Source: an uncultured virus (IMG/VR IMGVR_UViG_3300023274_000001) (Duplodnaviria; Heunggongvirae; Uroviricota; Caudoviricetes). Taken from it: 64,000 nt of DNA. Each line of letters begins with the position of its first letter. Position 1 is the stretch's first letter. Below, one piece after another: positions 1 to 64,000 of this stretch. Below the pieces are notes generated by a model. It was given only the letters and a program-made list of their open reading frames with translations. It made no database searches and was not told the origin of the DNA. A program made the position numbers and the translations under genes. The stretch spans positions 96,001 through 160,000 of the IMG/VR virus record IMGVR_UViG_3300023274_000001. One strand, written 5' to 3'.

Positions 1-148
1 CAGAACCGCAGGACTGTCCTGGACGTGAGAGGGCATGTGCCTGGCACAACCGAAAAGGTGCCCCTGGTCCGAAGCGCACCGGTATCCGCCTTGCGTCTTC
101 CCTCGCGCAATCAGGAGAGAAGGCGCAAGGCAGTGCAATGATCACCCC

Positions 149-445
149 ATGGCGATGGATTTCTACGTGGGCCCTGCGGTGCTCACCCTCGACGGCGAGA
201 CCATCGGCGTGACAGCGTTCATCGACTCCAGCGCCAGCCGGGGCCTGTACGTCTGGGGCGGCTTCCTGGACACGCACCGCGAGGAACTGCGCTTCGCGGC
301 GGTCGAGGCGGAACGGACCCGGCTGGCCTTACCGGGACGCGAGGGCTCGGACATCGATGTCGTCTACACCTCGGGCCAGGGCATCGGCTTCATGGGCACC
401 GGGCCTTCCCCGCTGGAGACCTCCGAGCGCTGCGAAGGCTCATAG
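149..445 (+). CDS. hypothetical protein
   Basis: High-GC3 ORF, start placed at MAMDF; contains a rare TTA codon. Confidence 0.55.
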   Translation: MAMDFYVGPAVLTLDGETIGVTAFIDSSASRGLYVWGGFLDTHREELRFAAVEAERTRLALPGREGSDIDVVYTSGQGIGFMGTGPSPLETSERCEGS

Positions 446-539
446 GTCCGACGACCGAACTCCAGTGCTACAGAGTTAATTACTCTCAGGACGTAACGAA
501 CTCTGCATCAAAGAGGCTCTACGCGGGTAGCCCATCGGA

Positions 540-746
540 TCACTGATGGGGCCTCCCGCAGGAGGAGCAGTACAGGTATCCGGCGTACCCGGTGATCGAG
601 CCGTCCCGGGAAACGCACACCAGGCCGACGGGATCCCCGTTGAGCTGGAACCACGCCTCGCCGCAGAAGCGGCACACGGCACCGTCGTAACTCCCCTCTC
701 TCGCTTCGCTCTTCTTGCGGAACTCGTTGATGTCGGTGACGTCCAT
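540..746 (-). CDS. small zinc-ribbon protein
   Basis: MDVTDINEF...; CRFC and CSSC pairs. Confidence 0.6.
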   Translation of the reverse strand: MDVTDINEFRKKSEAREGSYDGAVCRFCGEAWFQLNGDPVGLVCVSRDGSITGYAGYLYCSSCGRPHQ

Positions 747-897
747 GCATCCACCATCCCCCACTCGGGGTGACGTACCCAAGGGGAACGGGTAATCGAA
801 CTGGAGTTCGGCCCTATAGGGGAGTCGCAGCGAGATTTTTGTGGGGTCAGGACTTAGGATTCCAGGTATCCCGGATGGTTTTCCCAAGGAGCGCGCC

Positions 898-1227
898 ATG
901 AAGAGGTCCCTGATCGCCGTACCGGCCCTGCTGATGGTGCTCATGGGCTGCTCCGGCGGGGAACCGGACACCCCGGAGCCCTCGGCTACGGCTACGGCGG
1001 ACCTGAAGAAGGTCTCCGAGCGCTGGAACGAGATGACGCGGGACGAGCAGGCAGCCGTCTGCGCGGCGGCCTCGGGCCCCCTTCCCGGTGAAGGTGAGAT
1101 CGGCGGAACCGCGACCGCTTCGTCCCGGCCGGACTACCGGCTGATGCTCCAGGCGATCGAGGCGGCGGGCTACACCCAGCCGGAGGCGACCGCGATGCTC
1201 CCCTATGCGCTGAACGAGTGCCGGTGA
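898..1227 (+). CDS. lipoprotein
   Basis: AAGGAG RBS; MKR + hydrophobic stretch + LMGC lipobox. Confidence 0.8.
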   Translation: MKRSLIAVPALLMVLMGCSGGEPDTPEPSATATADLKKVSERWNEMTRDEQAAVCAAASGPLPGEGEIGGTATASSRPDYRLMLQAIEAAGYTQPEATAMLPYALNECR

Positions 1228-1335
1228 AACTCTCGCGCGAACAGAAGGCATGGATCGGGAATGCACTGGTGTGCCCCCGCTGCCTTCGCATGCGATCACC
1301 TTTCCACTGGATCCTCGTGAGGCTGGGAATCTGCG

Positions 1336-1590
1336 ATGACTACTCCTACTGACTTCTCCGTCTGTCCCAGGTGCGGTGACGAGATCCCGCCGGACAATGA
1401 CGCGACCGGGGAAGGACCCGTGTACTGGACGATCTCCGAGGAACCGTTCTGCTCGATGGAATGCGTGATCTTCGTTCATCGCATGTGGCTGAAGCGGAAA
1501 GAAGGCCGGGCGGAGATGAGTGCGGCAGAAGTACTCGCAGCTCTGAAGGATCGCGCGGAACTGAACAAGCAGCAAGGACAAAACGGCTGA
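1336..1590 (+). CDS. small Cys-motif protein
   Basis: CPRC ... FCSMEC. Confidence 0.6.
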   Translation: MTTPTDFSVCPRCGDEIPPDNDATGEGPVYWTISEEPFCSMECVIFVHRMWLKRKEGRAEMSAAEVLAALKDRAELNKQQGQNG

Positions 1591-1599
1591 AGGCCAGAA

Positions 1600-2500
1600 T
1601 GCTCTGACGGATGCATGGTCCTAACCTGGGACCCAAATTCAAATTCAATTCCGCATTTGGTTTTCTACCGTGAGAGAATTTCGACTGAATTTCCCGCGAA
1701 TTTTCCCGCAGGTTTTCTCGCACCCGCTCCGCTCGCACTCCCGCTCACATTCCCTTGCATATCCATGTGCATTCATTGTGCATACGTGTGTGCATTGACG
1801 TGAGATATAGAGCTAGTGAATAGAGCGTAGATATCCCTGCATTAGCTAGCTGTTGATTCCCCTGCATTCCATCCCTTCCATTGCTGCGCATTCCCCCTGC
1901 ATTCCATCTGTTGCATTCCCCTGCACATTCCGAGTGTGTGTGATGAGAGACAGCAGATATCGAGACTCCGAATAGCCTCCCGCTTTCCCTCGCTTTCCCT
2001 TTCCTCTCACCTCCCGCTTTCCTCTCACTGCATAGGTTCATGTGTATGTGTGTATTGGGTGTGAGCAGTACAGACGTGAATGCGAAATAGCGATATCGAG
2101 ATACCCGCGCATTCCCTTTCCGAGTGCTCCCGCATTCCCCCTGAATTCCCGCGCGCTCCCGCTCCCGCTCACGTGCTCCCACCTGCACGCATACACACAT
2201 GATCATGCGCACCCTGCATACCGAGTGATCACCCGCTCACGTGCTCCCGCATTGCGTGCACTCCGGCACCGTGCGCCGTTCCCGCTCATGTGCTCCCGAG
2301 TGGCCAGGCAAGCGCGCTCACGCGCGAACGCGCATCGCGTCGCGCCCCCGCGCGCGCCGCTGCACGCGCGACCCCTCCGGCATGCTCCCGCTCCGTTCGC
2401 TCACATGTGTACTCACGTGCTCATCTGTGCTGATCAGTCCCCCTCGCTTCACATTCCCTCCCATCCCTCCCCTTCCCCTTCAAATCAGACATAGCTACAC
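1600..2500. repeat. non-coding C/T-skewed low-complexity block with many GCATTCC / GCTCCC units
   Basis: Lower GC than flanks, G-poor + strand, no credible ORF. Confidence 0.7.
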
Positions 2501-2874
2501 ACACTGACCCTGCAATGTGGGAGCGCAACGACGTGCATGCACTCCGGGAGTCCTCACGTTTCCGCAGCTCAGGAGCATGATCACAGCAAACTCCGACATA
2601 CGGGACAACGCTGTGACCTGCGGTTTCAACAGTTCGTTGTACCGGTTTCGAGCGCGAGAAAGTGGAGCCATCCTGCCCAAATAAGTAACTAAGAGTGGTC
2701 TTCCCTCACTTGCTTCTCACTCTATGTATATGCATTGCAGGTCGCAGCGCTGACGTGCGCGTACGTGTATGAACCGGACATGTGGGAGTTATGAGCACAC
2801 ATGCCGCTGCCTTCCTCACGCTCGAAACCCTCCCCTCCCTGCCTGTCTCGCGTAGCTATGTCCGAGTTTGTACA

Positions 2875-2890
2875 TGTGACCTGCGTCACA
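2875..2890. promoter_or_regulatory. perfect CRP/GlxR-type box TGTGA-N6-TCACA
   Basis: TGTGACCTGCGTCACA. Confidence 0.6.
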
Positions 2891-3119
2891 CTTTTATCGA
2901 TGCTTGCTACACCTACCGATTCGCTCCCTCGTTTGCTCACCGCAAATTCTTGACCCATCTGTCGTACATGTCCGTTTCGTGTCGTGAAGTCCGGTAGGTT
3001 CTCCATGCCTCTGACCTGCACAAACAGAAAGTCTCCCGACGTTTCCGCAGGTACAAGAGCTGACAGAACCTTTTTTGAGAAAAATCTTGAACTCCTCGTT
3101 TTCGCAGGTCAGAGCCCAT

Positions 3120-3135
3120 TGTGACCTGCGTCACA
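3120..3135. promoter_or_regulatory. second identical CRP-type box
   Basis: TGTGACCTGCGTCACA. Confidence 0.6.
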
Positions 3136-3409
3136 CACATTCGGTCCTGAAGTCCGGTAGCGCTCTGACCTGCACGTTTACTGTTCACCTGACACGTCGT
3201 CAGCAACCGCACACTTGCAATGGCAGCCATGTTTCTGGTCTAGTTCTGGTTGTCGCCACGACGCGGCGCCCGCTCCGGCGGGACGCGGCGCGGGGCGAGT
3301 GCAAGCGTCCGGGTTCTACCCCCGGACACACCCGCCCGGGTGTTCCTTCACATCACGTGAGGGGTGACCGGGAAGGGCTCACACGAACTCTGTGACGCAT
3401 GCGGTTCGC

Positions 3410-4235
3410 CGTAGCGACGTCGGGAGGGGAAACGGGAGGCACGATCCCCGGGTGAGGCGGACGGGAGCGAAACGCGCTAGCCGTAATGGCGCGGGATGCA
3501 CTCGAATGCGGTTCCTTGAGATTTTCGGAGCCCTCTCGTACACGATCCCCGGTAACCCGGGAGTACGGGAGCGGCGCAAACGGCAAGCCACGCGGTCCCC
3601 TAGGGGGCGCCGGAAAGCGTGGCCACTCGAACCGGTGGGAGGGGTCACCCTTTTGCCAGTCGGGAATACGGCGCACGGAGTACGTGACCACTTGCCGGAA
3701 TGCCTTACAGATCACAAGCGACGTGATCAGGGAATCCGGGAATGTCACAGGAAACGTGTTAAAGCGTTAGTCCGGTTCCCGCGAGTTGCGGCGCACGCAA
3801 GTACGGCCCTCTAGTCCGGGAGGTCAACCACAAGCCACGTGGGGAAACCGGGGGAATGGTGGGGAAAGCGTGTCGAAATAGTCAGTCCGCAGCAAAACCC
3901 GTTTCACCACTGGTTCGAGCCAAACGCACTATGCGGGTACGGCATAGATGATCACGCACTCTCCCGGGAGGGGTTCCGGGGGTGACGTGCGACGGTACGG
4001 CGGGATACCAGGGGTGTCGGAACCCCTGCCCGTGACGGACGGGAGCGCTTAGCGCTTCCGTCCCCCGGGGGATTCGGACGCGACACGTTGCGACGCGCCG
4101 GTTTCCACACGGAAATACGGGACGCGCTCCGATGTGGCGCCGTTTCCCCCGGGACGCATCACGTGCTGAGAGCACGAACGGACAACATGGTTTCGGTCCG
4201 GTAGGCAGGGAGGCTAGAACTCCCGTGACGCTACG
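3410..4235 (+). ncRNA. putative large structured RNA / early leader
   Basis: End-to-end pairing CGTAGCG/CGCTACG and CGGGAG/CTCCCG; many internal stems; no RBS-led ORF. Confidence 0.55.
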
Positions 4236-4292
4236 ACGGGGAAACTCTGTCCGTTCCTCCCTCCGCACGGAGGTTCGGGAAGGATTCCGGCA

Positions 4293-4472
4293 ATGGTGAT
4301 CAGGCTTGACAACGGCGGAACGGTGACGGTCTCGGAAAGCGGGATCACGTACCGTCGGGGGCGCGAGATTCAGTGGCGCCCCCTCCCCGGAACGTACAGC
4401 GAATCGGCCGAATGGCTGGACACGTTGGCGAACGGGAATGCGGGAGTTCTGTTCACGTCGCGTAAGGCGTGA
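4293..4472 (+). CDS. 59-aa hypothetical protein (absent from ORF track)
   Basis: GGGAAGGA RBS; MVIRLDNGGTVTVSESG... Confidence 0.65.
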   Translation: MVIRLDNGGTVTVSESGITYRRGREIQWRPLPGTYSESAEWLDTLANGNAGVLFTSRKA

Positions 4473-4531
4473 ACTGTCGGCAGACGTCGCACACGAGAGA
4501 TGCGACGCGGACAACGGAAAGCGGGAAGATC

Positions 4532-6334
4532 ATGAAGGTTGCGGGCAAGGTGTTGGCGGTTTCGGGCGACGGTTTCGCTCGGATGTACGGGCAGGGTGAA
4601 CGGGGCGCGGGACACGCGGTGTTCATTCCGGCCGGTTGTCAGGGTGACCCGTTGGGCGGGAGCGGCGCGCGAATCGTCCGGGCATGCGGGAGCACGCTCC
4701 CGACGGAAAAGGCGGCCGAGAAATTCCAGGGTGACAAGCGGTGCCCGAAGTGTGTCGAGTGGCTGGCCACGACGGACGGGACGGCTGCGCTCGAATCGGC
4801 CCGTGCGGAGCGTCACGCGTGGGAGTTCGGCGCCGATGACATCGCGGAACTGTTCAGCGTGGCGGACGTGGTGAACGGGACGGACGCCCGGGAGGACTCC
4901 GCCCCGGTTGCGGACATGGCCCCGGGTGCGGCGCGTGACGCTGCGGTGCGGGAGATCTGGACCGGCGGGAGCGACCCCGACCCGGTGGCCACGCGTAAGG
5001 CGGCGGTCGCTCGGGAGCGTAAGCGGCTGGCAGATCAGACGGAAAAGCGGGAGGCCGCTAAGCGGGAGGACTCCGCCCCGGTTGACCCCCCGGCGGACGG
5101 GAGCGGCGCGGAGATCATCGCGTCAACGGGTAAGACGCTCGCACAGATGGTCGCCGAAACGGCCACGTTCTACGCGAACGGCGGTGCGGTCTCCCCGGAG
5201 ATTGCGGCACTCCCGGCGCCCGGAACGGTGAGCCTGGCAAGCGGGACGGTTTCCGGGAGTGCGGCCGAAATTCTGGTCTGCACGTTCAAGGGTGAGGTTT
5301 CGACCGTCAACCCGGAGCGGACGCACGGGAAGTGCCCCGACTGCACCACGTACATTCCCCTTCTGCCCGGGGGCGCGGGAGGCAAGGAATCCGGCCCGAA
5401 GGTTTCCAAGATCAAGTGCGACGGGACCGGTTCGGCTCCGACGTCCGGGACCCTGGTTCTCCGCGACGATCACAGCGTGAGCGTGGCGGACGACTACGAC
5501 GGTAAGACGTCGGCCCCCTGCCCGGACTGCGGGCGCGTGATCGCGGTCTCTCGTGACCGGAACATGCGCAAGCACAACGGCTTGGAAGTGCGGGAGGTTG
5601 CCGAGTCGGCGGACGTCGACAAGATCGGCAAGCACAACGTGGGCGGGGTCGCGACTCCGGCCGGTAAGGGCCTGTCGTCCAAGTCGATTGAGACCGTGGA
5701 ACACGGGAGCGTGCCCGGTGACCCTGCCTCCGCTGACAAGCGGCGTGCGGCGGAGATCGAAGAGCGGGGCGCGGACGCGCGGGAGTTCAAGGGCGGTGCG
5801 GACGTCGGGGCGACGGTTGCCAAGGGTGCGCGACTGGCACTGTCCCGGGGTCACGGTTCGGTGGACGGGAGCGCGACGACCGGGAGTCAGAACATGGCGC
5901 CCGTGCAGCCCAAGGGGTGGGTAGGGGTCGCCGGTACGGGATCGCTTCCGGCCATGGTGCGCCCCGGGATTGACCCGGAAGTGACCGGGGACATCTGCCC
6001 CCTGCCGAAGTGCGGCGGACAGCGTAAGGACGTCGCACACAAGGGCAAGTCGTCGGGGTGGCGTCGGCGTCACTCCTCGCAGATCGGCGCCTATCTGGCC
6101 GGGCGCAAGGAAGAGCGGGACGCCAAGCGCGCGGCGCAGATCGAAAGCGGGGAGATCGTTCCCGCCTCGGTCAAGCGGGAGGCCCGTAAGGCGGCGTCGG
6201 TCGGATCGTTCAGTGAGGGCAACGTGAACGGGACCGTGACGCACGCGCCCCGCCCGGAGTTCGCCCCGAAGGGGACGCGCAAGCCTGCCCCGAACGGCAA
6301 CAAGCACACCCGCCGGAGCGGTCGCGCGGAGTAG
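4532..6334 (+). CDS. 600-aa low-complexity protein with several Cys pairs and basic tail
   Basis: RBS before MKVAG; CPKC, CPDC x2, CPLPKC; REDSAPV repeated. Confidence 0.8.
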   Translation: MKVAGKVLAVSGDGFARMYGQGERGAGHAVFIPAGCQGDPLGGSGARIVRACGSTLPTEKAAEKFQGDKRCPKCVEWLATTDGTAALESARAERHAWEFGADDIAELFSVADVVNGTDAREDSAPVADMAPGAARDAAVREIWTGGSDPDPVATRKAAVARERKRLADQTEKREAAKREDSAPVDPPADGSGAEIIASTGKTLAQMVAETATFYANGGAVSPEIAALPAPGTVSLASGTVSGSAAEILVCTFKGEVSTVNPERTHGKCPDCTTYIPLLPGGAGGKESGPKVSKIKCDGTGSAPTSGTLVLRDDHSVSVADDYDGKTSAPCPDCGRVIAVSRDRNMRKHNGLEVREVAESADVDKIGKHNVGGVATPAGKGLSSKSIETVEHGSVPGDPASADKRRAAEIEERGADAREFKGGADVGATVAKGARLALSRGHGSVDGSATTGSQNMAPVQPKGWVGVAGTGSLPAMVRPGIDPEVTGDICPLPKCGGQRKDVAHKGKSSGWRRRHSSQIGAYLAGRKEERDAKRAAQIESGEIVPASVKREARKAASVGSFSEGNVNGTVTHAPRPEFAPKGTRKPAPNGNKHTRRSGRAE

Positions 6335-6417
6335 TCCGCAGACGTCCGGAAGTCAAAGAGCGAAGCGGGCCCCGGGAACTCCCGGGGCCCGGGTGAATCG
6401 GAAAGGGAGTACGGGAC

Positions 6418-7086
6418 ATGAGCACGATCACGGTTGCGCAGGAAATCGAGGGCGCGCGGGAGCGCGTGACGCCGTTCTTCGAGGGGCTGCGGGAGGACAT
6501 GACGGCTCACTTCTGGGAGACGTTCGGCGCGGCGGCGGCGGCCTACCGGGGCGCGCGGTCGGAGGGTCCGGCGGCGGACCGGTTCGCGGGAGTGGTCGGC
6601 GAACTGATCCGGGACGCAAAGGGAACCGCGAGTGACCCCGTGCTGCGCCGTGGCGCCCCACTCCCGGCCGAGTACGGCGCCCCCGCGCGGGAGGCCCGGG
6701 AGGTCCCTCCCATGCCCTCACGTGAGCCGTGGGCGACCATGCCGACCGACGGGAGCGGAACGCTCACCCTGCCGGAGCGCATCACGTACGCGGTGATCGG
6801 CGCGGCGTGCGTGGCGGTCCTGCTGATCATCGGATTCCTGGTCTCGGGGGTCGGGAGTTCCCCCGACGCTCCGGCCGTGGACATGCGCAACGCGGGACAG
6901 GTGGTCACGGACGCCGACTTGATCACTCAGGGTGGCTACTGGTCATGGGAGGTCGCCGAGTCGTGCGGGATGCGCGTTCCGGCGGAGTGTGACAAGACGC
7001 TGCGGGAGGTCAACGCGGCGGCGGAGCGCTACGGCGTGCGGGTGTGGGAGGACGGAACGATCTCCCCCCTCGGACGTCAGTACTGA
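6418..7086 (+). CDS. membrane-anchored hypothetical protein
   Basis: RBS; one TM helix ITYAVIG...FLV. Confidence 0.8.
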   Translation: MSTITVAQEIEGARERVTPFFEGLREDMTAHFWETFGAAAAAYRGARSEGPAADRFAGVVGELIRDAKGTASDPVLRRGAPLPAEYGAPAREAREVPPMPSREPWATMPTDGSGTLTLPERITYAVIGAACVAVLLIIGFLVSGVGSSPDAPAVDMRNAGQVVTDADLITQGGYWSWEVAESCGMRVPAECDKTLREVNAAAERYGVRVWEDGTISPLGRQY

Positions 7087-7185
7087 TCACGGCCGTGCGG
7101 TCCGGTCGGGCTCCGGGTTTCCCGGGGTCCCGGCCGAATCGTCCGGGAGTGAGGGACGAGACGCGGAAAGGGAGAGGAAACGATC

Positions 7186-7584
7186 ATGGGTGCTGTCACG
7201 CTGGCCAAGCTGAGCGACGGAACGCGGGAGGACTTCCCGGGGGTCGGAATGAACTCCGGCGCGGGGGAACTCCAGTTCATCGGCGGAATGCCGACGCGCA
7301 AGATCGACGGTCCGCTGATCATGGTGGCCGGGATGCGCGTCAACCTGCCGGAGTCGGTCAAGGTCCCGGGTCCGCGCCGGGTGCGCGCGGTTGCCGTGGC
7401 CGTGGAGCGCGACGGGTTCCGGGACGCGGCCGAAACCGTGCCCAGCTACCGGGGCGTCGTGATCACGGCGGACGGTGACGAGTACCGGACGGGCCCGCGC
7501 GGTGAGATGGAGTACGTGCGCCGCGAGTGGCTGCGTCTGGCCGTGGAGTCGGGGACGTTCCGCCGTGTCGCCCGGATGAGCTAA
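7186..7584 (+). CDS. hypothetical protein
   Basis: Strong RBS, GC3 bias. Confidence 0.8.
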   Translation: MGAVTLAKLSDGTREDFPGVGMNSGAGELQFIGGMPTRKIDGPLIMVAGMRVNLPESVKVPGPRRVRAVAVAVERDGFRDAAETVPSYRGVVITADGDEYRTGPRGEMEYVRREWLRLAVESGTFRRVARMS

Positions 7585-7595
7585 CATCCGGGACG

Positions 7596-7607
7596 TGGCC
7601 TAGGTCA
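7596..7607. promoter_or_regulatory. CCTAGG palindromic box
   Basis: TGGCCTAGGTCA, intergenic. Confidence 0.65.
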
Positions 7608-7639
7608 GACAGGAACATCGGGAAGGGAGAAACGGGATC

Positions 7640-8023
7640 ATGCAGGAATCGATGACGCGCGGTGAGTGGTGGGACGAGTCGGCCCCGTACGGTGCGAACG
7701 GGTACACGTTCGGACGCGGTGAGCGGGTCACGGGCGCTCAGGTCGCGCGGGAGGTCACGTTCGACATGCAGCCGGGCGACCCGAACTGTGTGGCGCGGGG
7801 CGTGGCGGAGATGACCGACGGCCGCGTGTACATGTTCACGGTCGTGCGGGAGGACTTCGCCCGGAACTGCCCGGCGGACGGACGTAAGCGGCGGCGGTTC
7901 GCCTCCCTGTCGCGCCTGCCGTTCCGGGAGGCGGCATTCGACCTGATGGCATGGGAGATCGCCGGGCACCGTATCCGCCCGGCGGATGTCCCGGAGTACA
8001 CACGTCAGATTCACGCGCTCTGA
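7640..8023 (+). CDS. hypothetical protein
   Basis: Strong RBS. Confidence 0.8.
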   Translation: MQESMTRGEWWDESAPYGANGYTFGRGERVTGAQVAREVTFDMQPGDPNCVARGVAEMTDGRVYMFTVVREDFARNCPADGRKRRRFASLSRLPFREAAFDLMAWEIAGHRIRPADVPEYTRQIHAL

Positions 8024-8029
8024 CGTCGG

Positions 8030-8086
8030 GGAGACGCCCTAGGCGAACCGGTCCGGGAACGGACCGGGGCGCCGGGAGTGCCGCCC
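8030..8086 (+). repeat. intergenic bulged hairpin, family B
   Basis: GGAGACGCCCTAGG...CCGGGAGTGCCGC. Confidence 0.65.
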
Positions 8087-8147
8087 GGCACTGCGGGCCC
8101 GGTCACATCGGACCGGGGCCATTGGTTCGGAAAGAGAGAAGATCAAC

Positions 8148-8552
8148 ATGCGTGCAGCATTCGCGGGAATCCTCGCCGGTCTCGTCGCCCTGTTCTCGCT
8201 GAGCGGGAGCGCGGAAGCGGCCCCGTCGGTCAAGCGTCCGGCCGTCAAGTCGGTCTGCGAGACCGGGAGCCGGGGACAGAAGGCGTACGACGCGAAGTGC
8301 CTGAAGACCGGGACCGTGATGGACGGCGTGAACCTGTGGTTCCGCTACATCGACGGCGGCGCGGTGAGCAAGGCCGACCGCAAGGCGTTCTGCAAGGACG
8401 CGACCAGCACGGGCCACACCCGCGCCGGGATCATCGACGGCCTGTTCGATGTCGCGTACGACAACTACCGCAACCACACCCGCATGCTCTCGATCGCCGG
8501 GACCGTCGGCGTGTGGGACTGCCAGGCCCTCGGGGTCAAGATCAAGAAGTAG
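8148..8552 (+). CDS. secreted protein
   Basis: Signal peptide ending AEA; four Cys. Confidence 0.8.
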   Translation: MRAAFAGILAGLVALFSLSGSAEAAPSVKRPAVKSVCETGSRGQKAYDAKCLKTGTVMDGVNLWFRYIDGGAVSKADRKAFCKDATSTGHTRAGIIDGLFDVAYDNYRNHTRMLSIAGTVGVWDCQALGVKIKK

Positions 8553-8568
8553 TCCGGCCGGACCGGCG

Positions 8569-8605
8569 GACGGGAGCGCGCGGGAGGGGGGCCCGCGCGT
8601 TCCAG
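8569..8605 (+). repeat. intergenic hairpin, family A
   Basis: GACGGGAGCG...CGTTCCAG. Confidence 0.6.
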
Positions 8606-8644
8606 CCTGCTTGTCCAGCGGGAACCGAGGAGAGGGAGAAGATC

Positions 8645-8962
8645 ATGGCGAAACTTTCTGCGGCCGGACGGCTCGTGATGTTCCTGGTCGACAGTCCGCA
8701 CGCGCGCGTCAGCTACTCGCTGGGGGGCGGATTCAGTCCGTCGGTCATCGCGTCCATGGAGCGGGGGCACGGTACGAAGTCGAACCCGCGCGCTGACACG
8801 GTCCTGAAGCTGATCGACGTCGGCGTGCTGGAAGGGGCGGAGTTCGCGGATCTGAAGCTGACCGCGCGGGGCCGGACGATCCTGGCCGAACAGCAGGCGC
8901 TCGGGTGGGAGCTGGTCACCGGGACCGGCCACAAGCCGCGCATGCAGCAGAAGGGGAAGTGA
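8645..8962 (+). CDS. HTH-like protein
   Basis: FSPSVIASMERG...NPRADTVLKL resembles XRE helices. Confidence 0.6.
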   Translation: MAKLSAAGRLVMFLVDSPHARVSYSLGGGFSPSVIASMERGHGTKSNPRADTVLKLIDVGVLEGAEFADLKLTARGRTILAEQQALGWELVTGTGHKPRMQQKGK

Positions 8963-9048
8963 CCGGCTGACGGGAGCGCCCCGGGGGCAACTCCGGGGCG
9001 CTGACGCCAACTTGTCACGGACGGAACCGAGGAAAGGGAGAAACGGGA

Positions 9049-9585
9049 ATGATCAAGCCGTACGGAATCAAGGTCACCGCGTACCGGGAGGGTTCGGACT
9101 CCGGCATGTACCACGTGCGGGAGTTCGACGCGCCGGGACGTGCGGAAGCGGTCGCGGCCGTGCGTTCGTGGCTGCTGGTCGAGGGGTACGACGCCGACCA
9201 GTCCAAGATCGAAGTGGTGGCGGACGGGATGACCCTCGCCGACCACATGTCCCGGGAGCTGGTGAACCTGGGGGCCCGCATGTCCCTGCGTCACGGCGTG
9301 AGCATGGACGGCCCGCGCACGTGGGTGGACGGGAACGGCGAGAGGGGCGCGGCCGTCAAGCTATGGGCGGCGAACGGGCGCGGCGTGTCGGTCTCGTCGA
9401 AGCTGGACGAAAACGGGTTCATTCACTCGGAGTTCGCGGCGATCCGGGAGGACGCGGCCGACCGGCACGGGTGGGTGTTCGACGACGCGGCGCAGCACTA
9501 CCCGGAGCGCACGACAGTCGGGGACGGGTTCGACGGTGACGTGTCGGAGATGCTGACGCGCATCGTCGGCCTGCCCCGGAAGTAA
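9049..9585 (+). CDS. hypothetical protein
   Basis: Strong RBS. Confidence 0.8.
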   Translation: MIKPYGIKVTAYREGSDSGMYHVREFDAPGRAEAVAAVRSWLLVEGYDADQSKIEVVADGMTLADHMSRELVNLGARMSLRHGVSMDGPRTWVDGNGERGAAVKLWAANGRGVSVSSKLDENGFIHSEFAAIREDAADRHGWVFDDAAQHYPERTTVGDGFDGDVSEMLTRIVGLPRK

Positions 9586-9659
9586 CGAACGGGTCACGAT
9601 GTAGGCGGACGGGAGCGCCCGGGTCCTCCGGGCGTTCCAGCCGGTCTATGATCGGGCAA

Positions 9660-9671
9660 CGGCCTAGGCCG
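9660..9671. promoter_or_regulatory. CCTAGG palindromic box
   Basis: CGGCCTAGGCCG just downstream of TATGAT. Confidence 0.65.
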
Positions 9672-9698
9672 AACGGGAACGCGGAGAGGGAGAAGATC

Positions 9699-10046
9699 AT
9701 GGCTCAGAAGAAGCGGAACGCACCGTCGGGCAACGTCGCGTGGCGTGAGTTCATGAACGTCGTCACGGCGGGACGCGGCGGGGAGTACGGGCGCGTCCCG
9801 CGTGGCGGTCTCGCGGTCGGCGCGAACCCCACGGAAGAGCTGACGTGGCTTCCGGCGGAGTGGGACGCGGACGTGGAGCACGCTTCCCACGTCGTCTACC
9901 ACTACGGGACGCCGGTCGCGTGGATCGACGAGCGTAACGGCGGGTGGGTCGTGCCGGAGGTGAACTACACCCCGCAGACCAGCGGCGTACAGAACCGCAT
10001 CCGGGAGTACCTGGGCGCCGGGTTCCGCACCACGGTCAAGATCTGA
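9699..10046 (+). CDS. hypothetical protein
   Basis: RBS; VVYHYGTPVAW...YTPQTS. Confidence 0.8.
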   Translation: MAQKKRNAPSGNVAWREFMNVVTAGRGGEYGRVPRGGLAVGANPTEELTWLPAEWDADVEHASHVVYHYGTPVAWIDERNGGWVVPEVNYTPQTSGVQNRIREYLGAGFRTTVKI

Positions 10047-10135
10047 CGGACGGGCGCGCGGTCGCGTTCGGGAGCGCGCGGGGATCCGTCCCCGCTCGTT
10101 CCAGTGCACGACCGGACGACGGAAAGAGGGAAGAC

Positions 10136-10471
10136 ATGGCGACGTACGACTACCTGAAGCCCGGCGAGGCGCTGGCCAGGGCGCACGAGAGCGCGCGGGA
10201 CTTCGAGAAGATCATCGGGCTGCGCGGGATGGACGCCGACAACATCCGGCCCCGGATCGAGCGGACGCGGGCCGGGTACATGCACCCGCCCGTCGACACG
10301 TGGCGCGCATACGGGAGCCGCGACAAGATGCGGGAGATCGTCAAGGTCGAGAGGACGACCGGCGACGCGGACCCCGGGACGATTACGGTCACGTTCAAGA
10401 ACGACGACGGCACGGAAGAGTCGACGTACCTGCACAGGTTCGATCTGCTCTGTGTCGAACGCCCCATCTGA
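10136..10471 (+). CDS. hypothetical protein
   Basis: RBS before MATYDY. Confidence 0.8.
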   Translation: MATYDYLKPGEALARAHESARDFEKIIGLRGMDADNIRPRIERTRAGYMHPPVDTWRAYGSRDKMREIVKVERTTGDADPGTITVTFKNDDGTEESTYLHRFDLLCVERPI

Positions 10472-10545
10472 CGCGGTCGCGTTCGGGAGTGCCGGAGGGG
10501 GACCGGCATTCCAGTGCATGACCGACGGAAGGGAGAAACGGAAGC

Positions 10546-10983
10546 ATGGACACGACGCGACAGAGGATCGACGACATCGCGCGGGGTTCGCTGATTCAGA
10601 CGGCGGGCGGGTTCGTGATCGCCGACCTGGACGGCTGGACCCCCGGGAGCGGTGACGGGCGGGTCGAGCCGCAACAGTTCCTGTATGACACGGACGGGCG
10701 GCGCCACTTCCCGAACGCGGACGGGGTCCTGATCACCGGGATCGCCACGTTCCGCACGCAGGAGTACGGCAAGGTGCCCGGGAAGAACACGCAGGGTCAC
10801 GCGCTGCTCAACCTGGTACCGGGTCAGCCTCCGGCCGGTCTCTGCCCGGCGTCCCGGAACCTGGGCAATGCTCTGTCGGTCTGGTCGTCGGGGACGGCGC
10901 TCACGGGTGTCACGTGCCGGGCGTGCCGGAAGATGATCGGCCTGGTCAACACGGGTGCGCCCCGGCAGAGCAACGGAATCTGA
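10546..10983 (+). CDS. hypothetical protein with C-terminal H/C zinc motif
   Basis: H...LC...VTCRAC. Confidence 0.8.
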   Translation: MDTTRQRIDDIARGSLIQTAGGFVIADLDGWTPGSGDGRVEPQQFLYDTDGRRHFPNADGVLITGIATFRTQEYGKVPGKNTQGHALLNLVPGQPPAGLCPASRNLGNALSVWSSGTALTGVTCRACRKMIGLVNTGAPRQSNGI

Positions 10984-10985
10984 TC

Positions 10986-11258
10986 ATGGACGAGTTCGCC
11001 TACTACTCCCCCGGCGCGAAAGCCGGGACGCTCCACATGCGGGAGCTGACGGACGACGTATTGCGCACGATCGCCCGGGACCGGGACCACGTGACCCCGG
11101 AGTTCCGGGAGGTCTACGCGTTCATGGAGACGGTCAAGGACGGCGACCGCCCGACGAACGCCGATTGGGTCACCGGGAGGGCGATCGACGAACTGTTCGA
11201 CCGGGGCCGGATCGACGGGGAGCGGTACGACCACATGCGACGGGAGGCGGGGCTGTGA
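10986..11258 (+). CDS. hypothetical protein
   Basis: Tightly packed ORF. Confidence 0.7.
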   Translation: MDEFAYYSPGAKAGTLHMRELTDDVLRTIARDRDHVTPEFREVYAFMETVKDGDRPTNADWVTGRAIDELFDRGRIDGERYDHMRREAGL

Positions 11259-11536
11259 AGCTGATCGCCGTTGACCCGTGGGACTGCGGGTGCACGGAGT
11301 GCATCACGGGCGAGTACGTGCCCCTGCGGTACGCCACGGATGAGCAGGTCGCCGACCTGATCGCGGGGAGGCTGCGCAACAACCTGAACTCCGGTACCCA
11401 ACTGGAGATCCGCACCACGTACGCGACGGAGGGCGGGAAGCTGGTGTTCCACGACGTCACCGTGACGTACGAGCACCACGACGGACAGACGCGGGAGTGG
11501 TCGCCGGACCCGTACCGGATGGGTCTCGCCGCGTAG
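11255..11536 (+). CDS. hypothetical protein (CGCTEC)
   Basis: GTGA overlap. Confidence 0.75.
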   Translation: MKLIAVDPWDCGCTECITGEYVPLRYATDEQVADLIAGRLRNNLNSGTQLEIRTTYATEGGKLVFHDVTVTYEHHDGQTREWSPDPYRMGLAA

Positions 11537-11599
11537 TAACGCACGGAAGTGATGGACGGATGCGGGGCCCACACGGGCCCGGCCGGAAGGGAGAACACG

Positions 11600-12223
11600 A
11601 TGGGTCGCACGGTCGAGGAGTTTCACGGTCTGCTGGCTGACCTGCTGAGCAACACGCGCCGGAAGCATGACGGGCGCCCCGGTCCGGGACAGCCCGGTTA
11701 CCTGAGTGACGAGTCGGCCGACGCGGTGACCATGTGGCGGCACATGGCGCACATGGCGCACTCGTACGCGAACGGGGCCGACGTGCGCGGGATCCGGCCG
11801 ACAGGGTCGGACCTGTGGGAGGACGGCATGGACCGGGGGAAGTTCCTGGCCCTGATCACCGAGCGGTCCCGCATCCTGCGCGCGGTGAAGCGCGGGGGCG
11901 ACATGGACACGATGCTCGTGGACGACTCCGTGCGGTACTGGGAGTTCACCCTGGCCCTGTCCACGGTCACGAACGACGAACACGCCGAGTCGGCCCGGCA
12001 GAACGGGAACCGGGAGGCCGCGCGCCGGATCATGCTGGAAACGGAGATCGACCTGGCCCTGATCCGGGCGTACACGGACGTCGACATCGCGACCCTGCGC
12101 CGCACGCTGCGGGAGTGCGAGGGTGAGCGCCCCGTGTCGCCGGGCCGGAACGGTGACGGCTCCCGCAAGTGGGAGCCGCACCCGCTGTTCGACCTGATCA
12201 CGGCCAACCGGCCGACGGTCTGA
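11600..12223 (+). CDS. hypothetical protein
   Basis: Strong RBS. Confidence 0.8.
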   Translation: MGRTVEEFHGLLADLLSNTRRKHDGRPGPGQPGYLSDESADAVTMWRHMAHMAHSYANGADVRGIRPTGSDLWEDGMDRGKFLALITERSRILRAVKRGGDMDTMLVDDSVRYWEFTLALSTVTNDEHAESARQNGNREAARRIMLETEIDLALIRAYTDVDIATLRRTLRECEGERPVSPGRNGDGSRKWEPHPLFDLITANRPTV

Positions 12224-12309
12224 AGCTACGGAGCGCCGCTGTTCGGGCGGGCGCGGGATTGCGGTCCCGCATCCGTCCGTGTGGTGACGGTTCGACGGAA
12301 GGGGAAGAG

Positions 12310-12603
12310 ATGCGAGCGACGACGACGGACCGAGTGGCTGTGTTCATCCAGCCGGGGGACGAGATCGTGAACAGTCGGGCGGAGGTGCACGACGTGTTCA
12401 AGGTGCTGCACTCCGGCTACGGGTTCGCGGGAGTGCTGCTGACGCAGCGCCCGACGGAGACCGGCAAGGGGATGCGGTACGCGCTGTGGATCGTCACCCC
12501 GGAGGGGGACGTGCGGGCCACGATGACGACGGACGACTTCCCGGCAGTGACGGGCGCGTTCATGGCGCGTGCGAACGACATGGTCCGGGAGGGCGCACGG
12601 TGA
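12310..12603 (+). CDS. hypothetical protein
   Basis: RBS. Confidence 0.75.
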   Translation: MRATTTDRVAVFIQPGDEIVNSRAEVHDVFKVLHSGYGFAGVLLTQRPTETGKGMRYALWIVTPEGDVRATMTTDDFPAVTGAFMARANDMVREGAR

Positions 12604-13058
12604 AGCACACGTACGTGTACCGGCTCCCGAAGGGGAAGCGGTGGCTGTGGACGGCGGGACGTGCGGGCGCGGCCGACCTGTTCCTGTCCCCCGAGACGGG
12701 TGACGGGACGGATCCGGACTGGCAGGGGTACATCGGTCTGTCGAATCACCTCGGTCACATGGAAGAGCTGTTCCGCAAGGCGATCGAGGACGAGCCGCGC
12801 GTGTGCATCGGCAAGCACTACATGATCCCGGGGTCGCTCTGTGAGGTCTCGCAGGAACGGGAAAGCCTGGCCAGTGAGACGGTCCGGCTGGTCACCCTGT
12901 GGACATGGGATGCGCCCGTACTGGAAGGGACCACACTGTCCCGGCTGCGCATGACCCTGAACCGGCCGACGGACGCGGAGGGGATGAGCAGCCGGGCCGA
13001 GCGGATGGCATTCCTGGCGGAGAACGAGGGGCACCGGATCGTACCGGTGTGGATGTGA
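12600..13058 (+). CDS. hypothetical protein
   Basis: GTGA overlap. Confidence 0.75.
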   Translation: MKHTYVYRLPKGKRWLWTAGRAGAADLFLSPETGDGTDPDWQGYIGLSNHLGHMEELFRKAIEDEPRVCIGKHYMIPGSLCEVSQERESLASETVRLVTLWTWDAPVLEGTTLSRLRMTLNRPTDAEGMSSRAERMAFLAENEGHRIVPVWM

Positions 13059-13143
13059 CGGAGCGCAGTGCTTCGGGCCTGCACGGGAGTGATTCCGTGC
13101 GGGTCCGTGGTGCCGGGCGGTCCGGCCGGAAGGGAGATTGATC

Positions 13144-13635
13144 ATGGGTAAGACGCTGGACGAGTTGCTGCACGGGCCGAGCGCGCTCCCCGTGCTGGTC
13201 AAGGCCGACGGGACGTTCGAGACGGCGGCGTACCCGCCCCCGACCCTCGCCGAGTACGCGCCGGAGTCGATCGACGTCGACTATGAGGGCTCGTTCGAGG
13301 ACGGGCAGATTCTCGACCACCACGAGCGGGACGCGATCAGCTCCGTCGAGAACGGATGGACCGTGCTCACGGGATGGTCGGCGGACCCGTCCCTGTTCAT
13401 CATGCGCAACGACCAGTACATCGGCGGAGCCCTGGCCGAGCACATCGCCGAGACGCCGGGCCTGTGGGCGGTCGTCTCCGTCGAGATGCACCCGCACGCG
13501 TGCGGCGCCGGGAAGGACGGGATGCCGTGCCCGGAGTGGGACGAGCACGAGACGTGCGAGCACGCCGAGGGGGGCGAGTCGGACGGAGTCGGGTGGGCGC
13601 TGGTTCACCGGGAGCCGCAGGACGACAACGCCTGA
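13144..13635 (+). CDS. acidic hypothetical protein
   Basis: RBS; D/E-rich. Confidence 0.8.
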   Translation: MGKTLDELLHGPSALPVLVKADGTFETAAYPPPTLAEYAPESIDVDYEGSFEDGQILDHHERDAISSVENGWTVLTGWSADPSLFIMRNDQYIGGALAEHIAETPGLWAVVSVEMHPHACGAGKDGMPCPEWDEHETCEHAEGGESDGVGWALVHREPQDDNA

Positions 13636-13651
13636 CGGGAAGGGAACGGAA

Positions 13652-14281
13652 GTGCTGTACGCGATCTACGTTCCGACCGCCCGCACCCCGACGTCCGGTC
13701 TGGAAGTCGAGCGCCTGCCCTCACGGGAGCAGGCGGGGCGGTGCCTGCTGGAACGGAACCTGTTGGGTGCCGGGCGAACCTGGTTCCTGGGAGACGAGCC
13801 GTCCCGGTACGGAGCGCACCGGCCGGTGAGGGAGTGGGCCGACGCGGACGAGACCGGTTACATGCGGGTCTTCCTGCGCAAGGCCACGGAGCCGGTTCCC
13901 CGGCCGCTGGACACGCCTCATGAGGAGTGGCTGGTCAACCCGGGAGGCAAGCGCGGGGTCGTGGTCCGGCTCCCGTGGGAGGCGGCCGACGGCGAAGTGG
14001 TGCGACTGCTCAAGGACGGGTTGCGGGTACTGCCGTCCGGTACGGTTCCGGCCCCGGCGCCCCGCAGCCGGACGATTGTGGCGCATGCGCCGCTGGTCGT
14101 GGCGCCCCGGCCGGTCTGCGGGAGTTGCTTTCAGGTCAAGCACCCTACGGCCGGGTGTGGTTGCCCGGATACGGGCGCGGCCCTGGTGATGGAGATGCAG
14201 CGGCCGACCCGGGATGGATGGGAGGAGTGCCCGGGGTGCGGCAAGGCGGTATCCGCGTACGCGCGGTGTGGTTGTTCGTGA
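13652..14281 (+). CDS. hypothetical protein with Cys-rich C-terminus
   Basis: RBS; CGSC, CGC, CPGC. Confidence 0.75.
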   Translation: MLYAIYVPTARTPTSGLEVERLPSREQAGRCLLERNLLGAGRTWFLGDEPSRYGAHRPVREWADADETGYMRVFLRKATEPVPRPLDTPHEEWLVNPGGKRGVVVRLPWEAADGEVVRLLKDGLRVLPSGTVPAPAPRSRTIVAHAPLVVAPRPVCGSCFQVKHPTAGCGCPDTGAALVMEMQRPTRDGWEECPGCGKAVSAYARCGCS

Positions 14282-14306
14282 TCGAGTCAGGCAGGGAGAG
14301 GAACGG

Positions 14307-14573
14307 ATGAGCAGCGGAGACGGACCCCGGGAGATCGTCGTTCGGCACAAGCAGAACGTCTTGCGCGGGGTGCCGACGATGGGCGTCGGTGCGCAGGACA
14401 AGCAGACGGGGGCGCACATCTGGCTCCCGTCCCCGATCAGGGACGGTGACCGGTTCACGGAGGGCCGGGAGGCGGCGGAGGTCGTGGCCCGGAAGCTGCT
14501 GCCGGACGGCGCGCGGCTGCTGTGGAGCCGGGACACCCCGGAGACGTACGTCTTCACGGTGGCGGGTGCATGA
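14307..14573 (+). CDS. hypothetical protein
   Basis: RBS. Confidence 0.7.
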   Translation: MSSGDGPREIVVRHKQNVLRGVPTMGVGAQDKQTGAHIWLPSPIRDGDRFTEGREAAEVVARKLLPDGARLLWSRDTPETYVFTVAGA

Positions 14574-14680
14574 TCTTCGGTCTCGTGTTCGTCCTGTACT
14601 TCGGGTGCGGCCTGACCTGCATGGGCCTGCGGTACCTGTGGGCGGGATTGCGCAAGATCAGAGACGGCAACGCCGGGTGA
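14570..14680 (+). CDS. 36-aa membrane peptide
   Basis: ATGA overlap; MIFGLVFVLYFGCGLTC. Confidence 0.6.
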   Translation: MIFGLVFVLYFGCGLTCMGLRYLWAGLRKIRDGNAG

Positions 14681-14788
14681 TCTGAGGCATTCGGGAGGAT
14701 TCGGGACCGGGTTCGGTCCGGTTCCGAGTCTTCCAGTGTGTTCCTGATCGGTCGAATGGTCATGAACCGGACGGAAAGGATGTAAACG

Positions 14789-15187
14789 GTGAAAGCTGAG
14801 CGAATGAAGTTCACGGGGGCGTTCGTCGAGGAGGTGGCGGCCCGGGTCGAGAAGATCACGGGCGGCATGTTCAAGCTGGGGCCGGTCGGCTCGCACCCGG
14901 AGCACGGGACGTCGTACGCCGACGCCCGGGATGACCGGGTGTGGTACGGACCGCAGGGAGCCCGGCAGGCGTGCGCGTTCTACACGGCCGCCGCGATGCG
15001 GTACCTGCACCTGATGGGCATCGAGCCCGACGGGGACGACGGCGAGTTCTTGCTGGCCGTGCAGGTGGCGTACTCCCGCTACGGGGCGACCGCCCGGGAG
15101 CGCGTCGACTACCACGAGTGGGAGATGCGCGGCGGCGACCGGGCGCAGGAACTGATCAACGCCGCCGAGGGCGACGCGCGCAACTGA
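14789..15187 (+). CDS. hypothetical protein
   Basis: RBS. Confidence 0.8.
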   Translation: MKAERMKFTGAFVEEVAARVEKITGGMFKLGPVGSHPEHGTSYADARDDRVWYGPQGARQACAFYTAAAMRYLHLMGIEPDGDDGEFLLAVQVAYSRYGATARERVDYHEWEMRGGDRAQELINAAEGDARN

Positions 15188-15220
15188 CCAGCGGTACACG
15201 ACGGAAGGGAAGAACGGGAC

Positions 15221-15736
15221 ATGACGAACCTGATCACGCTGGAGAACGGCAACCAGGTCGAGCCGGGATGCTGGTTCGACGGGGCGCACGGGTGGACGAA
15301 CTCGTACCGGGTCGTCGACCTGGCCGTGCATCACGGGATGGAGCTGGACGCCGAGGACGCGGCGGTCGTCGAGTGGTACCGCAACTCCGGGGACTCCGAC
15401 GCGGACGCCTCGGACGACGAGCTGAGCAAGCTGGAAGCGATGACCGGTCAGGGCGGCCTCTCCGACAAGGCGACGGACTACCTGATGGAGCAGCTTCCCG
15501 AGGGCTGGACGCTGCGCTGGGACGACGGCCTGACCTGTCTGCGGGACTGGGAGGACTGCGCGGCCGACGGCAACGGGTGCGAGGTCGACGTGGACACGGC
15601 CGGGAACATCGTGCTGGTCAAGCGGTGTGCCGACCACAACCCCTGTGAGGGTCACGTCGACACGGACGACGCGCTGACCTCCGGCGCGGGCATCGGGGAG
15701 GCCGTCTACTGCGACGGGTCGTGCGTCAAGCGCTGA
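15221..15736 (+). CDS. very acidic hypothetical protein
   Basis: RBS; D/E-rich, Cys tail. Confidence 0.8.
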   Translation: MTNLITLENGNQVEPGCWFDGAHGWTNSYRVVDLAVHHGMELDAEDAAVVEWYRNSGDSDADASDDELSKLEAMTGQGGLSDKATDYLMEQLPEGWTLRWDDGLTCLRDWEDCAADGNGCEVDVDTAGNIVLVKRCADHNPCEGHVDTDDALTSGAGIGEAVYCDGSCVKR

Positions 15737-15809
15737 CCATCCGCGCACTTCGGGCGGGCATCCGGGAGACCGGGTGCCCCACCGTGGACCACGGAAGGGA
15801 GATCGGGAA

Positions 15810-16343
15810 GTGACCGACATTCAGATCAAGGACAAGGACGCGTATCCGCTGAGCCTGTGGCGTGAAGCGCTGGAGGTGGCGGAGGTGGCGGAGTTCTGCC
15901 CCACCGACACCCGGGAGCACAACGGCGGGGAGCTGGGGGCGCTCGGGGCGTGGCTGTGTGACGAGCTGTACGGGAAGCCGGTCAACCCGGACAACGCCCG
16001 GGAGGACAAGGGCGAGATCGTCACGGAGCAGATCATCGATGGCGCGCTGGCCGTGCTCGACCAGGAGGACCGGGAAATCGTCACCCCGGCCGACCTGCGC
16101 AAGGTGATCGAGTCGTATCGGGGCGAGACCTTCGACGATTTCGAAGAGCTGGCCCGGGACTACGCCGAGGCCGACTACATCGGCCCGGACGACGAGAACC
16201 CGGCGCTCGCGGAGTGGGAGGGATTCAACTCCCCGGAGGACTTCGAGCGCTGGTACACCCGGTACGCCACGGGCGAGGGTGAGGTCTGCGGGGAGATCCG
16301 CGAGGGCGGGACCCTGATCTGGTTCGACAGGTTCAAGTGGTGA
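15810..16343 (+). CDS. ArdA-like acidic antirestriction/DNA-mimic protein
   Basis: YRGETFDDFEELARDY motif, very acidic. Confidence 0.6.
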   Translation: MTDIQIKDKDAYPLSLWREALEVAEVAEFCPTDTREHNGGELGALGAWLCDELYGKPVNPDNAREDKGEIVTEQIIDGALAVLDQEDREIVTPADLRKVIESYRGETFDDFEELARDYAEADYIGPDDENPALAEWEGFNSPEDFERWYTRYATGEGEVCGEIREGGTLIWFDRFKW

Positions 16344-16352
16344 GGTGACGAG

Positions 16353-16625
16353 ATGCACGGATCGTACGACGACATGATGGACTGGAAGTACCGGGAGGAG
16401 AACGGCGGGCGGGAGCGGGAGATCGCCTACATGCCGAACTACACGAACCCGGAACTCCCGGACTACGTCGCTCCCGAGGATCGTGACCCGGAGCTGGAAA
16501 AGGAGATGCACGAGATCTACGCCCGGGACAACGCCGGGCGCGTCGCGCGCAATCACCGGGCCGAGGTCGCCGGTCTGCGGGCGCTGCTCGAAGAGAACGG
16601 GATCGAGATCCCGGACCACCTGTGA
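16353..16625 (+). CDS. hypothetical protein
   Basis: GAGG RBS. Confidence 0.75.
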   Translation: MHGSYDDMMDWKYREENGGREREIAYMPNYTNPELPDYVAPEDRDPELEKEMHEIYARDNAGRVARNHRAEVAGLRALLEENGIEIPDHL

Positions 16626-16715
16626 TCACCGCGTGATTCAGGGGCGCACGGGAGGGGGCTCGTGCGCGCCTGTGTCCCACGGTGGGACCTGATGGACGGA
16701 CGGAAAGGAAGAAAC

Positions 16716-17273
16716 GTGATCAAGAAGCTGAAGGGGATCCTGGGACTGGGCATCGGCCCGTCGGAGTACGCGCCGAACCCGAGCGTGATCGGTTCGGTGG
16801 AGCAGTCGAACGCCGGGAACGCCGTGCTGCGCATCGGCAAGGCGACCGTACCCGACGAGGGCAACCCGTCGTGGACACAGACCGAGTACGTGGTGCTGTC
16901 CCCGGAAGAGCGGGACAATCTGATCGACGTGCTCGACTCGCAGAACGGCTACCGCACGGTCAAGTGCGGCGACATCATCGGCGTCGGCTCCATCGTGCTG
17001 GCCGTGCAGTACGCGAACGGTGCGGGCGGCGGGGAGCGCCGCATCGGTACGGTCCTGGCGTGGACGGACCACAAGCGGGAGTACGTGGTCTACACCGTCG
17101 ACCCGTACGGCGAGGTGAGCAACGGGACGTACACCTTCGACGAGCAGCGGGCGCTGAACGCGTACATCGCCCGGTCCAACGACCACCTGTTCCGCCACTT
17201 CAACGCCAAGCCTCCGGCCATCACGTACGCCCACGTGGCGGAGCGGGACGTCCTGAAGGGCGACCGCGCATGA
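16716..17273 (+). CDS. hypothetical protein
   Basis: RBS. Confidence 0.8.
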   Translation: MIKKLKGILGLGIGPSEYAPNPSVIGSVEQSNAGNAVLRIGKATVPDEGNPSWTQTEYVVLSPEERDNLIDVLDSQNGYRTVKCGDIIGVGSIVLAVQYANGAGGGERRIGTVLAWTDHKREYVVYTVDPYGEVSNGTYTFDEQRALNAYIARSNDHLFRHFNAKPPAITYAHVAERDVLKGDRA

Positions 17274-17845
17274 GCAGCGAACTGACGGGCCTGCGGGTCA
17301 AGGTCGGACTGGCCAACCGGCCGGTCTACGGCGTCGCCCGGGTCCGGTACAACGAGGGCCACGCGCACGCCGGGAAGTACGAGATCGAGACGGCCGACGG
17401 GAAGTCCTTCCTGGCCCCGTTCGACGCATGCAGGCCCGGCGACAACTGGGACGTCACCCCGGAAGAGGGGCGGTTCACGGGGGCGGAGATCTTCCGGCCG
17501 AACTTCCTGGACGGCACCGGCAAGGCTTTCCTGAGCCGTGGCCCCGGGGTCATCGTGCCCGGGAGCATGGCGCAGATGTGGAAGCTGCTCGACCCGGTCC
17601 GGAAGGGCTGGACGGTCGAGTGGTTCAGCCGTGGCGCCAACGAGTTCCGGGGCACGCTCACGGTCGCCGAGCGGGAAGAGGCGGCGTTCCGGATGAGCGG
17701 GAAGCACGCGTTCCACTACACGTGGCCCCAGGTCGGCGAGGAGTTCGAGGTCATCGGCAACACGCTGCACGAGGTGCGGGTGCCGCCGAAGAGGACCGGT
17801 AAGCACCCGTCCCGGTCCCTGTCGCTCACGTTCCACCGACCCTGA
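17270..17845 (+). CDS. hypothetical protein
   Basis: ATGA overlap. Confidence 0.8.
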   Translation: MSSELTGLRVKVGLANRPVYGVARVRYNEGHAHAGKYEIETADGKSFLAPFDACRPGDNWDVTPEEGRFTGAEIFRPNFLDGTGKAFLSRGPGVIVPGSMAQMWKLLDPVRKGWTVEWFSRGANEFRGTLTVAEREEAAFRMSGKHAFHYTWPQVGEEFEVIGNTLHEVRVPPKRTGKHPSRSLSLTFHRP

Positions 17846-17862
17846 CGGAAAGAGGGAAGAGC

Positions 17863-18138
17863 ATGACCGGAAGCACCAGATATCCGGCGACGTCGTACGA
17901 CAAGCTGAACGAGGAATGGGAGGTACGGGCGGAGCCGATCACGCAGCTCCGCATCGCCTCGGAACTGGCCCCGTGCGTGAGCGCCGGGATGACCGTGCGC
18001 GGCGGCCCGCTGCGGGCGCAGCTCCCCGACGGTTCGTCCGGACGGGAGATCGGCGCTGTGTCGATCGTGTGGAGTCAGACCGAGCAGGACGACGGCAGTC
18101 GTACGGTGCTCGGGTGGTACGAGTCCGGGCGGAACTGA
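17863..18138 (+). CDS. hypothetical protein
   Basis: RBS. Confidence 0.75.
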   Translation: MTGSTRYPATSYDKLNEEWEVRAEPITQLRIASELAPCVSAGMTVRGGPLRAQLPDGSSGREIGAVSIVWSQTEQDDGSRTVLGWYESGRN

Positions 18139-18169
18139 CGTCCGGGTGGCGGCCCGTGCAGGGTGCCGC

Positions 18170-18186
18170 TAGTCTGGCCTAGGCCG
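18170..18186 (+). promoter_or_regulatory. -10 TAGTCT fused to CCTAGG box
   Basis: TAGTCTGGCCTAGGCCG. Confidence 0.65.
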
Positions 18187-18270
18187 ACGGGTTCGGGAGC
18201 GGCCGGTCCTCCGGGATCGGCCGCTGACGTGCCGTGTCGGACGGCGATTGAATCGGAGAGGGAGAAGAAC

Positions 18271-18621
18271 ATGGGGACGTATCGCACCGACGGTGAGAAC
18301 GAGATCGGCGTTGCCCTGACGGACTCGTGGGCGGCCGTGTGGACCGTCGACACGGAGTACATCGAGGTCATCCGGCGCGACTTCTGGGACGAGCACAGCG
18401 AGGCGATCAAGGAGTTCGCCGAGCGGGGCCGCGACTTCACCGACGAGGACGGCCACAACGGCACCGTCGCGGTGATCAGCACGAAGGGGGACCTGGACGG
18501 CGAGGGGTTCCCGAAGGAGTTCGACGACGCCTCGGAGTACGTCGCCGACGAGCTGTCCTCGTGGACCAGGTCGGACGGCGGCGCGTACGAGCGGGCCACC
18601 GTTCAGGGATACAGCTACTGA
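18271..18621 (+). CDS. acidic hypothetical protein
   Basis: RBS; D/E-rich. Confidence 0.8.
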   Translation: MGTYRTDGENEIGVALTDSWAAVWTVDTEYIEVIRRDFWDEHSEAIKEFAERGRDFTDEDGHNGTVAVISTKGDLDGEGFPKEFDDASEYVADELSSWTRSDGGAYERATVQGYSY

Positions 18622-18634
18622 CGGGAGCGGTTCG

Positions 18635-19087
18635 ATGCACGGGGAACTGATCAGGTACACGTGGGCACCGAACCCCGGGATGGCCTGGGGTCTGGTTCAC
18701 CTGTCACAGGGCAGGGACGGCGACATGATCGGCGCCTTCGTGTACGAGGACCGCGACGCAGCGCTGAAGGGTGAGAAGCGGGCCGGGAACACGCTGTACC
18801 GGGTGGTGCGGCAGATCCGGCCCGCCGATCAGAGCACCGGGACCCCGGACGCCGGGGCCTACGCCTTCGTGTGCAGCTCCGCCACGGAGTACACCATCTG
18901 GACGAAGCCCACGGTGAACGACGCGGGCGGGAGCGAATACGACGGAGTGTGGTCCTTCCGGGACGCACCGGCCGCCGTGGAGCGCACCGGATGGGCGAAC
19001 AAGGACAACGCGCGGTACGAGGGACCGGACAATCCCCGGTTCGCAACGTTCCTGCTCACGTGGGACGTAACGGAAGAGGAGAGCTGA
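18635..19087 (+). CDS. hypothetical protein
   Basis: Packed ORF. Confidence 0.75.
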   Translation: MHGELIRYTWAPNPGMAWGLVHLSQGRDGDMIGAFVYEDRDAALKGEKRAGNTLYRVVRQIRPADQSTGTPDAGAYAFVCSSATEYTIWTKPTVNDAGGSEYDGVWSFRDAPAAVERTGWANKDNARYEGPDNPRFATFLLTWDVTEEES

Positions 19088-19088
19088 C

Positions 19089-19658
19089 GTGCAGGAAGTC
19101 ACCCGCTGGGACCAGAAGAAGATCCAGATGTTCGACCGGGGTGACCGGGTCGAGATCGGGCCGGGCGAGGTGGCCACGGTCGAGCACGACATGGGCGGCG
19201 AGGTCGTCCACGTGCACCCGGAAGGGAGCCGGGGCCGGTATCCGCACGACGCCGTGCCGGTCGCCCGGGAGGGTGTGAAGCTGATCCGTCAGACCGTGGA
19301 CGGTGAAGAGGTTCAGGTCGAGATCTACTCGAACGGCTCCACGCACACGCTGTACGAGTGCTGCGGGTACGACGACTGCCGGGAGCTGATCCTGGTCAAG
19401 GGTCTCGGGATCGACCGGGACGAAGCGTTCGCCGGGGACCGGTTCCTGACCGAGGTCGAGGGTGAGCCGGTCCGCATCACGGTCAAGCCGCTGGACGACC
19501 CGTCGTCGTGCATCTGGTGCTACGGGTGCGGCGACTTCCTCGCGCACGGCGAGGGCTGCGAGTGCGAAGACCGGGGCCACAACCCCGAGGCCGACCGGGA
19601 GCCGATGCGCCCGCTGGTCGTGGAGGACGGTCGGCTGGAGCTGACCCACTGGAACTGA
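19089..19658 (+). CDS. hypothetical protein with Cys motifs
   Basis: CCGYDDC, CIWCYGC. Confidence 0.8.
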   Translation: MQEVTRWDQKKIQMFDRGDRVEIGPGEVATVEHDMGGEVVHVHPEGSRGRYPHDAVPVAREGVKLIRQTVDGEEVQVEIYSNGSTHTLYECCGYDDCRELILVKGLGIDRDEAFAGDRFLTEVEGEPVRITVKPLDDPSSCIWCYGCGDFLAHGEGCECEDRGHNPEADREPMRPLVVEDGRLELTHWN

Positions 19659-19660
19659 GC

Positions 19661-19711
19661 GGAGACGCCCTAGGGCTCCCGGCCGAGCGCCGGGGGCCCG
19701 GGAGTGTCGCT
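19661..19711 (+). repeat. intergenic bulged hairpin, family B
   Basis: GGAGACGCCCTAGG...CCGGGAGTGTCGC. Confidence 0.65.
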
Positions 19712-19746
19712 GATCGGGCGATGCCGGAACGGAGAAGGAGAACGGG

Positions 19747-20337
19747 ATGACCGAGATGGACGTGCTGGAGACGGCGGGCCGCTACCGGGTGCGCCTGGTG
19801 GTTCAGCAGGACTCGCAGGATTGCAACCCCCGGACCGAGCAGGACTGCAACCTGACGAACGTGATCACCCCGAAGGGTCAGCGGTACATCGACGTCGACA
19901 AGGACGGCGGCCCGCTGGCCGAGGGCTGGGAGCGGATCGAGGACTGGTACGTGGACGCGGTCCCGGTCTTCACCCGGTGGGCCAAGATCTTCCACGGCGC
20001 CACGGTCGTCGAGCACCGGCCGCACGACGGCGCCTGGTCCATCTGGTACGTGATGCCGGAGAAGCTGGCCGAGACCACGTGGACGGCCGAGAAGGTCATC
20101 GAGTCGGAGCAGGCCGAGTACCAGCGGTGGGCCGAGGGTGAGGTGTACGGCCACATCGTCGAGAAGGACGTGACTCGCATCCCCCGGGACGCCGAGGACC
20201 GGGAGGACCCCGAGCTGGACGACGAGACCAGCGAGTGGGAGCACGTCGACTCGTGCTGGGGCTACATCGGCCGGGAGTACGCCGAGGAGGCGGCCCGTGA
20301 GGCGTTCGTCCCGTACGCCGAGGAGGCCGGGAAGTGA
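19747..20337 (+). CDS. acidic phage protein
   Basis: YQRWAEGEVYG...DSCWGYIG motif typical of phage early proteins. Confidence 0.8.
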   Translation: MTEMDVLETAGRYRVRLVVQQDSQDCNPRTEQDCNLTNVITPKGQRYIDVDKDGGPLAEGWERIEDWYVDAVPVFTRWAKIFHGATVVEHRPHDGAWSIWYVMPEKLAETTWTAEKVIESEQAEYQRWAEGEVYGHIVEKDVTRIPRDAEDREDPELDDETSEWEHVDSCWGYIGREYAEEAAREAFVPYAEEAGK

Positions 20338-20642
20338 AGCGCGAGGTGCGGGAAGTCGCTCCGATGACCGTGACCCGGATCATCCGGGGCAGGCCGCCGG
20401 GACACATCGGACCGTACTGGTTCGGCTTCGACATCAAGGTGACCGGTCCGGCGGACGGGGCGTACGTGAGCGTTCGCGCCCGCGCCCTGGCCATGGCCGA
20501 CGCGAAGGCCCTGTGTGAAGAGGTGAACGCGCCGGACCTGGTGCTCCAGTTCGAACAGTCCGGCAACTGGAGTGACCCGAGGGAGTACGAGTGCACGATC
20601 AGCTTCGGTACGGGCCTTTCCGTGGAGGAGGACCCGCTGTGA
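20334..20642 (+). CDS. hypothetical protein
   Basis: GTGA overlap. Confidence 0.7.
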   Translation: MKREVREVAPMTVTRIIRGRPPGHIGPYWFGFDIKVTGPADGAYVSVRARALAMADAKALCEEVNAPDLVLQFEQSGNWSDPREYECTISFGTGLSVEEDPL

Positions 20643-20962
20643 GCGGTGACATGTGGACCCTGCCCGACGGGACTGAGATGGTCTACCAGGATGGTGATCA
20701 CGTCACCATCGACATCGACCCCGGTTCGTCGTCGGCCCTGCAACTGCCGTTCCTGAGCGGCTACGTGCGGGGGTACGACGCCACGATCGAGGACGACGGT
20801 CCGGCCAAGGTGGCGTACACGCTGTACAGCGTGGGGAACAACCCGCTGGTCGGCGTGCGGGAGGAACGACTGAAGAAGACGGTCGGCCGGTTCGGCATCG
20901 GCCACGGCCGGGGTGCGCACGGGGACGGCAAGGCGTGTCATCTGTGCGGTGCGAACCTCTGA
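20639..20962 (+). CDS. hypothetical protein
   Basis: GGAGGAGG RBS, overlap. Confidence 0.75.
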   Translation: MSGDMWTLPDGTEMVYQDGDHVTIDIDPGSSSALQLPFLSGYVRGYDATIEDDGPAKVAYTLYSVGNNPLVGVREERLKKTVGRFGIGHGRGAHGDGKACHLCGANL

Positions 20963-20964
20963 TC

Positions 20965-21016
20965 GGGAGGCGCCCTAGGGCGACCGGCTCCGGCCGGTCA
21001 CCCGGGAGTGCCGCTC
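20965..21016 (+). repeat. intergenic bulged hairpin, family B
   Basis: GGAGGCGCCCTAGG...CCGGGAGTGCCGCTC. Confidence 0.65.
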
Positions 21017-21041
21017 ACCAGAGCGGACGGAGAGGGAGAAG

Positions 21042-21389
21042 ATGCTGACGAGTGAGGGTCTGGCCGAGGGACGCGCCTGGGTGGCCACGCCGGAGGAGTA
21101 CGAGGAGAAGGTGCAGCCGCACGTCAGGCAGCGCAACGAGCGCCGCCTGCGGGGTTTCAACTTCGAGATCGTGATCGGCGGCCTGTGCCGGGACGGGGAC
21201 TTCGCGTACCCCTACCCGGGCTACTACGGCACCACGGCGCCGGTCGTGGGGCTGCGCCGGGACCAGGCCGAGCACCTGACGGCCGAGCTGCTGAAGAAGC
21301 TGGCCCCCGGCGGCGAACTGCCGACCGACGCGGCCGAGCTGCTGGACTTCGTGTCCACCGTGCTCCGCAACGGCTCCACCCCCGCCTGA
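21042..21389 (+). CDS. hypothetical protein
   Basis: RBS. Confidence 0.8.
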   Translation: MLTSEGLAEGRAWVATPEEYEEKVQPHVRQRNERRLRGFNFEIVIGGLCRDGDFAYPYPGYYGTTAPVVGLRRDQAEHLTAELLKKLAPGGELPTDAAELLDFVSTVLRNGSTPA

Positions 21390-21390
21390 C

Positions 21391-21442
21391 GGGAGGCGCC
21401 CCAGGGTTTCCGGCTGCGACCGGAGGCCCGAGAGCGCCGCTC
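21391..21442 (+). repeat. intergenic bulged hairpin, family B variant
   Basis: GGAGGCGCCCCAGG...CCGAGAGCGCCGCTC. Confidence 0.6.
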
Positions 21443-21476
21443 GTGAGCGGTGTGGACCGGAAGGGAGGTGATCGTG

Positions 21477-21545
21477 ATGAGCGACGACGAGTGGGAGAAG
21501 GCGGGCCGTGAGGCCGATGAGATCCTGCGTCGGCTGAACGGCTGA
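21477..21545 (+). CDS. 22-aa microprotein
   Basis: GGGAGGTGA RBS; MSDDEWEKAGREADEILRRLNG. Confidence 0.5.
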   Translation: MSDDEWEKAGREADEILRRLNG

Positions 21546-21607
21546 TCGCCGACCGCGCAGCACACCACGTGAGCACAGAGAACTGCAACCGGAAGATGGA
21601 GAAGAAC

Positions 21608-21736
21608 ATGACGCAGGAGACGCCCCAGACCCCGCCGGACATGATCAACGTGCCGGTCCCGGCCGACACCCCGCCGCCGGAGGCCATCGCGGTCACCCCG
21701 GAGAACGCGCAGCAGATGGACGCCGACAAGAAGTAG
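21608..21736 (+). CDS. 42-aa Pro-rich microprotein
   Basis: GGAGAAG RBS; MTQETPQTPPD... Confidence 0.5.
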   Translation: MTQETPQTPPDMINVPVPADTPPPEAIAVTPENAQQMDADKK

Positions 21737-21797
21737 CGGGCCGACGGCGCCGCTCGGGGCGGCCGGGAGACCGGCCGCCCCCTCGGAAGGGGGAGAC

Positions 21798-22166
21798 ATG
21801 CACGAACAGGACGTATGGCGGGTGCGGTTCACCCGGGAGCACGGGGAGCTGTTCTCGCAGACCCTGGAAGGGCTGATGACCTTCCGGTACGGGTCCAGCG
21901 GGACGTGGGCGGCGCATTCGGCCATGCTCCACTGGACCCGGGCGTGCGGGGTGCCGGGCAACGCCGAGAACTATCCGATGCAGTACCTGGTCGAGGCCAT
22001 CCGCATGAAGGACGGCGAGGAGATCGTCGCCGGTACGGCGACCGTCGTACGGGATTCCCTGAACGGGAAGTTCCTCAACGAGAACCAGGTCGACATTCTC
22101 CAGTTCACCACGGAGGGGACGCTGATCCGTACCCGGGAGAGCTGGACCGTAGCCGAAAGGCACTGA
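21798..22166 (+). CDS. hypothetical protein
   Basis: RBS. Confidence 0.8.
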   Translation: MHEQDVWRVRFTREHGELFSQTLEGLMTFRYGSSGTWAAHSAMLHWTRACGVPGNAENYPMQYLVEAIRMKDGEEIVAGTATVVRDSLNGKFLNENQVDILQFTTEGTLIRTRESWTVAERH

Positions 22167-22182
22167 AGGAAGGGAGTGGGGC

Positions 22183-22407
22183 ATGGCTCTCACGCTCACG
22201 AAGGAACCGGCGCCGGAGATCACCGGCCCGATCACGATCCGCTCCGAGTGGAACCACTCGTGCACGTCGCAGTGCCCGAACCCGTGCCCGGCATCGTCCC
22301 GCCTGGGATCGCCGATCATCACGGCCCGCATCCCGCAGCAGCCGGGGCCGCAGTCGCCCCCGCCGAAGGCTCCGAAGGTCCCGCAGCAGCCGGGCCCCCG
22401 GGACTGA
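22183..22407 (+). CDS. small Pro/Cys-rich protein
   Basis: RBS; PQQPGP repeated. Confidence 0.65.
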   Translation: MALTLTKEPAPEITGPITIRSEWNHSCTSQCPNPCPASSRLGSPIITARIPQQPGPQSPPPKAPKVPQQPGPRD

Positions 22408-22433
22408 AACCGAACCAGGAGAGGGAGAAGATC

Positions 22434-22877
22434 ATGGGCGAGTGGACGATGCACGGCAAGGTGTGGTCCGACGACGGCGACGTGGGCGGCGACACGCAGA
22501 TCGGGAAGGCGGCAAGCGTCCGGTTCGTGAACCCGGACTACCCCGGCGCGCGGGTCACGGTATATGCCTACGCGCACGCTCCCGAGCGGGCGATCGAGGC
22601 GAAGGTCGGTTCGATCGAGGTCCACATGGGCTACGACGCCGACCTGAGCAACCTCGGGATCGAGTCGCAGGTCTGGTTCGAGATCGACGACGACGCCGCC
22701 GGGGACGCCGACGAGTGGGATCCGACCTGGTCGGAGATCAAGTACGAGTCGCTGGACTCGTACATCGGCCCGGGTCCCGATGAGAAGCGGGTGGCCGTGG
22801 CCGAGGCGGCGGCGCTCGCATGGGTCCGGTCGTACGACCCCAAGAAGTTCATCAAGTGGGACGGCGAACGGTTCTGA
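22434..22877 (+). CDS. acidic hypothetical protein
   Basis: RBS. Confidence 0.8.
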   Translation: MGEWTMHGKVWSDDGDVGGDTQIGKAASVRFVNPDYPGARVTVYAYAHAPERAIEAKVGSIEVHMGYDADLSNLGIESQVWFEIDDDAAGDADEWDPTWSEIKYESLDSYIGPGPDEKRVAVAEAAALAWVRSYDPKKFIKWDGERF

Positions 22878-22952
22878 GCCGGTGCGTTCGGGGCGGCGGG
22901 AGCTACGGGTTCCCGCCGCCCAGTGCACATCGGACGGAAGGAGAGGGAGAGC

Positions 22953-23924
22953 GTGAAGACGATCAAGGATGCCGAACAGGTCACTCCGCAGCAGCTCACG
23001 GGCATGACCCCGACGCAGGTGGACGAGCTGTTCGCTGCCACCTGGGACCACCGGTACGAGCTGGTGGCGGACGTGTACGCCGCATGGAACGAGGTGCACT
23101 ACGCCGTCGGCGACCGCCGGATCAGCGCGCAGACGTGGCGCCTGGGTCACCAGGAAGTGCAGGACAAGGCAGCCGGGACCGAGCGGGGGCGCAAGGCGCT
23201 CGACCGGGTGAACCGGGCGAAGGGTGCGGTCGCCGAGCTGGACGGCACCGTACTGGCCAAGCTGGAGAACGAGTTCGGCCGCCGGAGCGGCTGGTCCCGG
23301 GCCTACCTGGTGACCGATGGCCACGTGCACAGCTCGATGCACTGCTCGTCGTGCAACCGGGGCGAGTTCCCGACCCGGTTCTTCTGGATGATCGACTACT
23401 CCGGGAAGAGCCACGCCGAGATCATCGAGGCCGCCGGGGAACGGGCCTGCACGATCTGCTACCCGGATGCCCCGGTCGCCCGCCGGGACAAGGGCGAGGC
23501 GGTGGCGGTGCCGAAGTCGGTGATGTTGACCTCCGAGGAGATCGAGCGCGCCGAGGCCAGGGAGGCGGAGGCCAAGCGCCGGGCGGAGAAGAAGGCCAAG
23601 GCCGCACTGAACGCCATCACGCAGCCTGACGGTACGCCCCTGCGGGACGAGGTGGACCGGGACGGCAGGCAGAAGGGCTCGGTCGTGAAGACCGTGCGCA
23701 CGGCCCGCAGCGAGCTGAAGCGGCAGTGCTGGTACGCGTACGCCTGGGGCGACGACGACGGCGCCCATGAGCGCAACGTTCAGCACCTGGGGCGGGCCGT
23801 GGCCTGGAAGGAGAACGGGCTGGAGATCGGGACCGAGCCGACCGCCGAGCAGATCGAAGCGGTGATCAAGCCGCTGCGGGACAAGGCCCACAAGGAAGTC
23901 GACAAGGCCCGAGCGGAGGGCTGA
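22953..23924 (+). CDS. phage protein with HVH..C..C / CTIC zinc motif
   Basis: GHVHSSMHCSSC...ACTICYP. Confidence 0.85.
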   Translation: MKTIKDAEQVTPQQLTGMTPTQVDELFAATWDHRYELVADVYAAWNEVHYAVGDRRISAQTWRLGHQEVQDKAAGTERGRKALDRVNRAKGAVAELDGTVLAKLENEFGRRSGWSRAYLVTDGHVHSSMHCSSCNRGEFPTRFFWMIDYSGKSHAEIIEAAGERACTICYPDAPVARRDKGEAVAVPKSVMLTSEEIERAEAREAEAKRRAEKKAKAALNAITQPDGTPLRDEVDRDGRQKGSVVKTVRTARSELKRQCWYAYAWGDDDGAHERNVQHLGRAVAWKENGLEIGTEPTAEQIEAVIKPLRDKAHKEVDKARAEG

Positions 23925-23928
23925 GGTC

Positions 23929-24135
23929 GTGGCGGAAGACTGGGCGCGGGAGATCGAGACCGGGGATCACTCACTCCGCGTGGGGCCCGAGGGCGTCACG
24001 CTGGACGGGCCTGGTGGCGTGGAAGAACTGACCCCGAAGGACATCGAGCGCCTGTACCAGGCGCTCGTCAACTACCGCTCACACAGCGGACTGGACTGGG
24101 AGTGGGCCCGTCAGGGCTCCGACTGGTGGAAGTAG
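23929..24135 (+). CDS. hypothetical protein
   Basis: Packed ORF. Confidence 0.7.
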   Translation: MAEDWAREIETGDHSLRVGPEGVTLDGPGGVEELTPKDIERLYQALVNYRSHSGLDWEWARQGSDWWK

Positions 24136-24147
24136 GAGAGGGAGAAG

Positions 24148-24684
24148 ATGAACGAGACCACCATGCGCCTCATTCACTGGATCTGGGGCGAGCCGAAGCT
24201 GGCCGAGTTCCTGCGTGGCATCGCCGAGGGGGAGGAGATCCCGCCGCACCACGAGGTGTTCGAGTACGGGGATGACCAGCTCGCCTGCTGGATCTCCGAC
24301 CTCGTCTTCCCGGAGGACCGCAGCCGGGGGATCAAGGCGTGGATCGACCTGGGCGGCAGCGACGAGCGGGCCGACGCCCTGTATGAGACGCTGACCGAGG
24401 GCCGCAAGACGCCCGCCGGTCGCCTGAAGTGGCTCGACGAGATGGACATCGGCCTGATCCGGGACGCCCTGCTGGGGCACCGGGGAGGCTCGGACATCTA
24501 CGTCCACTCCCTGGTCAAGCCCTACCACCCGAACAACACCTACCGGGTGCACGACTCCGGGACCGTGTACGAGCGAGGGTGGACGTCGGCCTCCGGCGCC
24601 TGGGGGCTGGCCGAGAAGGACCGCCAGATCTGCCCCCGTCCCACGGTCTCGCCGTGCGGGTGCACGGTGGTCCAGCGTGGCTGA
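24148..24684 (+). CDS. hypothetical protein
   Basis: RBS. Confidence 0.8.
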   Translation: MNETTMRLIHWIWGEPKLAEFLRGIAEGEEIPPHHEVFEYGDDQLACWISDLVFPEDRSRGIKAWIDLGGSDERADALYETLTEGRKTPAGRLKWLDEMDIGLIRDALLGHRGGSDIYVHSLVKPYHPNNTYRVHDSGTVYERGWTSASGAWGLAEKDRQICPRPTVSPCGCTVVQRG

Positions 24685-25021
24685 CCTGAGCTGCACCTGC
24701 GGTCCCGGCACTTCGGTCGCCGGGACCCGGCAGGAGATCATCGAGCAGCGGCTGGCCCCGCTCTTCGGACTCACGGTTCCCGAGGTTCATGCCCTGCTGG
24801 ACCTGCTGGACCGGGCGAACGAGGCCACGCTGGACATCCCGGACGACAAGCGGGACCCGGACGGCGGGGAAACCGAGCGGCAGATGGCCCGGGAATCCGG
24901 CCGCACCGAGGGCTGGATCAAGAACTTTCTGGCCGCGTGGGAGTTCACGGGTGACACCCTGGACCGGGAACTGCACGAGAAGCATGGCCCATGGGGCGGT
25001 CTCTTCGGCAAACAGTCCTGA
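24677..25021 (+). CDS. hypothetical protein
   Basis: Overlap, GC3 bias. Confidence 0.7.
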   Translation: MADLSCTCGPGTSVAGTRQEIIEQRLAPLFGLTVPEVHALLDLLDRANEATLDIPDDKRDPDGGETERQMARESGRTEGWIKNFLAAWEFTGDTLDRELHEKHGPWGGLFGKQS

Positions 25022-25036
25022 ACAACTGGAACTTCA

Positions 25037-25055
25037 CGGCCTAGGTCAGTAGTAT
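25037..25055 (+). promoter_or_regulatory. CCTAGG box followed by TAGTAT
   Basis: CGGCCTAGGTCAGTAGTAT. Confidence 0.6.
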
Positions 25056-25097
25056 TCGAGGGCCCCGGGAGAACCGGGGCCCGGGAGGAGAGACGGC

Positions 25098-25445
25098 ATG
25101 CAGCAGATGGACGAGTACCGGCGCACCGCCAAGTTCGTGGACGTGGTGGCCGGTGAGCCGGGTCAGGTGCACACGGTGTACCGCTTCCCGAACACGGAGC
25201 ACGGTCACGGCCGGGCGGTCGAGTACCGCAACGCCTACAACGAGTCCCTGCGCGAGGCGATGGGGATCCCGAAGGCCGACCTGGAGCTGGAGAGCCCCGA
25301 CTGGGGTCAGCGCCGGGACGAGTATGACCGGGCCGAGAAGGTCGAGTCGTACCGGTACAACCAGGCGGGACTTTCGTACGTGCACCCGCCCAAGCTGATC
25401 GGGCCGGACGACCCGATGCCGACCGACTACCCGCACGAGTTCTGA
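25098..25445 (+). CDS. hypothetical protein
   Basis: RBS. Confidence 0.8.
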   Translation: MQQMDEYRRTAKFVDVVAGEPGQVHTVYRFPNTEHGHGRAVEYRNAYNESLREAMGIPKADLELESPDWGQRRDEYDRAEKVESYRYNQAGLSYVHPPKLIGPDDPMPTDYPHEF

Positions 25446-25456
25446 GGAGATCCGGG

Positions 25457-25765
25457 ATGGCCGAGCTGACCCGTGACACCACGCACTACATCGTCCATTC
25501 CACGGTCGTCGACCCGGGACCGAACTCCACCTTCGGCACCTCTCCCCCGTACTCGGGTGAGCGGGCACTGGAGCGAGCCGTGAAGGCGGCCCATGCGGAG
25601 CTGGCCGGGCGCCGCCGGGCGTTCGTGACGGCCCGGGACGGCGAGAGCCGGATCCTCGCCGTGATCCCGGTCGTGGACTACCCGGTCTTCGGGGACACGC
25701 ACGTCCCCGAGAACGCGCAGGACGCCATCACGGCCCTCTTCGAGGGGCTGGACTGGACGATCTGA
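25457..25765 (+). CDS. hypothetical protein
   Basis: GAGGAG RBS. Confidence 0.8.
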   Translation: MAELTRDTTHYIVHSTVVDPGPNSTFGTSPPYSGERALERAVKAAHAELAGRRRAFVTARDGESRILAVIPVVDYPVFGDTHVPENAQDAITALFEGLDWTI

Positions 25766-25837
25766 CACGGACGAAACCGGGCCCCTGGGAAGGGCTCCCG
25801 GTAGGCGGAACAGGACCGCCCTGACGAGTCCCGTCAG
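25762..25837 (+). ncRNA. type II hammerhead ribozyme
   Basis: GGAC-GAAA-CCGGG..CCCGG-UA-GGCGG..CCGCC-CUGACGA-GUCC; full core and three stems. Confidence 0.92.
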
Positions 25838-25852
25838 TACGGAGAGGAGAAG

Positions 25853-26173
25853 GTGAACGTGAATGCCGAGCTGCCCAGGTCGATCGAAACGGTGACTCTC
25901 GCCGACATGCCGGTGGGGATGACCGCCTACACCGTGCCCTGGGCCATGTATGCGGACCAGGACAGGAAGTTGTGGCTCGACCCCAACTTCACCTTCGAGA
26001 AGCGCCCGGGTGGCACCGTGCAGATGCGAGTCACACGCATCGACGAGGGATTCCAGGTGGGCTACGTACCCGGGGAGACGTACGAACCTGGAAGCGGTCG
26101 CGCCTCCGGCAAGGACGGCCTGCCCGTCATCGCGCTGACCGGGGCGCCCGAGCCCGACGACGCGAACGCCTGA
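25853..26173 (+). CDS. hypothetical protein
   Basis: RBS directly after ribozyme. Confidence 0.8.
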   Translation: MNVNAELPRSIETVTLADMPVGMTAYTVPWAMYADQDRKLWLDPNFTFEKRPGGTVQMRVTRIDEGFQVGYVPGETYEPGSGRASGKDGLPVIALTGAPEPDDANA

Positions 26174-26199
26174 CCAGCAAATACGGATCGGAGAAGAAC

Positions 26200-26556
26200 A
26201 TGCCGGTGAGCTACACCTTCACGAAGGCTGACGGGACCGAGCAGGACCCCGCCGCTGACCTGACCCCGGTACAGCAGGCGTTTCTGGCCCTGAGCGAGAT
26301 GGGGATCGGGATCCCCCGGCTGGACCGCAGCACGCTGGACGAGTGCGTGCGCCGCGCGGACCTGTTGCAGGCGTACGTCGGCATCGTGTGGCGCAACGGT
26401 GACGGGACGCCCCGGATCTTCACCCGGGCCGACTTCACCGAGCTGCTGCCCGGCGCCCGCACGAACTGGACGGCCCGCAGCAAGCGGGACTTCGACCAGG
26501 CCATGAAGAAGGAGATCGACGCGTACTGGAACAGCGTCGACAGCCGCAAGAAGTAG
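26200..26556 (+). CDS. hypothetical protein, paralog of 35556-35891
   Basis: GIPRLD...DECVRRADL. Confidence 0.8.
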   Translation: MPVSYTFTKADGTEQDPAADLTPVQQAFLALSEMGIGIPRLDRSTLDECVRRADLLQAYVGIVWRNGDGTPRIFTRADFTELLPGARTNWTARSKRDFDQAMKKEIDAYWNSVDSRKK

Positions 26557-26565
26557 GAGGACGGC

Positions 26566-27012
26566 ATGCCCCGGTGGCGGTACGACCTGGACCAGGTGAT
26601 CCGGGTGATGGACCAGGTGATCGACAAGGAACCCGAGCGGATCGACCGGCGGGCCGAGGGGCGCCTGGGCTGCGTGTACGCCGAGCACGGGGCGGCGGCC
26701 TGCCTGGTGGGCGAGATGCTGGTGGCCCTCGGGATCGAGGTTCGCACCCTGCGGGGGCTCGACCGGGAGGGTAAGTACATCCACGAGTCGGAGCACCCGT
26801 TCTGGCGCCGGTTCCAGCCGGAGGCCCGGGATCTCCTGTCGTACCTGCAACGGCAGAACGACGCCTCGTGGACCTGGGCGAAGGCCCGGGAGCGGGCGTT
26901 CACCGTCAATCGCAGGTGGTTCGAAGAGGGACCCGAGTCCCGCTACTACCACCGGGCGTTCCCGGGCGCCTGGGTGACCGCCGAGAACTATCGCAAGATC
27001 ACGAAGTACTGA
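26566..27012 (+). CDS. hypothetical protein
   Basis: CVY...CLVG motif. Confidence 0.8.
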   Translation: MPRWRYDLDQVIRVMDQVIDKEPERIDRRAEGRLGCVYAEHGAAACLVGEMLVALGIEVRTLRGLDREGKYIHESEHPFWRRFQPEARDLLSYLQRQNDASWTWAKARERAFTVNRRWFEEGPESRYYHRAFPGAWVTAENYRKITKY

Positions 27013-27026
27013 GGAGAGGGAAGAAC

Positions 27027-27476
27027 GTGGACAGCTTCACGAACGTGGCCGCCGACGCGGTGACGGCGCACGAGAACGGGACATACCGGAAGGGCGCCAA
27101 CGCCGCCGCCGATCACGTGGTCGAGGCGGTCAGGAAGTACGGCAAGTGGGCGGTGCTCGCCGCCTCCGAGCTGATCAAGCTCGACCCGGACGACGCCTTC
27201 GAGGACATCCCGGCCGACAAGGTCATGGAGTTCATGGAGGAGAACTACCTGCACTCCGGGGCCACCGTCGCCCACGCGCTGGAGACCTACGCCAAGGACG
27301 CCGGGGACCACACCGAGCTGGGCCGCCTGTACGACGCGCTCGACAAGGCGGGCGGCGTGGACCGCTTCGACTGGGGCTCTTATGCCGACGACGGCATGAC
27401 CCCGACGATCGGCCTGCACTTCGTCGTGATGCCGGTCCCGGCGGGCGAGTCCGGCACCTTCATCTTCGGGAGCTGA
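27027..27476 (+). CDS. ArdA-like acidic protein
   Basis: EFMEENY...RFDWGSYADD resembles the ArdA C-terminal YFDxExYARD motif. Confidence 0.55.
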   Translation: MDSFTNVAADAVTAHENGTYRKGANAAADHVVEAVRKYGKWAVLAASELIKLDPDDAFEDIPADKVMEFMEENYLHSGATVAHALETYAKDAGDHTELGRLYDALDKAGGVDRFDWGSYADDGMTPTIGLHFVVMPVPAGESGTFIFGS

Positions 27477-27479
27477 GCC

Positions 27480-27791
27480 ATGTCCTGGGAATCCAACCGG
27501 GAAGTGATCCGGACCTGCCTCGCGGAAGCGATGAAGGGCAAGGCCGGAGCGAACGGTCCCGGAACCCTGCGGGAGGTGCGCGGCAAGAACGACTCGGACA
27601 CCTGGTTCACGATCATCGGGACCTGGCGCCTGTACGCCCGCTTCCTCGCCGCCGTGGCCGCCGAGAGCGCGCAGACGGCGCACATCCTGGACTTCAACAT
27701 GGTCCCCGGTGACCCCGGGGACGGGAGCGGCGAGATGGAGTTCTTCTTCGTCGGCTGCCGCCTCGCGGACTTCGAGAAGAGGGGGAGCTGA
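27480..27791 (+). CDS. hypothetical protein
   Basis: Packed ORF. Confidence 0.75.
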   Translation: MSWESNREVIRTCLAEAMKGKAGANGPGTLREVRGKNDSDTWFTIIGTWRLYARFLAAVAAESAQTAHILDFNMVPGDPGDGSGEMEFFFVGCRLADFEKRGS

Positions 27792-27795
27792 CCAC

Positions 27796-28212
27796 ATGGT
27801 CAACGGCGGTGACATGCTCGACTGGTGGACGGTTCCGGGTGCCCGCTGGGGTGTGCGGAACGTGGACTTCAAGGTCGAGCTGAAGCGGGACGGGGTGGCC
27901 AGCCCGGTCCTGCTGGAGGGGTACAGCGAGGAAGACCTGGCCGCGTTCGACGGCGGTGACTGGCAGTTCGTCATCGTCCGCGTGGTGCCGGTGGACCGGG
28001 ACCTCACGGACCTGGTGAGCGCCGAGCGGTTCATCCGGGGTGTGGACTGGGGCGACCTGCCGCAGGGCCGCATCGACCGGGAGGATGTGACCGACGCGCA
28101 GGCGAAGGAGCTGGCCATCGAGTCGGTCCGGGCGCTGCGCAGCTTCGGGGTCACCGTCGAGACGGAACGGGACAGCGAGTTCGCGATCCCGCGCGTTACG
28201 GCTCCGTTCTGA
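27796..28212 (+). CDS. hypothetical protein
   Basis: RBS. Confidence 0.75.
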   Translation: MVNGGDMLDWWTVPGARWGVRNVDFKVELKRDGVASPVLLEGYSEEDLAAFDGGDWQFVIVRVVPVDRDLTDLVSAERFIRGVDWGDLPQGRIDREDVTDAQAKELAIESVRALRSFGVTVETERDSEFAIPRVTAPF

Positions 28213-28286
28213 ACGAGCCCTGTGGGGCCCTCGCCGAGGGCCCCGTGGAGTCCGGTTCAGCCGGTGAAAACGGAAGGGAGAAGAGG

Positions 28287-28496
28287 ATGCTCACATTGGT
28301 GCTGTGCTTTCCGGCGCAGGGGAGGATGCCCCGGGGCGAGCTGCGGATCTCCGCCAGTCACGTCCCGCAACTCGGCTCGACCATCAACACGCCGAGCCCC
28401 CGATTCGGTACCTGGAAGGTGAATCACATCGGCCAGGACACGGACGGGACCACCCTGAGCGACACGGTGTTCCTCTACCTGGAGGAGACGGACTGA
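28287..28496 (+). CDS. hypothetical protein
   Basis: RBS. Confidence 0.75.
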   Translation: MLTLVLCFPAQGRMPRGELRISASHVPQLGSTINTPSPRFGTWKVNHIGQDTDGTTLSDTVFLYLEETD

Positions 28497-28840
28497 TGGG
28501 ACACCGGATCAAGGTCGAACGGTACGGCCTGGACCACGCACTGGAGAGCAGCGAGGAGTTCAACGCCCCCTCATGGGAGGGCATCTGGCAGGCCGTCGAG
28601 GGCGAGATGGAGCGCACCGGAAAGACGCCGAGCGGCATGGAGGGCTGGGAAGAGGGCGGCTGCGTCCTGGACTCGGACCACGACTGCGAGGCCGACCCCG
28701 CCAAGTGCGAGGAGAACCTGAAGGACGCGATCCGGGACTGGATCAAGTCGTCCTGGGAGAACGACGAACTGAAGACCGGCAGCTTCCACTTCGGCGGCGT
28801 GGACTGGTCGTCGGTCACCTTCGGATGGGACGGAGAGTAG
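28496..28840 (+). CDS. acidic hypothetical protein
   Basis: TGATG coupling. Confidence 0.8.
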   Translation: MGHRIKVERYGLDHALESSEEFNAPSWEGIWQAVEGEMERTGKTPSGMEGWEEGGCVLDSDHDCEADPAKCEENLKDAIRDWIKSSWENDELKTGSFHFGGVDWSSVTFGWDGE

Positions 28841-28843
28841 GAC

Positions 28844-29146
28844 ATGGCGGAGCGGATGCGCGTGAAGGAGGCCCCTCGCCGGATCGAGGGGCTGCCGGTG
28901 GTCAAGTCGGCCTTCCTGGGCTGGCTTTCCGACTTCCGGCAGGAGGGCGGATACGTGGCGGTCTGCATCACGTACGGCGTGACCGACGTGGACAAGGGTG
29001 AGCAGTACCAGTTCCACATCATGTGGTCGAACGGCCTGGACAAGCCGTGGCGCCGCATCGAGAGCCTGCTGGAGCTGAACCGATACGCGGCGCTGGCCGC
29101 GTTCGACAGGCACGAGAAGCTGGCCGTCTGGCCGGAAGGGAACTGA
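28844..29146 (+). CDS. hypothetical protein, tandem paralog A
   Basis: Ends F..EKLAVWP. Confidence 0.8.
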   Translation: MAERMRVKEAPRRIEGLPVVKSAFLGWLSDFRQEGGYVAVCITYGVTDVDKGEQYQFHIMWSNGLDKPWRRIESLLELNRYAALAAFDRHEKLAVWPEGN

Positions 29147-29148
29147 AC

Positions 29149-29463
29149 ATGGCACGCAGGAACCCGCTGCTGGCCAAGGCCCTGCCGTCCACGGTGGACG
29201 ACCACCACGTGATCAAGGTGAGCCACCTCGGCTGGCAGGACAACGAAGAGCTGTCAATGATGCCCGGCTACCTGGCGGCCGTCATCACGTACAACGCCTA
29301 CAGCGGTGACGACCCCGGCGCCTACGGCATCCACCTGATGCGGACTGCCACGCCCGACGGCCGGTGGCTGCGCATCGACAGCCGCCGCAACCTGATGTGG
29401 AGCGAGGCCGAGAGCGCCTTCGCTTCCTACGACAAGCTGGCCGTCCGGCCGGGGAGGATCTGA
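29149..29463 (+). CDS. hypothetical protein, tandem paralog B
   Basis: Ends F..DKLAVRP. Confidence 0.8.
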   Translation: MARRNPLLAKALPSTVDDHHVIKVSHLGWQDNEELSMMPGYLAAVITYNAYSGDDPGAYGIHLMRTATPDGRWLRIDSRRNLMWSEAESAFASYDKLAVRPGRI

Positions 29464-29465
29464 AC

Positions 29466-29795
29466 ATGGCAGGCATCCGCATCCTGGAGCGCAACGGCGA
29501 CATCGTCTCTCACTCGTCCGTGTGGGCCGGACCGGAGGAGGTTCCGGTGGTCTTCGTGATCGTGAAGGACGGGGTCACTGCGCTCGCCCACCCGGACTAC
29601 GTCGGCGGCACCATCTACGACATCGAGCAGGGCGACCTGACGATCGAGCAGGCGTGGGATGCGCTGCTGATCAAGACGCCGAAGCTGGTCTACCCGCAGA
29701 GGTGCACCGTGCGCAGGCTGGATGGGACCGGCGGAGGCGCCGAGATCCTGATCGGCAAGCGGGTCGTGCACCGGATCGCGGGGGTGAACGAGTGA
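29466..29795 (+). CDS. hypothetical protein
   Basis: RBS. Confidence 0.75.
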   Translation: MAGIRILERNGDIVSHSSVWAGPEEVPVVFVIVKDGVTALAHPDYVGGTIYDIEQGDLTIEQAWDALLIKTPKLVYPQRCTVRRLDGTGGGAEILIGKRVVHRIAGVNE

Positions 29796-30103
29796 GCGCC
29801 TTCGAGAGGCCCAAGGAGATCGGGAAGCGGCCCGAGCCCGGCAAGCTCGACCCGGTGTGGACCTTCCTGCGTACCTCGTACGGGCCGGAGTACAACTTCG
29901 ACCTGTACCGGGCGCACGGTCTCGACAGCTTGTACTTCGTCGACCCGCGCCAGGACCCGCAGCCGTGGGAGCTGAAGGACGGGGCGCTGGACCTGGGTCT
30001 CGACAAGGAGCGCATGACCGAGCTGCGGGACCTGTTCACGTACCTGCTCGACAACTGGGGCAGGCCGTGGGCCCGCGAGTCCCACCCGGAAGAGGAGAAG
30101 TAA
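29792..30103 (+). CDS. hypothetical protein
   Basis: GTGA overlap. Confidence 0.75.
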   Translation: MSAFERPKEIGKRPEPGKLDPVWTFLRTSYGPEYNFDLYRAHGLDSLYFVDPRQDPQPWELKDGALDLGLDKERMTELRDLFTYLLDNWGRPWARESHPEEEK

Positions 30104-30439
30104 GTGGCCAAGCTGATCGAGATCCCCAACGTCACCTGCGGGAACGGCCTGCACATGCAGGCGCCCGCCCCGGAGCCGGTGTTCCACTTCACGCAGAACG
30201 ACGGCTTCCACGGGATCATCTACCTGGACGCCGTGAAGGCGTGGGCGCGGGCCATGCGGGAGGACGGGGTGCCCCTGCGGGAGATGGCCCACGACCTGTA
30301 CGTGCTGCTGCCGGGCAGCCGGGAGCTGATCCGCTGCACGCTGGTCGTGGCGGACGGCGAGAACGGCCCGGAGATGGAAGTCGAGGCTCTGCGGCCGACG
30401 GTCCTGGAGTCCAACACCCTGTTCACCTGCCCCATCTGA
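30104..30439 (+). CDS. hypothetical protein
   Basis: Packed ORF. Confidence 0.75.
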   Translation: MAKLIEIPNVTCGNGLHMQAPAPEPVFHFTQNDGFHGIIYLDAVKAWARAMREDGVPLREMAHDLYVLLPGSRELIRCTLVVADGENGPEMEVEALRPTVLESNTLFTCPI

Positions 30440-30513
30440 GCCGGTCGGCTTCTCGGGGACACGGGCTTCGGTCCGTGCCCCCGGGTGGACTATCGGAAAG
30501 GACAAGAAACGCG

Positions 30514-30852
30514 ATGAAGTACAGGTTCTGGATCTACCGGGACGTGGCTCCCCCGTACGCACTGGCGGGCAACCCGAACGCCCCGAAGCCCAGCGATCCA
30601 CTTCCCGTCGGCCTGGCTCACCCGGGCCGGGAGGTGGAGGGGATCACGCCTGCCGTCGACCAGATCATGGAGGTCTTCGAGCAGCACGGTGTGGACGACG
30701 AGAGCGAGAAGGCCATTATCCGGGGGAAGGCCACGGAGGCACTGCTGCGGGGTTCCTACCGCACGGCTCTGCCCACGCCCGGCCGCTGGCTGCTGGCCGA
30801 GAAGGTCGTTCCGGGCCGCACGCACCCGGTTACCGGAGAGGTGAGCGAATGA
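30514..30852 (+). CDS. hypothetical protein
   Basis: RBS. Confidence 0.75.
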   Translation: MKYRFWIYRDVAPPYALAGNPNAPKPSDPLPVGLAHPGREVEGITPAVDQIMEVFEQHGVDDESEKAIIRGKATEALLRGSYRTALPTPGRWLLAEKVVPGRTHPVTGEVSE

Positions 30853-31334
30853 GGTACGGACTGACCGTGAACAACGGCCGCGTGATGGCGGCCGACCGGG
30901 CGGAGACCAAGGCAATGATCATCGGCGTGCTGCTGGCCGCCGGGTTCAGTGAGCCGGTTTCCGTACAGGTCAAGGCCGACGAGGTGCTGGACCGGGCCGA
31001 CAAGCTGCCTTCGGACGAGGTGCAAGGCGTGAAGCTGGCCAGCCTCGGCGAGCTGCTGGTCTGGCGGGAGCGCGGCCGGGAGGTTTCGGGCCGCTTCTAC
31101 TACGTGAAGGCCGGGGACATCGGGGCCGCCTTCCGGACCGATGCCGAGGCGCCGCTGGTGTCGCACCTGATGGGCCTCCTGATGGGCAGCGAAGGGATCG
31201 GTCTGGAGCGGGCGGCGGCGCTCTCCGAGGGCGTGGCGCACTGCCTCTCCGAGGGTGGCAGCTACCCGAACCGGGTCATCACCGAGCTGAAGAACGGCTC
31301 GGACCTGCGGGCCTGGTGGGAGGACGAAGCGTGA
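30849..31334 (+). CDS. hypothetical protein with possible internal duplication
   Basis: ATGA overlap. Confidence 0.75.
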   Translation: MRYGLTVNNGRVMAADRAETKAMIIGVLLAAGFSEPVSVQVKADEVLDRADKLPSDEVQGVKLASLGELLVWRERGREVSGRFYYVKAGDIGAAFRTDAEAPLVSHLMGLLMGSEGIGLERAAALSEGVAHCLSEGGSYPNRVITELKNGSDLRAWWEDEA

Positions 31335-31564
31335 GCTGGATGATGGCTGTCGGGTCGGGCCATGGCCCCGTGGGGCCCGTCCGGGAGGCGCAGGAGCTGA
31401 GGAACTGCGTGCTGGCCGCCCTACTGGTGGCCGGTGTCGACGAGGAAGACGCCGAGTGGGAGAGTTCGCACGCCCCGGAAGCGGCAGCCGGGGGTGAGGC
31501 CGTCTGGACGTACGCCCTCCCTGACGGAAGGAAGATCGTGGTCTGGAAGGAGAGCGGGACGTGA
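31331..31564 (+). CDS. hypothetical protein
   Basis: GTGA overlap. Confidence 0.7.
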   Translation: MSWMMAVGSGHGPVGPVREAQELRNCVLAALLVAGVDEEDAEWESSHAPEAAAGGEAVWTYALPDGRKIVVWKESGT

Positions 31565-31920
31565 CCCACAACTGGAGCTGGACCATCCGGGTCAAGCAGG
31601 GCGATCCGGGATACCGGGTGCACAGCATCGAGGCCCTGATGGCGGCCGTGGCTGGCGCCCTGATGGCGGAGGGTACCGACTCCCGGATGGCCGACACGTT
31701 CGCGCGGTCGGTCCGGGAGCGGGCGCTGGAACAGTGCGAGCAGCGTCGCATGAACCACTCGACGCCGCCGCTGGAGTACCAGCAGATCCTCACCGTCACG
31801 AAGGCGCTTCACGTCACCTCGGACGACCTCCCGGAGGACTCGGACCGGTACTGCGAGGGCCGGACCGAGTCCGGGAGCCGCTGCCCGAGACACCTCAACC
31901 ACCTCGGGGAGTGCCGATGA
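31561..31920 (+). CDS. hypothetical protein
   Basis: GTGA overlap; C..C..H..C tail. Confidence 0.75.
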   Translation: MTHNWSWTIRVKQGDPGYRVHSIEALMAAVAGALMAEGTDSRMADTFARSVRERALEQCEQRRMNHSTPPLEYQQILTVTKALHVTSDDLPEDSDRYCEGRTESGSRCPRHLNHLGECR

Positions 31921-32144
31921 GGTGGGGCGACGACGCCGACGGCGAGCCGGGCCGGGACACGAGCTAGATCAACGTCAGGCCGGGCGTGGCCATCGAGATC
32001 GAGTACAGCTCGACCGAGTACGAGATGGCCCGGCCGGAGGATGAGGTCGACGGGAAGCTGACCGGCCGGATCCGGATCACCCGGGAGAAGATCTTCGACG
32101 CCGACTTCCTGATCGACTCCCTGACGGGGGAAGAGAAGGACTGA
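31917..32144 (+). pseudogene. small ORF interrupted by in-frame TAG
   Basis: ATGA overlap; TAG at 31965-31967, frame continues to TGA 32144. Confidence 0.55.
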
Positions 32145-32170
32145 TCCGGCCAGACCTGACCGGATACCGA

Positions 32171-32218
32171 GGGGCCCGCTTGACGGCGGGCCCCTTCGCT
32201 GTACGATGGCCTAGGTCA
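32171..32218 (+). promoter_or_regulatory. hairpin with TTGACG loop, TACGAT -10 and CCTAGG box
   Basis: GGGGCCCGC-TTGACG-GCGGGCCCC; TACGAT 32202; TGGCCTAGGTCA 32207. Confidence 0.7.
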
Positions 32219-32233
32219 AGGAAAGGGAGAAGC

Positions 32234-32710
32234 GTGAAGGCCAGTGAATTCCCGGATGCGCTCCGGGAGTTGAAGATCGAAGGCGCCACCGTGGGACCCG
32301 TGGTGAACAGGGACGGCGAGCCCGCACCGGCAGGGTCCGGTGTGCAGCACGGCTTCCTGGTGACGGGCCAGCACGGCGCACGTATCGCCTGGCAAGTGGC
32401 CACACAGGAGGACGGATTGCTGGCCGGTACGGGCCCTTCTGTGGCCTATCCGTCGAGTGTTCCCGTCGCTCCCGACCGGCTCGTCTGCGCCGACGTGGAG
32501 GCGTCCATCGCCCACTGGGTCGGCAAGAACCTGGGCGAGCACATCAGCGAGATGGTCAGGTACAGCGAGACCCGAGACCGGGGCATTCGCTACGGCCTGC
32601 GCATCGACCTGTACAGCGGGGGCCGGGTGTTCATTCAGGCCCTGTGGATTCTGGAGCCCGGCGAGGAACCGAACCGGGACAACAAGTACCGCATGCGCGA
32701 CGCGGTCTGA
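32234..32710 (+). CDS. hypothetical protein
   Basis: RBS. Confidence 0.8.
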   Translation: MKASEFPDALRELKIEGATVGPVVNRDGEPAPAGSGVQHGFLVTGQHGARIAWQVATQEDGLLAGTGPSVAYPSSVPVAPDRLVCADVEASIAHWVGKNLGEHISEMVRYSETRDRGIRYGLRIDLYSGGRVFIQALWILEPGEEPNRDNKYRMRDAV

Positions 32711-32725
32711 CGGAGGAGAAGACGG

Positions 32726-33091
32726 GTGAGCAAGGGCATCAGGGTGCACACGGGCGTGGCACACAAGGACACGCCGAGGGAGCGACCGTCCGCATGGATC
32801 GAGGTGTCGGTTCCGCTTCAGCTCGAAAGCTGGGAGCTGGCCGACGGCCTGGGTGAGCGCTTCCTGCGCAACGAGAGCGGACTGGAGGACGGCGAGCGCC
32901 CGTCCGGTCTGCCGGAGTCCATGACTCAGCAGGAGATTGTCCGGGTCTACAAGGACGAGCTGCTGTACTGGGGGACGAATCTCGGAACCTGGTCGGAAGA
33001 CCTCAGCCCCGAGGCCACGAAGGAGACCACCGGCTGGCTCATGGACATCGTCCTGGCCGCCTTCCCGGAGATGAAGGGGTACGACCGGTGA
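32726..33091 (+). CDS. acidic hypothetical protein
   Basis: RBS. Confidence 0.8.
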   Translation: MSKGIRVHTGVAHKDTPRERPSAWIEVSVPLQLESWELADGLGERFLRNESGLEDGERPSGLPESMTQQEIVRVYKDELLYWGTNLGTWSEDLSPEATKETTGWLMDIVLAAFPEMKGYDR

Positions 33092-33447
33092 GCGCCCCGT
33101 CCGCAGCGGCCGTGAGCCGCTTCCTGGGGGAGCGCTTCAACCGATCCGAGCGCGTGGGACGGGGGCCCACCGGCGTCACGGCCGGATTCACAGTGCGCCG
33201 GGCCCTCGGTGAGGGGCTGCGGCCGACGGACTGGGTGGTCGTTGAGTTCGAGCCCGGCTACCACACCATGGCCCGGTTCGGGTTCGGGACGAACGCCGAG
33301 GGCCTGCTGAAGTACACGCAGAAGGTGCTCACGGATTACGAGCGGAACCTGAAGATCAGGTACGACGTCGCCCGCAACGACGAGGACGGCGAGGACCAGT
33401 GGAACTGCCTGCTGGTACGGACAAAGACGGAACAGGAGAAGGACTGA
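33088..33447 (+). CDS. hypothetical protein
   Basis: GTGA overlap. Confidence 0.75.
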   Translation: MSAPSAAAVSRFLGERFNRSERVGRGPTGVTAGFTVRRALGEGLRPTDWVVVEFEPGYHTMARFGFGTNAEGLLKYTQKVLTDYERNLKIRYDVARNDEDGEDQWNCLLVRTKTEQEKD

Positions 33448-33752
33448 TGGCGCAGACCCACATCGGCCGACTGGCCACCGAGTTGAAGCAGGCAGCCGCC
33501 ACGCTGGAGCAGTTCGAGGACTTCCGCTCCCCCGTCAACCAGGAGGTCGTCTCGGCCGTCTGGTTCGCCGCCGGTCAGCACGACCAGCACGTGAGGGTCG
33601 CGGTCCGCGAGGAGCACGGGACCTTCTACCGGGGCCGGATCACCGAGGTCGGCACCAAGGGCGGCTGGGAGGTGCTGGCCGACGACGGCGAGCTGGTTCC
33701 CAACGTGACGGCCGACATGTTCGTCTCGCTCATGCTGGTGCAGCGGCCGTGA
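33447..33752 (+). CDS. hypothetical protein
   Basis: TGATG coupling. Confidence 0.75.
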   Translation: MAQTHIGRLATELKQAAATLEQFEDFRSPVNQEVVSAVWFAAGQHDQHVRVAVREEHGTFYRGRITEVGTKGGWEVLADDGELVPNVTADMFVSLMLVQRP

Positions 33753-33891
33753 ACAACGAGAGGATGCCCGAGAGGGACCCCACCGATCGAAGCAAGCCGC
33801 CGAGGAGGCGCGAGATGGGTAACAGCGACGACACCGAGCACAGCCGCCCACTGGAGAAGCGGAAGGACGGATCCAAGCCGCACCCGCAGTC

Positions 33892-34119
33892 GTGAACTCC
33901 GCCGACAAGGCAAGGGAGTTCGAGGAGCTGTGGCGAGGATCCGTCGCCCGAGCTGGGCGAAGACCGGACTGGAACGACCTGAGCCTGATCGAGCAGCAGG
34001 TGATGTCGTCGGAGTTCCGGACCGAGATGAACCGATACGGGGACGAAGATCCCACCGCCGTGAACCGGATGGCGACCGGGCTGTACGGCTCGCCGACGAG
34101 TTCGAAGCGTCCTGGCTGA
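33892..34119 (+). CDS. possible truncated ORF
   Basis: No clear RBS; irregular upstream region. Confidence 0.35.
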   Translation: MNSADKAREFEELWRGSVARAGRRPDWNDLSLIEQQVMSSEFRTEMNRYGDEDPTAVNRMATGLYGSPTSSKRPG

Positions 34120-34230
34120 CCTCCTGGCTGAACGCCGGGAGCCGCACGACCACCCTCTCCGGCCGCCTGGCGGCCCGCTGGGGTGACGACTACCGCAACG
34201 CACGAGATCGGGAACAAGGAGAAGATCACG

Positions 34231-34773
34231 ATGGGTGCACGCATCATCACCCCGCTCAAGGGGATCACGAAGACCTCGGCGTGGCCGTACGCGGAGATGC
34301 CGCAGAGCAAGAAGCCGCGCGCCCGTAAGGGCGGCTGGATCCTGGCGATGTCGATCGAGCCGGAGCTGAGCGGCCTGGTCACGTTCTACCCGGAGGGGAC
34401 GGAGTTCCCCGTCCCGATGGAGGACCGCACCAGCAAGCGCCAGATCCTGCACATCGACAACGGTTCGATCTGGGGCAAGAAGATCACCACCCGCCCCTTC
34501 TACCAGGTCGACGACAAGGACCAGTGCGAGCGGTTCGCGACCACGTTCTGCTCACTCGGCTACACCACGAACGAGAAGCTGCTGCCGCACCAGGGCGGCG
34601 CCTTCTGGGGCTTCAACTGGGCCTCGCTCACCGTCGCCACGGTGCACATCGCCTCCCAGGTCGCCGACCACTTCTTCAACGACCGGTACAACGAGGCGTG
34701 GGCCGTCGGCAAGGCGTTCGGCGACCAGATCCACGCCGCCGAGAACGCCTACTGGCAGGCGCAGGGGAAGTGA
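34231..34773 (+). CDS. hypothetical protein
   Basis: AAGGAG RBS, strong GC3 bias. Confidence 0.8.
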   Translation: MGARIITPLKGITKTSAWPYAEMPQSKKPRARKGGWILAMSIEPELSGLVTFYPEGTEFPVPMEDRTSKRQILHIDNGSIWGKKITTRPFYQVDDKDQCERFATTFCSLGYTTNEKLLPHQGGAFWGFNWASLTVATVHIASQVADHFFNDRYNEAWAVGKAFGDQIHAAENAYWQAQGK

Positions 34774-35090
34774 GCGCCAACGAGGAAGCAACTCTCCCGG
34801 ACGGCACGGTGATCGGCTACCTGGAACCCTGGCTGGCCAATCCCGGAGTGTTCAACGGATGGGTGAGCGACGAACCGGGAGTTCACTCCATCGCGGCCGA
34901 GGGGGTGAGTCGCGACCGGGCGGAACTGGAGATCGTCCGGCTGTTCCTGGTGCGCGAGATCAAGGTTCAGGAGGGCGCCGACCAGTCCAGCCCGGACGGC
35001 GTGGAGCGCAACCGCCTGATCCGGGAGGGCTTCAGCAGGCAGAAGGCCCTCACGTCCAAGATCCTCCAAGAGGAAGGCGGGACGGCCTGA
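34770..35090 (+). CDS. hypothetical protein
   Basis: GTGA overlap; similar to next gene. Confidence 0.75.
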   Translation: MSANEEATLPDGTVIGYLEPWLANPGVFNGWVSDEPGVHSIAAEGVSRDRAELEIVRLFLVREIKVQEGADQSSPDGVERNRLIREGFSRQKALTSKILQEEGGTA

Positions 35091-35473
35091 TGGTGATGGT
35101 CAGCGATCCCGGCACGGTGCAGCTCCCGTCCTCGGGGGTGAACGTCGGCCGGGTCGAGCAGTGGGACGGCGACCGCACCACCTGGGACGGCTGGGCCGAC
35201 ATCCCGGACGCCGCGACCGAGGAGCTGGTCTGCAACGGCGGCTCCCGGAACTGGTGCCGGTACATGGTGGTCAAGCGGTACCAGGAGCACCTGATCGGCG
35301 AGCTGGCCGGGGCTACGTACTGGATCGAGAGCCCGAAGAATGATCGGGACCTCACCGAGAAGGCCCGGATGATCAGCGAGTGCTTCGACGTGATGCGCAA
35401 CGCACTGAACGAGCACTACCAGGAGATCCGCAGGGAGCAGGCCCGGGTTCGCCGGGAGCTGCGCCAGAGCTGA
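35090..35473 (+). CDS. hypothetical protein
   Basis: TGATG coupling. Confidence 0.75.
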   Translation: MVMVSDPGTVQLPSSGVNVGRVEQWDGDRTTWDGWADIPDAATEELVCNGGSRNWCRYMVVKRYQEHLIGELAGATYWIESPKNDRDLTEKARMISECFDVMRNALNEHYQEIRREQARVRRELRQS

Positions 35474-35555
35474 ACGGTTTCGGCTCGGCGGTGCACGGGC
35501 TTCGGTCCGTGCACCTGCCGTACTGCCGCCGGGCAGGACATCGGAAGGGGAAGAG

Positions 35556-35891
35556 ATGCGAGCGTACTTCGAGACGGCCAGCGGCGAGACGATCCCACTG
35601 CCGGACCCGATGAGCCCCGAGCAGTCGGCCATCGTGTACCTCACGGGAGGAACCGGCATCCGCCGGATCGACGACGAGACGATCGACGAGTTCGTGCGCC
35701 GGGCCGACCTGTACGACACGTACATCGGCGGGATCAACCTGCGGGACATCGAGACTGGCGAGAAGGTTCCGGTCACCCGGCAGATCATCACCGAGGCGAT
35801 GGCCGGTCACCCGGCGCTCTGGACGAACGCGGGACTCGTCACCCCGGAGGCATTCGACCGCATGATCCGCGTCGCCAAGGCGGCGCTGTAA
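35556..35891 (+). CDS. hypothetical protein, paralog of 26200-26556
   Basis: GIRRID...DEFVRRADL. Confidence 0.8.
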   Translation: MRAYFETASGETIPLPDPMSPEQSAIVYLTGGTGIRRIDDETIDEFVRRADLYDTYIGGINLRDIETGEKVPVTRQIITEAMAGHPALWTNAGLVTPEAFDRMIRVAKAAL

Positions 35892-35910
35892 ACCGGAGGG
35901 GAGAAGAACG

Positions 35911-36336
35911 ATGAGCGAGCCCGTGAACAAGGACGGCTGGGGCAAGACGACGATCATGACGCCGGGGTCTTTCGCCGACCCGCGCGAGATGAACGCGGTG
36001 ATGCGCGAGCTGTTCTGCCACGACAGCATTCTGGAGTACCAGCGCAGGGTCGTCGAGGCGGCCATGAGGGACGCCGTGGCGGCCTGGCGCAGGGCGATGG
36101 CCAAGAAGGGCCTGAGCGCCGACAGCGACGCCGGTAAGGCGATCCTGGAGATGGTGAACGCGGTACTCGACAGCTTCGACCCGGAGAGCAGCGAGTGGGA
36201 CGGCTTCTTCCCGCCGGTCATGCTCTGCACCGAGCACGACAGCCCCGTGAAGACGAAGTACGGCAAGGGCATCGTCTTCACCGCCTGCCCCGGCGTCCCG
36301 TGGTGCAAGGCGCACGAAGGGGTGCGGGTCCAGTGA
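35911..36336 (+). CDS. hypothetical protein
   Basis: RBS; C-terminal C/H motif. Confidence 0.8.
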   Translation: MSEPVNKDGWGKTTIMTPGSFADPREMNAVMRELFCHDSILEYQRRVVEAAMRDAVAAWRRAMAKKGLSADSDAGKAILEMVNAVLDSFDPESSEWDGFFPPVMLCTEHDSPVKTKYGKGIVFTACPGVPWCKAHEGVRVQ

Positions 36337-36659
36337 GGCAGCCGATCGTCGCCGACCAGCGGGATTTCGAGCGCTGGCTGATCGACGAGGTCGCCGTCCA
36401 CGCCGACATGTGCAAGCGCATCAAGGACGGGACGAGCCAGCAGACCGGCATCGGGGCCCGGATGACGGAGTGGCACTTCACGTCCCTGCTGATGGTCCTC
36501 GGGCGGTACACCGACCGGGACCAGCGACTTCTGGAACCGGTCGCCACGGACCGGAAGGCACTGCTGGAGGTCATCCGTACCGGGCCGTCCCTGATGGCGG
36601 AGTGCGAGCGGCAGACGGAAGAGATGTACCAGCGACTCGAAAGGGAGGGGAAGGGGTGA
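36333..36659 (+). CDS. hypothetical protein
   Basis: GTGA overlap. Confidence 0.7.
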   Translation: MRQPIVADQRDFERWLIDEVAVHADMCKRIKDGTSQQTGIGARMTEWHFTSLLMVLGRYTDRDQRLLEPVATDRKALLEVIRTGPSLMAECERQTEEMYQRLEREGKG

Positions 36660-36991
36660 GCTACGGATGCCGGGGCTGTGACGGAACATGCTGCACGGGT
36701 GTCGGGAGTGACCCCTGCACCTGCCCACCCCCGCCCGACCGGGACGACGAGGAGCAGGCTCCGCTCTATCCGCGCCGAGCGCCGGGGGCGCACGGCAAGC
36801 ACTGCACCTGGCCGGAGTGTGACGGCTCGTGCCTGATTACGGTGACCGTCGAATGGCGGGCGCTGGAGGCGTTCTACGAGGCGGCCCGGTGGGGCCGGGC
36901 GATGAAGCCCGGCACGGCGGGCGAGCGGACCGGCCTGGAGCTGATGCAGCAGATCATCGAGCAGGGCAAGAGGGGTGCGGCACGTGGCTGA
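36656..36991 (+). CDS. Cys-rich protein
   Basis: CRGCDGTCC...CTC...HCTWPECDGSC. Confidence 0.7.
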   Translation: MSYGCRGCDGTCCTGVGSDPCTCPPPPDRDDEEQAPLYPRRAPGAHGKHCTWPECDGSCLITVTVEWRALEAFYEAARWGRAMKPGTAGERTGLELMQQIIEQGKRGAARG

Positions 36992-37084
36992 GGTGATCCG
37001 GGCGTTCGCCGGGATCGTGGCGCTGGTCGCCATGAAGAAGACCGAGATGGACCGCCGGAAGGCGGCTGGAAAGGGGAAGCGGAC

Positions 37085-37381
37085 ATGACCGCCCAGGACG
37101 AGAAGCTGGACATGAAGAAGATCCACCTGCTGGCGGCAGCCAAGGAGCTGGCCGACCTGCTCTACCGGTGGAACGTGGTCGACGAGTACGACCTGTGCAT
37201 CCAGGACAGCCGCAACGGCGGCACCCCCTACCACCACGTGAACGAGGCGCTGGTGGCCGTGCTGAAGAAGCTCGGCACCGAGAACAAGGACGGCTTCTAC
37301 GAGGGCGTCACCTCGGGCATGGACGTCCAGGAGGCACTGGACAACGCCATCGCCTACGAGCACCGCTACGACGAGATCTGA
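37085..37381 (+). CDS. hypothetical protein
   Basis: RBS. Confidence 0.8.
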   Translation: MTAQDEKLDMKKIHLLAAAKELADLLYRWNVVDEYDLCIQDSRNGGTPYHHVNEALVAVLKKLGTENKDGFYEGVTSGMDVQEALDNAIAYEHRYDEI

Positions 37382-37413
37382 CCGGAAGACACACGGAGAG
37401 GGAGAAGAAGGAC

Positions 37414-38244
37414 ATGAGCGAGATCAGCAAGTACGAGGGCAGTGGTTCCGGCGCGGAGCTGAGCAAGCGGGACGGTCTGCCGGACCAGTCGTTCTCCGGG
37501 CGGGGGCAGCACTCCGGCCCGGTCCTGCTGGACATCGAGGGCGACTCGATCCACGGCACGGTGACGGTGGACGACGTCGACTTCGCCTCGGTCCGGGTCT
37601 ACACCCGGTCCACGGTGCAGTCGGTGATCGACGCCGTCCGCAAGACGAAGATCTACCTGTCCGGCAGCACCCTGACGGTGAAGGTGCCGAGGTTCCAGGT
37701 TCCCCCGACGGTGATCCAGGGCGGCAACAGCCGGATGGTCTTCTCCGGGAACGTCTCCTTCGTGTCGGTCGGCAGGGGAGCTACGGTGATCGGCGGCTCC
37801 GGCTCCGGGGAGGACATGGTCCGGGTCGAGGTCACGCTGCCCCGGCACTCCGGCGTCCGGGCCGACCTGGGTTCCGGGATGCTCGACGTGCACGGCGACC
37901 TCGTCGGGATCGACGGCGACCTGTCCTCCGGATCGATCGCGGTTCACGGTTCGGTCGGCAAGGCCCGCGCCGAGCTGTCCTCCGGTTCGTTCCAGATCGG
38001 CCGGGTGACCGAGGGGATCGAGGCCACGGCGTCCTCGGGCAGCCTGAACGTGGGCGAGTACACCGGCTCCCACGCCAAGCTGCGGATCTCCTCCGGCAGC
38101 ATGAACCTGAACGTCGGCCGGGCCGCCAGTGGCACCATCGACGTCCGGGTATCCTCCGGCTCCGCCAACATCGGCGGAACCCGAGGGCGCGGCGACCTGG
38201 ACATCAGGACAAAGAAGTCCTCCGGCAGCATCAACCTCTACTGA
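37414..38244 (+). CDS. DUF4097-like beta-solenoid protein
   Basis: Repeated xSSGSx beta-strand units. Confidence 0.8.
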   Translation: MSEISKYEGSGSGAELSKRDGLPDQSFSGRGQHSGPVLLDIEGDSIHGTVTVDDVDFASVRVYTRSTVQSVIDAVRKTKIYLSGSTLTVKVPRFQVPPTVIQGGNSRMVFSGNVSFVSVGRGATVIGGSGSGEDMVRVEVTLPRHSGVRADLGSGMLDVHGDLVGIDGDLSSGSIAVHGSVGKARAELSSGSFQIGRVTEGIEATASSGSLNVGEYTGSHAKLRISSGSMNLNVGRAASGTIDVRVSSGSANIGGTRGRGDLDIRTKKSSGSINLY

Positions 38245-38245
38245 C

Positions 38246-38728
38246 ATGCTGACGGCCGAACTCGTCCACGGGACAGGGCACTTCAGCTACGCTGATGCCG
38301 AGCACCTGGCGGATCTGTGGAACCGGGCCTACCCGGCGATGCGACAGATCTCCACCGGCTACATCGAAGGCATGCGCAAGTACATCGAGCAGGAGGGCTG
38401 GGTCATCGACCCCGCCCACCGGCACGCCGAAGTGCTTCAGGCGTACGCCACACCGGAGAAGAAGGCCCACCGCAAGCTGAAGCTGGCGGAAGACCTCCGC
38501 CGGGACCTCGGGCAGCTCGACCGTGGGACGCACAAGCCGTGCACCCGCAGCCCGGGATGCTTCTCGGTGACGGCCGCCTACATGGCGGTCAGGAACCTGA
38601 TCAGCCTCAGCTCCCTCAACAGCGAGGGACTGGCTTCGGTCTACCGGCTGGCCGCCGAGCTGGCCGAGGCCGAGGAGCGGGTCAACGAAGCCCGCAAGGA
38701 ATGGCACCGGAAGAACGCGACGGCCTGA
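38246..38728 (+). CDS. hypothetical protein
   Basis: Packed ORF. Confidence 0.75.
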   Translation: MLTAELVHGTGHFSYADAEHLADLWNRAYPAMRQISTGYIEGMRKYIEQEGWVIDPAHRHAEVLQAYATPEKKAHRKLKLAEDLRRDLGQLDRGTHKPCTRSPGCFSVTAAYMAVRNLISLSSLNSEGLASVYRLAAELAEAEERVNEARKEWHRKNATA

Positions 38729-38754
38729 CGGCCGGACGGAAACGGAGAAAAGAC

Positions 38755-39057
38755 ATGCGCAGGATCCTGTTCAAGGGCGTCGAGGGCGTCGAGCGTACGG
38801 CGTGGGTGCAGCACGGCTTCACGGTTCAGCGGGCACTGGAGGCCCGGGGGTACAGCGTCACCTCCGAGGACGGCTACAACCCGTGGGCCGAGAACGACAC
38901 GCTCGTCTCGGCGGCCGGTACGACCGAGAAGGGCGGCTCGGCGTACCACCTCTTCATGACGGCCGACAAGGAGACGCTGGACCTCGTCTGGTCCGCGATC
39001 GAGATGTCCCACCCTGACGCCTCCTGCAAGTGGGAGGCGCTGGACCGCCCCGCCTGA
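38755..39057 (+). CDS. hypothetical protein
   Basis: RBS. Confidence 0.75.
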   Translation: MRRILFKGVEGVERTAWVQHGFTVQRALEARGYSVTSEDGYNPWAENDTLVSAAGTTEKGGSAYHLFMTADKETLDLVWSAIEMSHPDASCKWEALDRPA

Positions 39058-39108
39058 ACCACCCGGCTCAACCTGAACCGAACGAATCGAAGAGGAGAAG
39101 AACCCATC

Positions 39109-39330
39109 ATGCAGCTTCCCAGCCGCGCCGAAGTCCGCAGCCAGATCAGCTCGAAGTTCCCGGGCCTGCCCGAGAGCAGCCTGGGCTGGGTGTCGGGCAT
39201 GCTCTCCGACAAGATCGAGGCCGACGTCGAGACCGCCGACGCCGAGTTCCACCGCGAGATGGAGCGTGCCATCCGAGCCGGTGAGGAGCCCGCGATCGGC
39301 GTGGCGCTCGCCGCGCTCAAAGCGGTCTGA
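39109..39330 (+). CDS. hypothetical protein
   Basis: RBS. Confidence 0.75.
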   Translation: MQLPSRAEVRSQISSKFPGLPESSLGWVSGMLSDKIEADVETADAEFHREMERAIRAGEEPAIGVALAALKAV

Positions 39331-39345
39331 CCCACGGGTCACAGT

Positions 39346-39402
39346 GAAGGGGCTCCGGTTGCGACCGGGGCCCCTTCTGCGTATCGTCTTTGACCTAGGC
39401 CA
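39346..39402 (+). promoter_or_regulatory. hairpin with TTGCGA -35, TATCGT -10 (17-bp spacer) and CCTAGG box
   Basis: TTGCGA 39359; TATCGT 39382; TGACCTAGGCCA 39391. Confidence 0.7.
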
Positions 39403-39418
39403 TTCGGATGGGAGAGAC

Positions 39419-39703
39419 GTGAGCGAGAACGAATTCGAAGCCCTGGCCGATGAGTTACGGGCTTCCTGGGACGGCGACCGGGCCCGCTGGGACGATCTCC
39501 GCGAGGAGCTGACGGAGAAGCTGCTCTGCCTGCGCTGGGACGGCGACCACCGTCTCCTCCTGGAGCAGCACACCAGCAAGCAGGCGGCACTGATCGCCAC
39601 CACGTACGGCCGCAGGCAGGACGATCGGATCCGGTACGCCGTGATCCTGGAGCGAAGCCTGGCATCCGGCCGCATGGAGACGAAGAGGATGGAGCCCTCG
39701 TGA
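39419..39703 (+). CDS. hypothetical protein with TTA codon
   Basis: RBS; TTA at 39455. Confidence 0.7.
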   Translation: MSENEFEALADELRASWDGDRARWDDLREELTEKLLCLRWDGDHRLLLEQHTSKQAALIATTYGRRQDDRIRYAVILERSLASGRMETKRMEPS

Positions 39704-40020
39704 ACCACCCCGACAACGCAGCCATCGACGTACCGGCTCAGGACGGAACGCTGCTGCACATCACCCTTCACCGGGAGTCCGACACCGGACGGTTCACGTA
39801 CTCCAGCATGGTGGACGTCCAGCGGCACACGACGCACGGACTCCGCCCGGTGGCCTCATACCGGATGGGTCCGCTCGTACGGGCACCCCGGAACAAGAGC
39901 TTCGAGCTGCACGACAACGACCCGGATCTGGCGATCGAGGGTCACTGGATGATCGTGATCGGTGACTGGATGGAGATGCTGAGCGAGGCCAGCGTCGACA
40001 CGTGGAAGGTGGGCATCTGA
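39700..40020 (+). CDS. hypothetical protein
   Basis: GTGA overlap. Confidence 0.75.
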   Translation: MNHPDNAAIDVPAQDGTLLHITLHRESDTGRFTYSSMVDVQRHTTHGLRPVASYRMGPLVRAPRNKSFELHDNDPDLAIEGHWMIVIGDWMEMLSEASVDTWKVGI

Positions 40021-40220
40021 TGGCGCATATCCGGATCGAGTTCGAGGGCGGCGAAACGTACCAGACCGGCGGCCCGCCGGAGCACCTGGGAGTCGAGCTG
40101 GGGTACGCCAACCTGGAGGGCTACCAGTTCGGTGAGAACGGCATGATCGTGCTGGACTTCGGCAACAGCCGCTTCCGCAAGATCCCCGCCCGCCGCCTGC
40201 TGCGTGTCACGGAGGGCTGA
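40020..40220 (+). CDS. hypothetical protein
   Basis: TGATG coupling. Confidence 0.75.
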   Translation: MAHIRIEFEGGETYQTGGPPEHLGVELGYANLEGYQFGENGMIVLDFGNSRFRKIPARRLLRVTEG

Positions 40221-40221
40221 C

Positions 40222-40683
40222 ATGCCGCTGATCTGGACACAGGGGAACCTGCTGGAGTCGCGGGCACAGGGTCTGGTCAACCCGGTCAACTGTGTCGGGG
40301 TGCCGGGCGCCGGGCTGGCCCGGCAGTTCCGGGACCGCTGGCCCGTGCAGGTCGACGAGTATGTGACCTTCTGCCGGGAGGGCCGGATGAAGCCCGGCCT
40401 GGTGCACGATGCCGTCCTGCCGGACGGCCGACGGATTCTGAGCATCGCCACCAAGCGGCACTGGCGGGACAACTCTCGGATCGAGGACGTGGATCTCGGA
40501 CTCTCGGGTCTGGCCACATACCTGGACGCCACGGGCCTGATCTCGGTCGCTCTTCCGGCGCTCGGGTGTGGACTCGGCGGCCTCCCGAAGGCGCTGGTGG
40601 CGAGCCGGGTGAAGTTCTGGCTGGCCGACAACTTCTCCGTGATCTACGTCTACGGACTCGACGAACCGGGAGCTGCGCAGTGA
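40222..40683 (+). CDS. macrodomain (DarG/TARG1-like ADP-ribosyl hydrolase)
   Basis: GNLL...VNPVNCVGVPGAGLARQF...ATKRHWR...PALGCGLGGL. Confidence 0.88.
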   Translation: MPLIWTQGNLLESRAQGLVNPVNCVGVPGAGLARQFRDRWPVQVDEYVTFCREGRMKPGLVHDAVLPDGRRILSIATKRHWRDNSRIEDVDLGLSGLATYLDATGLISVALPALGCGLGGLPKALVASRVKFWLADNFSVIYVYGLDEPGAAQ

Positions 40684-40943
40684 AGAGGAAATCGTCCGGA
40701 CCCCCTCCGATGGAGGACGGGGACTACCTTCTCGCCTCCGTGGTGGACGACGAGGACACGGGGAATCCCGGAGCGATGCTGGACGTCTCGCAGTTCACGG
40801 TTGCGGGACGCCGCCTGTTCTCCGTCGACCGTCTTCTCCACTTCGACGAGTTCGACGGAGTGCTGGGCGAGATGGGATACCGGCGCACGGAGCCGTGGGG
40901 AACTCGCAGCGGGATCCGCTCGGCGCGCGTCGAGAGGCAGTGA
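40680..40943 (+). CDS. hypothetical protein
   Basis: GTGA overlap. Confidence 0.7.
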   Translation: MKRKSSGPPPMEDGDYLLASVVDDEDTGNPGAMLDVSQFTVAGRRLFSVDRLLHFDEFDGVLGEMGYRRTEPWGTRSGIRSARVERQ

Positions 40944-40945
40944 CC

Positions 40946-41140
40946 ATGCCCCAGGAATTCATCCGGGTCACGGTCGTCATGAAGTTTCCGGTCGACCCCG
41001 ACCTGTACCCCGAGAGCACCACGCCCGCTGAGCGGGCCGAGGTGGAGCGCGAGAACTTCCGGGATCCGAAGATCCTGATGGAGACGGCCGAGCAGTACGG
41101 CGTCGAATCCGTCAGTGTCGGGACCTTCATCATCACGTAG
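40946..41140 (+). CDS. hypothetical protein
   Basis: Packed ORF. Confidence 0.7.
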   Translation: MPQEFIRVTVVMKFPVDPDLYPESTTPAERAEVERENFRDPKILMETAEQYGVESVSVGTFIIT

Positions 41141-41157
41141 CGGAAAGAGGAGAAGAC

Positions 41158-41763
41158 ATGGCGATGACCCGTGAAGAGGAGACGGCGCTGGCGAAGGAGA
41201 TGGCCGAGGAGGTGGGCCTGAACCTGCCGTACGCCGCTCAGGTGGGCTTCAAGTACGACGTGAAGGCCGCCCGGCAGAAGGCTGAGGAGCTGCGGGATCT
41301 GGCCCGCAAGCGGGAGCAGGAGTCGCGCGACTCGTTCGACCGGTGCGACACCGACGGCGCCCTTTCGCAGTGGGCGAGCGGGATCAACGCCGAGAAGTAC
41401 CGGATCCAGGCCGACATCGCCGAGAACGGCGGCATGTGGGGCTTCCCGGCCCTCTTCGACCTGGAGGGCAACCTGATCCCGGCGCGGGAGGTGTACGGCC
41501 AGTACGGGGCCTTCTGGTCCCTGCTGGACGCCGACGGAAACCGCACGGACGAGACCTTCAGCGAGTCGAAGGCCCAAAACGACAAGGTCAAGATCCGTAA
41601 CGACGCGAAGAAGGGCGTCTACGTCGGCTGGGTACTGGCCCCGGCCCGGGTCGTGACGCGCGGGCAGTCCGTCACCTCGGTCGCCTGCCACATCGACCGC
41701 AACGACGGCGGCTGGGACCCGGATGTGCTGGTGGTCGACAACGGAAAGGGCGAACAGGAGTGA
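41158..41763 (+). CDS. phage hypothetical protein
   Basis: SFDRCDTDGALSQWA motif; RBS. Confidence 0.85.
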   Translation: MAMTREEETALAKEMAEEVGLNLPYAAQVGFKYDVKAARQKAEELRDLARKREQESRDSFDRCDTDGALSQWASGINAEKYRIQADIAENGGMWGFPALFDLEGNLIPAREVYGQYGAFWSLLDADGNRTDETFSESKAQNDKVKIRNDAKKGVYVGWVLAPARVVTRGQSVTSVACHIDRNDGGWDPDVLVVDNGKGEQE

Positions 41764-42080
41764 AGCTGGTCAGCGACACGCCCCGCATGGAACTGCTGCG
41801 GATCGAACTGACCACCGGCCAGTGCCCGCCGCAGTCCTGCCTGGAGTGGGACGAGTTCCTGCACCTGTATGCCCTGCTGCGGCGGCTCCCCGGAGCCGCC
41901 CCGGCGGTGCGGTCGGAGGTGCTGACGAAGCTGCTCGGCCGGGGCTTCGAGCACCGGTACGCCACGAACTTGATGAGCCTGGCCACGGCGGGAGTTCAGC
42001 CGCTGGCGATGCTGGTCCGGCAGGCGGCGCTCCATCAGGAGATCCGGCCGCTCAGGGAAGAGGAGAAGGTGGGCAAGTGA
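41760..42080 (+). CDS. hypothetical protein
   Basis: GTGA overlap. Confidence 0.7.
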   Translation: MKLVSDTPRMELLRIELTTGQCPPQSCLEWDEFLHLYALLRRLPGAAPAVRSEVLTKLLGRGFEHRYATNLMSLATAGVQPLAMLVRQAALHQEIRPLREEEKVGK

Positions 42081-42466
42081 GTGACGATCCCGACAGCAAG
42101 AACCCGGACTTTTGGCCGGGCCGGGACATCCAGGCGGCCGTCCAGCGCATGCAGCTCTGGCTGAAGCAGTACCCGGACGACGTGAGCGTGGCGAGCCAGA
42201 TCGGCAGTTCGCAGGAGTTCGTCTCCCCCGGCTGGCCGTACCGGATGTACGCCGTGGACCGCCGGGACCTGGAAGCCGTACTGAAGGTCATGCAGAACCT
42301 GCCGAACTTCCAGATCTACACGGCAGACGCCTCTACGGTGTGCGAGGCGTGCGACACGAACATCACCTGGGGAGACCAGGATCCCCGCCTGCACGCACTG
42401 GTCGAGGCGGCGGCTGCGCACGTCTGCGACCCGGCGAAGAAGGCGGCGGTCGACGCCAGGACATGA
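42077..42466 (+). CDS. hypothetical protein with CxxC...HxC
   Basis: GTGA overlap. Confidence 0.75.
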   Translation: MSDDPDSKNPDFWPGRDIQAAVQRMQLWLKQYPDDVSVASQIGSSQEFVSPGWPYRMYAVDRRDLEAVLKVMQNLPNFQIYTADASTVCEACDTNITWGDQDPRLHALVEAAAAHVCDPAKKAAVDART

Positions 42467-42532
42467 GGTGCTTCGGTGGGGTCCGGCTGCGGCCGGGCCT
42501 TCGCCGTGGGACCTCACGGAACTGGAGGAGAA

Positions 42533-42808
42533 ATGCACCACACCGAGATCAACCACGAGGCCAAGGTGACGGATACCCTGGCCGACCTGGACGAGGACGA
42601 CCGGTACGGATACCGGCCGGTCCTGATGGAGAGCTTCGTCATGGTCGACGGCACCGATGTTCTGGTTCCGGCGGAGGACTCGCCGGAGGGGATGATCGTG
42701 GCCCTCACCGAAACGCAGGCGGTTCAGGCCCTGCTGTGCCTGGCCGAGCAGATCGGCGACATCGTGGCCGTGAAGCTCATCCAGGAGCAGATGGCAAAGC
42801 CCAAGTAG
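42533..42808 (+). CDS. acidic hypothetical protein
   Basis: GGAGGAG RBS. Confidence 0.75.
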   Translation: MHHTEINHEAKVTDTLADLDEDDRYGYRPVLMESFVMVDGTDVLVPAEDSPEGMIVALTETQAVQALLCLAEQIGDIVAVKLIQEQMAKPK

Positions 42809-42828
42809 CCAGGGCGAGTTCGATCAGA

Positions 42829-42845
42829 TAGTGTGGCCTAGGTCA
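42829..42845 (+). promoter_or_regulatory. -10 TAGTGT fused to CCTAGG box
   Basis: TAGTGTGGCCTAGGTCA. Confidence 0.7.
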
Positions 42846-43006
42846 GGGAAGGAGGGAAGACATGGCAGAAGAGATGCCCCGGCGCGAGCCGGGCAAGGCC
42901 CTCAAGGAAGCGCGCGAGCGCGAGGAGGGCCAGCAGCGCTGATCACCGAGGGGCGCCCACGGGCGCCCCTTCTGGCGTCACAGGAACCGGAACAGGAGAA
43001 GGATTC

Positions 43007-43441
43007 ATGGAGTTCCCCGAGAAGTTCAGCACCGCTGCGGCCGACACCGACTACTCCCGCTACCCACAGCTCCAAGCTCTGAGCAAGTACGACATCCTCG
43101 CCACGGCCGAAGCTCTGCGGCTGACCGCCATCCAGCTCGGCACCCACGTGCACGGCTGGACCATGCTCCGGGACCTGACCCTGGACGAGCCGACCGTGAT
43201 CACGGCCCTGCTGGCACAGAAGCAGCGCTGGGACGACGAAGGTCACCTGGTCTCCACCGAGTTCGAGGAGTACTGGGACGCCACCGACACCCATAACTTC
43301 CCCTCCTCGCTGCTGGAGGAGATGAAGAAGCACCTGGTCCGTCAGTTCCTGGAGAGCGAGAAGGCGGAGCACGTCGCGGTCGACAACCCGTACGGCATCT
43401 GGCTGTTCGACAAGGCCGTCCTGGAAGGGATCTTCCGGTGA
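43007..43441 (+). CDS. acidic hypothetical protein
   Basis: RBS. Confidence 0.8.
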   Translation: MEFPEKFSTAAADTDYSRYPQLQALSKYDILATAEALRLTAIQLGTHVHGWTMLRDLTLDEPTVITALLAQKQRWDDEGHLVSTEFEEYWDATDTHNFPSSLLEEMKKHLVRQFLESEKAEHVAVDNPYGIWLFDKAVLEGIFR

Positions 43442-43725
43442 TCGACCTCTTCGACAACCTGCCGATCGGGCCGAGGCTCGAAATGTTCCCCGACATCTGG
43501 GGCGCCTTCGCGGTCGTCACCGTCCGGCCCCGCCCTGACGGCGGCCGGAAGCCGGAGATGCCCCTGCTGTCCCGGGGCCACATCCTCCTGGACTCCCGAG
43601 GGGAGGTCTGGACCGTGCTTGAGGCCGCCGTCCTGACCGAGGTGGACAAGGGGAGCGGGGACGAGCTGCCGTACCGTTACGCGTACGAGTACGTGGTCGT
43701 GAACGGCAAGCGCCAGCTCGACTGA
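43438..43725 (+). CDS. hypothetical protein
   Basis: GTGA overlap. Confidence 0.7.
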   Translation: MIDLFDNLPIGPRLEMFPDIWGAFAVVTVRPRPDGGRKPEMPLLSRGHILLDSRGEVWTVLEAAVLTEVDKGSGDELPYRYAYEYVVVNGKRQLD

Positions 43726-43780
43726 ACCACCCTGGAGGGGCGGCCCTGGATCGGGGCTGCCCCTCTTCGCGTTTCTGGCC

Positions 43781-43806
43781 TGACCTAGGCCGCCTGATGG
43801 TAGACT
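43781..43806 (+). promoter_or_regulatory. CCTAGG box upstream of TAGACT -10
   Basis: TGACCTAGGCCG...TAGACT, after a GC hairpin. Confidence 0.65.
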
Positions 43807-43828
43807 CCCGTGCACGGAAGGAGAGGAA

Positions 43829-44326
43829 ATGGCAAACGACTTGGTGAAATTCCCGGAGGCCGGGGACCTCTGGGAGGAGGTCGACGGGCCCGGTATGTAC
43901 GTGCTGGCGGTCCTTCCCCGGAGTTCCGAGCCTGACGAGTGTGCCGTGGGTGCCGCCATCCTGATGCTCCGCCCGAAGGGGCGCCTGCTCACCCCCATGG
44001 ACCTGCTGTGGCCGACGGAGGAGAGCCGGGACTATGACGCCCGGCTTCTGGAAGGGGCGGCTCAGCTCTTCGAGGAGAAGGGTGAACGGCTCAAGGCTAC
44101 AGCGATCCGAGCCCAGGTTCCCGTTACCGATCTGTCGATCGAGGTCGTCCAGGCCACTCACATGGGCTCGACGGCGCGCACGCTGCGCAGCACGAAGACC
44201 GGCGAGTACTGGCAGGCCGACTGGAAGGACTTGACTCCTTCCGGGATCCTGCACCTGCACCAGATCCACACCTGCTTCGTACGACCGTCCGTACTGATCA
44301 CGTTTCTGGGGGACGAGGACCGATGA
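43829..44326 (+). CDS. hypothetical protein
   Basis: RBS. Confidence 0.75.
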   Translation: MANDLVKFPEAGDLWEEVDGPGMYVLAVLPRSSEPDECAVGAAILMLRPKGRLLTPMDLLWPTEESRDYDARLLEGAAQLFEEKGERLKATAIRAQVPVTDLSIEVVQATHMGSTARTLRSTKTGEYWQADWKDLTPSGILHLHQIHTCFVRPSVLITFLGDEDR

Positions 44327-44673
44327 AGCTGTTCGGCAAGGAGGTTCCCGGCCCGAAGCCTCGCCTGTCCGGTGAGACGCAGCCGGTGTATAGCGCCGGG
44401 GCCAAGAACGCCTTCGTGACCGTGCTCCAGCGGGCGCTCGACGTACAGATTCCCGGACGCCTGGGAACCAGTTACACCGACCCGGCGACCGAGCTGGAGA
44501 ACGCCGTCCAGATCGCGTCGTCGCACTGCAACGACGAACTCCTCTCCCGGATGAACGACTTCCGGGACGCCGTCCTCGACGCCTCCCGGGGTGAGGGCGG
44601 CGAGCAGGAGGTCAACAGGGCCCGGGAGGTCTTCACCAAGGGATGCCGGGAAGCTCTCGGCAACGACAAGTAG
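44323..44673 (+). CDS. hypothetical protein
   Basis: ATGA overlap. Confidence 0.75.
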   Translation: MKLFGKEVPGPKPRLSGETQPVYSAGAKNAFVTVLQRALDVQIPGRLGTSYTDPATELENAVQIASSHCNDELLSRMNDFRDAVLDASRGEGGEQEVNRAREVFTKGCREALGNDK

Positions 44674-44694
44674 CACCGGAGAGGGAGAAGAGCA

Positions 44695-45210
44695 GTGCGA
44701 CTCATGCACCAGCACGACCTGGGCGGTCCCGGACGGGTGATCGTCGTGGCGGGAGACCTTCCCGTCACCATCACGGTCGACGAGCAGGCCGAGTACCGCT
44801 CGGTGGACATCATGGCCGACCGTGGACTGGCCGCCTGGGCGGGACCCATCGGCCCGGGAGGAGTCTCCTTCGGTGTCGAGGTCGGCAGGCCCACCCTGAT
44901 CAACACGCTGCGCGACAAGCTGGGCCTGCGCATGGGATCTCACGTCTCGGGCGGCGGCACGGTCGTGTCAGCCAGCCGGGGATCGATCGCTGCGGGAGGG
45001 AGCATCGTCAACTGCGCCACCGGTCGGGGTGCGGAGGTGACGGTGGACGGTCAGGAGCAGAGGCTGCCGGAGATCGGTGTGCACCTGACGGCACCGCGCT
45101 TCTGCACCTTCGAGATTCGTTCACACGGTGGCATCGCCGTACTCCACGACGGCATCGAGCTGACCGTTCAGGCGGCCGAGGAGCGGGGCCTGCTGGCGGT
45201 GGCCCGGTGA
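44695..45210 (+). CDS. beta-rich protein, weakly DUF4097-like
   Basis: RBS; Gly/Val strands. Confidence 0.7.
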   Translation: MRLMHQHDLGGPGRVIVVAGDLPVTITVDEQAEYRSVDIMADRGLAAWAGPIGPGGVSFGVEVGRPTLINTLRDKLGLRMGSHVSGGGTVVSASRGSIAAGGSIVNCATGRGAEVTVDGQEQRLPEIGVHLTAPRFCTFEIRSHGGIAVLHDGIELTVQAAEERGLLAVAR

Positions 45211-45425
45211 TCTCGGCGGTCGGCGACTTCCTGGTGGAGCGCTTCCCGGGTGTGGGCCCTAACCGTAGGGTCGCGCGGATCGTCAGCGACCAGCCGGAGG
45301 AGGGGCGCCTGCGGGTATCCCGCACCGTTCAGGCGGGCGGGCAGCGCTACACCGTCGCCTTCCACTTCCCGCCGGGCATCCGGCAGGGCCGGGCCATCGC
45401 CTGGCCGAAGGGGAGGGAAAGCTGA
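45207..45425 (+). CDS. hypothetical protein
   Basis: GTGA overlap. Confidence 0.65.
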   Translation: MISAVGDFLVERFPGVGPNRRVARIVSDQPEEGRLRVSRTVQAGGQRYTVAFHFPPGIRQGRAIAWPKGRES

Positions 45426-45853
45426 TGGGGCTGCGACAGGAAGCGGAAGCGCTGTTCTTCGGAACCGGAATCCAGGAGCTGTACCCACACTGGCAGTCGG
45501 AGTACTCGCCAGGTCCACAGTTTCACCGGCACGGCGACTGGCCGCCCGGCGAGGCTCCTGACGCGTGGGCCTACAAGATCCGGATCACCGACCCGCTGAA
45601 CTCGGAGCGGCTGATGGACCGGATCATCACGTACTCGATCCTCTACAGCGCCGCCGAGCTGATTACCGAGGAAAAGGTCGACACCGAGAAGCCGTTCCAT
45701 CCGGTCGACGCCGAGACCGACCGAGCCTGCTCGATGTGGGTGTTCAGCGACGAACTCGGCACGTTCGACCCTCACACCCTGGACCAAGTTCTTCAGGTCG
45801 CCGTGTTCGGCGGCGTGCTGCATCCCCACTTCGAGCCCCGCAACCGGGGCTGA
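45425..45853 (+). CDS. hypothetical protein
   Basis: TGATG coupling; D..LDQVLQVAVFG motif. Confidence 0.8.
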   Translation: MGLRQEAEALFFGTGIQELYPHWQSEYSPGPQFHRHGDWPPGEAPDAWAYKIRITDPLNSERLMDRIITYSILYSAAELITEEKVDTEKPFHPVDAETDRACSMWVFSDELGTFDPHTLDQVLQVAVFGGVLHPHFEPRNRG

Positions 45854-45871
45854 CGGAAAGCGAGAAGAGAC

Positions 45872-46201
45872 GTGAAGCACGAGTTCGCCATCGACTACGC
45901 CGGGCTGACCCCGCAGCAGAAGATCGTGATCCTGGAGGAGATGGGATTCAAGGAGATCCCGCCCGCCGAGCACGGGACGAACTGCCTGTCCCGGCAGGGC
46001 AGTGGGATGATCTGCGACTGCCTCATGGGCGTGACCACCTGGGGTGCTCCGCTCGATGTGAAGAAGTACCTGGGCGAGACGCACGAGGAGCGCGCCGAGT
46101 TCGCGGCCCGGCGTCAGCTCTACCTGAACGAGGGGGAGGGTGAGAGCCCCGGATCCTGGGCGGTTCACCTGGAGAAGAATGCCCCCCGCTACCGGCACTG
46201 A
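45872..46201 (+). CDS. hypothetical protein
   Basis: RBS. Confidence 0.75.
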   Translation: MKHEFAIDYAGLTPQQKIVILEEMGFKEIPPAEHGTNCLSRQGSGMICDCLMGVTTWGAPLDVKKYLGETHEERAEFAARRQLYLNEGEGESPGSWAVHLEKNAPRYRH

Positions 46202-46211
46202 AGGAGAAGCC

Positions 46212-46550
46212 GTGACCGACATCCAGGACATCTACACGGGCCGTCCGATCAGGAACGACCTGCTGGACAACGGCCATGCGCCGAAGTGCACCTGGGCCCC
46301 CGAGCAGGGGACGCTGTTCCCCAAGGGGATGCTCCCCAGCGGCTGGCCGGGCGACCGGCAGGGGCATGAAGCGGCGCACGCCCTGTCGGCCCTGCTCGGG
46401 TCCGAGGGCATCCGGACCGACATCGTGTTCTACCCGAACGGGCAGGTCGACCTGTACTGCCCCGGCGGGAAGCTGGAGTTGTCCATGAGCGAGGCCATGA
46501 AGCTGGCCCGCCTGCTGGACAGGGAGAAGCCGGACCGGCGTCCGGTCTGA
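46212..46550 (+). CDS. hypothetical protein
   Basis: RBS. Confidence 0.75.
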   Translation: MTDIQDIYTGRPIRNDLLDNGHAPKCTWAPEQGTLFPKGMLPSGWPGDRQGHEAAHALSALLGSEGIRTDIVFYPNGQVDLYCPGGKLELSMSEAMKLARLLDREKPDRRPV

Positions 46551-46565
46551 CGGAGAGGAAGAAGC

Positions 46566-46868
46566 ATGGCGAAGATCGACGTGAACGAAGTCCAGGGCCT
46601 GTTCCGGGTCGGTCTGGCCACGGACCAGAAGGGCAACGAGGTCTACGTACTGGAGATCCTGGGGATCCCGGTCCTGTATGCCGACGCCCACGACTTCGAG
46701 GCCGGTCACCAGGACACCGAGGACTGGCAGGAGACCTTCGAGACGCGCCTGGCCCGGATGCTGGCCAAGGTGCTGACGGAGGGCTACGACCACGACTTCG
46801 TGAAGTGGCGCACCGAGTCCCCGACCGGCCGCGAGGTCTACCGCCTCGGCCCCTTCGGGAGGGACTGA
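46566..46868 (+). CDS. tandem paralog 1
   Basis: VLEILGIPV. Confidence 0.8.
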   Translation: MAKIDVNEVQGLFRVGLATDQKGNEVYVLEILGIPVLYADAHDFEAGHQDTEDWQETFETRLARMLAKVLTEGYDHDFVKWRTESPTGREVYRLGPFGRD

Positions 46869-47137
46869 TGGACGCGATCCGGATCGGGAAGACCGAGGAG
46901 TCCGGCTACCCGCTGATCGTCGTTGAGCTGTTCGGCGTTCCGCTGGCCAGCTCGACGCACAAGGTCGCTGAGTACGACGAGGACCCGGAGGGGTTCACGA
47001 AGTGGTGGCGGGAGTACTTCGCCCGCCAGATCGTCAGCATGCTGGCGGAGAACCTGCACCAGGAGCGACGGGTCACCGGCTGGCTGATGGCCACCCGGCT
47101 GTCGCCGGTCCCGCCGAGTCTGCCGGAAGCGCAGTGA
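46868..47137 (+). CDS. tandem paralog 2
   Basis: VVELFGVPL. Confidence 0.8.
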   Translation: MDAIRIGKTEESGYPLIVVELFGVPLASSTHKVAEYDEDPEGFTKWWREYFARQIVSMLAENLHQERRVTGWLMATRLSPVPPSLPEAQ

Positions 47138-47418
47138 TCCCGGACCTGTTCGACGTCGGGATCGTCGAGCTGCCGAACGGGAACCGGCTGGCGGTCGTGG
47201 AGTTCCTGGGTCACCCCATCGCCGAGGGTCCGGCCGAGGCCCTTGAAGGAGAGGGGGCGGCAGAGGAGCTGAAGGAGGGCTTCTCCGCCGCCCTGGCGGC
47301 CACCCTGTCCCTCGTGATGGGCAGCCAGGAGTTCGGCCGCTACGCACCGCAGGGCTGGACGTACGAACATCCGATGGCCCCTCCGCTGGAGGGGCTTCCG
47401 AAAGGAGAAGAGGGATGA
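47134..47418 (+). CDS. tandem paralog 3
   Basis: VVEFLGHPI. Confidence 0.8.
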   Translation: MIPDLFDVGIVELPNGNRLAVVEFLGHPIAEGPAEALEGEGAAEELKEGFSAALAATLSLVMGSQEFGRYAPQGWTYEHPMAPPLEGLPKGEEG

Positions 47419-47666
47419 AGGGCATGGACGGTCTGATCACCACGGCGGTGGCCCGGCTGCACGAGGACGAGCTGGAGACGCGACGCCGCTGGGCCGAGCG
47501 CATCCGGGAGGAGTTCGGGAAGTACCACGAGCACTCGGCCGACGGTGGCGAGTGCGGCGCCTGCGGGGCGATCCAGGGAGCGAACTGGATGGACCCGGAC
47601 TACGTCAAGGACGGCCCGCAGGCCGAGCCGTTCGGAACCTGGAAGGACCGGCAGCCGCAGACGTGA
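47415..47666 (+). CDS. hypothetical protein
   Basis: ATGA overlap. Confidence 0.7.
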   Translation: MKGMDGLITTAVARLHEDELETRRRWAERIREEFGKYHEHSADGGECGACGAIQGANWMDPDYVKDGPQAEPFGTWKDRQPQT

Positions 47667-47755
47667 CCTGACCCAAGGCCGAAACCCCGCAGCCAGTGGG
47701 GTCGCAGCATGGAGTGCTGCCTGACGATGGCCGTCAGCGAGAGGAAGGGGAAGCC

Positions 47756-47962
47756 GTGCGGAAGAGGGATTCCACGGCAGACGAGGTCTACGACTGGGCG
47801 GTGAAGCAGGAGCTTCCCGCGCCGGATGCCTTCGCCATGCGGTACTGGGATCTCGCCGGAGCAACGATCCGGCTGGGACTGGCTGCCGCGCTCTGGCGTC
47901 GGCAGGTCAAGAACGGCACCACGGGATTCCCGCTGGTGGACGGGGATCGAACGGACTCGTAA
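47756..47962 (+). CDS. hypothetical protein
   Basis: RBS. Confidence 0.55.
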   Translation: MRKRDSTADEVYDWAVKQELPAPDAFAMRYWDLAGATIRLGLAAALWRRQVKNGTTGFPLVDGDRTDS

Positions 47963-48010
47963 GCGGTACGGAATACGAGCGAAGCAGTTCGGAAGGGATG
48001 AGGAAGAGGC

Positions 48011-48487
48011 ATGGAAGTCACGGAACCGAAGCGCGGTGACAAGGTCGTCCACCAGGGGCGAATCCGGACGATCGAGGGGTTCGACGAGGACCACGGGACC
48101 CACCTCGGGATGGGGACCTGGATCTCGATCAACGAGTACGAGAAGAACAGCGACGATGTGTGGGTTCGCACCGATTCGCCCCGTACGTACCTGATCGGCG
48201 AGCACTACGAGAACTACCGGTCCTCCCGTAAGGGAGTCGCGGTGATCCGACCTGCCGTCTACCAGAAGGGCAGCACGGAGAAGGTCATCACCACCTCTCC
48301 CTGCTGCACCATGAACGTCCGGCACCTCAACTACGCCGACGTCAGTTCGGACCTGGCCCGGAAGACCGGCGGGTGGAGCGAGACGTGCACGCAGTGCGGC
48401 TGGCATTACACGGTCTCCCTCGTGTCCCAGACCAATGACCCCCGCCTCGGCCTGTACGGCGTGCGCTGGGAGTCCAAGGGGTTCTGA
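48011..48487 (+). CDS. hypothetical protein with zinc ribbon
   Basis: SPCC...CTQC. Confidence 0.8.
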   Translation: MEVTEPKRGDKVVHQGRIRTIEGFDEDHGTHLGMGTWISINEYEKNSDDVWVRTDSPRTYLIGEHYENYRSSRKGVAVIRPAVYQKGSTEKVITTSPCCTMNVRHLNYADVSSDLARKTGGWSETCTQCGWHYTVSLVSQTNDPRLGLYGVRWESKGF

Positions 48488-48490
48488 ATC

Positions 48491-48976
48491 ATGACGAACA
48501 TGGACAACCTCACGGACCCCACACGCATTCGCGAAGCGGAGCGGCTGGGCGAAAAGCTCCTGCCGGGCATGTCGTTCGAGGACCGCCTGAAGGTAGCCGA
48601 AGTCGCCCTGTCGAACTACGGGCGCGTCGCGCAGACCTACCCGGTGGATCACGAGCGGGTCCGCACGGATATCTCACGTGAACTGCGGATGCTGGCCAAC
48701 GAGGGCGAACGGTGGGCTGGACAGGCACTCCTGGTCTACGTCTGCAAGGTCTGCTTCGACAGCCGGGCCGAGATGTACGAGCCGGTCGGGCACCGTGCGG
48801 TGTGCGGGGTGGTCAACATTCATCACGCCGTCCGGGGGCTGATGTACCACCGGGCCTCCAGGGTCCAGTACTACGGCGGATCGTGGGACCTGAATGTGTA
48901 CTTCTCTCAGTGCGGCCTCACCAACCTGGTCAACGGCAGCAGGGGTTCGGTCCCCTGCCCTGAATGCTTCCGATAG
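48491..48976 (+). CDS. hypothetical protein with Cys motifs
   Basis: CKVC, CPEC. Confidence 0.75.
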   Translation: MTNMDNLTDPTRIREAERLGEKLLPGMSFEDRLKVAEVALSNYGRVAQTYPVDHERVRTDISRELRMLANEGERWAGQALLVYVCKVCFDSRAEMYEPVGHRAVCGVVNIHHAVRGLMYHRASRVQYYGGSWDLNVYFSQCGLTNLVNGSRGSVPCPECFR

Positions 48977-48988
48977 GGGTGAATCGGT

Positions 48989-49513
48989 ATGAACCAGCAA
49001 GAAGCGGAGATCTTCGACGTTGACGGCACGCTGTGCAACGTCACCAGCGTCCGGCACTACGTCACCCCTCCGAACCGGGACTTCCACTCCTTCCACATGG
49101 CTTCCGCGTTCTGCCCGCCGAACCCGGAGGTGGTCGAGCGAGTGCACGAGGCCAAGGCGAAGGGCCGGGCCGCCATCGTGGTGACCGCCCGCATGGCCAG
49201 GTACCGGACCCTCACCCGGAAGTGGCTCCAGAGCTGCGAGATTCCGTTCGACAGCCTCTGGATGCGGGCGAACGACGACTTCCGCAAAGACGCGATCGTG
49301 AAGCGGGAGATCCTGGCGAAGATCCGGGCCAACGGGTTCGTCGTGGTGAAGGCGTACGACGACAACCCGGCCGTGACCGTGGTGTGGGAAGACGAGGGGA
49401 TCGAGACTGTGGTCGTGCCCGGGTGGGACGACCAGTTCACCGGCCTCCTGTTGCCGCAGGACGGCCTCACCGTGGTCCGGGAAACCGGCCACACCGGAGA
49501 GGGGAAGCAGTGA
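48989..49513 (+). CDS. HAD phosphatase, T4 PNK/PseT 3'-phosphatase type
   Basis: FDVDGTL, VTAR, MR..DFRKD.IVK, YDDNP. Confidence 0.88.
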   Translation: MNQQEAEIFDVDGTLCNVTSVRHYVTPPNRDFHSFHMASAFCPPNPEVVERVHEAKAKGRAAIVVTARMARYRTLTRKWLQSCEIPFDSLWMRANDDFRKDAIVKREILAKIRANGFVVVKAYDDNPAVTVVWEDEGIETVVVPGWDDQFTGLLLPQDGLTVVRETGHTGEGKQ

Positions 49514-49782
49514 GCATCACCATCAAGCCGCTGGGAAAGCGGCCCGACTACTTCGACGGCGAGTTCGAGGCGACCGAGATCCGCCACGAGCCCACTGGGT
49601 GGGACACCTGGCCCACGGGCCCCGTCTTCCCCGAGGGACACATCTTCCAGGACAGGAGTGGCAACGCCTACGAGGTGATCGTCCCGCGCACCGTCGAGGA
49701 GGAGCCCTCCGGCATGGCCGGTCACGTTCGCTACGTCCACGTGTACACCTGCCGTCCGGCCGACCCGAAGGATGCCGCCTGA
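49510..49782 (+). CDS. hypothetical protein
   Basis: GTGA overlap. Confidence 0.7.
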   Translation: MSITIKPLGKRPDYFDGEFEATEIRHEPTGWDTWPTGPVFPEGHIFQDRSGNAYEVIVPRTVEEEPSGMAGHVRYVHVYTCRPADPKDAA

Positions 49783-50273
49783 TGCTCTCGATCACGGATG
49801 TACTGACCCTCATGGCGGAAGGCGAGACGCTTCCGCAGGAGAAGTTCCCGCCGCTCACCGACGAGCAGATCGAAGACGTCCAGAACTTCGAACCAGTCCT
49901 CCTGAACCGCCTTCTCGACGCAGAAGGCGCCAGCAAGGACCCGGTGGACACCGTCATGGACGGCCTGCGCGAGAAGACGGCACAGCACGGCTGGTACCCG
50001 GTGGTCGCAGTTCTCTGCGTGACGTTCTCCCACCGGTACCGCGAGGACATGGTCCCGGCGAACCTCCAGCTCTCCGACGACACGATGGGCCTGCTCGGGA
50101 TGCTCCCCATCGCCGGTCGCTCGATGAAGGAGGACGAGGGCGCCTGGACGATCCCGCTCGCCATGCTGGCCGGTCTCGGCGAGGAGGGGGCCATGGAGTT
50201 CACGGCCTGCGCCGCCATGTGCGCGGCCGTCGGGTTCATCGAGACCGCCCTGGAACAGGAGGCGAGGGCGTGA
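49782..50273 (+). CDS. hypothetical protein
   Basis: TGATG coupling. Confidence 0.75.
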   Translation: MLSITDVLTLMAEGETLPQEKFPPLTDEQIEDVQNFEPVLLNRLLDAEGASKDPVDTVMDGLREKTAQHGWYPVVAVLCVTFSHRYREDMVPANLQLSDDTMGLLGMLPIAGRSMKEDEGAWTIPLAMLAGLGEEGAMEFTACAAMCAAVGFIETALEQEARA

Positions 50274-50695
50274 ACGACGAGGACACCTACCTCTGCCCGA
50301 CCTGCGGCAAGCCGTTCGACAAGGGCGACCGGCTCTTCGACTTCGCCATCGCGGCGCACGAGAAGGATCACACGCCGCAGCGCAACAACCCGGCGAACAT
50401 GATCCGCTGGAACGAGGACGGCCTGATGTGGTGCTGCATCCTGTGCGGCGCCCCGATCCACATCGGCGAGTACACGGCTCGGCAGATGATCATCGGTCAC
50501 TGCCGGGTGGTGCACGACTCGGTGACCGGAGGCTCCTCTTCCGCCCCTGTTACGGCCAGGGGCGGCCGGGGATCCAGTGGCTCGCGAGGCTTCGGTGAAG
50601 CAGTGGGCGACATCGTCGAGGACGCCGCCGAGGGTATCGGCAAGGTCTTCAAGGCCATCGGCAACGCCGTCGGCGATATCAACCCCTTCGACTAG
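50270..50695 (+). CDS. tandem C2H2-like zinc finger protein
   Basis: YLCPTCGKPF...HEKDH and CILC...HCRVVH. Confidence 0.7.
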   Translation: MNDEDTYLCPTCGKPFDKGDRLFDFAIAAHEKDHTPQRNNPANMIRWNEDGLMWCCILCGAPIHIGEYTARQMIIGHCRVVHDSVTGGSSSAPVTARGGRGSSGSRGFGEAVGDIVEDAAEGIGKVFKAIGNAVGDINPFD

Positions 50696-50710
50696 CCGAG
50701 GGACATTCAA

Positions 50711-50764
50711 GTGGTGGCCGTCTCGACCGTCGTCTTGACGGCCACCACCTCCATCGTGTTCTAT
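50711..50764 (+). promoter_or_regulatory. inverted repeat overlapping TTGACG -35
   Basis: GTGGTGGCCGTC ... GACGGCCACCAC; TTGACG 50735. Confidence 0.55.
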
Positions 50765-50795
50765 GTAGTCACCCACCCGGAAAGGTGAGAGAAAA

Positions 50796-51908
50796 GTGGC
50801 ACGAGAAGAGAACCTTTCGACCATCGAGAGGATGCTGGGATTCGAGTTCGTCTCGGACCCCCGCAAGGCCCGGTTCCCGATCCCGGAGACCCCCAAGGAG
50901 TACCTGGAGAAGAACCCCGAGCGTCCGTACCCGCACCCCTCCATGAAGATCACCCCGGAGATGGCACGTGACGTGCTGAAGTACCGGGTGATCCGTGTCG
51001 AGCGGATGCCGCGCGAGCTGCGCCACCCCGAGGTGACGGCCAACCGCCGCTTCCTCATCACGACGCTCAACGGCACGAAGAAGAGCAAGGGCCTGGTCTC
51101 CATCGTCGCCGACGGCGGCTGGGACGACCGGATCTCCACCTCCGTCGTCTTCACGGAGGACGGCTTCCTGCTCGACGGCCAGCACCGGTTCGCCGCGTGC
51201 GCCCTGTCGGGGAAGACGATCGAGGTCCCCGTCACCACCAACGGGCAGTGGGGCACGTTCTCCGTGCTCGACACCGGTCGGGGCCGCAACGCCGGTCAGC
51301 TCCTCGGCGACATCCCCTACCCGGACCAGTCGGCCGCCGCCGCCAAGCTCATCCTCCCGGTCATCCGGGGCACCGAGCGCACCGAGTGGGCCGTCACCGA
51401 CGCCAGCAACCAGGAGATCTACGAGCTGGTTCACGGCTGGCCCTTCTTCCACGAGACGTGGGAAGGCTCCGGCTCCTGGATGAAGCACGTGCTCCAGGCG
51501 GCGGCCAGCCGGATCCCGCCGAGTGCGCTGGCGGCATCCGTCATGATGGCACTGGCGGCCGGTGCCAACGCCTCGCACGTCCAGGAGTTCCTGAACGGCC
51601 TGAAGCCGGGCTACCGCGACGGCTTCCCCCGGATCGGGCCGAAGGGTGAGGACCCGCGTCACCTGCTCCGCCGCCAGTACATGAACAAGGGCAACCGGAA
51701 GCCCACCGACAAGGACCGCCGCGACCAGGTCAGCCACGTCCGCAAGGCGATGGACGTCTGGCTGGAGTGGAGGGCCCACGAGGAGGGTGACCCGAAGGCG
51801 AAGGTCGTCGAGCTGCTGAAGCTCCAGGCCGCCGCCGAGAACGCCGACCTGCCCGAGGTCTGGCACGCCGATGCCGTTCGCAAGTTCCACAGTGAGAGGG
51901 TTTCCTGA
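50796..51908 (+). other. ParB/Srx-like N-terminal domain protein (LLDGQHR)
   Basis: ITPEMA..L...NR...LLDGQHRFAA...LDTGRGR. Confidence 0.75.
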
Positions 51909-51910
51909 AC

Positions 51911-52321
51911 ATGGCCGAGATCTGGCTGCGTCCCGAGTTCCAGGGTCGCGAGAAGGAGCTGGAGACCCGGGTCGACTTCGAGCGGCGTACGGGCATCTCC
52001 GCCCAGTCCCTGTCCTCCAAGTTCTCCAACTACGCCGACCGGCTGCCGAAGCTGGTCAAGCGCAACGGCAAGCTGAAGTACTTCGTCGCCGCCGAACTCG
52101 ACGAGTTCGTGGGCTGGATCGAGGCCAACGCGGGCACCCGCTCCGAGGCTGACGTCCGCCGCGCTGAGCTGGCCCGGGTGCAGAACGCGATCGAGGACAC
52201 CGTGGAGCGCGTCGCCGACCGGCAGCGCGACCTCGACAAGGCGAAGCGCGACCTGGCCAAGTACCAGCGTCAGGCGAAGGGCCTGAAGTCCGACATCGAG
52301 TTCCTGGATCAGGTCGAGTAA
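51911..52321 (+). CDS. putative excisionase-like HTH plus coiled coil
   Basis: FERRTGIS...KYFVAAELDEF, then heptad repeats. Confidence 0.7.
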   Translation: MAEIWLRPEFQGREKELETRVDFERRTGISAQSLSSKFSNYADRLPKLVKRNGKLKYFVAAELDEFVGWIEANAGTRSEADVRRAELARVQNAIEDTVERVADRQRDLDKAKRDLAKYQRQAKGLKSDIEFLDQVE

Positions 52322-52362
52322 CACCACAGGATCCAGTCGCTTTTCGGTGGCTGGCGAGCAGC

Positions 52363-52391
52363 AAAAGAGGGCCCCTCTGGGGCCCTCTTTT
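52363..52391. terminator. intrinsic terminator, likely bidirectional
   Basis: AAAAGAGGGCCCC-TCT-GGGGCCCTCTTTT. Confidence 0.8.
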
Positions 52392-52426
52392 CGTGGTACC
52401 GTATTGCTCAAGGGAAGGAGAATACC

Positions 52427-52627
52427 GTGGAGTTCACGGTCGAGGTATTCGACTACGGACGGTATGGCTGCACGGTGAAGGAGCCCCGCACGGGGCTCTC
52501 TGGTGAGGGTGACACCAAGGAAGAAGCGATGGACGATCTCCGGAGGAAGCTCTGGAGCCACATCGAGTACGACTTCGTCCCGCCCGAAGAGGGTCCGACC
52601 CGCAGCATCGAGAAGATCACCATCTGA
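52427..52627 (+). CDS. HicB-like antitoxin domain
   Basis: GLSGEGDTKEEAMDDL. Confidence 0.65.
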   Translation: MEFTVEVFDYGRYGCTVKEPRTGLSGEGDTKEEAMDDLRRKLWSHIEYDFVPPEEGPTRSIEKITI

Positions 52628-52638
52628 AGGAGACCGTC

Positions 52639-52926
52639 ATGTACACCCTGGTCAGGCATAACCTCTGGACGATCGAATGCTTCCCCCTCTTCCGACGAGG
52701 GCTGGAGCCGCTGCTCATCAGCCAGATGGCGGCGCGGCGTGTGCGCGAGGAGGGCGGAGTCCTCTTCAGCACTCCGGAGGAGGCGTGGGACGCGGCCGAG
52801 GGGTTCATGTACCCGACCGGGGACATGACGGCTCCGGCCAATCCGGTCGGATCTTTCAAGGACATCTTCTTCCTGCGCCAGCCGCTTTTCGTTCCGGAAT
52901 TTTCGGGCGATCTCATCGCGGCATAG
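52639..52926 (+). CDS. hypothetical protein
   Basis: RBS. Confidence 0.7.
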   Translation: MYTLVRHNLWTIECFPLFRRGLEPLLISQMAARRVREEGGVLFSTPEEAWDAAEGFMYPTGDMTAPANPVGSFKDIFFLRQPLFVPEFSGDLIAA

Positions 52927-52996
52927 GCTGGGTGCAGGTGCAGGTCAACGCGGGTAACATCCTGCACTGTTTCCGGCAGTGAGGGAGTTGAGCAAA

Positions 52997-53467
52997 ATGG
53001 CACGCGTTCACGGTGTATATCTCAGGAAGCCCCCGAAGGGCCCATCGTCCTACACCTCGAAGGAAGCGGCACTGGCCGCTTCGCCCACGCTGGTCGTGCC
53101 GGATGCGGCCTTCCCGAAGAACAAGGTCGAGTCGGTCAGGAACGCGGCCTTCCGGGTGAACTCGGGAGGCCGTGGGGACTGGTCGCCGGGCCAGTTCTTC
53201 GCCATCTGGGACTACGCGCAGGACGTCGTTCTGCGCGTGCGGCGGGACGAGGACGGTGACGGACCTGTCGAGGTCATCGGCTTCGCCAAGGAGGGCGAGG
53301 TGATCGGGAGCACCGGAGAGTCCATCGGCTCCCTGGAAACGGTCCTGAAGGAAGAGGGCGTCGAGACCGGCGGATGGGTGCTGCTGATCGGTATCCACCC
53401 GAACGTGCCCGAGGGCTGGGAAGAAGTGGTGAGCGCGCCGGGCAGCCGGAAGCGCAAGAAGAGCTGA
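52997..53467 (+). CDS. hypothetical protein
   Basis: RBS. Confidence 0.75.
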   Translation: MARVHGVYLRKPPKGPSSYTSKEAALAASPTLVVPDAAFPKNKVESVRNAAFRVNSGGRGDWSPGQFFAIWDYAQDVVLRVRRDEDGDGPVEVIGFAKEGEVIGSTGESIGSLETVLKEEGVETGGWVLLIGIHPNVPEGWEEVVSAPGSRKRKKS

Positions 53468-53506
53468 AAGGCGGGGCCTTGCACGGCCCCGCCACGGAAA
53501 GGGGAC

Positions 53507-53674
53507 ATGGTGGAAACGCGCGTTGTGATCAGGGACAACGGGTCCGAGAAGACGATCGAGCTGATCGCCGATCTCACCCCGGAAGACGCCAAGGTGATCA
53601 ACGAGATCGGTGAACGGGTGGCGCAGGGCACCGGCTGGGATGTGACGGTCCTGGCGGTTGAGGTGGAGGAGTGA
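53507..53674 (+). CDS. 55-aa protein
   Basis: RBS; MVETRVVIRD. Confidence 0.7.
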   Translation: MVETRVVIRDNGSEKTIELIADLTPEDAKVINEIGERVAQGTGWDVTVLAVEVEE

Positions 53675-54183
53675 ACCTCGATCCTCACGAGCTGGGCTGG
53701 CACGAGTTCTGGCTGAGGATCGGGGTGATCTCCTTCGCGCTGTTGCTCCTGTTGCTGGTGGCACTGGTCGTGGGCCGGATCCTGCTGACGGCCTACGACC
53801 TGGCCCGTTGGGTGAAGAGGAAGATCCACGGAAAGGAAGAAGAGATGTCGCCCGTACGTATGCACCGGGCCCTGCTGAAGCTGGTCCCGTCCTCCCATCG
53901 GGGGCAGGCGGAGAAGCTGCTGAAGGGCCTTCTGGCGGCCGACGGGGACGGCCGTGAGGTCTTCGTCGCCGAGTACGACGGCCAGCCCGCCAGCGTCCAC
54001 GTGAGCCCCGAGGCGGCGATGGGAGCCTGTGCCCGCCACCTGTCGGCCGAGCCGGGACCCGACATCCCCTGGGACTGGTTCGAAGACGAGTTCGGCTGGG
54101 TGATGCGCCGGATCGACCTGGACACCGACAAGCCGCTCAGCCTGCTGGCTGGCAAGGTCACCAGGACCGATGTCGAGCAGTAG
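53671..54183 (+). CDS. membrane protein
   Basis: N-terminal TM helix. Confidence 0.7.
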   Translation: MNLDPHELGWHEFWLRIGVISFALLLLLLVALVVGRILLTAYDLARWVKRKIHGKEEEMSPVRMHRALLKLVPSSHRGQAEKLLKGLLAADGDGREVFVAEYDGQPASVHVSPEAAMGACARHLSAEPGPDIPWDWFEDEFGWVMRRIDLDTDKPLSLLAGKVTRTDVEQ

Positions 54184-54289
54184 CCGAGTCCGGAACGGGG
54201 TCGGGCGGGGTGAATCTCTGAGCTGGATATGAGGTTCAACTTCGCTCAATCACAGTAGAGTTGAGGCACGCCAACGGAAAGAGAAGAAC

Positions 54290-54613
54290 GTGAACGGGAT
54301 GAAGAAGATCGCAACGGTCACCGGCTCGGCTGCTCTGGCCCTGCTCCTGCTGACCGGCTGCGGATCCAACGACAAGCGGGACGTCGAAGGCGTGAAGTCG
54401 ATGGACCCCGACTACATCGAGGTCTACAACAACACCGACGGCCGTCCGAACGTGGTCCTGCTCTGCATCCGGGGCGTCGGCTTCGCCTCGACGACGCGCG
54501 ACTACACCTCGCTCATGCCCATCGAGAGCTGGGACGAGTTCTGCAAGACGAAGATGAAGGAGCGCTCGGTCCAGGACGGCCAGCGCGGCGAGAACGGCAA
54601 CGGTCCGAGCTGA
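54290..54613 (+). CDS. lipoprotein
   Basis: LLLTGC lipobox. Confidence 0.8.
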   Translation: MNGMKKIATVTGSAALALLLLTGCGSNDKRDVEGVKSMDPDYIEVYNNTDGRPNVVLLCIRGVGFASTTRDYTSLMPIESWDEFCKTKMKERSVQDGQRGENGNGPS

Positions 54614-54627
54614 CCGGCCGACGGCAT

Positions 54628-54664
54628 CAAGAAGGGGGCGCTCCTCACGGGGCGCCCCTTCTTG
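54628..54664. terminator. bidirectional terminator between convergent genes
   Basis: CAAGAAGGGGGCGC...GCGCCCCTTCTTG. Confidence 0.75.
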
Positions 54665-54679
54665 CGTTCCGGCTTTCGC

Positions 54680-54970
54680 TCAGATGCCGTGCACCGACAG
54701 GCCGGGGACCCAGAATCGGGTGTCCCCGGCCTCGGTGTGCTGGAGCTGCACACGGTCGGCCAGGACGAGCAGGTCGTCCGCGTGGCGGTACTGCACCGCC
54801 AGCGCCACCAGGAAGGCGCTGTACTCCCGGACGTCGGCCTCCAGGTAGATGCACCCGGTTCCGTTGTCGGGGTGCGGCCCGCGCTGGACCGCCTGCCACG
54901 TCAGGTTGGCGAACGTCAGAGCCCGGCCGACCGCGTCCCGGCTGAGGCTTATACGCGTATCCGAATCCAC
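54680..54970 (-). CDS. hypothetical protein
   Basis: GAGGG RBS on - strand. Confidence 0.65.
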   Translation of the reverse strand: MDSDTRISLSRDAVGRALTFANLTWQAVQRGPHPDNGTGCIYLEADVREYSAFLVALAVQYRHADDLLVLADRVQLQHTEAGDTRFWVPGLSVHGI

Positions 54971-55050
54971 TTTTTACCCTCTCGTTTCTTCTCTTTTCCT
55001 ACCTGTATTCTACTCCTATCCCCTGGTCAGAGCGATAGAAGAGGTTCAAG

Positions 55051-55296
55051 TTGCAACTGCTGAACGTGGTGGAGCAGGAGTTCGAAGGGGCTGCGATGAT
55101 GGTGGCAGTCCCCCAGACCGGCACCCTTCTCCAGGATCCCCACGTGCCCATGCCGTCGCCCCTGCGCGCCTTCCTGTATGCCGCCATCTCCGTGCTCATC
55201 GCCGCCTCCCTGTACATGTGCATCGAGGCGGCCATCATGATCTACGACTTCTACCAGATCATCCAGTGGTTGGGGACGCTCGCGGAGCACTCCTGA
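55051..55296 (+). CDS. small membrane protein
   Basis: Hydrophobic helix; start uncertain. Confidence 0.6.
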   Translation: MQLLNVVEQEFEGAAMMVAVPQTGTLLQDPHVPMPSPLRAFLYAAISVLIAASLYMCIEAAIMIYDFYQIIQWLGTLAEHS

Positions 55297-55561
55297 GACA
55301 CTGCCCGTACGAACCGAAGGGGAGGTCGAGATGGCCGCGCAAGCCAGCTCCAGCGGGTGCAGCAGCACCACGACGGGGATTCGTGGATCCCTGACCGGCC
55401 GCGTCACCCGCGAACCGGTGCGCAACTACTGGCCGGATCACGACATGACCCCGAGGACCGACTTCATCAGCGAGCGGAACCGTACCGCTCTGATGTGGCG
55501 ACTCTGACGTCTCTTTCCCGGTAGGATTTCTCCAGGAAAATGGAGAAGGAAGGACCGGGAA

Positions 55562-56068
55562 ATGGCGAACTGGCCCGAGCCCCACGAGAACGTGAGCGGC
55601 GTGGATCGCACCATCGACGACCTGCTCAGCCTGGACCCGGCAGCCCTGCGCCGCCGGGTCGTCATCCTCGACATCGCCCGGTCTCTGTGGCAGGCGACTC
55701 TGCGGGGGGCCCACAACGAGTACGGCCGGGATGCGTACGAGCGCATGAGCAAGCCGCGCATGGGTGACCTGGTCGTCGAGACGATGGGCATGGCCCACCC
55801 CTCGAAGGCCGACCGTGACGGCAGCACCCTCGCCATCCACAGCTTCGGCATCATGCTCGGCGAGCGGACCGAGTGGGCCTGCACGAACGAGAAGTGGCGC
55901 GAGTACGTTGAGGAGGATCCCGATCTCACCGACGACGACCGGGCCACCGATACGGCGGTCTACGTCCAGTACGGTCCGAAAGCCCAGGACATCTGCCGCT
56001 GGGTGAACTGTTCGATCATCGCCCTGCCGACCGGCATGCTGCACCACACCGCAGATCAGCAGCCCTGA
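55562..56068 (+). CDS. hypothetical protein
   Basis: RBS. Confidence 0.8.
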   Translation: MANWPEPHENVSGVDRTIDDLLSLDPAALRRRVVILDIARSLWQATLRGAHNEYGRDAYERMSKPRMGDLVVETMGMAHPSKADRDGSTLAIHSFGIMLGERTEWACTNEKWREYVEEDPDLTDDDRATDTAVYVQYGPKAQDICRWVNCSIIALPTGMLHHTADQQP

Positions 56069-56236
56069 GTTTTTTCCTCCGGTTCGCGTTTCTCCGGATT
56101 CCTTGCGGCCGACCACTCGGGCGATCGAGAATGAGTGTGCTCACGAGGCGCCTTCACCGACCCGGACTGGCCCCTCCAGAACCCCGCTGCCCGGCTCTTG
56201 CCCAGCCGACTTCACCGGCAGCGGGGTTCGCCCATC

Positions 56237-57001
56237 TCAGCTCACGTCCATGTTCGGGTACCGCTTCTTCACGGCCGCGCGCACCTTGCGCTTGTCCTCG
56301 TCGGACCCGAACTGCTCGACCCGGGACAGGGCGCTGCGGGCCCGAGCCGGGGTGTCGATGGGGTACTTGCGGCCCGGCAGGGCGAAGGCGGAGTCCGGCA
56401 GCTTGTTGCGCTTGTCGGCGTTCAGTGGCGCTTCCTGGAGGTCGCTCTCCCCCATGTAGCTGTACTCGTCCTCGTCGGGGTCGCCGTACTCGTAGTCGTC
56501 GACCGGCGGTTCGGCCATCGGGTCGCCGTACTGGTCCTCGATCGCCTGCTGGAGGTCGTCGAGAGTGTCGCCGTCCACGAACTGGCTGAGCACGGCGAGC
56601 GCCATCCGCGCGTCGTCCTCGCAGGGGAAGGAGGACATGTTCTCGCGCACGAACTCGGCCGCCGCCTCCTTCTGCTCCTCCTCGTCGCCCTCGCCCTTCT
56701 TCTGGAGCCACGGCGGCAGGGCTTCGAGCAGTCCGGACTTCTCCAGGGTGGCGCGCGGCTTGATCTGCGGACTGGTCGCCTCCTGCGCCGTCTCCCAGGG
56801 GCGCTGCGACTCGTCCATGCCGCGCTTGCGGCTGGCCGTCCCGCCGGGGTAGTCGGCCTCCTGCTGGGTCCGGAAGCCGATGCCGTTCCGGGTGAACCGC
56901 TTGTCCTTCACCGCCGTGCGCATGCCCACCGGCATGTCCGAGCTTGCCGCCTCGCGCAGGCCGGTCGTCTTCAGGCTGTGACTGTCGTATCCGTTGGCCA
57001 C
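56237..57001 (-). CDS. acidic protein with C-terminal DUF6582-like domain
   Basis: RNKLPDSAFALPGRKYPIDT..RARSALSR. Confidence 0.75.
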   Translation of the reverse strand: MANGYDSHSLKTTGLREAASSDMPVGMRTAVKDKRFTRNGIGFRTQQEADYPGGTASRKRGMDESQRPWETAQEATSPQIKPRATLEKSGLLEALPPWLQKKGEGDEEEQKEAAAEFVRENMSSFPCEDDARMALAVLSQFVDGDTLDDLQQAIEDQYGDPMAEPPVDDYEYGDPDEDEYSYMGESDLQEAPLNADKRNKLPDSAFALPGRKYPIDTPARARSALSRVEQFGSDEDKRKVRAAVKKRYPNMDVS

Positions 57002-57060
57002 TGCTCCACCTCATTTCCGGGCATGCCCGTATCCAGAAGAGCGTATCTGCGGGAACGACG

Positions 57061-57089
57061 AACGGCCCGCCTCCGAAGAGACGGGCCGC
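57061..57089 (-). terminator. hairpin, copy of element at 57987
   Basis: AACGGCCCGCCTCC...GAGACGGGCCG. Confidence 0.6.
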
Positions 57090-57093
57090 CCTC

Positions 57094-57324
57094 TCAGTCC
57101 TGCGGGTCGTACGCCAGAAGATCCTCGATCCCGCACTTCAGCTCCCTGCACAGGGCCGTCAGCGTAGAGAACCGAACCGCGCTCACCTTCCCGTTGCGGA
57201 GCTTCGACAGGTTCGCCTCGGTGATGCCGACCGCCTTGGACAGGTCCGCTGCACTGATGTCCCGCTCCTTCAGCAGGGCATCCAGTCGGACCGTGATGCT
57301 GTGCTCCTCCGGAGCGGGCGTCAC
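57094..57324 (-). CDS. XRE-family HTH regulator (YozG-like)
   Basis: VGITEANLSKLRNGKVSAVRFSTLTALC..L.C. Confidence 0.88.
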   Translation of the reverse strand: MTPAPEEHSITVRLDALLKERDISAADLSKAVGITEANLSKLRNGKVSAVRFSTLTALCRELKCGIEDLLAYDPQD

Positions 57325-57325
57325 C

Positions 57326-57913
57326 TCAGACCACTTCCTTCATCTGCTGGTCGAGGTCGTGAGCCCGCCGGTATTCCTTGATCCATCGCTCCTGGTTCTG
57401 GCCGGACCGCACGAACAGGTGCGAGACCACGAGGAAGGCGACCAGCACACTGACCGGGTCCCACTCGAACGAGATCTGCACCTGGAAGTACACGGCCGGA
57501 AGGATCTGGAACGCGATCGGCGTGAGCATGAAGACCGCCCCGATGAGTGCCACCGGGAGCGCCTTCGGAGGGTTCAGCTTGCCGGGGTCGGTCTCGATCT
57601 CCCGCCACTCGTCGCGCGAGATGTAGATGAGCACGGCCATCGAGATGACCACGACCGACAGCGACGGTGCGGCGGCGACCAGCCGGTCCAGCATGCTGGG
57701 GTCGCTCAACTGGATCGACGCCGACTTGACCGAGCCCTTCACGCCTTCGTAGGTCCGCTCCGGCCCGTCGGACCGAACGCGCAGCAGCGGCTTCCTGATG
57801 ATGTCGACGCAGGACCAGGCGCTCACCGCCAGAACGGCGAGCAGGCCCAGGTTGGCACCGAACCAGAACGCCTTCTTCGCGGCGATGGCCAGCTTCTCGT
57901 CTTTCTCGTTCAC
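57326..57913 (-). CDS. 4-TM membrane protein, DUF2975-like
   Basis: Four hydrophobic helices; typical partner position of YozG-like HTH. Confidence 0.7.
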   Translation of the reverse strand: MNEKDEKLAIAAKKAFWFGANLGLLAVLAVSAWSCVDIIRKPLLRVRSDGPERTYEGVKGSVKSASIQLSDPSMLDRLVAAAPSLSVVVISMAVLIYISRDEWREIETDPGKLNPPKALPVALIGAVFMLTPIAFQILPAVYFQVQISFEWDPVSVLVAFLVVSHLFVRSGQNQERWIKEYRRAHDLDQQMKEVV

Positions 57914-57923
57914 GATCTTCCCC

Positions 57924-57979
57924 TTACCGTCTGCGATAACCACACCTTGAGAATACTTACCGTCCACGATAAGTGTCAA
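57924..57979 (-). promoter_or_regulatory. promoter TTGACA-18-TATTCT with two TTATCG-N4-CGGTAA operators
   Basis: Operators at 57924-57939 and 57957-57972. Confidence 0.8.
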
Positions 57980-57986
57980 GTACGGC

Positions 57987-58025
57987 GAACGGCCCGCCTC
58001 CAGGGTCTGGGGAGACGGGCCGTTC
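57987..58025 (-). terminator. terminator hairpin after TerD gene
   Basis: GAACGGCCCGCCTCC...GGAGACGGGCCGTTC. Confidence 0.7.
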
Positions 58026-58043
58026 TGTCCTGCGCGGTGTAGG

Positions 58044-58784
58044 TCAGGCGTTCTGTGCGGCGTCACCGGCCGCGACGGCGGCGAGGATGAACTTCTCGAC
58101 GTTGCCGTGCTCGACGTTCACGCGGGCCTTGCGCTTGCGCAGTTCCCACGAGGTGGTCGGGCGTCCCTGGGGGTCGATGACCCGGTCCAGGACGCAGACG
58201 ATGACGCAGTTCTCCTTGCCGACCAGCGACGGCCGGATGCAGAACTGCTTCGGCGCCACCTCGGCACCGCCGGGCAGGTTCTGACGGCTGTCACCGTCGT
58301 AGACGGTGAACAGGACGTTGCTGGCGCCCTGGAAGCCGACATCCTTCATGGCCTTGTTCTTCTTCTTGAAGGCCGCGACCTGAACCACGATCCGGTGGAA
58401 CTCGGCGGGGATCCGGTCGAGGTGCAGGACCACGGCCTCGTCGTCGCCGTGTTCGGCCTCGGAGCCGGTGATGGCGTCGCCCGTGTGCTCGACCGAGCCG
58501 TCACCGGGCTGGCCGTGCAGGGGGTTCTTGTAGTTGTCGTCCCAGCCGACGCAGAGGGTCACCGGGTCGTTGTCCTGGAAGAGGACGGCGGCGGCGTCGA
58601 GGTCGGCGCCCAGCTTCTTCGAGCCCATGCCGAAGATCCCGCCACGGCCCTTGGTGCTGGCGTCCCAGGCGGCGCCGACGGAGATGGTGCCGGTGACGGT
58701 GGCCACCTGGTCCATGCCCAGTACGGGCAGGCCCGCCGGGGCGAGCTGCGCGTCCGACAGGGTCTCCTTGTGCATGTCCGCCAT
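58044..58784 (-). CDS. TerD/TerZ-family protein
   Basis: VGAAWD, DLDAAA, HTGDAITG, GDDE..LHLDRIP. Confidence 0.88.
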   Translation of the reverse strand: MADMHKETLSDAQLAPAGLPVLGMDQVATVTGTISVGAAWDASTKGRGGIFGMGSKKLGADLDAAAVLFQDNDPVTLCVGWDDNYKNPLHGQPGDGSVEHTGDAITGSEAEHGDDEAVVLHLDRIPAEFHRIVVQVAAFKKKNKAMKDVGFQGASNVLFTVYDGDSRQNLPGGAEVAPKQFCIRPSLVGKENCVIVCVLDRVIDPQGRPTTSWELRKRKARVNVEHGNVEKFILAAVAAGDAAQNA

Positions 58785-58945
58785 TACTTGGTCCTCCCGA
58801 CCCGGAACCCGCTGAGGGTGCCGTCGTTGTCCGGCCCCTTGCCCCGGTCGCCCGCCGGGATTCCGCTGCTGCCGTTGCCGCTGCCGGATCCGCCGGATCC
58901 GGAACCGCCGGAGCTGCCACTTCCGTTCTGGAATTCGAGCGTCAC
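58784..58945 (-). CDS. 53-aa Gly/Ser-rich peptide
   Basis: GGAAAGGG RBS; TAATG coupling to TerD gene. Confidence 0.6.
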   Translation of the reverse strand: MTLEFQNGSGSSGGSGSGGSGSGNGSSGIPAGDRGKGPDNDGTLSGFRVGRTK

Positions 58946-58986
58946 GCTCTTCCCTTTCCTCGGCTTATTCTGCCGTTTTTCCGTTG

Positions 58987-59003
58987 CTGCCTAGGCCAGT
59001 CTA
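58987..59003 (-). promoter_or_regulatory. -10 TAGACT fused to CCTAGG box
   Basis: TAGACTGGCCTAGGCAG on - strand. Confidence 0.7.
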
Positions 59004-59172
59004 TCCACATCAACATGTTTGCCGCAAGCCTGTCTTGGCGATCTGCATCACAGGGTGTTCTCATATTTCCAGGCATCCGGTGAACGATGAACCGAGAGTG
59101 ACACGTGCAGGTCAACGGCGATATGATGCCTATCATGATCCCCGTGCTCCGGGGACAAGGAAGGGAGAGAAC

Positions 59173-59931
59173 GTGAACGAGAAGCAGATCTGGACGGGCA
59201 TCGCCCCGTCGCCGACAGTTCTCGGTCAGCTCGACTACGAAGAGATGGCGGTCCTGGCCCTGCTCTCCTGGTCGACCGCCACGAACAGGCCGGTGACGTC
59301 GCTCGACGTGGCCGAGATCGTGGACCGCGACGGCAAGAAGCTCGGTCCGTCCGAGGCCAGGAAGATCGTGCAGGATCTCGGCGACATGAAGATCGTGTCG
59401 GTGTACGGCATGAGCAATGAGCGCCCCATGTCGGTGCGGCTCGGCGGGTTCGTGCCCCGGGTGCCCCGCAAGTTCGAGGACCGGCGCCCGGGACCTCAGC
59501 GCTTCACTCCGGCGCCCCGCAGTGCGCCCGCCGCCACCCGGCGCCCGGAGGGCCGCAGCAAGCCGCCACAGGGCAAGCGGGGCGGCACTCCGCCGTGGGT
59601 GCTGAAGGAGCGCCGCGTGGAGACCGGCCTGGCCGTCAGTCCGCGCACCCCCGAGTACGTCCTGCCGGAGGCGACGCGGCTGCGCGAGGAGCAGATCCGC
59701 ATCGAGAGCGGCGAGTTCTCCGGCACGCTCGTCGAGCAGGCCGAGGCCCGTCTCGCCGTACTGGAGGGGCGGATCCGCCTGTACGAGAAGTGGCTGCGCG
59801 ACGAGCCCCGCCACCCGGCCCTCCCGGGCGCCCTGGAGAAGAAGCGCAAGGCGGTTCCGGAGATGAAGTTCCAGATCGAGCGGGCCGCCGTGAAGCAGGC
59901 CGAGATGGCGGCGGAGGCGAGCGGTGACTGA
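59173..59931 (+). CDS. putative winged-helix protein
   Basis: RBS; VTSLDVAEIV...SEARKIVQDL. Confidence 0.7.
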   Translation: MNEKQIWTGIAPSPTVLGQLDYEEMAVLALLSWSTATNRPVTSLDVAEIVDRDGKKLGPSEARKIVQDLGDMKIVSVYGMSNERPMSVRLGGFVPRVPRKFEDRRPGPQRFTPAPRSAPAATRRPEGRSKPPQGKRGGTPPWVLKERRVETGLAVSPRTPEYVLPEATRLREEQIRIESGEFSGTLVEQAEARLAVLEGRIRLYEKWLRDEPRHPALPGALEKKRKAVPEMKFQIERAAVKQAEMAAEASGD

Positions 59932-60373
59932 CTACGAGGAGCGGGCCCGGCGCGAGCGGGAGGCGAGCCGGGCCCGGCGGCGGCACTTCCAGGAGATGGA
60001 CCAGAGGATGCGCCTCGACGGCGAGCGCGCCACCCGTCTGCTGCTGGACGAGTTCTTCCCGGCCGGGGCACCCGAGGGCCTGCTGGAACGTCTCTGCCTC
60101 GGCCGGAACCGCCTGGTCAAGGAGATCGTTTCGCTGGAGAAGGTCGTCAGGGAGATGCACGACGGCATCAACCGGATCAAGAACGAGGCCGATCAGCGCT
60201 GGGTGGACGGGTTCAACGAGTGCGCGCAGCAGGTGCGTACGCACGCCGCCGAGCTGGGCCTGGGCGAACCCGTCGTCGACAGCCTGCTGCGGGGACAGGT
60301 CAGCATGCAGGAGGCCGAGCAGGCAGAGAAGAACCGGGCCGCTTCTCAGCAGGTGGAGTGGTCACGGACCTGA
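59924..60373 (+). CDS. coiled-coil protein
   Basis: Overlap with upstream gene. Confidence 0.75.
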   Translation: MTDYEERARREREASRARRRHFQEMDQRMRLDGERATRLLLDEFFPAGAPEGLLERLCLGRNRLVKEIVSLEKVVREMHDGINRIKNEADQRWVDGFNECAQQVRTHAAELGLGEPVVDSLLRGQVSMQEAEQAEKNRAASQQVEWSRT

Positions 60374-60385
60374 CACCCTTGCCGG

Positions 60386-60583
60386 GTGGCGAAGTTCCGG
60401 CCCCCGTCCTGGGCCGAGCCCGAGCCGGGCGAGGACACGATCGAGATCGAGTACACCGACGGATCAACGACGAAGGAGCTGCACCTTCCGCTTTCGTGGC
60501 GGATCAGGTGCAGCTCCTTCCGGCGTCTGCGTCAGGCCGTGGTCTCGGCCGCGTCCTCCTGCTTCTTGCCGACGAAGAAGTAA
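60386..60583 (+). CDS. hypothetical protein
   Basis: Short; overlaps convergent gene. Confidence 0.4.
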   Translation: MAKFRPPSWAEPEPGEDTIEIEYTDGSTTKELHLPLSWRIRCSSFRRLRQAVVSAASSCFLPTKK

Positions 60584-60798
60584 CCGTTCTTGCGCGGCGT
60601 TCCCTTGCCGGTGTTCCGGTCCTTGTGCAGGTACCTCGTGCCGACGGTGCGGTGGTTCTTCCCGCTCGGGTGGCTGACGATGTTCGCCTTCAGGTAGCCC
60701 GGCACGTACGAGGTCACGAGGATCTGGCGCCCGTCGTCGCGCGGGTCGGCCGACTCGTAGATGTTGCCCTTCTCGATCTTGTAGTTCTCGTCGCTCAC
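60532..60798 (-). CDS. hypothetical protein
   Basis: RBS, GTGA overlap; GNIYESADPR. Confidence 0.75.
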   Translation of the reverse strand: MSDENYKIEKGNIYESADPRDDGRQILVTSYVPGYLKANIVSHPSGKNHRTVGTRYLHKDRNTGKGTPRKNGYFFVGKKQEDAAETTA

Positions 60799-61583
60799 GC
60801 GTTCTCCCCTTCCGAAGGGATGGCGGAGACCGCTCTGATCTCCAGCCGCTGGCCACAGAGAGCCAGGATCTTCTCCGCCCACCCGATGGTGAGCGTCGCC
60901 TGCCCCGTGAGCATCTGGCTCACGTGCTTGGCGCTGATGCCGAGATGGCGGGCCACGTCGGCATCGTTCAGACCGGCCGTCTCCACGGCCGTCTTCACCT
61001 GTGCCCGCATGCTGTCCCGGGCGTCCGGTTGGCCGCGCCCGGCGAGCACGTCCGACAGCTCCGCCCGGCGCTCTTCCCACCACCACGACTGTGGCGGCCC
61101 GAAGGGTGCCGCAAGGGTGTTCCAGTACTCCAGCAGGGCGTAGATCCGCTCGATGAACTCCTCGGCCTGCCGGGCGTTCTCGAAGCGCTGCATGTACCGG
61201 ACATGGGGAAGGATCTCCACACCCGCCAGGGCGCCGATCTCCTTCAGGCTCTCGTAGGGCACGTACGTGCCCTTCTCGCTGACCCGCCAGTCACGGATCG
61301 CCCGAGCATACCGTTCGGCCACCGACTCGGCCGCCTGGGCTCGCCGGTTCAGCTTCTGGATGGTCTGCCGGGCCTCGGCGAGTTCGGCCGCCGACCGCGC
61401 CGGGTCCCCGGTGTGCAGCAGGGCGCCGATCTTCTCGTACAGCTCACTGCGCACCGAGCTGTCCTTGGTCGCCTCGTGCACCAGATGGTTGACCTGGCTC
61501 ATCAGGGCGGCCAGCGCCGGGTCGCAGCGGTGGCACCAGCCGTGGTCTGCGCAGTGCCGGGTGGTCCGGCAGGGGTCAGTCAT
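60795..61583 (-). CDS. protein with N-terminal C/H knuckle and C-terminal XRE HTH
   Basis: CADHGWCHRC; VARHLGISAKHVSQMLTG. Confidence 0.8.
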   Translation of the reverse strand: MTDPCRTTRHCADHGWCHRCDPALAALMSQVNHLVHEATKDSSVRSELYEKIGALLHTGDPARSAAELAEARQTIQKLNRRAQAAESVAERYARAIRDWRVSEKGTYVPYESLKEIGALAGVEILPHVRYMQRFENARQAEEFIERIYALLEYWNTLAAPFGPPQSWWWEERRAELSDVLAGRGQPDARDSMRAQVKTAVETAGLNDADVARHLGISAKHVSQMLTGQATLTIGWAEKILALCGQRLEIRAVSAIPSEGENA

Positions 61584-61875
61584 CTTCCTCTCCGACCATC
61601 TCGTAGAGGTGCCAGACCAGACCGGCCGGGTCGCGGTCGGTGGTGCCGCGCCACTGCGCCTTCTCCGGCAGCGGGTGACCGGTGCCGAACACCTGGAAGG
61701 TCCGCTGGAGCAGCGTGCCGTCCGGCGCCGGGGTGATGTCCTCGGCCCAGAATTCCACGACCGGCGTCTTGCCGGGCACCCACGGCTGAGTGGCCACCTT
61801 CTTCACGATCCCGTGCACTATGTGCCGGTGTTCCTGGTCGTCGACCGGAACCTCGTACCTGAACATCCGCCTCAT
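61576..61875 (-). CDS. phage hypothetical protein
   Basis: VFGTGHPLP...LVWHLYE motif. Confidence 0.8.
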   Translation of the reverse strand: MRRMFRYEVPVDDQEHRHIVHGIVKKVATQPWVPGKTPVVEFWAEDITPAPDGTLLQRTFQVFGTGHPLPEKAQWRGTTDRDPAGLVWHLYEMVGEEDD

Positions 61876-62081
61876 CGCTTCTTCCTCTCCGCTCTCGTGC
61901 AGGCCCGGTCCAGAAGAGTGCCGGGTATCAGGTGAATCCGATGCCCCAGGGGGTGCCGGATCTCGTACTCACCCTTGCGTCCCCAGTCGGCCGGTTCATG
62001 GAGCCAGTGAAGGATCTCGTGCCAGCGGCCGAAGTTGTGATGATCGTCCATGCGTTCACGCCAGCGCCGCAGCCTCGTCAC
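61872..62081 (-). CDS. hypothetical protein
   Basis: Overlaps on both sides. Confidence 0.6.
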   Translation of the reverse strand: MTRLRRWRERMDDHHNFGRWHEILHWLHEPADWGRKGEYEIRHPLGHRIHLIPGTLLDRACTRAERKKR

Positions 62082-62503
62082 AGGATCCCCTCGTTCTCGC
62101 CGGTCGGAACGACGTTGTCGGTGCCCCACTTCCGCCGGGCGGGCGGCGTCTTGGTCCGCACCTCCTGCGCCTTGGCCGCCAGAGCCAGAGCGTGCTCGAT
62201 GGCCAGCAGGGCGGCGCCGGTCGTGCAGTCGACCGCCTTGTCCAGGTGCTCGTCCGGGATCCGGCCGACGAGTGACTGCCGCATCAGATCGTCGATGAAG
62301 CTGGAGCCGCCGGGCAGATGCGCGAGCAGCGCCGAGGCCAGTTCGGCGGCCTTCTGCATGGGCACCCAGACCGAACCGGCCTCGGCATGATCACTGTCGT
62401 GCCACGGCATCAGCAGATCCTGGCCGACCTTCTCGACCCGTCCCGACCACGGGTAGGAGAACTCCTGCACCCGTCGGCTCGCGGTCTCGTCGTCCGGCTT
62501 CAT
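62078..62503 (-). CDS. hypothetical protein
   Basis: ATGA overlap. Confidence 0.7.
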   Translation of the reverse strand: MKPDDETASRRVQEFSYPWSGRVEKVGQDLLMPWHDSDHAEAGSVWVPMQKAAELASALLAHLPGGSSFIDDLMRQSLVGRIPDEHLDKAVDCTTGAALLAIEHALALAAKAQEVRTKTPPARRKWGTDNVVPTGENEGIL

Positions 62504-63321
62504 CTGGTGATCCCCATCTCCTTGCGCAGCCGGTCGGCCGTCTCCTGCGTCGTCCGGGCCGCCCGGTCCAGCTCCCTGACGGCAGACTCTGCCCGATCCT
62601 TCGCCCTGTCCAGGCTGAGGCGCCCCTGAACCAGGGCCTGAAGGGCTTCAGTGGCCCCCTCCGGCTCCAGCTTGTCCTCCCAGGAGTATTCGGCCAGGCC
62701 GACGCCCAGAGCGGCCTCCAGCCGGTCCAGAAGCTCCAGGCGGCGCTTGTCCTTCTCGTTGAAGGTGCCCCGCTGGCGCTGCGCCTGCCGTTCCTGCTCG
62801 TAGAACTTCTGCCGAAGCTCCCGCTCCTGGCGCTGGAGCGCATTCGTCCTGGTCGTCTCGGTGTTCTTCAGCAGGGTGATGAGCAGGCCCGGTGTGATCT
62901 GCGCGTCCCGCTCCTCCGGCTTGACCAGCACCTTGAACTTGCGCCCGCGCGTACCGGGCATCATCAGGCCCCAGCCCTTGGGCAGCTCGCCGTCCTGCAC
63001 GATCCCCTCATGCGGCACGACCAGCCAGAAGATGTTGCAGTACGGCCACCAGGCTTCGGCCTTCTTCGGATCCTTCAGCTCCCGAAGCCAGTCGGCGCGG
63101 CTCACCTTCAGCTCGCAGACCTCGACGATTCCCGCGCCACGCGAGGCCCACAGGCCGATGTGCACGGCGTCGGCCCGGCGTCCGGAGTGCCCCGGCGCGG
63201 TGACCTCGGTCAGATACACGGCCCCCGCCCCGGCGATGTCGAGCTGGTCCTTGTCGCTGATGAAGTGCTGGCGGAGCTTGTCGTCCAGCTCCGCCGTGGT
63301 CATGCCGTTCGGCGTGGCCAT
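62500..63321 (-). CDS. MmcB-like PD-(D/E)xK nuclease with coiled coil
   Basis: RRADAV..ELKVSRADWLREL..CNIFWLVVP..ELPKGWGL. Confidence 0.82.
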   Translation of the reverse strand: MATPNGMTTAELDDKLRQHFISDKDQLDIAGAGAVYLTEVTAPGHSGRRADAVHIGLWASRGAGIVEVCELKVSRADWLRELKDPKKAEAWWPYCNIFWLVVPHEGIVQDGELPKGWGLMMPGTRGRKFKVLVKPEERDAQITPGLLITLLKNTETTRTNALQRQERELRQKFYEQERQAQRQRGTFNEKDKRRLELLDRLEAALGVGLAEYSWEDKLEPEGATEALQALVQGRLSLDRAKDRAESAVRELDRAARTTQETADRLRKEMGITR

Positions 63322-63998
63322 CACGCTTCCCCTTCCCTGACGAGGCCCTTCGGTCGGGCCTTCGGATCCCTCAGATCCTCTTCGTTCCATGCGGCCGGAG
63401 GAGCCCAGCCAGACTTCTTTGCCCACGCCTTCGCCCGGTTGGAATCCGGCTCGGCAATCCCGTAATTCAGAGGATCGGCGTCCCACATTCTGCGGTAAGC
63501 GTGGAAGATCGCGCTCTCCATCGAAACCCGGATGGTGGTCCGGCGTCCCTGCCTGATGGCCCCGATCGTCTCGGTCGTCGTGCCGTCCACCTCGCGAGCC
63601 AGCACGGGGAGGGAGAAGCCACGGGCGCTGAGCGCTTGAAGGATCCGCCGGGCTGCCGTCGCGTCGGTCATGCCGTCCAGCTCGGGCCGGTAGGTTTTCG
63701 GCGGAATCTCGATCGCCAGAATGGCGCGCTCGGTGTCCCGGTGAATGCGCTCGATCCGGTCGGCCACCAGGTGTCCCACCGTGCCACGAGCCAGCCCCGA
63801 CTTCCTGGCGATGTCCGCGAGCGACATGCCCGCCTCCCGCAAGAGGCGACAATGAGCCCCAGCCGGGGCGGCGCTGACGTTCGCGCGCTGGCCCCGGTGA
63901 ATGTTGACCTTGCTCCGCTTCTGCTGGCGGAAGAGCGCCAGTCGGCACTCCTCCCGGTCGCACCCGTACCTTCCGCAGGAAGCAGACCCGTGCTCAAC
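63321..63998 (-). CDS. HTH DNA-binding protein, 5' end outside window
   Basis: HG..C..YGC..C, then GMSLADIARKSGL and a second HTH. Confidence 0.8.
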   Translation of the reverse strand, partial: VEHGSASCGRYGCDREECRLALFRQQKRSKVNIHRGQRANVSAAPAGAHCRLLREAGMSLADIARKSGLARGTVGHLVADRIERIHRDTERAILAIEIPPKTYRPELDGMTDATAARRILQALSARGFSLPVLAREVDGTTTETIGAIRQGRRTTIRVSMESAIFHAYRRMWDADPLNYGIAEPDSNRAKAWAKKSGWAPPAAWNEEDLRDPKARPKGLVREGEA

Positions 63999-64000
63999 CC

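What the first reader, a model, noticed from the sequence alone, without database searches (positions are those of the whole stretch)
3410..4235. Unrecognised ~830-nt multi-stem RNA at the head of the early operon
Seen: 0.9 kb without an RBS-led gene in an otherwise gene-packed genome. The ends pair (CGTAGCG 3410/CGCTACG 4229; CGGGAG 3421/CTCCCG 4220). Nested stems include CTCTCGTAC/GTACGGGAG, GCCACGC/GCGTGGC, GATCAC/GTGATC, CTATGC/GCATAG, CAGGGGT/ACCCCTG, GGACGGGAGCGC/GCGCTTCCGTCC and CCCGGGGGA/TCCCCCGGG. Known: phages encode large ornate RNAs such as GOLLD and ROOL, and cis-acting antiterminator RNAs such as HK022 put. I see no RNase P, tmRNA or intron hallmarks. Inference: a new large ncRNA class or a processive antitermination leader for a ~50-kb transcript.
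Basis: partly seen in the sequence, partly recalled or inferred. Interest (0 to 1): 0.85.

Follow-up and report, generated by a model that had tools for sequence, protein, structure and literature searches.

The report
Giant structured phage leader RNA
A group of large Streptomyces phages carries a roughly 1,000-base, intricately folded non-coding RNA in front of their early genes; it matches no catalogued RNA family and contains a copy of the signal the host uses to keep ribosomal-RNA transcription from stopping early.

Summary
Window ~3195-4292 (+ strand) is a gene-free, conserved, heavily base-paired RNA. It lies between the ~1-kb terminal repeat and the first gene of a 112-gene same-strand block in a Streptomyces jumbo phage of the Frankenweenie/Kela/Satis group.

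- **Structure:** across 12 homologs (48-100% identical), 60 of 194 consensus pairs changed on both sides. Slid-partner controls gave 10-16. In the 146-nt core, 19 of 44 pairs changed on both sides and 99.6% of cells pair.
- **Folding:** z = -7.7, against -1.1 for a coding control.
- **Not coding:** there is no codon-phase GC signal.
- **Not catalogued:** there is no Rfam match, even at E <= 10.
7 of 9 are supported. The two "closing" stems are not conserved.

New lead: an invariant block at 3507-3521 contains GTTCCTTGAGA. This is identical to the start of the Streptomyces rRNA-leader boxA-like element, which occurs in 59 of 61 genomes searched.

Best reading (about 0.45): a non-coding leader that loads host Nus factors and makes transcription of the early block terminator-resistant. 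A free-standing large ncRNA and an RNA-primed origin remain open. No transcript data exist.

The parts
1624..2661 (.). Context: the direct terminal repeat of the phage genome (~1 kb, gene-free). The physical genome ends map to about 1624 and 2661.
   Evidence: The window matches Frankenweenie bases 1-2533 and Kela/JustBecause record ends at these positions. The Frankenweenie record has a 1,038-bp repeat at both ends at 100% identity.
2600..3195 (+). Upstream control region, conserved at the DNA level. It holds a cluster of GACCTGC/GCAGGTC words, two copies of the palindrome TGTGACCTGCGTCACA, and two copies each of GAAGTCCGGTAG and CTCTGACCTGCAC. It is a candidate site for promoters and operators, or for origin or packaging sites. 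It shows no covariation.
   Evidence: Repeats. GACCTGC: 5 of 51 genome copies lie here; GCAGGTC: 2 of 36. The motifs are invariant in 11 aligned relatives with variable spacers between them. GAAGTCCGGTAG occurs only here in the genome.
3195..4292 (+). The whole structured non-coding RNA, ~1.1 kb here and 890-1,149 nt in relatives. The 5' end is not mapped.
   Evidence: The RNAalifold consensus has 194 pairs, 59 of them with both sides changed. 96.0% of cells pair, and 60 pairs changed on both sides against 10-16 in slid controls.
3217..3230 (+). Invariant GCAATGGCAGCCAT, which contains the near-palindrome ATGGCAGCCAT. It marks where conservation shared by all lineages begins. It could be a protein-binding site or part of the promoter.
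   Evidence: Invariant in 10 of 10 and 12 of 12 sequences.
3254..3297 (+). G+C-rich 17-bp hairpin, almost invariant.
   Evidence: 93% paired; 16 of 17 pairs never vary. helix 4.
3307..3377 (+). Two hairpins (3307-3327 and 3331-3377) with compensatory changes. They are absent from the Satis and L008 lineages.
   Evidence: 2 of 7 and 4 of 17 pairs changed on both sides. Gaps in Satis and L008.
3393..3419 (+). Tetraloop hairpin. The loop is TTCG, CTTG, GCAA or GAAA in different lineages.
   Evidence: 5 of 9 pairs changed on both sides, 94% paired. helix 9, gives 5 of 10.
3462..3504 (+). Hairpin domain with the invariant unpaired word AGCCGTAA (3479-3486), just upstream of the boxA-like block.
   Evidence: 3462-3465/3501-3504: 2 of 4 pairs changed on both sides. 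AGCCGTAA is invariant in A1.
3507..3532 (+). BoxA-like block. GTTCCTTGAGA (3511-3521) equals the first 11 nt of the Streptomyces rRNA-leader element. Nine positions are invariant in relatives.
   Evidence: Host leader sequence. Host 20-mer in 59 of 61 Streptomyces genomes, with 0 hits for the reversed control. The 20-mer lies upstream of 16S. GNTCYTTGARA occurs once in the 188.7-kb phage genome. 4 of 5,000 shuffles share an 11-mer. Invariant positions.
3533..3571 (+).
   Evidence: At 3538-3541/3563-3566, 4 of 4 pairs changed on both sides and 100% pair.
3584..3917 (+). Variable central domain. It exists in two versions that do not align: window/L004/Frankenweenie/L261 against L005/L190/Kela group/Satis. 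Each version has hairpins of its own.
   Evidence: BLAST alignments break at 3583/3918. Alignment. Helices such as 3882-3891/3897-3906 pair 9 of 9 in the second version and 5 of 9 in the first.
3921..4066 (+). Most conserved core, made of four hairpins: P1 3929-3947, P2 3955-3991, P3 4000-4033, P4 4037-4063.
   Evidence: Covariance model R1 finds it in 12 of 12 homologs at 132-175 bits. 99.6% of 479 cells pair, and 19 of 44 pairs changed on both sides against 1-5 in slid controls. The stretch 3920-4060 is 87.5% identical to Satis.
4064..4153 (+).
   Evidence: helices 31-35: 3 of 4, 2 of 3, 1 of 3, 3 of 4 and 3 of 3 pairs changed on both sides.
4161..4270 (+). Rod-like 3' domain of about 31 stacked pairs, just before the first ribosome-binding site. 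It is absent from Satis and L008. It may be a processing site.
   Evidence: helices 4161-4172/4260-4270, 4176-4184/4248-4256, 4190-4200/4237-4245, 4204-4206/4230-4232. helices 36-40.
4272..4472 (+). Ribosome-binding region (GGGAAGGA) and the first gene of the early block (59 aa, 4293-4472). The next gene is 600 aa (4532-6334).
   Evidence: Annotated as gp366 and gp365 in Frankenweenie. The ORF is conserved in all lineages. A possible pairing of 4272-4292 with 3507-3532 is seen but is not singled out by energy.

Best explanation
Window ~3195-4292 encodes a ~1.1-kb non-coding RNA made on the + strand. It is transcribed from promoters in the motif-rich region just upstream, as the untranslated head of the phage's early transcription unit (112 consecutive same-strand genes in Frankenweenie).

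The RNA folds into more than 20 conserved hairpins. About 300 nt in, it exposes a boxA-like word copied from the host's rRNA-operon leader.

Inferred mechanism: host NusB-S10 binds this word on the nascent RNA and, with NusA and NusG, converts host RNA polymerase into the terminator- and Rho-resistant form normally reserved for rRNA. This first protects the long untranslated, G-rich, folded leader. It then carries transcription through the ~47-kb early block.

Shown here: the RNA-level conservation, the strand, the absence of coding signal, and the boxA match with its invariance. Inferred: transcription itself, the 5' end, Nus-factor binding and read-through. What the ~750-nt folded body downstream of boxA does is unknown. 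It may be released by processing as a stable RNA.
For: - **Structure is real.** 60 of 194 consensus pairs changed on both sides, against 34.6 +/- 3.0 in 500 shuffles (0 of 500 reach it) and 10-16 with slid partners. 96.0% of cells pair, against 39-47% when slid.
- **Core.** 19 of 44 pairs changed on both sides and 99.6% pair.
- **Folding.** z = -7.74 for the window and -4.24 for Satis, against -1.08 for a coding control.
- **Strand.** 8.8-11.0% of paired cells are G-U and would be A-C mismatches on the other strand. The - strand gives only z = -3.72.
- **Not coding.**
- **Stronger constraint than the neighbouring gene.** The core is 87.5% identical to Satis, while the adjacent 600-aa protein is 41.7% identical.
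- **Position.** It sits at the head of gp366-gp255, all on one strand. A simple scan finds 0 sigma-70-type promoters in 1500-4700 or in the next 20 kb. No phage RNA polymerase was detected with PF00562, whose control rang in 14 of 14 genomes.
- **boxA.** GTTCCTTGAGA at 3511-3521 equals the start of GTTCCTTGAGAACTCAACAG. That 20-mer lies 163-191 nt upstream of 16S in two Streptomyces genomes and occurs in 59 of 61 genomes at several copies each, with 0 hits for the reversed control.
- **boxA conservation.** U3507, C3509, G3510, G3511, U3513, C3514, U3516, U3517 and G3518 are invariant. The lineage variants (GCTCTTTGAGA, GATCTTTGAGA, GATCCTTGAAA) stay close to the published consensus for E. coli (UGCUCUUUAACA) and B. 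subtilis (AUGAUCUUUGAAA) (PMC13753749, passages).
- **boxA chance level.** An 11-nt shared word arises in 4 of 5,000 dinucleotide shuffles.
- **Literature.** BoxA rescues long untranslated 5' regions from Rho (PMC4807359, passages).
Against: - No transcript evidence: no RNA run holds the stretch, and the four laid runs gave only short low-depth contigs.
- No promoter or 5' end was identified.
- The boxA match was found post hoc. The degenerate pattern occurs once in the genome, and its reversed control also occurs once, so position and conservation carry the argument, not the count.
- That the host 20-mer is the functional Streptomyces boxA is inferred from its position and its likeness to published consensus sequences. 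I did not take it from an experimental paper.
- A boxA needs only about a dozen bases. It does not explain a ~1-kb covarying fold, so a second function is likely.
- A boxA would serve equally for a free-standing long ncRNA.
- Part of the boxA word is predicted to sit in a local hairpin (3510-3515/3527-3532), whereas boxA is bound single-stranded.
- Terminator-like sites in the first 20 kb are at chance level (7 against 6.9 expected), so a need for antitermination is not shown.
Confidence: 0.45

Rival explanations
1. A free-standing large non-coding RNA of a new class, in the manner of GOLLD and ROOL. It would be made early, cut from the early transcript (for example at the rod-like 4161-4270 domain or at a helix joining 3507-3532 to 4272-4292), and would act in trans on a host or phage target or assemble into a particle. 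The boxA would only ensure that the RNA is completed.
For: The size and the number of covarying helices are far beyond what a cis antitermination signal needs. The 146-nt core is more conserved than the neighbouring protein. Several loops and joining strands are invariant: AGCCGTAA, GTGTCGGAAC, AACGCAC. GOLLD and ROOL are phage-borne, 600-800+ nt, of unknown function, and are expressed during lysis (bioRxiv 10.1101/2024.12.08.627333, passages).
Against: There is no terminator between the RNA and the first gene (my reading of 4236-4292). There is no evidence of processing. Long-range helices that would define one compact fold are weakly supported: the unbiased scan found only local helices. Whole modules are swapped or missing between lineages (3584-3917; 3300-3377 and 4186-4270 are absent in Satis and L008), which suits a string of hairpins better than one rigid fold. 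There are no tRNAs nearby (0 in 64 kb). There is no Rfam match.
Confidence: 0.3
2. Part of a replication origin. The transcript would prime DNA synthesis or open an R-loop, as in ColE1 RNA II and the RNA-based origins of cluster A mycobacteriophage prophages. The GACCTGC repeats upstream would be initiator-binding sites.
For: An iteron-like word cluster lies directly upstream: 5 of 51 genome copies of GACCTGC fall within 700 bp. The local GC skew changes sign at ~3150-3300. The RNA is G-rich on the transcript strand (GC skew +0.06 to +0.13), which favours RNA-DNA hybrids. Non-coding RNAs required for replication are known in actinophages (PMC7157519, passages).
Against: The whole-genome cumulative GC skew has its minimum elsewhere, at ~4 kb of the record. 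At this site (96-102 kb of the record) it shows only a local dip, and the dip coincides with the gene-free gap. A primer RNA would not need a boxA identical to the rRNA leader, or a ribosome-binding site and gene directly at its 3' end. The known examples are ~400-500 bp (deletions quoted) and lie beside parABS, which is not seen here. No sequence comparison with those RNAs was made.
Confidence: 0.1
3. A translational or stability leader for the first gene only. The folded RNA would hide or expose the ribosome-binding site at 4275-4282 through pairing with 3507-3532, or would shield the 5' end of the early mRNA from nucleases.
For: UUCCUU in the boxA block is complementary to AAGGA of the ribosome-binding site. 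An alifold run pairs 3507-3517 with 4280-4292 (10 pairs, 96% paired, 1 changed on both sides, 4 on one side) and 3525-3532 with 4272-4279. By eye, L008, Satis and Kela keep such a helix with different bases (sequences).
Against: In none of the 12 homologs is the boxA segment the energetically best partner of the 26 nt before the ATG: -7.4 to -25.1 kcal/mol, against best windows of -20.9 to -33.9. The tool's own alifold chose a local hairpin instead. A kilobase is out of proportion for controlling a 59-aa gene.
Confidence: 0.08
4. Unannotated small protein genes, or chance folding of G+C-rich DNA.
For: ORFs of 140 aa (3392-3814), 94 aa (3486-3770) and, on the - strand, 210 aa (3882-4514) are open. 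The - strand ORF stays open in several lineages.
Against: There is no codon-phase GC signal, and for each of these ORFs the third-position phase is not the G+C-richest in the way real genes here show. There are no Pfam hits. The central region carrying two of the ORFs is replaced in other lineages. Six-frame similarity is seen in every frame, as expected for DNA conserved at the nucleotide level. Compensatory pair changes and the shuffle controls exclude chance.
Confidence: 0.03

Closest known systems
rRNA-operon leader with boxA (rrn antitermination complex) and the lambda nut sites
   Same: A short boxA word sits on the nascent RNA near the start of a long transcription unit. Here it is identical over 11 nt to the host's own rRNA-leader element and invariant in relatives. 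It precedes a long, highly folded, untranslated RNA, as in pre-rRNA. A possible helix joins the boxA-side leader to the sequence just after the folded body, which resembles a leader-trailer helix (PMC10250234, passages).
   Different: No boxB or boxC counterpart and no N-like protein was recognised. The folded body has no similarity to rRNA (no SSU or LSU hit at E <= 10). The leader-trailer-like helix is not singled out by energy. Binding of Nus factors is untested. Protein-coding genes follow the RNA, not rRNA.
GOLLD and ROOL large ornate RNAs of phages and prophages
   Same: Phage-borne, several hundred to about a thousand nucleotides, with many covarying helices and no known function (bioRxiv 10.1101/2024.12.08.627333, passages).
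   Different: No match to either Rfam model. No neighbouring tRNA genes. It lies directly in front of a gene block without a terminator. Modules differ between lineages. No pseudoknots or multimer contacts were established.
HK022 put RNAs (cis-acting, factor-independent antitermination; features recalled, not checked in a paper here)
   Same: RNA encoded just downstream of early promoters that would make polymerase read through terminators over a long early operon.
   Different: put elements are recalled as small two-hairpin RNAs that act without host factors. This element is ~1.1 kb and carries a host-type boxA, which points to a Nus-factor route. No comparison of sequence or structure could be made.
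RNA-based replication origins (ColE1 RNA II; non-RepA cluster A mycobacteriophages)
   Same: A structured non-coding transcript of an actinophage in a gene-free region next to repeated DNA words (PMC7157519, passages).
   Different: Those RNAs are shorter, lie beside parABS in temperate phages, and are read away from the neighbouring genes. This one runs into the early genes of a large phage with terminal repeats. No origin function was tested.

Membership tests
Any family of Rfam 15 (includes GOLLD, ROOL, OLE, HEARO, RNase P, tmRNA, 6S, group I/II introns, rRNA) | The covariance-model score reaches the family's gathering threshold. | tested here: not met
   0 matches in the whole 64-kb window at gathering thresholds. 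On 2600-4600 at E <= 10 there were only 5 weak matches to unrelated small families, 15.8-19.7 bits against thresholds of 42.5-70.
Large ornate phage RNAs (GOLLD/ROOL kind) | A large, conserved multi-helix secondary structure supported by covariation. | tested here: met
   194 consensus pairs, 60 of them changed on both sides against 10-16 in slid controls. Core: 19 of 44.
Large ornate phage RNAs (GOLLD/ROOL kind) | Usual neighbourhood of tRNA genes or tRNA islands. | tested here: not met
   ARAGORN finds 0 tRNA or tmRNA genes in the 64-kb window.
Large ornate phage RNAs (GOLLD/ROOL kind) | Compact tertiary fold or homo-oligomeric assembly. | not testable with these tools
   Only local helices are firmly supported. 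The unbiased scan for long-range stacked helices found none that is convincing.
BoxA / Nus-factor antitermination leader (rrn leader, lambda nut) | A boxA-type word on the sense strand that resembles the host's rRNA-leader boxA. | tested here: met
   3511-3521 equals the first 11 nt of the Streptomyces leader 20-mer. The host word occurs in 59 of 61 genomes and lies 163-191 nt before 16S. 4 of 5,000 shuffles give an 11-nt match. It is close to published consensus sequences.
BoxA / Nus-factor antitermination leader (rrn leader, lambda nut) | The word is conserved among relatives. | tested here: met
   9 invariant positions between 3507 and 3518 in 10 of 10 sequences. The same block is present in 12 of 12.
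BoxA / Nus-factor antitermination leader (rrn leader, lambda nut) | Promoter-proximal position in a long transcription unit. | tested here: inconclusive
   It lies ahead of 112 same-strand genes and ~300 nt after conservation begins. However, no promoter or 5' end was identified and there are no RNA data.
BoxA / Nus-factor antitermination leader (rrn leader, lambda nut) | NusB-S10 binding and terminator or Rho read-through. | not testable with these tools
   This needs binding assays and reporters.
RNA-primed replication origin | Origin activity, or a replication-linked skew switch at the site. | tested here: inconclusive
   The local skew changes sign at ~3150-3300. The genome-wide cumulative minimum is elsewhere, and the local dip coincides with the gene-free gap.
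Protein-coding gene | Codon-phase G+C pattern and a conserved reading frame. | tested here: not met
   Frame plot. Pfam. The central part carrying two of the ORFs is replaced in other lineages.

The most novel reading that the evidence does not exclude
The phage builds a pre-rRNA look-alike. It has a host-type boxA, then a ~750-nt ornate RNA body bracketed by a leader-trailer-like helix that also holds the first gene's ribosome-binding site. It thereby captures the host's rRNA antitermination and RNA-chaperone complex for its own early transcription. The complex would fold the RNA and hand it to a double-strand RNase. That would release one of the largest known phage non-coding RNAs for a separate trans-acting role in host takeover, and free the early mRNA for translation.
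Probability: 0.2. Interest if true: 0.9.

Novelty: new variant of a known kind. Interest (0 to 1): 0.78.

Why it matters
Structured RNAs of about a kilobase are very rare outside rRNA. The few phage examples (GOLLD, ROOL) still have no known function.

This one sits at a defined place, the very start of early transcription of cultured Streptomyces phages with lab hosts. It also carries a recognisable handle, a copy of the host rRNA-leader boxA, which makes a mechanism directly testable.

If the reading holds, it would be a Nus-factor-based antitermination leader in an actinophage. It would show a phage borrowing the rRNA transcription machinery without a lambda N-type nut architecture, and it would add a new large RNA family for structural study.

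It also matters for annotation. The 2.7-kb 'empty' end of these genomes is not empty.

Tried and rejected
- **Rfam.** Nothing at gathering thresholds and nothing useful at E <= 10.
- **Expression data.** No RNA holder is listed for the stretch. Contigs of four runs guessed to be RNA (X16-X19) covered only short pieces at low depth, and the tool flagged two of the four (X16, X18) as probably DNA, so they say nothing on transcription.
- **Pattern GCAATGGCAGCCAT in viral contigs.** Too unspecific: 119+ stretches, all chance apart from known relatives.
- **The 25-nt degenerate core pattern.**
  - 13 viral stretches, of which nhmmer recognised five (L132, L134, L138, L139, L141), all from contigs already held as L004-L008.
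  - 119+ metagenome stretches, of which nhmmer kept 2 true homologs, L190 and L261.
  - 120+ bacterial-genome stretches, with 0 homologs.
- **Core model R1.** One true copy in the phage genome. No match in 2 or 151 Streptomyces-genus genomes searched. Only 20 candidates per genome were scored.
- **BLAST of the RNA against 4 Streptomyces genomes.** Only short hits to the G+C-rich hairpin.
- **Six-frame ORF comparison.** Uninformative, because every frame of nucleotide-conserved DNA shows similarity.
- **Neighbouring proteins.** Pfam, PHROGs and PDB searches found nothing informative.
- **Unbiased scan for long-range covarying helices.** Only local hairpins plus three or four weak, likely spurious pairs.
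- **Duplex-energy scan for the leader-trailer helix.** It is not the best partner in any lineage.
- **Local re-alignment of 3378-3575.** It gave a poorer structure than the full alignment: 26 pairs, 6 changed on both sides.
- **Sigma-70-type promoter scans.** 0 sites in 1500-4700 and in 4293-24000. Terminator-like sites are at chance level.
- **Phage RNA polymerase.** PF00940 and PF00562 were not found. The PF00940 control rang nowhere, so that blank means little.
- **Literature.** Searches with the terms listed returned no description of this RNA. I saw search listings only. Supplementary files were not opened.
- **Ideas considered and dropped.**
  - tRNA-like or tmRNA element.
  - Mimicry of rRNA beyond boxA.
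  - A CsrA-type sponge built from the many GGGA/GGAG words. I recall no CsrA in Streptomyces and did not test this.
Full report
**Context.** The window is bases 96001-160000 of a 188.7-kb viral record. Its nearest cultured relatives are Streptomyces phages of 184-200 kb: Frankenweenie (about 92% identical here), Kela, JustBecause, and the Satis/Kradal/Quantum/EhyElimayoE group.

The window's + strand is the minus strand of those records. The physical genome ends map to about 1624 and 2661, so 1624-2661 is the direct terminal repeat. In Frankenweenie the repeat is 1,038 bp at 100% identity.

No record annotates anything between the last left-end gene (window about 1590) and gp366 (window 4293-4472), so about 2.7 kb is gene-free. 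From gp366 down to gp255, 112 consecutive genes lie on the same strand over 46.6 kb, almost all of unknown function. The finding therefore sits at the head of what looks like the early block, next to a genome end.

| Stretch folded | MFE (kcal/mol) | Shuffles (mean +/- sd) | z | Shuffles as good |
|---|---|---|---|---|
| 3410-4235, + strand | -396.4 | -348.5 +/- 6.2 | -7.74 | 0 of 20 |
| 3410-4235, - strand | -351 | -321.85 +/- 7.83 | -3.72 | 0 of 20 |
| 5000-5825, coding control | -404.2 | -395.74 +/- 7.85 | -1.08 | 3 of 20 |
| Satis counterpart, 944 nt | -431.5 | -401.41 +/- 7.1 | -4.24 | 0 of 20 |

**Not coding.** In this G+C-rich genome, real genes show a strong codon-phase G+C pattern. 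The gap between the highest and lowest phase is 0.17-0.33 from 4540 onward. Between 1600 and 4290 it is mostly 0.15 or less. The one patch with some signal (about 3640-3760) has the wrong order of phases for either overlapping ORF. The ORFs have no Pfam match. The segment that carries two of them is replaced by unrelated sequence in other lineages. Six-frame peptide comparison was uninformative, because all frames of nucleotide-conserved DNA look similar.

**Relatives.** I collected 12 homologous stretches:
- the window;
- four cultured phages (L001, L002, L010, L009);
- five IMG/VR contigs, found through the neighbouring 600-aa protein (L004-L008);
- two metagenome contigs, recovered by a core pattern and confirmed by nhmmer (L190 and L261).

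Pairwise identity over the RNA is 48-100%. The counterpart lengths are 890-1,149 nt. Conservation is patchy:
- The 5' part and a 3' core are shared by all lineages.
- The centre (3584-3917) exists in two versions that do not align.
- Satis and L008 lack 3300-3377 and 4186-4270.
- The Kela group has a 42-nt insertion after hairpin P4.
- L005 and L190 are mosaics of the versions.

The core 3920-4060 is 87.5% identical to Satis, while the adjacent 600-aa protein is only 41.7% identical.

**Covariation.** RNAalifold on the tool's alignment of the 12 sequences predicts 194 pairs, 59 of them with at least one sequence changed on both sides. Counting that structure gives the following:

| Measure | Observed | 500 column shuffles | Partners slid 1-3 columns |
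|---|---|---|---|
| Cells paired | 96.0% of 2,215 | 88.1% (0 of 500 reach it) | 39-47% |
| Pairs changed on both sides | 60 | 34.6 +/- 3.0 (0 of 500) | 10-16 |
| Covariation score | 0.269 | 0.138 | 0.044-0.063 |

The structure was derived from the same alignment, which favours it, but the margin is large.

For the best-conserved 146 nt I wrote four hairpins by hand and built covariance model R1. I realigned the 12 hits, which scored 132-175 bits. In that alignment 99.6% of 479 cells pair, and 19 of 44 pairs changed on both sides against 1-5 when slid. That alignment is fitted to the model. By eye the core shows at least a dozen separate compensatory events. For example, P1 reads CTATG/CATAG, CCATG/CATGG, CCGCG/CGCGG or GAATG/CATTC, and the base of P4 reads GGACGG/CCGTCC, GCACGG/CCGTGC, GTGCGG/CCGCAC or ACACGG/CTCGTGT (sequences).

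**Strand.** Of the paired cells, 8.8% (core) and 11.0% (whole RNA) are G-U, which would be A-C mismatches on the other strand. Together with the weaker fold of the - strand, this says the RNA is read in the same direction as the genes that follow.

**Architecture.** The two long-range 'closing' stems are not. Bases 3410-3419 belong to a local tetraloop hairpin with 5 of 9 pairs changed on both sides, and the far partners are complementary only in the window's nearest relatives.

An unbiased scan for stacked covarying helices found only local ones with confidence. What is established is therefore a ~1.1-kb string of more than 20 conserved hairpins and small domains running from about 3195 to the start codon. 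It is not one molecule with paired ends.

**Known families.** Rfam 15 gives no match in the window at gathering thresholds, and only five chance-level matches at E <= 10 on 2600-4600. The window has no tRNA or tmRNA genes. R1 has a single true copy in the phage genome. It has no match in the 2 and 151 Streptomyces-genus genomes searched. BLAST of the RNA against four Streptomyces genomes found only short G+C-rich hits. My literature searches returned no description of this RNA (listings only).

**The boxA lead.** The block TGCGGTTCCTTGAGATTTTCGGAGCC (3507-3532) has nine invariant positions.

- *Host element.* The leader upstream of a Streptomyces 16S gene reads ...CGTTCCTTGAGAACTCAACAG.... That 20-mer starts 191 nt before 16S in one genome and lies 163-182 nt before it in another. 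It occurs in 59 of 61 Streptomyces genomes searched, at several copies per complete genome, with no hit for the reversed control.
- *The match.* The phage word GTTCCTTGAGA (3511-3521) is its first 11 nt. A word that long is shared with the host 20-mer by 4 of 5,000 dinucleotide shuffles of the RNA. The degenerate form GNTCYTTGARA occurs once in the whole phage genome, here, but the reversed control also occurs once.
- *Published consensus.* The E. coli consensus is UGCUCUUUAACA and the B. subtilis consensus is AUGAUCUUUGAAA (PMC13753749, passages). The lineage variants of the phage word stay within that range.
- *What boxA does.* BoxA recruits NusB-S10 and nucleates the rRNA antitermination complex, and it rescues long untranslated 5' regions from Rho (PMC4807359 and PMC10250234, passages).
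- *Caveat.* That the Streptomyces 20-mer is the functional boxA is my inference from its position and likeness to the consensus.
- *Polymerase.* No phage RNA polymerase was detected (a weak negative). That fits reliance on the host enzyme.

**A leader-trailer-like helix?** One alifold run pairs the boxA block with the 21 nt that hold the first ribosome-binding site: 3507-3517 with 4280-4292, and 3525-3532 with 4272-4279. By eye, L008, Satis and Kela keep such a helix with other bases. This would mirror pre-16S rRNA, where boxA lies beside a leader-trailer helix cut by RNase III (PMC10250234, passages).

However, the duplex is never the energetically best partner of the trailer, and the tool's own fold prefers a local hairpin. 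I treat it as a hypothesis only.

**Upstream region.** Bases 2600-3195 are conserved in a different way: short invariant words separated by variable spacers, with no covariation. The words include GACCTGC/GCAGGTC (7 copies in 700 bp), two TGTGACCTGCGTCACA palindromes, and arms that could pair in two alternative ways (I9 and I21). These look like protein-binding DNA sites: promoters and operators, an origin, or packaging signals. The simple sigma-70 scan finds none.

**Mechanism and rivals.** I am about 0.9 confident that this is a genuine structured RNA.

The most economical function is a non-coding leader whose boxA loads host Nus factors, so that the long untranslated RNA and then the 112-gene block are transcribed without premature termination. 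I put this at about 0.45. It does not explain why about 750 nt of covarying structure follows boxA, so a second role is likely, possibly as a processed, free RNA (about 0.3 as the main function). An RNA-primed origin is about 0.1, a gene-specific translational leader about 0.08, and coding or chance about 0.03.

**Limits.**
- There are no transcript data of any kind.
- The 5' end is unmapped.
- There are 12 sequences from roughly six lineages.
- Alignments of the variable parts are unreliable.
- Paper supplements were not consulted.

Noticed in passing
window 2600-3195: A dense cluster of the word GACCTGC and its complement (5 of 51 and 2 of 36 genome copies), two TGTGACCTGCGTCACA palindromes, and two copies each of GAAGTCCGGTAG and CTCTGACCTGCAC. 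All are invariant across 11 relatives while the spacers vary. The arm 3104-3115 can pair either with 3009-3025 or with 3162-3173. They look like binding sites for a DNA-binding protein (operators, origin iterons or packaging sites).
   Followed up: partly
window 1590-4292: One 2.7-kb gene-free gap contains the ~1-kb direct terminal repeat (1624-2661). Genes on both sides of it run in the same direction. Part of the repeat (about 2100-2550) is 66-70% G+C with a strong excess of C on the + strand (GC skew about -0.3).
   Followed up: partly
window 2682-2730 (alignment A6, columns 60-115): Two further invariant upstream words shared by all lineages including Satis and L008: TAAGT.ACTAAGAGT and CTTCT.AC.CT.TGTATA. 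Their function is unknown.
   Followed up: no
L005 and L190 against window 3462-4250: The RNA is mosaic between lineages. L005 and L190 combine 5', central and 3' modules of different versions, with exchange points at domain boundaries. In L005 this breaks a predicted long-range helix (3655-3665/4128-4138 pairs 6 of 10, against 9-10 of 10 in the other lineages except L261 (8 of 10), Satis and L008). Either that helix is not real or the metagenome contig is chimeric.
   Followed up: partly
L002/L010/L006/L007 after the equivalent of window 4063; L261 inside hairpin P2: Lineage-specific insertions: 42 nt directly after hairpin P4 in the Kela group, and about 12 nt forming an extra small hairpin in the apical loop of P2 in L261. 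The flanking helices are kept.
   Followed up: no
window 3882-4514, minus strand: A 210-aa ORF antisense to the RNA's 3' part and to the first gene stays open in several lineages (aligned over up to 188 aa). Its third-codon phase is the G+C-poorest, so it is probably not a gene.
   Followed up: partly
window 4532-6334: The second gene of the block encodes a 600-aa orphan protein with several paired-cysteine motifs. It has no Pfam, PHROG or PDB relative and diverges quickly (41.7-83.9% identity among relatives).
   Followed up: partly
Streptomyces rRNA leader, L401 1537-1778 (minus strand): The host leader has a second boxA-like word (GGTTCCTTTGAAGAAC) about 70 nt downstream of the first. The first word can pair with an upstream AAGGAA.
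   Followed up: no

Follow-up and report, generated by a model that had tools for sequence, protein, structure and literature searches.

The question raised by this locus is whether a short intergenic stretch of an uncultured tailed phage encodes a genuine type II hammerhead ribozyme and, if so, what its self-cleavage would do to the phage mRNA. The window, that is, the whole stretch of DNA analysed, comprised 64,000 nucleotides (positions 96,001 to 160,000 of IMG/VR record IMGVR_UViG_3300023274_000001), and coordinates are those of the window unless a relative is named. A first-pass annotation had claimed an intact type II hammerhead at 25762-25837 (+), designated HH1 here. This was borne out by four observations: the catalytic core was complete, the element outlived its flanks in related phages, all helices covaried, and a second, independent copy (HH2) was found in the same genome. 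The sequence at 25762-25837 is therefore a true type II hammerhead that had escaped annotation, and the phage carries two such elements. The preferred reading, to which a probability of roughly 0.8 was assigned, is that this genuine hammerhead cuts a long polycistronic mRNA, which would likely insulate or stabilise the downstream cistrons.

Sequence, fold and setting of HH1

Each of the parts that had been described for HH1 (stem II, GAAA, stem III, stem I and CUGACGA) was present base for base (Table 1). The order of the elements on the strand gave both HH1 and HH2 a type II topology, in which loops close stems I and III and stem II is left open. Both copies possessed the G10.1-C11.1 pair (G25828:C25772 in HH1 and G47729:C47680 in HH2) and the CUGACGA core strand, and the core strand was present in all 23 distinct homologs. 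Stem III of HH1 is closed by A25776:U25802, and this A15.1:U16.1 pair was likewise kept in 23 of 23. HH1 fills the 87-nt gap between two co-directional small genes, with the stop codon of the upstream ORF (TGA, 25763-25765) falling within its distal stem II strand and its 3' end lying 3 nt ahead of the next RBS. The predicted cut after A25803, which had been placed about 50 nt ahead of the next start codon, was correct by sequence, the next in-frame start (GTG 25853 or 25859) being located 50-56 nt beyond it.

Unconstrained folding of 25755-25845 returned the hammerhead three-way junction as the MFE structure (-37.9 kcal/mol, 0.53 of the ensemble). Relative to shuffled sequences, however, the z-score of HH1 was only -1.32, with 16 of 200 shuffles equally stable in this 66% GC genome, and stability alone is therefore not the evidence. 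Covariance models R1 and R2 scored HH1 at 106.1 and 95.5 bits, respectively, the window sequence having been part of the training set. It had also been suggested that a loop-loop pairing could form between CCTG and CAGG. Both motifs were indeed present and complementary (CCUG at 25784-25787 and CAGG at 25811-25814), but their pairing was unsupported in homologs, as the partner was missing from those with other stem III loops (Xp15, L011 and L172), and kissing of loops I and III was rejected. In the hammerhead fold, stem I packs on stem II and stem III points away, which makes a contact between loops I and III sterically implausible.

A search of the whole window against Rfam gave no matches at gathering thresholds. 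The Rfam hammerhead models had been proposed as a check on the annotation; neither HH1 nor HH2 reached their thresholds. For HH1, the best clan match in Rfam was a mis-registered Hammerhead_3 (type III) alignment of 15.8-17.6 bits, and the Hammerhead_II match ranked below a 15.8-bit clan competitor. With RF02276, whose gathering score is 37, HH2 reached 26.8 bits and the HH1 homolog in Satis reached 23.4 bits. Given these sub-threshold scores, current models under-call this hammerhead branch. An Rfam match to b55 (Mycobacterium B11) was dismissed as chance, reaching 19.6 bits where 70 were needed.

None of the five flanking proteins had a Pfam or PHROG family at E <= 0.01. Homologs of the gene at 26200-26556, the usual partner of the ribozyme, directly follow the hammerhead in phages Frankenweenie, Satis and JustBecause, all three of which are missing the 106-aa ORF at 25853-26173. 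The leader that follows HH1 (UACGGA and then a GGAGAAG-type RBS; 25838-25852) recurs before the partner gene (26182-26199). As the leader is present at both ends, the 106-aa ORF looks like a cassette that was inserted into the leader, with duplication of the latter. A contig from sequencing run X4 joins 25846 to 26190 and represents the form without this ORF.

Table 1. Coordinates of the two hammerheads, their parts and the adjoining genes in the window
Feature	Position	Strand	Details	Basis
Upstream ORF, 102 aa	25457..25765	+	Homolog of Frankenweenie gp323; no Pfam/PHROG family	
HH1, type II, whole element	25762..25837	+		Sequence, MFE fold, covariance models, descriptor scan
HH1 stem II, 5' strand	25762..25772	+	CUGAC 25762-66, internal loop AC, GGAC 25769-72	
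HH1 core G12 A13 A14 A15.1	25773..25776	+	GAAA	Invariant in 23/23 distinct homologs
HH1 stem III hairpin	25777..25801	+	CCGGG 25777-81 / CCCGG 25797-801, plus distal helix	
HH1 U16.1 and A17	25802..25803	+	Predicted cleavage between 25803 and 25804	
HH1 stem I hairpin	25804..25820	+	GGCGG 25804-08 / CCGCC 25816-20, 7-nt loop AACAGGA	
HH1 core C3 U4 G5 A6 C7 G8 A9	25821..25827	+	CUGACGA	Sequence
HH1 stem II, 3' strand	25828..25837	+	GUCC 25828-31, bulged C, GUCAG 25833-37	
Purine-rich RBS region and start	25841..25855	+	GTG start 25853; alternative in-frame GTG 25859	
Inserted ORF, 106 aa	25853..26173	+	Between HH1 and the usual partner gene	
Partner ORF, 118 aa	26200..26556	+	Homologs gp322 Frankenweenie 92%, gp299 Satis 75%, gp294 JustBecause 66%	
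ORF upstream of HH2, 83 aa	47415..47666	+	Homolog of Frankenweenie gp270; stop TGA 47664-66	
HH2, type II, whole element	47668..47737	+		Sequence, covariance model, descriptor scan
HH2 5' part		+	CUGAC 47668-72, loop CCAA, GGCC 47677-80, GAAA 47681-84, then stem III	
HH2 U47702 C47703		+	Predicted cut after 47703	
HH2 3' part		+	Stem I 47704-20, CUGACGA 47721-27, extra U 47728, GGCC 47729-32, GUCAG 47733-37	
Purine-rich RBS after HH2	47740-52	+		
ORF downstream of HH2, 68 aa	47756..47962	+	From GTG 47756; homolog of Frankenweenie gp269	

A second hammerhead, homologs and covariation

HH2 was found 22 kb from HH1, on the same strand and likewise between genes, by model R1, which had been built without it (33.1 bits, E 8.5e-7). 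Its layout is that of HH1 (stop codon, ribozyme, purine-rich RBS and GTG), with the upstream stop codon ending 2 nt before the element. Some active hammerheads of viroids and satellites are known to have, like HH2, one additional nucleotide between A9 and G10.1. Both strands of the 188,697-bp genome were scanned with a strict type II descriptor, for which the two core strands, any base but G at position 17 and minimum lengths of 4, 3 and 5 pairs for stems I, II and III, respectively, were obligatory. The scan returned two sites, HH1 and HH2, both on the plus strand and intergenic, while the same descriptor gave no site in any of 40 first-order Markov random genomes; HH1 is therefore not a chance occurrence. 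A loose pattern gave 3 matches in the window against 0.64 expected, and those at 55464-55517 and 56968-57017 (both minus) did not fold as hammerheads and were judged to be chance. The same verdict was reached for a model match at 55432-55508 (+; 17.4 bits, E 0.03), which has a broken core and lies inside an ORF. This stretch contains a stem I-like hairpin and CUGAUG, and the enclosing ORF ends in CUCUGAC.

The phage is a Streptomyces jumbo phage, its closest records being phages of this kind of 184-200 kb, with identities of 87.8% for Frankenweenie and about 83% for JustBecause and Kela. The alignment to Satis, Kradal, Quantum and EhyElimayoE was confined to query bases 362-453, the element itself of about 90 nt (90.6%), and did not extend into the flanks. 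Model R2 detected three hammerheads each in Frankenweenie, JustBecause and Satis and two in a 199-kb viral contig, and in the annotated relatives all were on the gene strand; no RNA feature is listed at the hammerhead sites in the records of these relatives. The Frankenweenie copies occupy gaps of 87-98 nt between gp323/322, gp292/291 and gp270/269, and in the surrounding 25 kb of that genome all 67 annotated features lie on one strand, mostly abutting or overlapping, nearly all of them hypothetical proteins and none an RNA. L040 (Frankenweenie 165384-165460) and JustBecause 150537-150613 represent a third type of hammerhead, whose stem I loop is longer; in Frankenweenie it separates the weakly similar small genes gp292 and gp291 (23% identity).

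Across the 23 distinct sequences, an alignment of related sequences fitted to the model and so leaning towards the structure, 93.7% of cells were paired and 13 of the 20 modelled pairs had changed on both sides (an earlier covariation set held 17 sequences). None of 500 shuffles matched the observed covariation, and slid registers were only 32-49% paired. Stems I and III were each paired in 100% of cells, with double changes in 4 of 5 and 3 of 6 pairs, respectively (7 of 11 together). Position 17 is A in HH1, U in JustBecause and Kela, and C in HH2 and Satis, and was never G in homologs. Among 208 distinct hammerheads it was C in 199, U in 6 and A in 3, although the scan itself required a non-G and these counts are consequently no independent test. 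The G10.1-C11.1 pair is replaced by U.U in L002, L003, L010, L014 and L015 (JustBecause, Kela and related contigs), a change of both bases that occurs with two distinct sets of flanking sequence; these homologs may be slow, inactive or differently tuned.

The positions of the copies relative to genes differ between phages. Satis is without the gene upstream of HH1, and at the window position corresponding to the Frankenweenie gp292/gp291 site (38716-39109) both the third hammerhead and gp292 were absent, the third copy being missing because another ORF (38755-39057) occupies the site. The extra ORF, the missing Satis gene and the absence of the third copy together indicate that the ribozymes move along with gene cassettes, and recombination joints fall at the conserved patch. 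These mosaic junctions could also be taken to mean that the approximately 90 nt acts as DNA, as a recombination hot spot or module boundary in mosaic phages with an incidental RNA fold, given the missing upstream gene in Satis, the additional gene just downstream in the window and a third copy whose presence follows that of its gene cassette. Such an explanation was considered highly improbable. Compensatory changes that keep RNA helices would be unexpected for a DNA site, as would the confinement to the sense strand directly before an RBS, and the hammerhead core was kept in paralogs of otherwise different sequence. Mosaic breakpoints at a conserved patch are, moreover, the expected side effect of homology.

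Similar elements were found beyond the jumbo phages. A narrower pattern retrieved 27 metagenome contigs and 1 genome contig, and a search for related loci with the partner protein P0002 returned only four close relatives, all already known. A broader scan of IMG/VR matched at least 120 stretches, and R2 confirmed 96 hammerheads in 80 loci among the matches listed, the maximum being 6 in one locus. Among the unrelated viral contigs listed (L046, L070, L097 and others), arrays of 5-6 type II copies within a few kb were common, and most array hammerheads among the IMG/VR matches listed begin 0-4 nt after UAA, UAG or UGA. An unrelated 38.5-kb viral contig carries four hammerheads within 3 kb according to model R2 (L016, 519-3502; all type II and on one strand), and the last of these is directly succeeded by a hairpin similar to a hammerhead stem I and then CCUGG, which may be the remnant of a fifth copy. 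In Satis (L028), two hammerheads of the HH2 type lie on one strand at a distance of about 310 nt (146465-146538 and 146776-146850), a pair that, judged from its sequence, would excise a single small-gene RNA.

Self-cleavage, its possible use and the alternatives

As a member of the hammerhead family, HH1 would be expected to cleave itself and to leave a 5'-OH end. Within a long co-directional transcript, the HH1 RNA would fold into the three-way junction and self-cleave after A25803. This would leave the upstream RNA with the stem III hairpin and a 2',3'-cyclic phosphate at its 3' terminus, and the downstream RNA would open with the stem I hairpin, bearing a 5'-OH, 50 nt ahead of the following start codon. 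HH2 would do likewise 22 kb downstream. The likely use would be to cut a very long polycistronic mRNA into pieces with defined, structured ends, so that the expression and decay of the downstream cistrons would be uncoupled from those upstream, much like the action of the RiboJ insulator. The structured 5'-OH end may also be shielded from 5'-end-dependent RNases. We infer in vivo catalysis, the end chemistry, the timing of transcription and the stabilising or insulating role for HH1 and HH2 alike.

Several other uses were rejected. Neither RtcB (PF01139) nor an RNA ligase (PF09414) was found in the genome, which argues against ligation or circularisation by a phage enzyme, and a role in tRNA processing was dismissed because no tRNA was found in the window. 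Unmasking of the RBS was also considered. The predicted 3' products of HH1 and HH2 both consist of two hairpins followed by an unpaired RBS, and the predicted accessibility of the RBS rose upon cleavage from 0.20 to 0.56 for HH1 but went from 0.57 to 0.56 for HH2. As exposure rises in HH1 only, unmasking is no general explanation.

Scans of 20000-32000 gave no sigma-70 promoter-like sites, the consensus being unsuited to this host, and two intrinsic terminator-like sites on the minus strand; both results were lower than the mean of shuffled sequences. One 202-nt contig from a soil metatranscriptome library runs through the site uncut (25724-25925), which could reflect DNA carry-over or uncleaved RNA, and contigs cannot show ends. 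The material from runs X1-X4 likewise consists of contigs with small shares, which show neither transcription nor RNA ends.

This uncut contig in an RNA library, together with the U.U change at 10.1/11.1 in some homologs, the sub-threshold Rfam scores and the lack of a recognisable pseudoknot between loop I and the tail, would fit a conserved structure of hammerhead ancestry that performs no useful cleavage and serves as punctuation only, whether by blocking decay, by offering RNases a site of entry or by decoupling translation. Such a loss of function is very unlikely, however, as every catalytic position was intact in HH1 and HH2 and the core was kept in all 23 distinct homologs. A retained core, compensating helices and the avoidance of G at position 17 point to selection on catalysis and not on shape alone. 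Furthermore, similar prophage arrays cleave in vitro and in vivo (PMC3088659, PMC8782182).

A different possibility, less likely than not, is that the hammerhead is real and acts as a regulated switch, in which the 3' strand of stem II (C-GUCAG) would pair either with the upstream CUGAC, giving the active form, or with core C3-G8, giving the inactive form. Such an alternative partner was predicted for HH1 at core positions 25821-25826. Since the stop codon of the preceding gene lies within the upstream CUGAC strand in HH1 and 2 nt ahead of it in HH2, a terminating ribosome would hold the ribozyme off, and after cleavage the core-tail hairpin would release the 5' product and block re-ligation. 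Folding predictions were compatible with this. The 3' products of HH1 and HH2 were both modelled as stem I plus a 6-bp core-tail hairpin, and the hammerhead was nearly isoenergetic with an alternative, core-burying fold (-37.9 vs. -36.2 kcal/mol for HH1 and -33.2 vs. -33.5 kcal/mol for HH2), the MFE fold of HH2 in a longer context being the inactive conformer. At least four of the C3-G8 positions could pair with the tail in 19 of 23 distinct sequences (all 18 jumbo-phage copies and one from the 38.5-kb contig). Core-tail pairing was frequent by chance, however, occurring in 38% of tail-shuffled controls, and in the broad viral set its excess was small (42 of 85, against 36% in controls). The position of the stop codon beside stem II also follows from tight gene packing.

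The distal CUGAC/GUCAG helix of stem II was near-invariant across the three paralog types while stems I and III covaried freely. More informative was N7, a core position that is otherwise free: UCAG occurred within 16 nt after A9 in 38 of the 208 distinct hammerheads, and the base preceding it was matched to N7 as C-G in 25, U-A in 7 and U-G in 3, with mismatches in the remainder (C.A in 1 and U.C in 2). In 21 of these 38 any upstream CUGA-type strand was lacking, so that the core-tail hairpin cannot there be a by-product of the distal stem. On the other hand, many of the 25 C-G cases are related copies and not independent events, the base before UCAG doubles as a stem II base in compact forms, and L175 keeps its distal helix by covariation (CUGGC/GCCGG, N7 = G) at the cost of breaking the alternative hairpin. 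A selected role for the core-tail hairpin, in switching or in product release, was regarded as rather unlikely. A similar or slightly lower probability was given to its general form, in which a phage type II subclass that includes HH1 and HH2 would have a built-in two-state switch between an N'-UCAG tail and core C3-N7, with N7 covarying with N', and in which jumbo phages would have added an upstream CUGAC at the stop codon that competes for the tail and turns the ribozyme on. If it were true, cleavage would report ribosome occupancy at the end of the upstream cistron, and the tail would then lock the core and release the product. Were the core-sequestering hairpin real, regulation would be superimposed on a ribozyme that is generally regarded as constitutive.

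Comparison with known hammerheads

Cleavage of a polycistronic mRNA by a genuine hammerhead, the reading preferred above, has parallels among described systems. Type II hammerheads are common in bacteria, and in prophage polycistrons several of them often flank single genes or short blocks (PMC3088659, Perreault et al. 2011). Three such prophage arrays were cleaved during in vitro transcription (PMC3088659), and in D. vulgaris three type II hammerheads cleave in vivo, at least one of them near phage-derived genes (PMC8782182). Hammerheads between small phage genes have been catalogued since 2011, and a 2017 review, which describes them as flanking small, non-conserved ORFs, still called their role an open question (PMC6155905). 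Our literature search found no report of natural hammerheads in Streptomyces phages or actinobacteriophages, although the supplements of PMC3088659 might include relatives. The copies identified here occur in Streptomyces phages that are in culture and amenable to genetics (Frankenweenie, JustBecause, Kela, Satis and others), which therefore offer a practical system for testing the role of a hammerhead in a phage.

HH1 and HH2 share with the type II family RF02276 the same catalytic core and the same circular permutation. Like its prophage members, they are intergenic, on the sense strand and multi-copy, and flank small genes of unknown function, with a stop codon before and an RBS after. Unlike RF02276, their stem II is long and interrupted (4 bp, internal loop, 5 bp) where 2-4 bp are usual, stem III of HH1 is long, and HH2 has its extra U between A9 and G10.1. 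The majority of type II hammerheads form a pseudoknot of at least 4 pairs between loop I and the 3' tail immediately beyond stem II (PMC3088659). No complement of loop I, as in the pseudoknot typical of the published type II consensus, was seen by eye in the tails of HH1 and HH2, and the activity of HH1 at cellular Mg2+ is therefore not assured. Among the 8 distinct HH2-type sequences, a pairing of UGG in loop I with CCA/CCG in the internal loop of stem II is conceivable by eye for 5.

An element of Xanthomonas phage Xp15 (NC_007024, 396-457, minus) has a near-identical stem I and loop, the same core and C17, and it also lies between two small genes. It differs from HH1 in having a different, compensated stem III, neither distal stem II nor GUCAG tail, and a proteobacterial host. 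A 'Xanthomonas phage' RNA, which may or may not be the Xp15 locus, is listed among inactive hammerhead-like examples in PMC3088659.

In RiboJ, the sTRSV hammerhead and a hairpin are placed before an RBS, and transcript as well as protein was increased (PMC6206723). HH1 and HH2 likewise lie directly upstream of an RBS, and their predicted product starts with a defined hairpin leader. RiboJ, however, is an engineered type III element placed after a promoter, whereas the phage element is natural, of type II and located between cistrons; the likeness lies in a possible way of working and not in ancestry. The HHphage hammerhead of haloviruses HF1 and HF2 also precedes a start codon by a few nucleotides within a polycistronic phage RNA, and a 5' end has been mapped close to where it cleaves (PMC3088659). 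HHphage, a variant from archaeal viruses, has an unusual core and depends on salt, in contrast to HH1, which has a canonical core. HH1 and HH2 are thus an unannotated example, with a variant stem II, of the multi-hammerhead phage arrangement that was reported from prophages in 2011.
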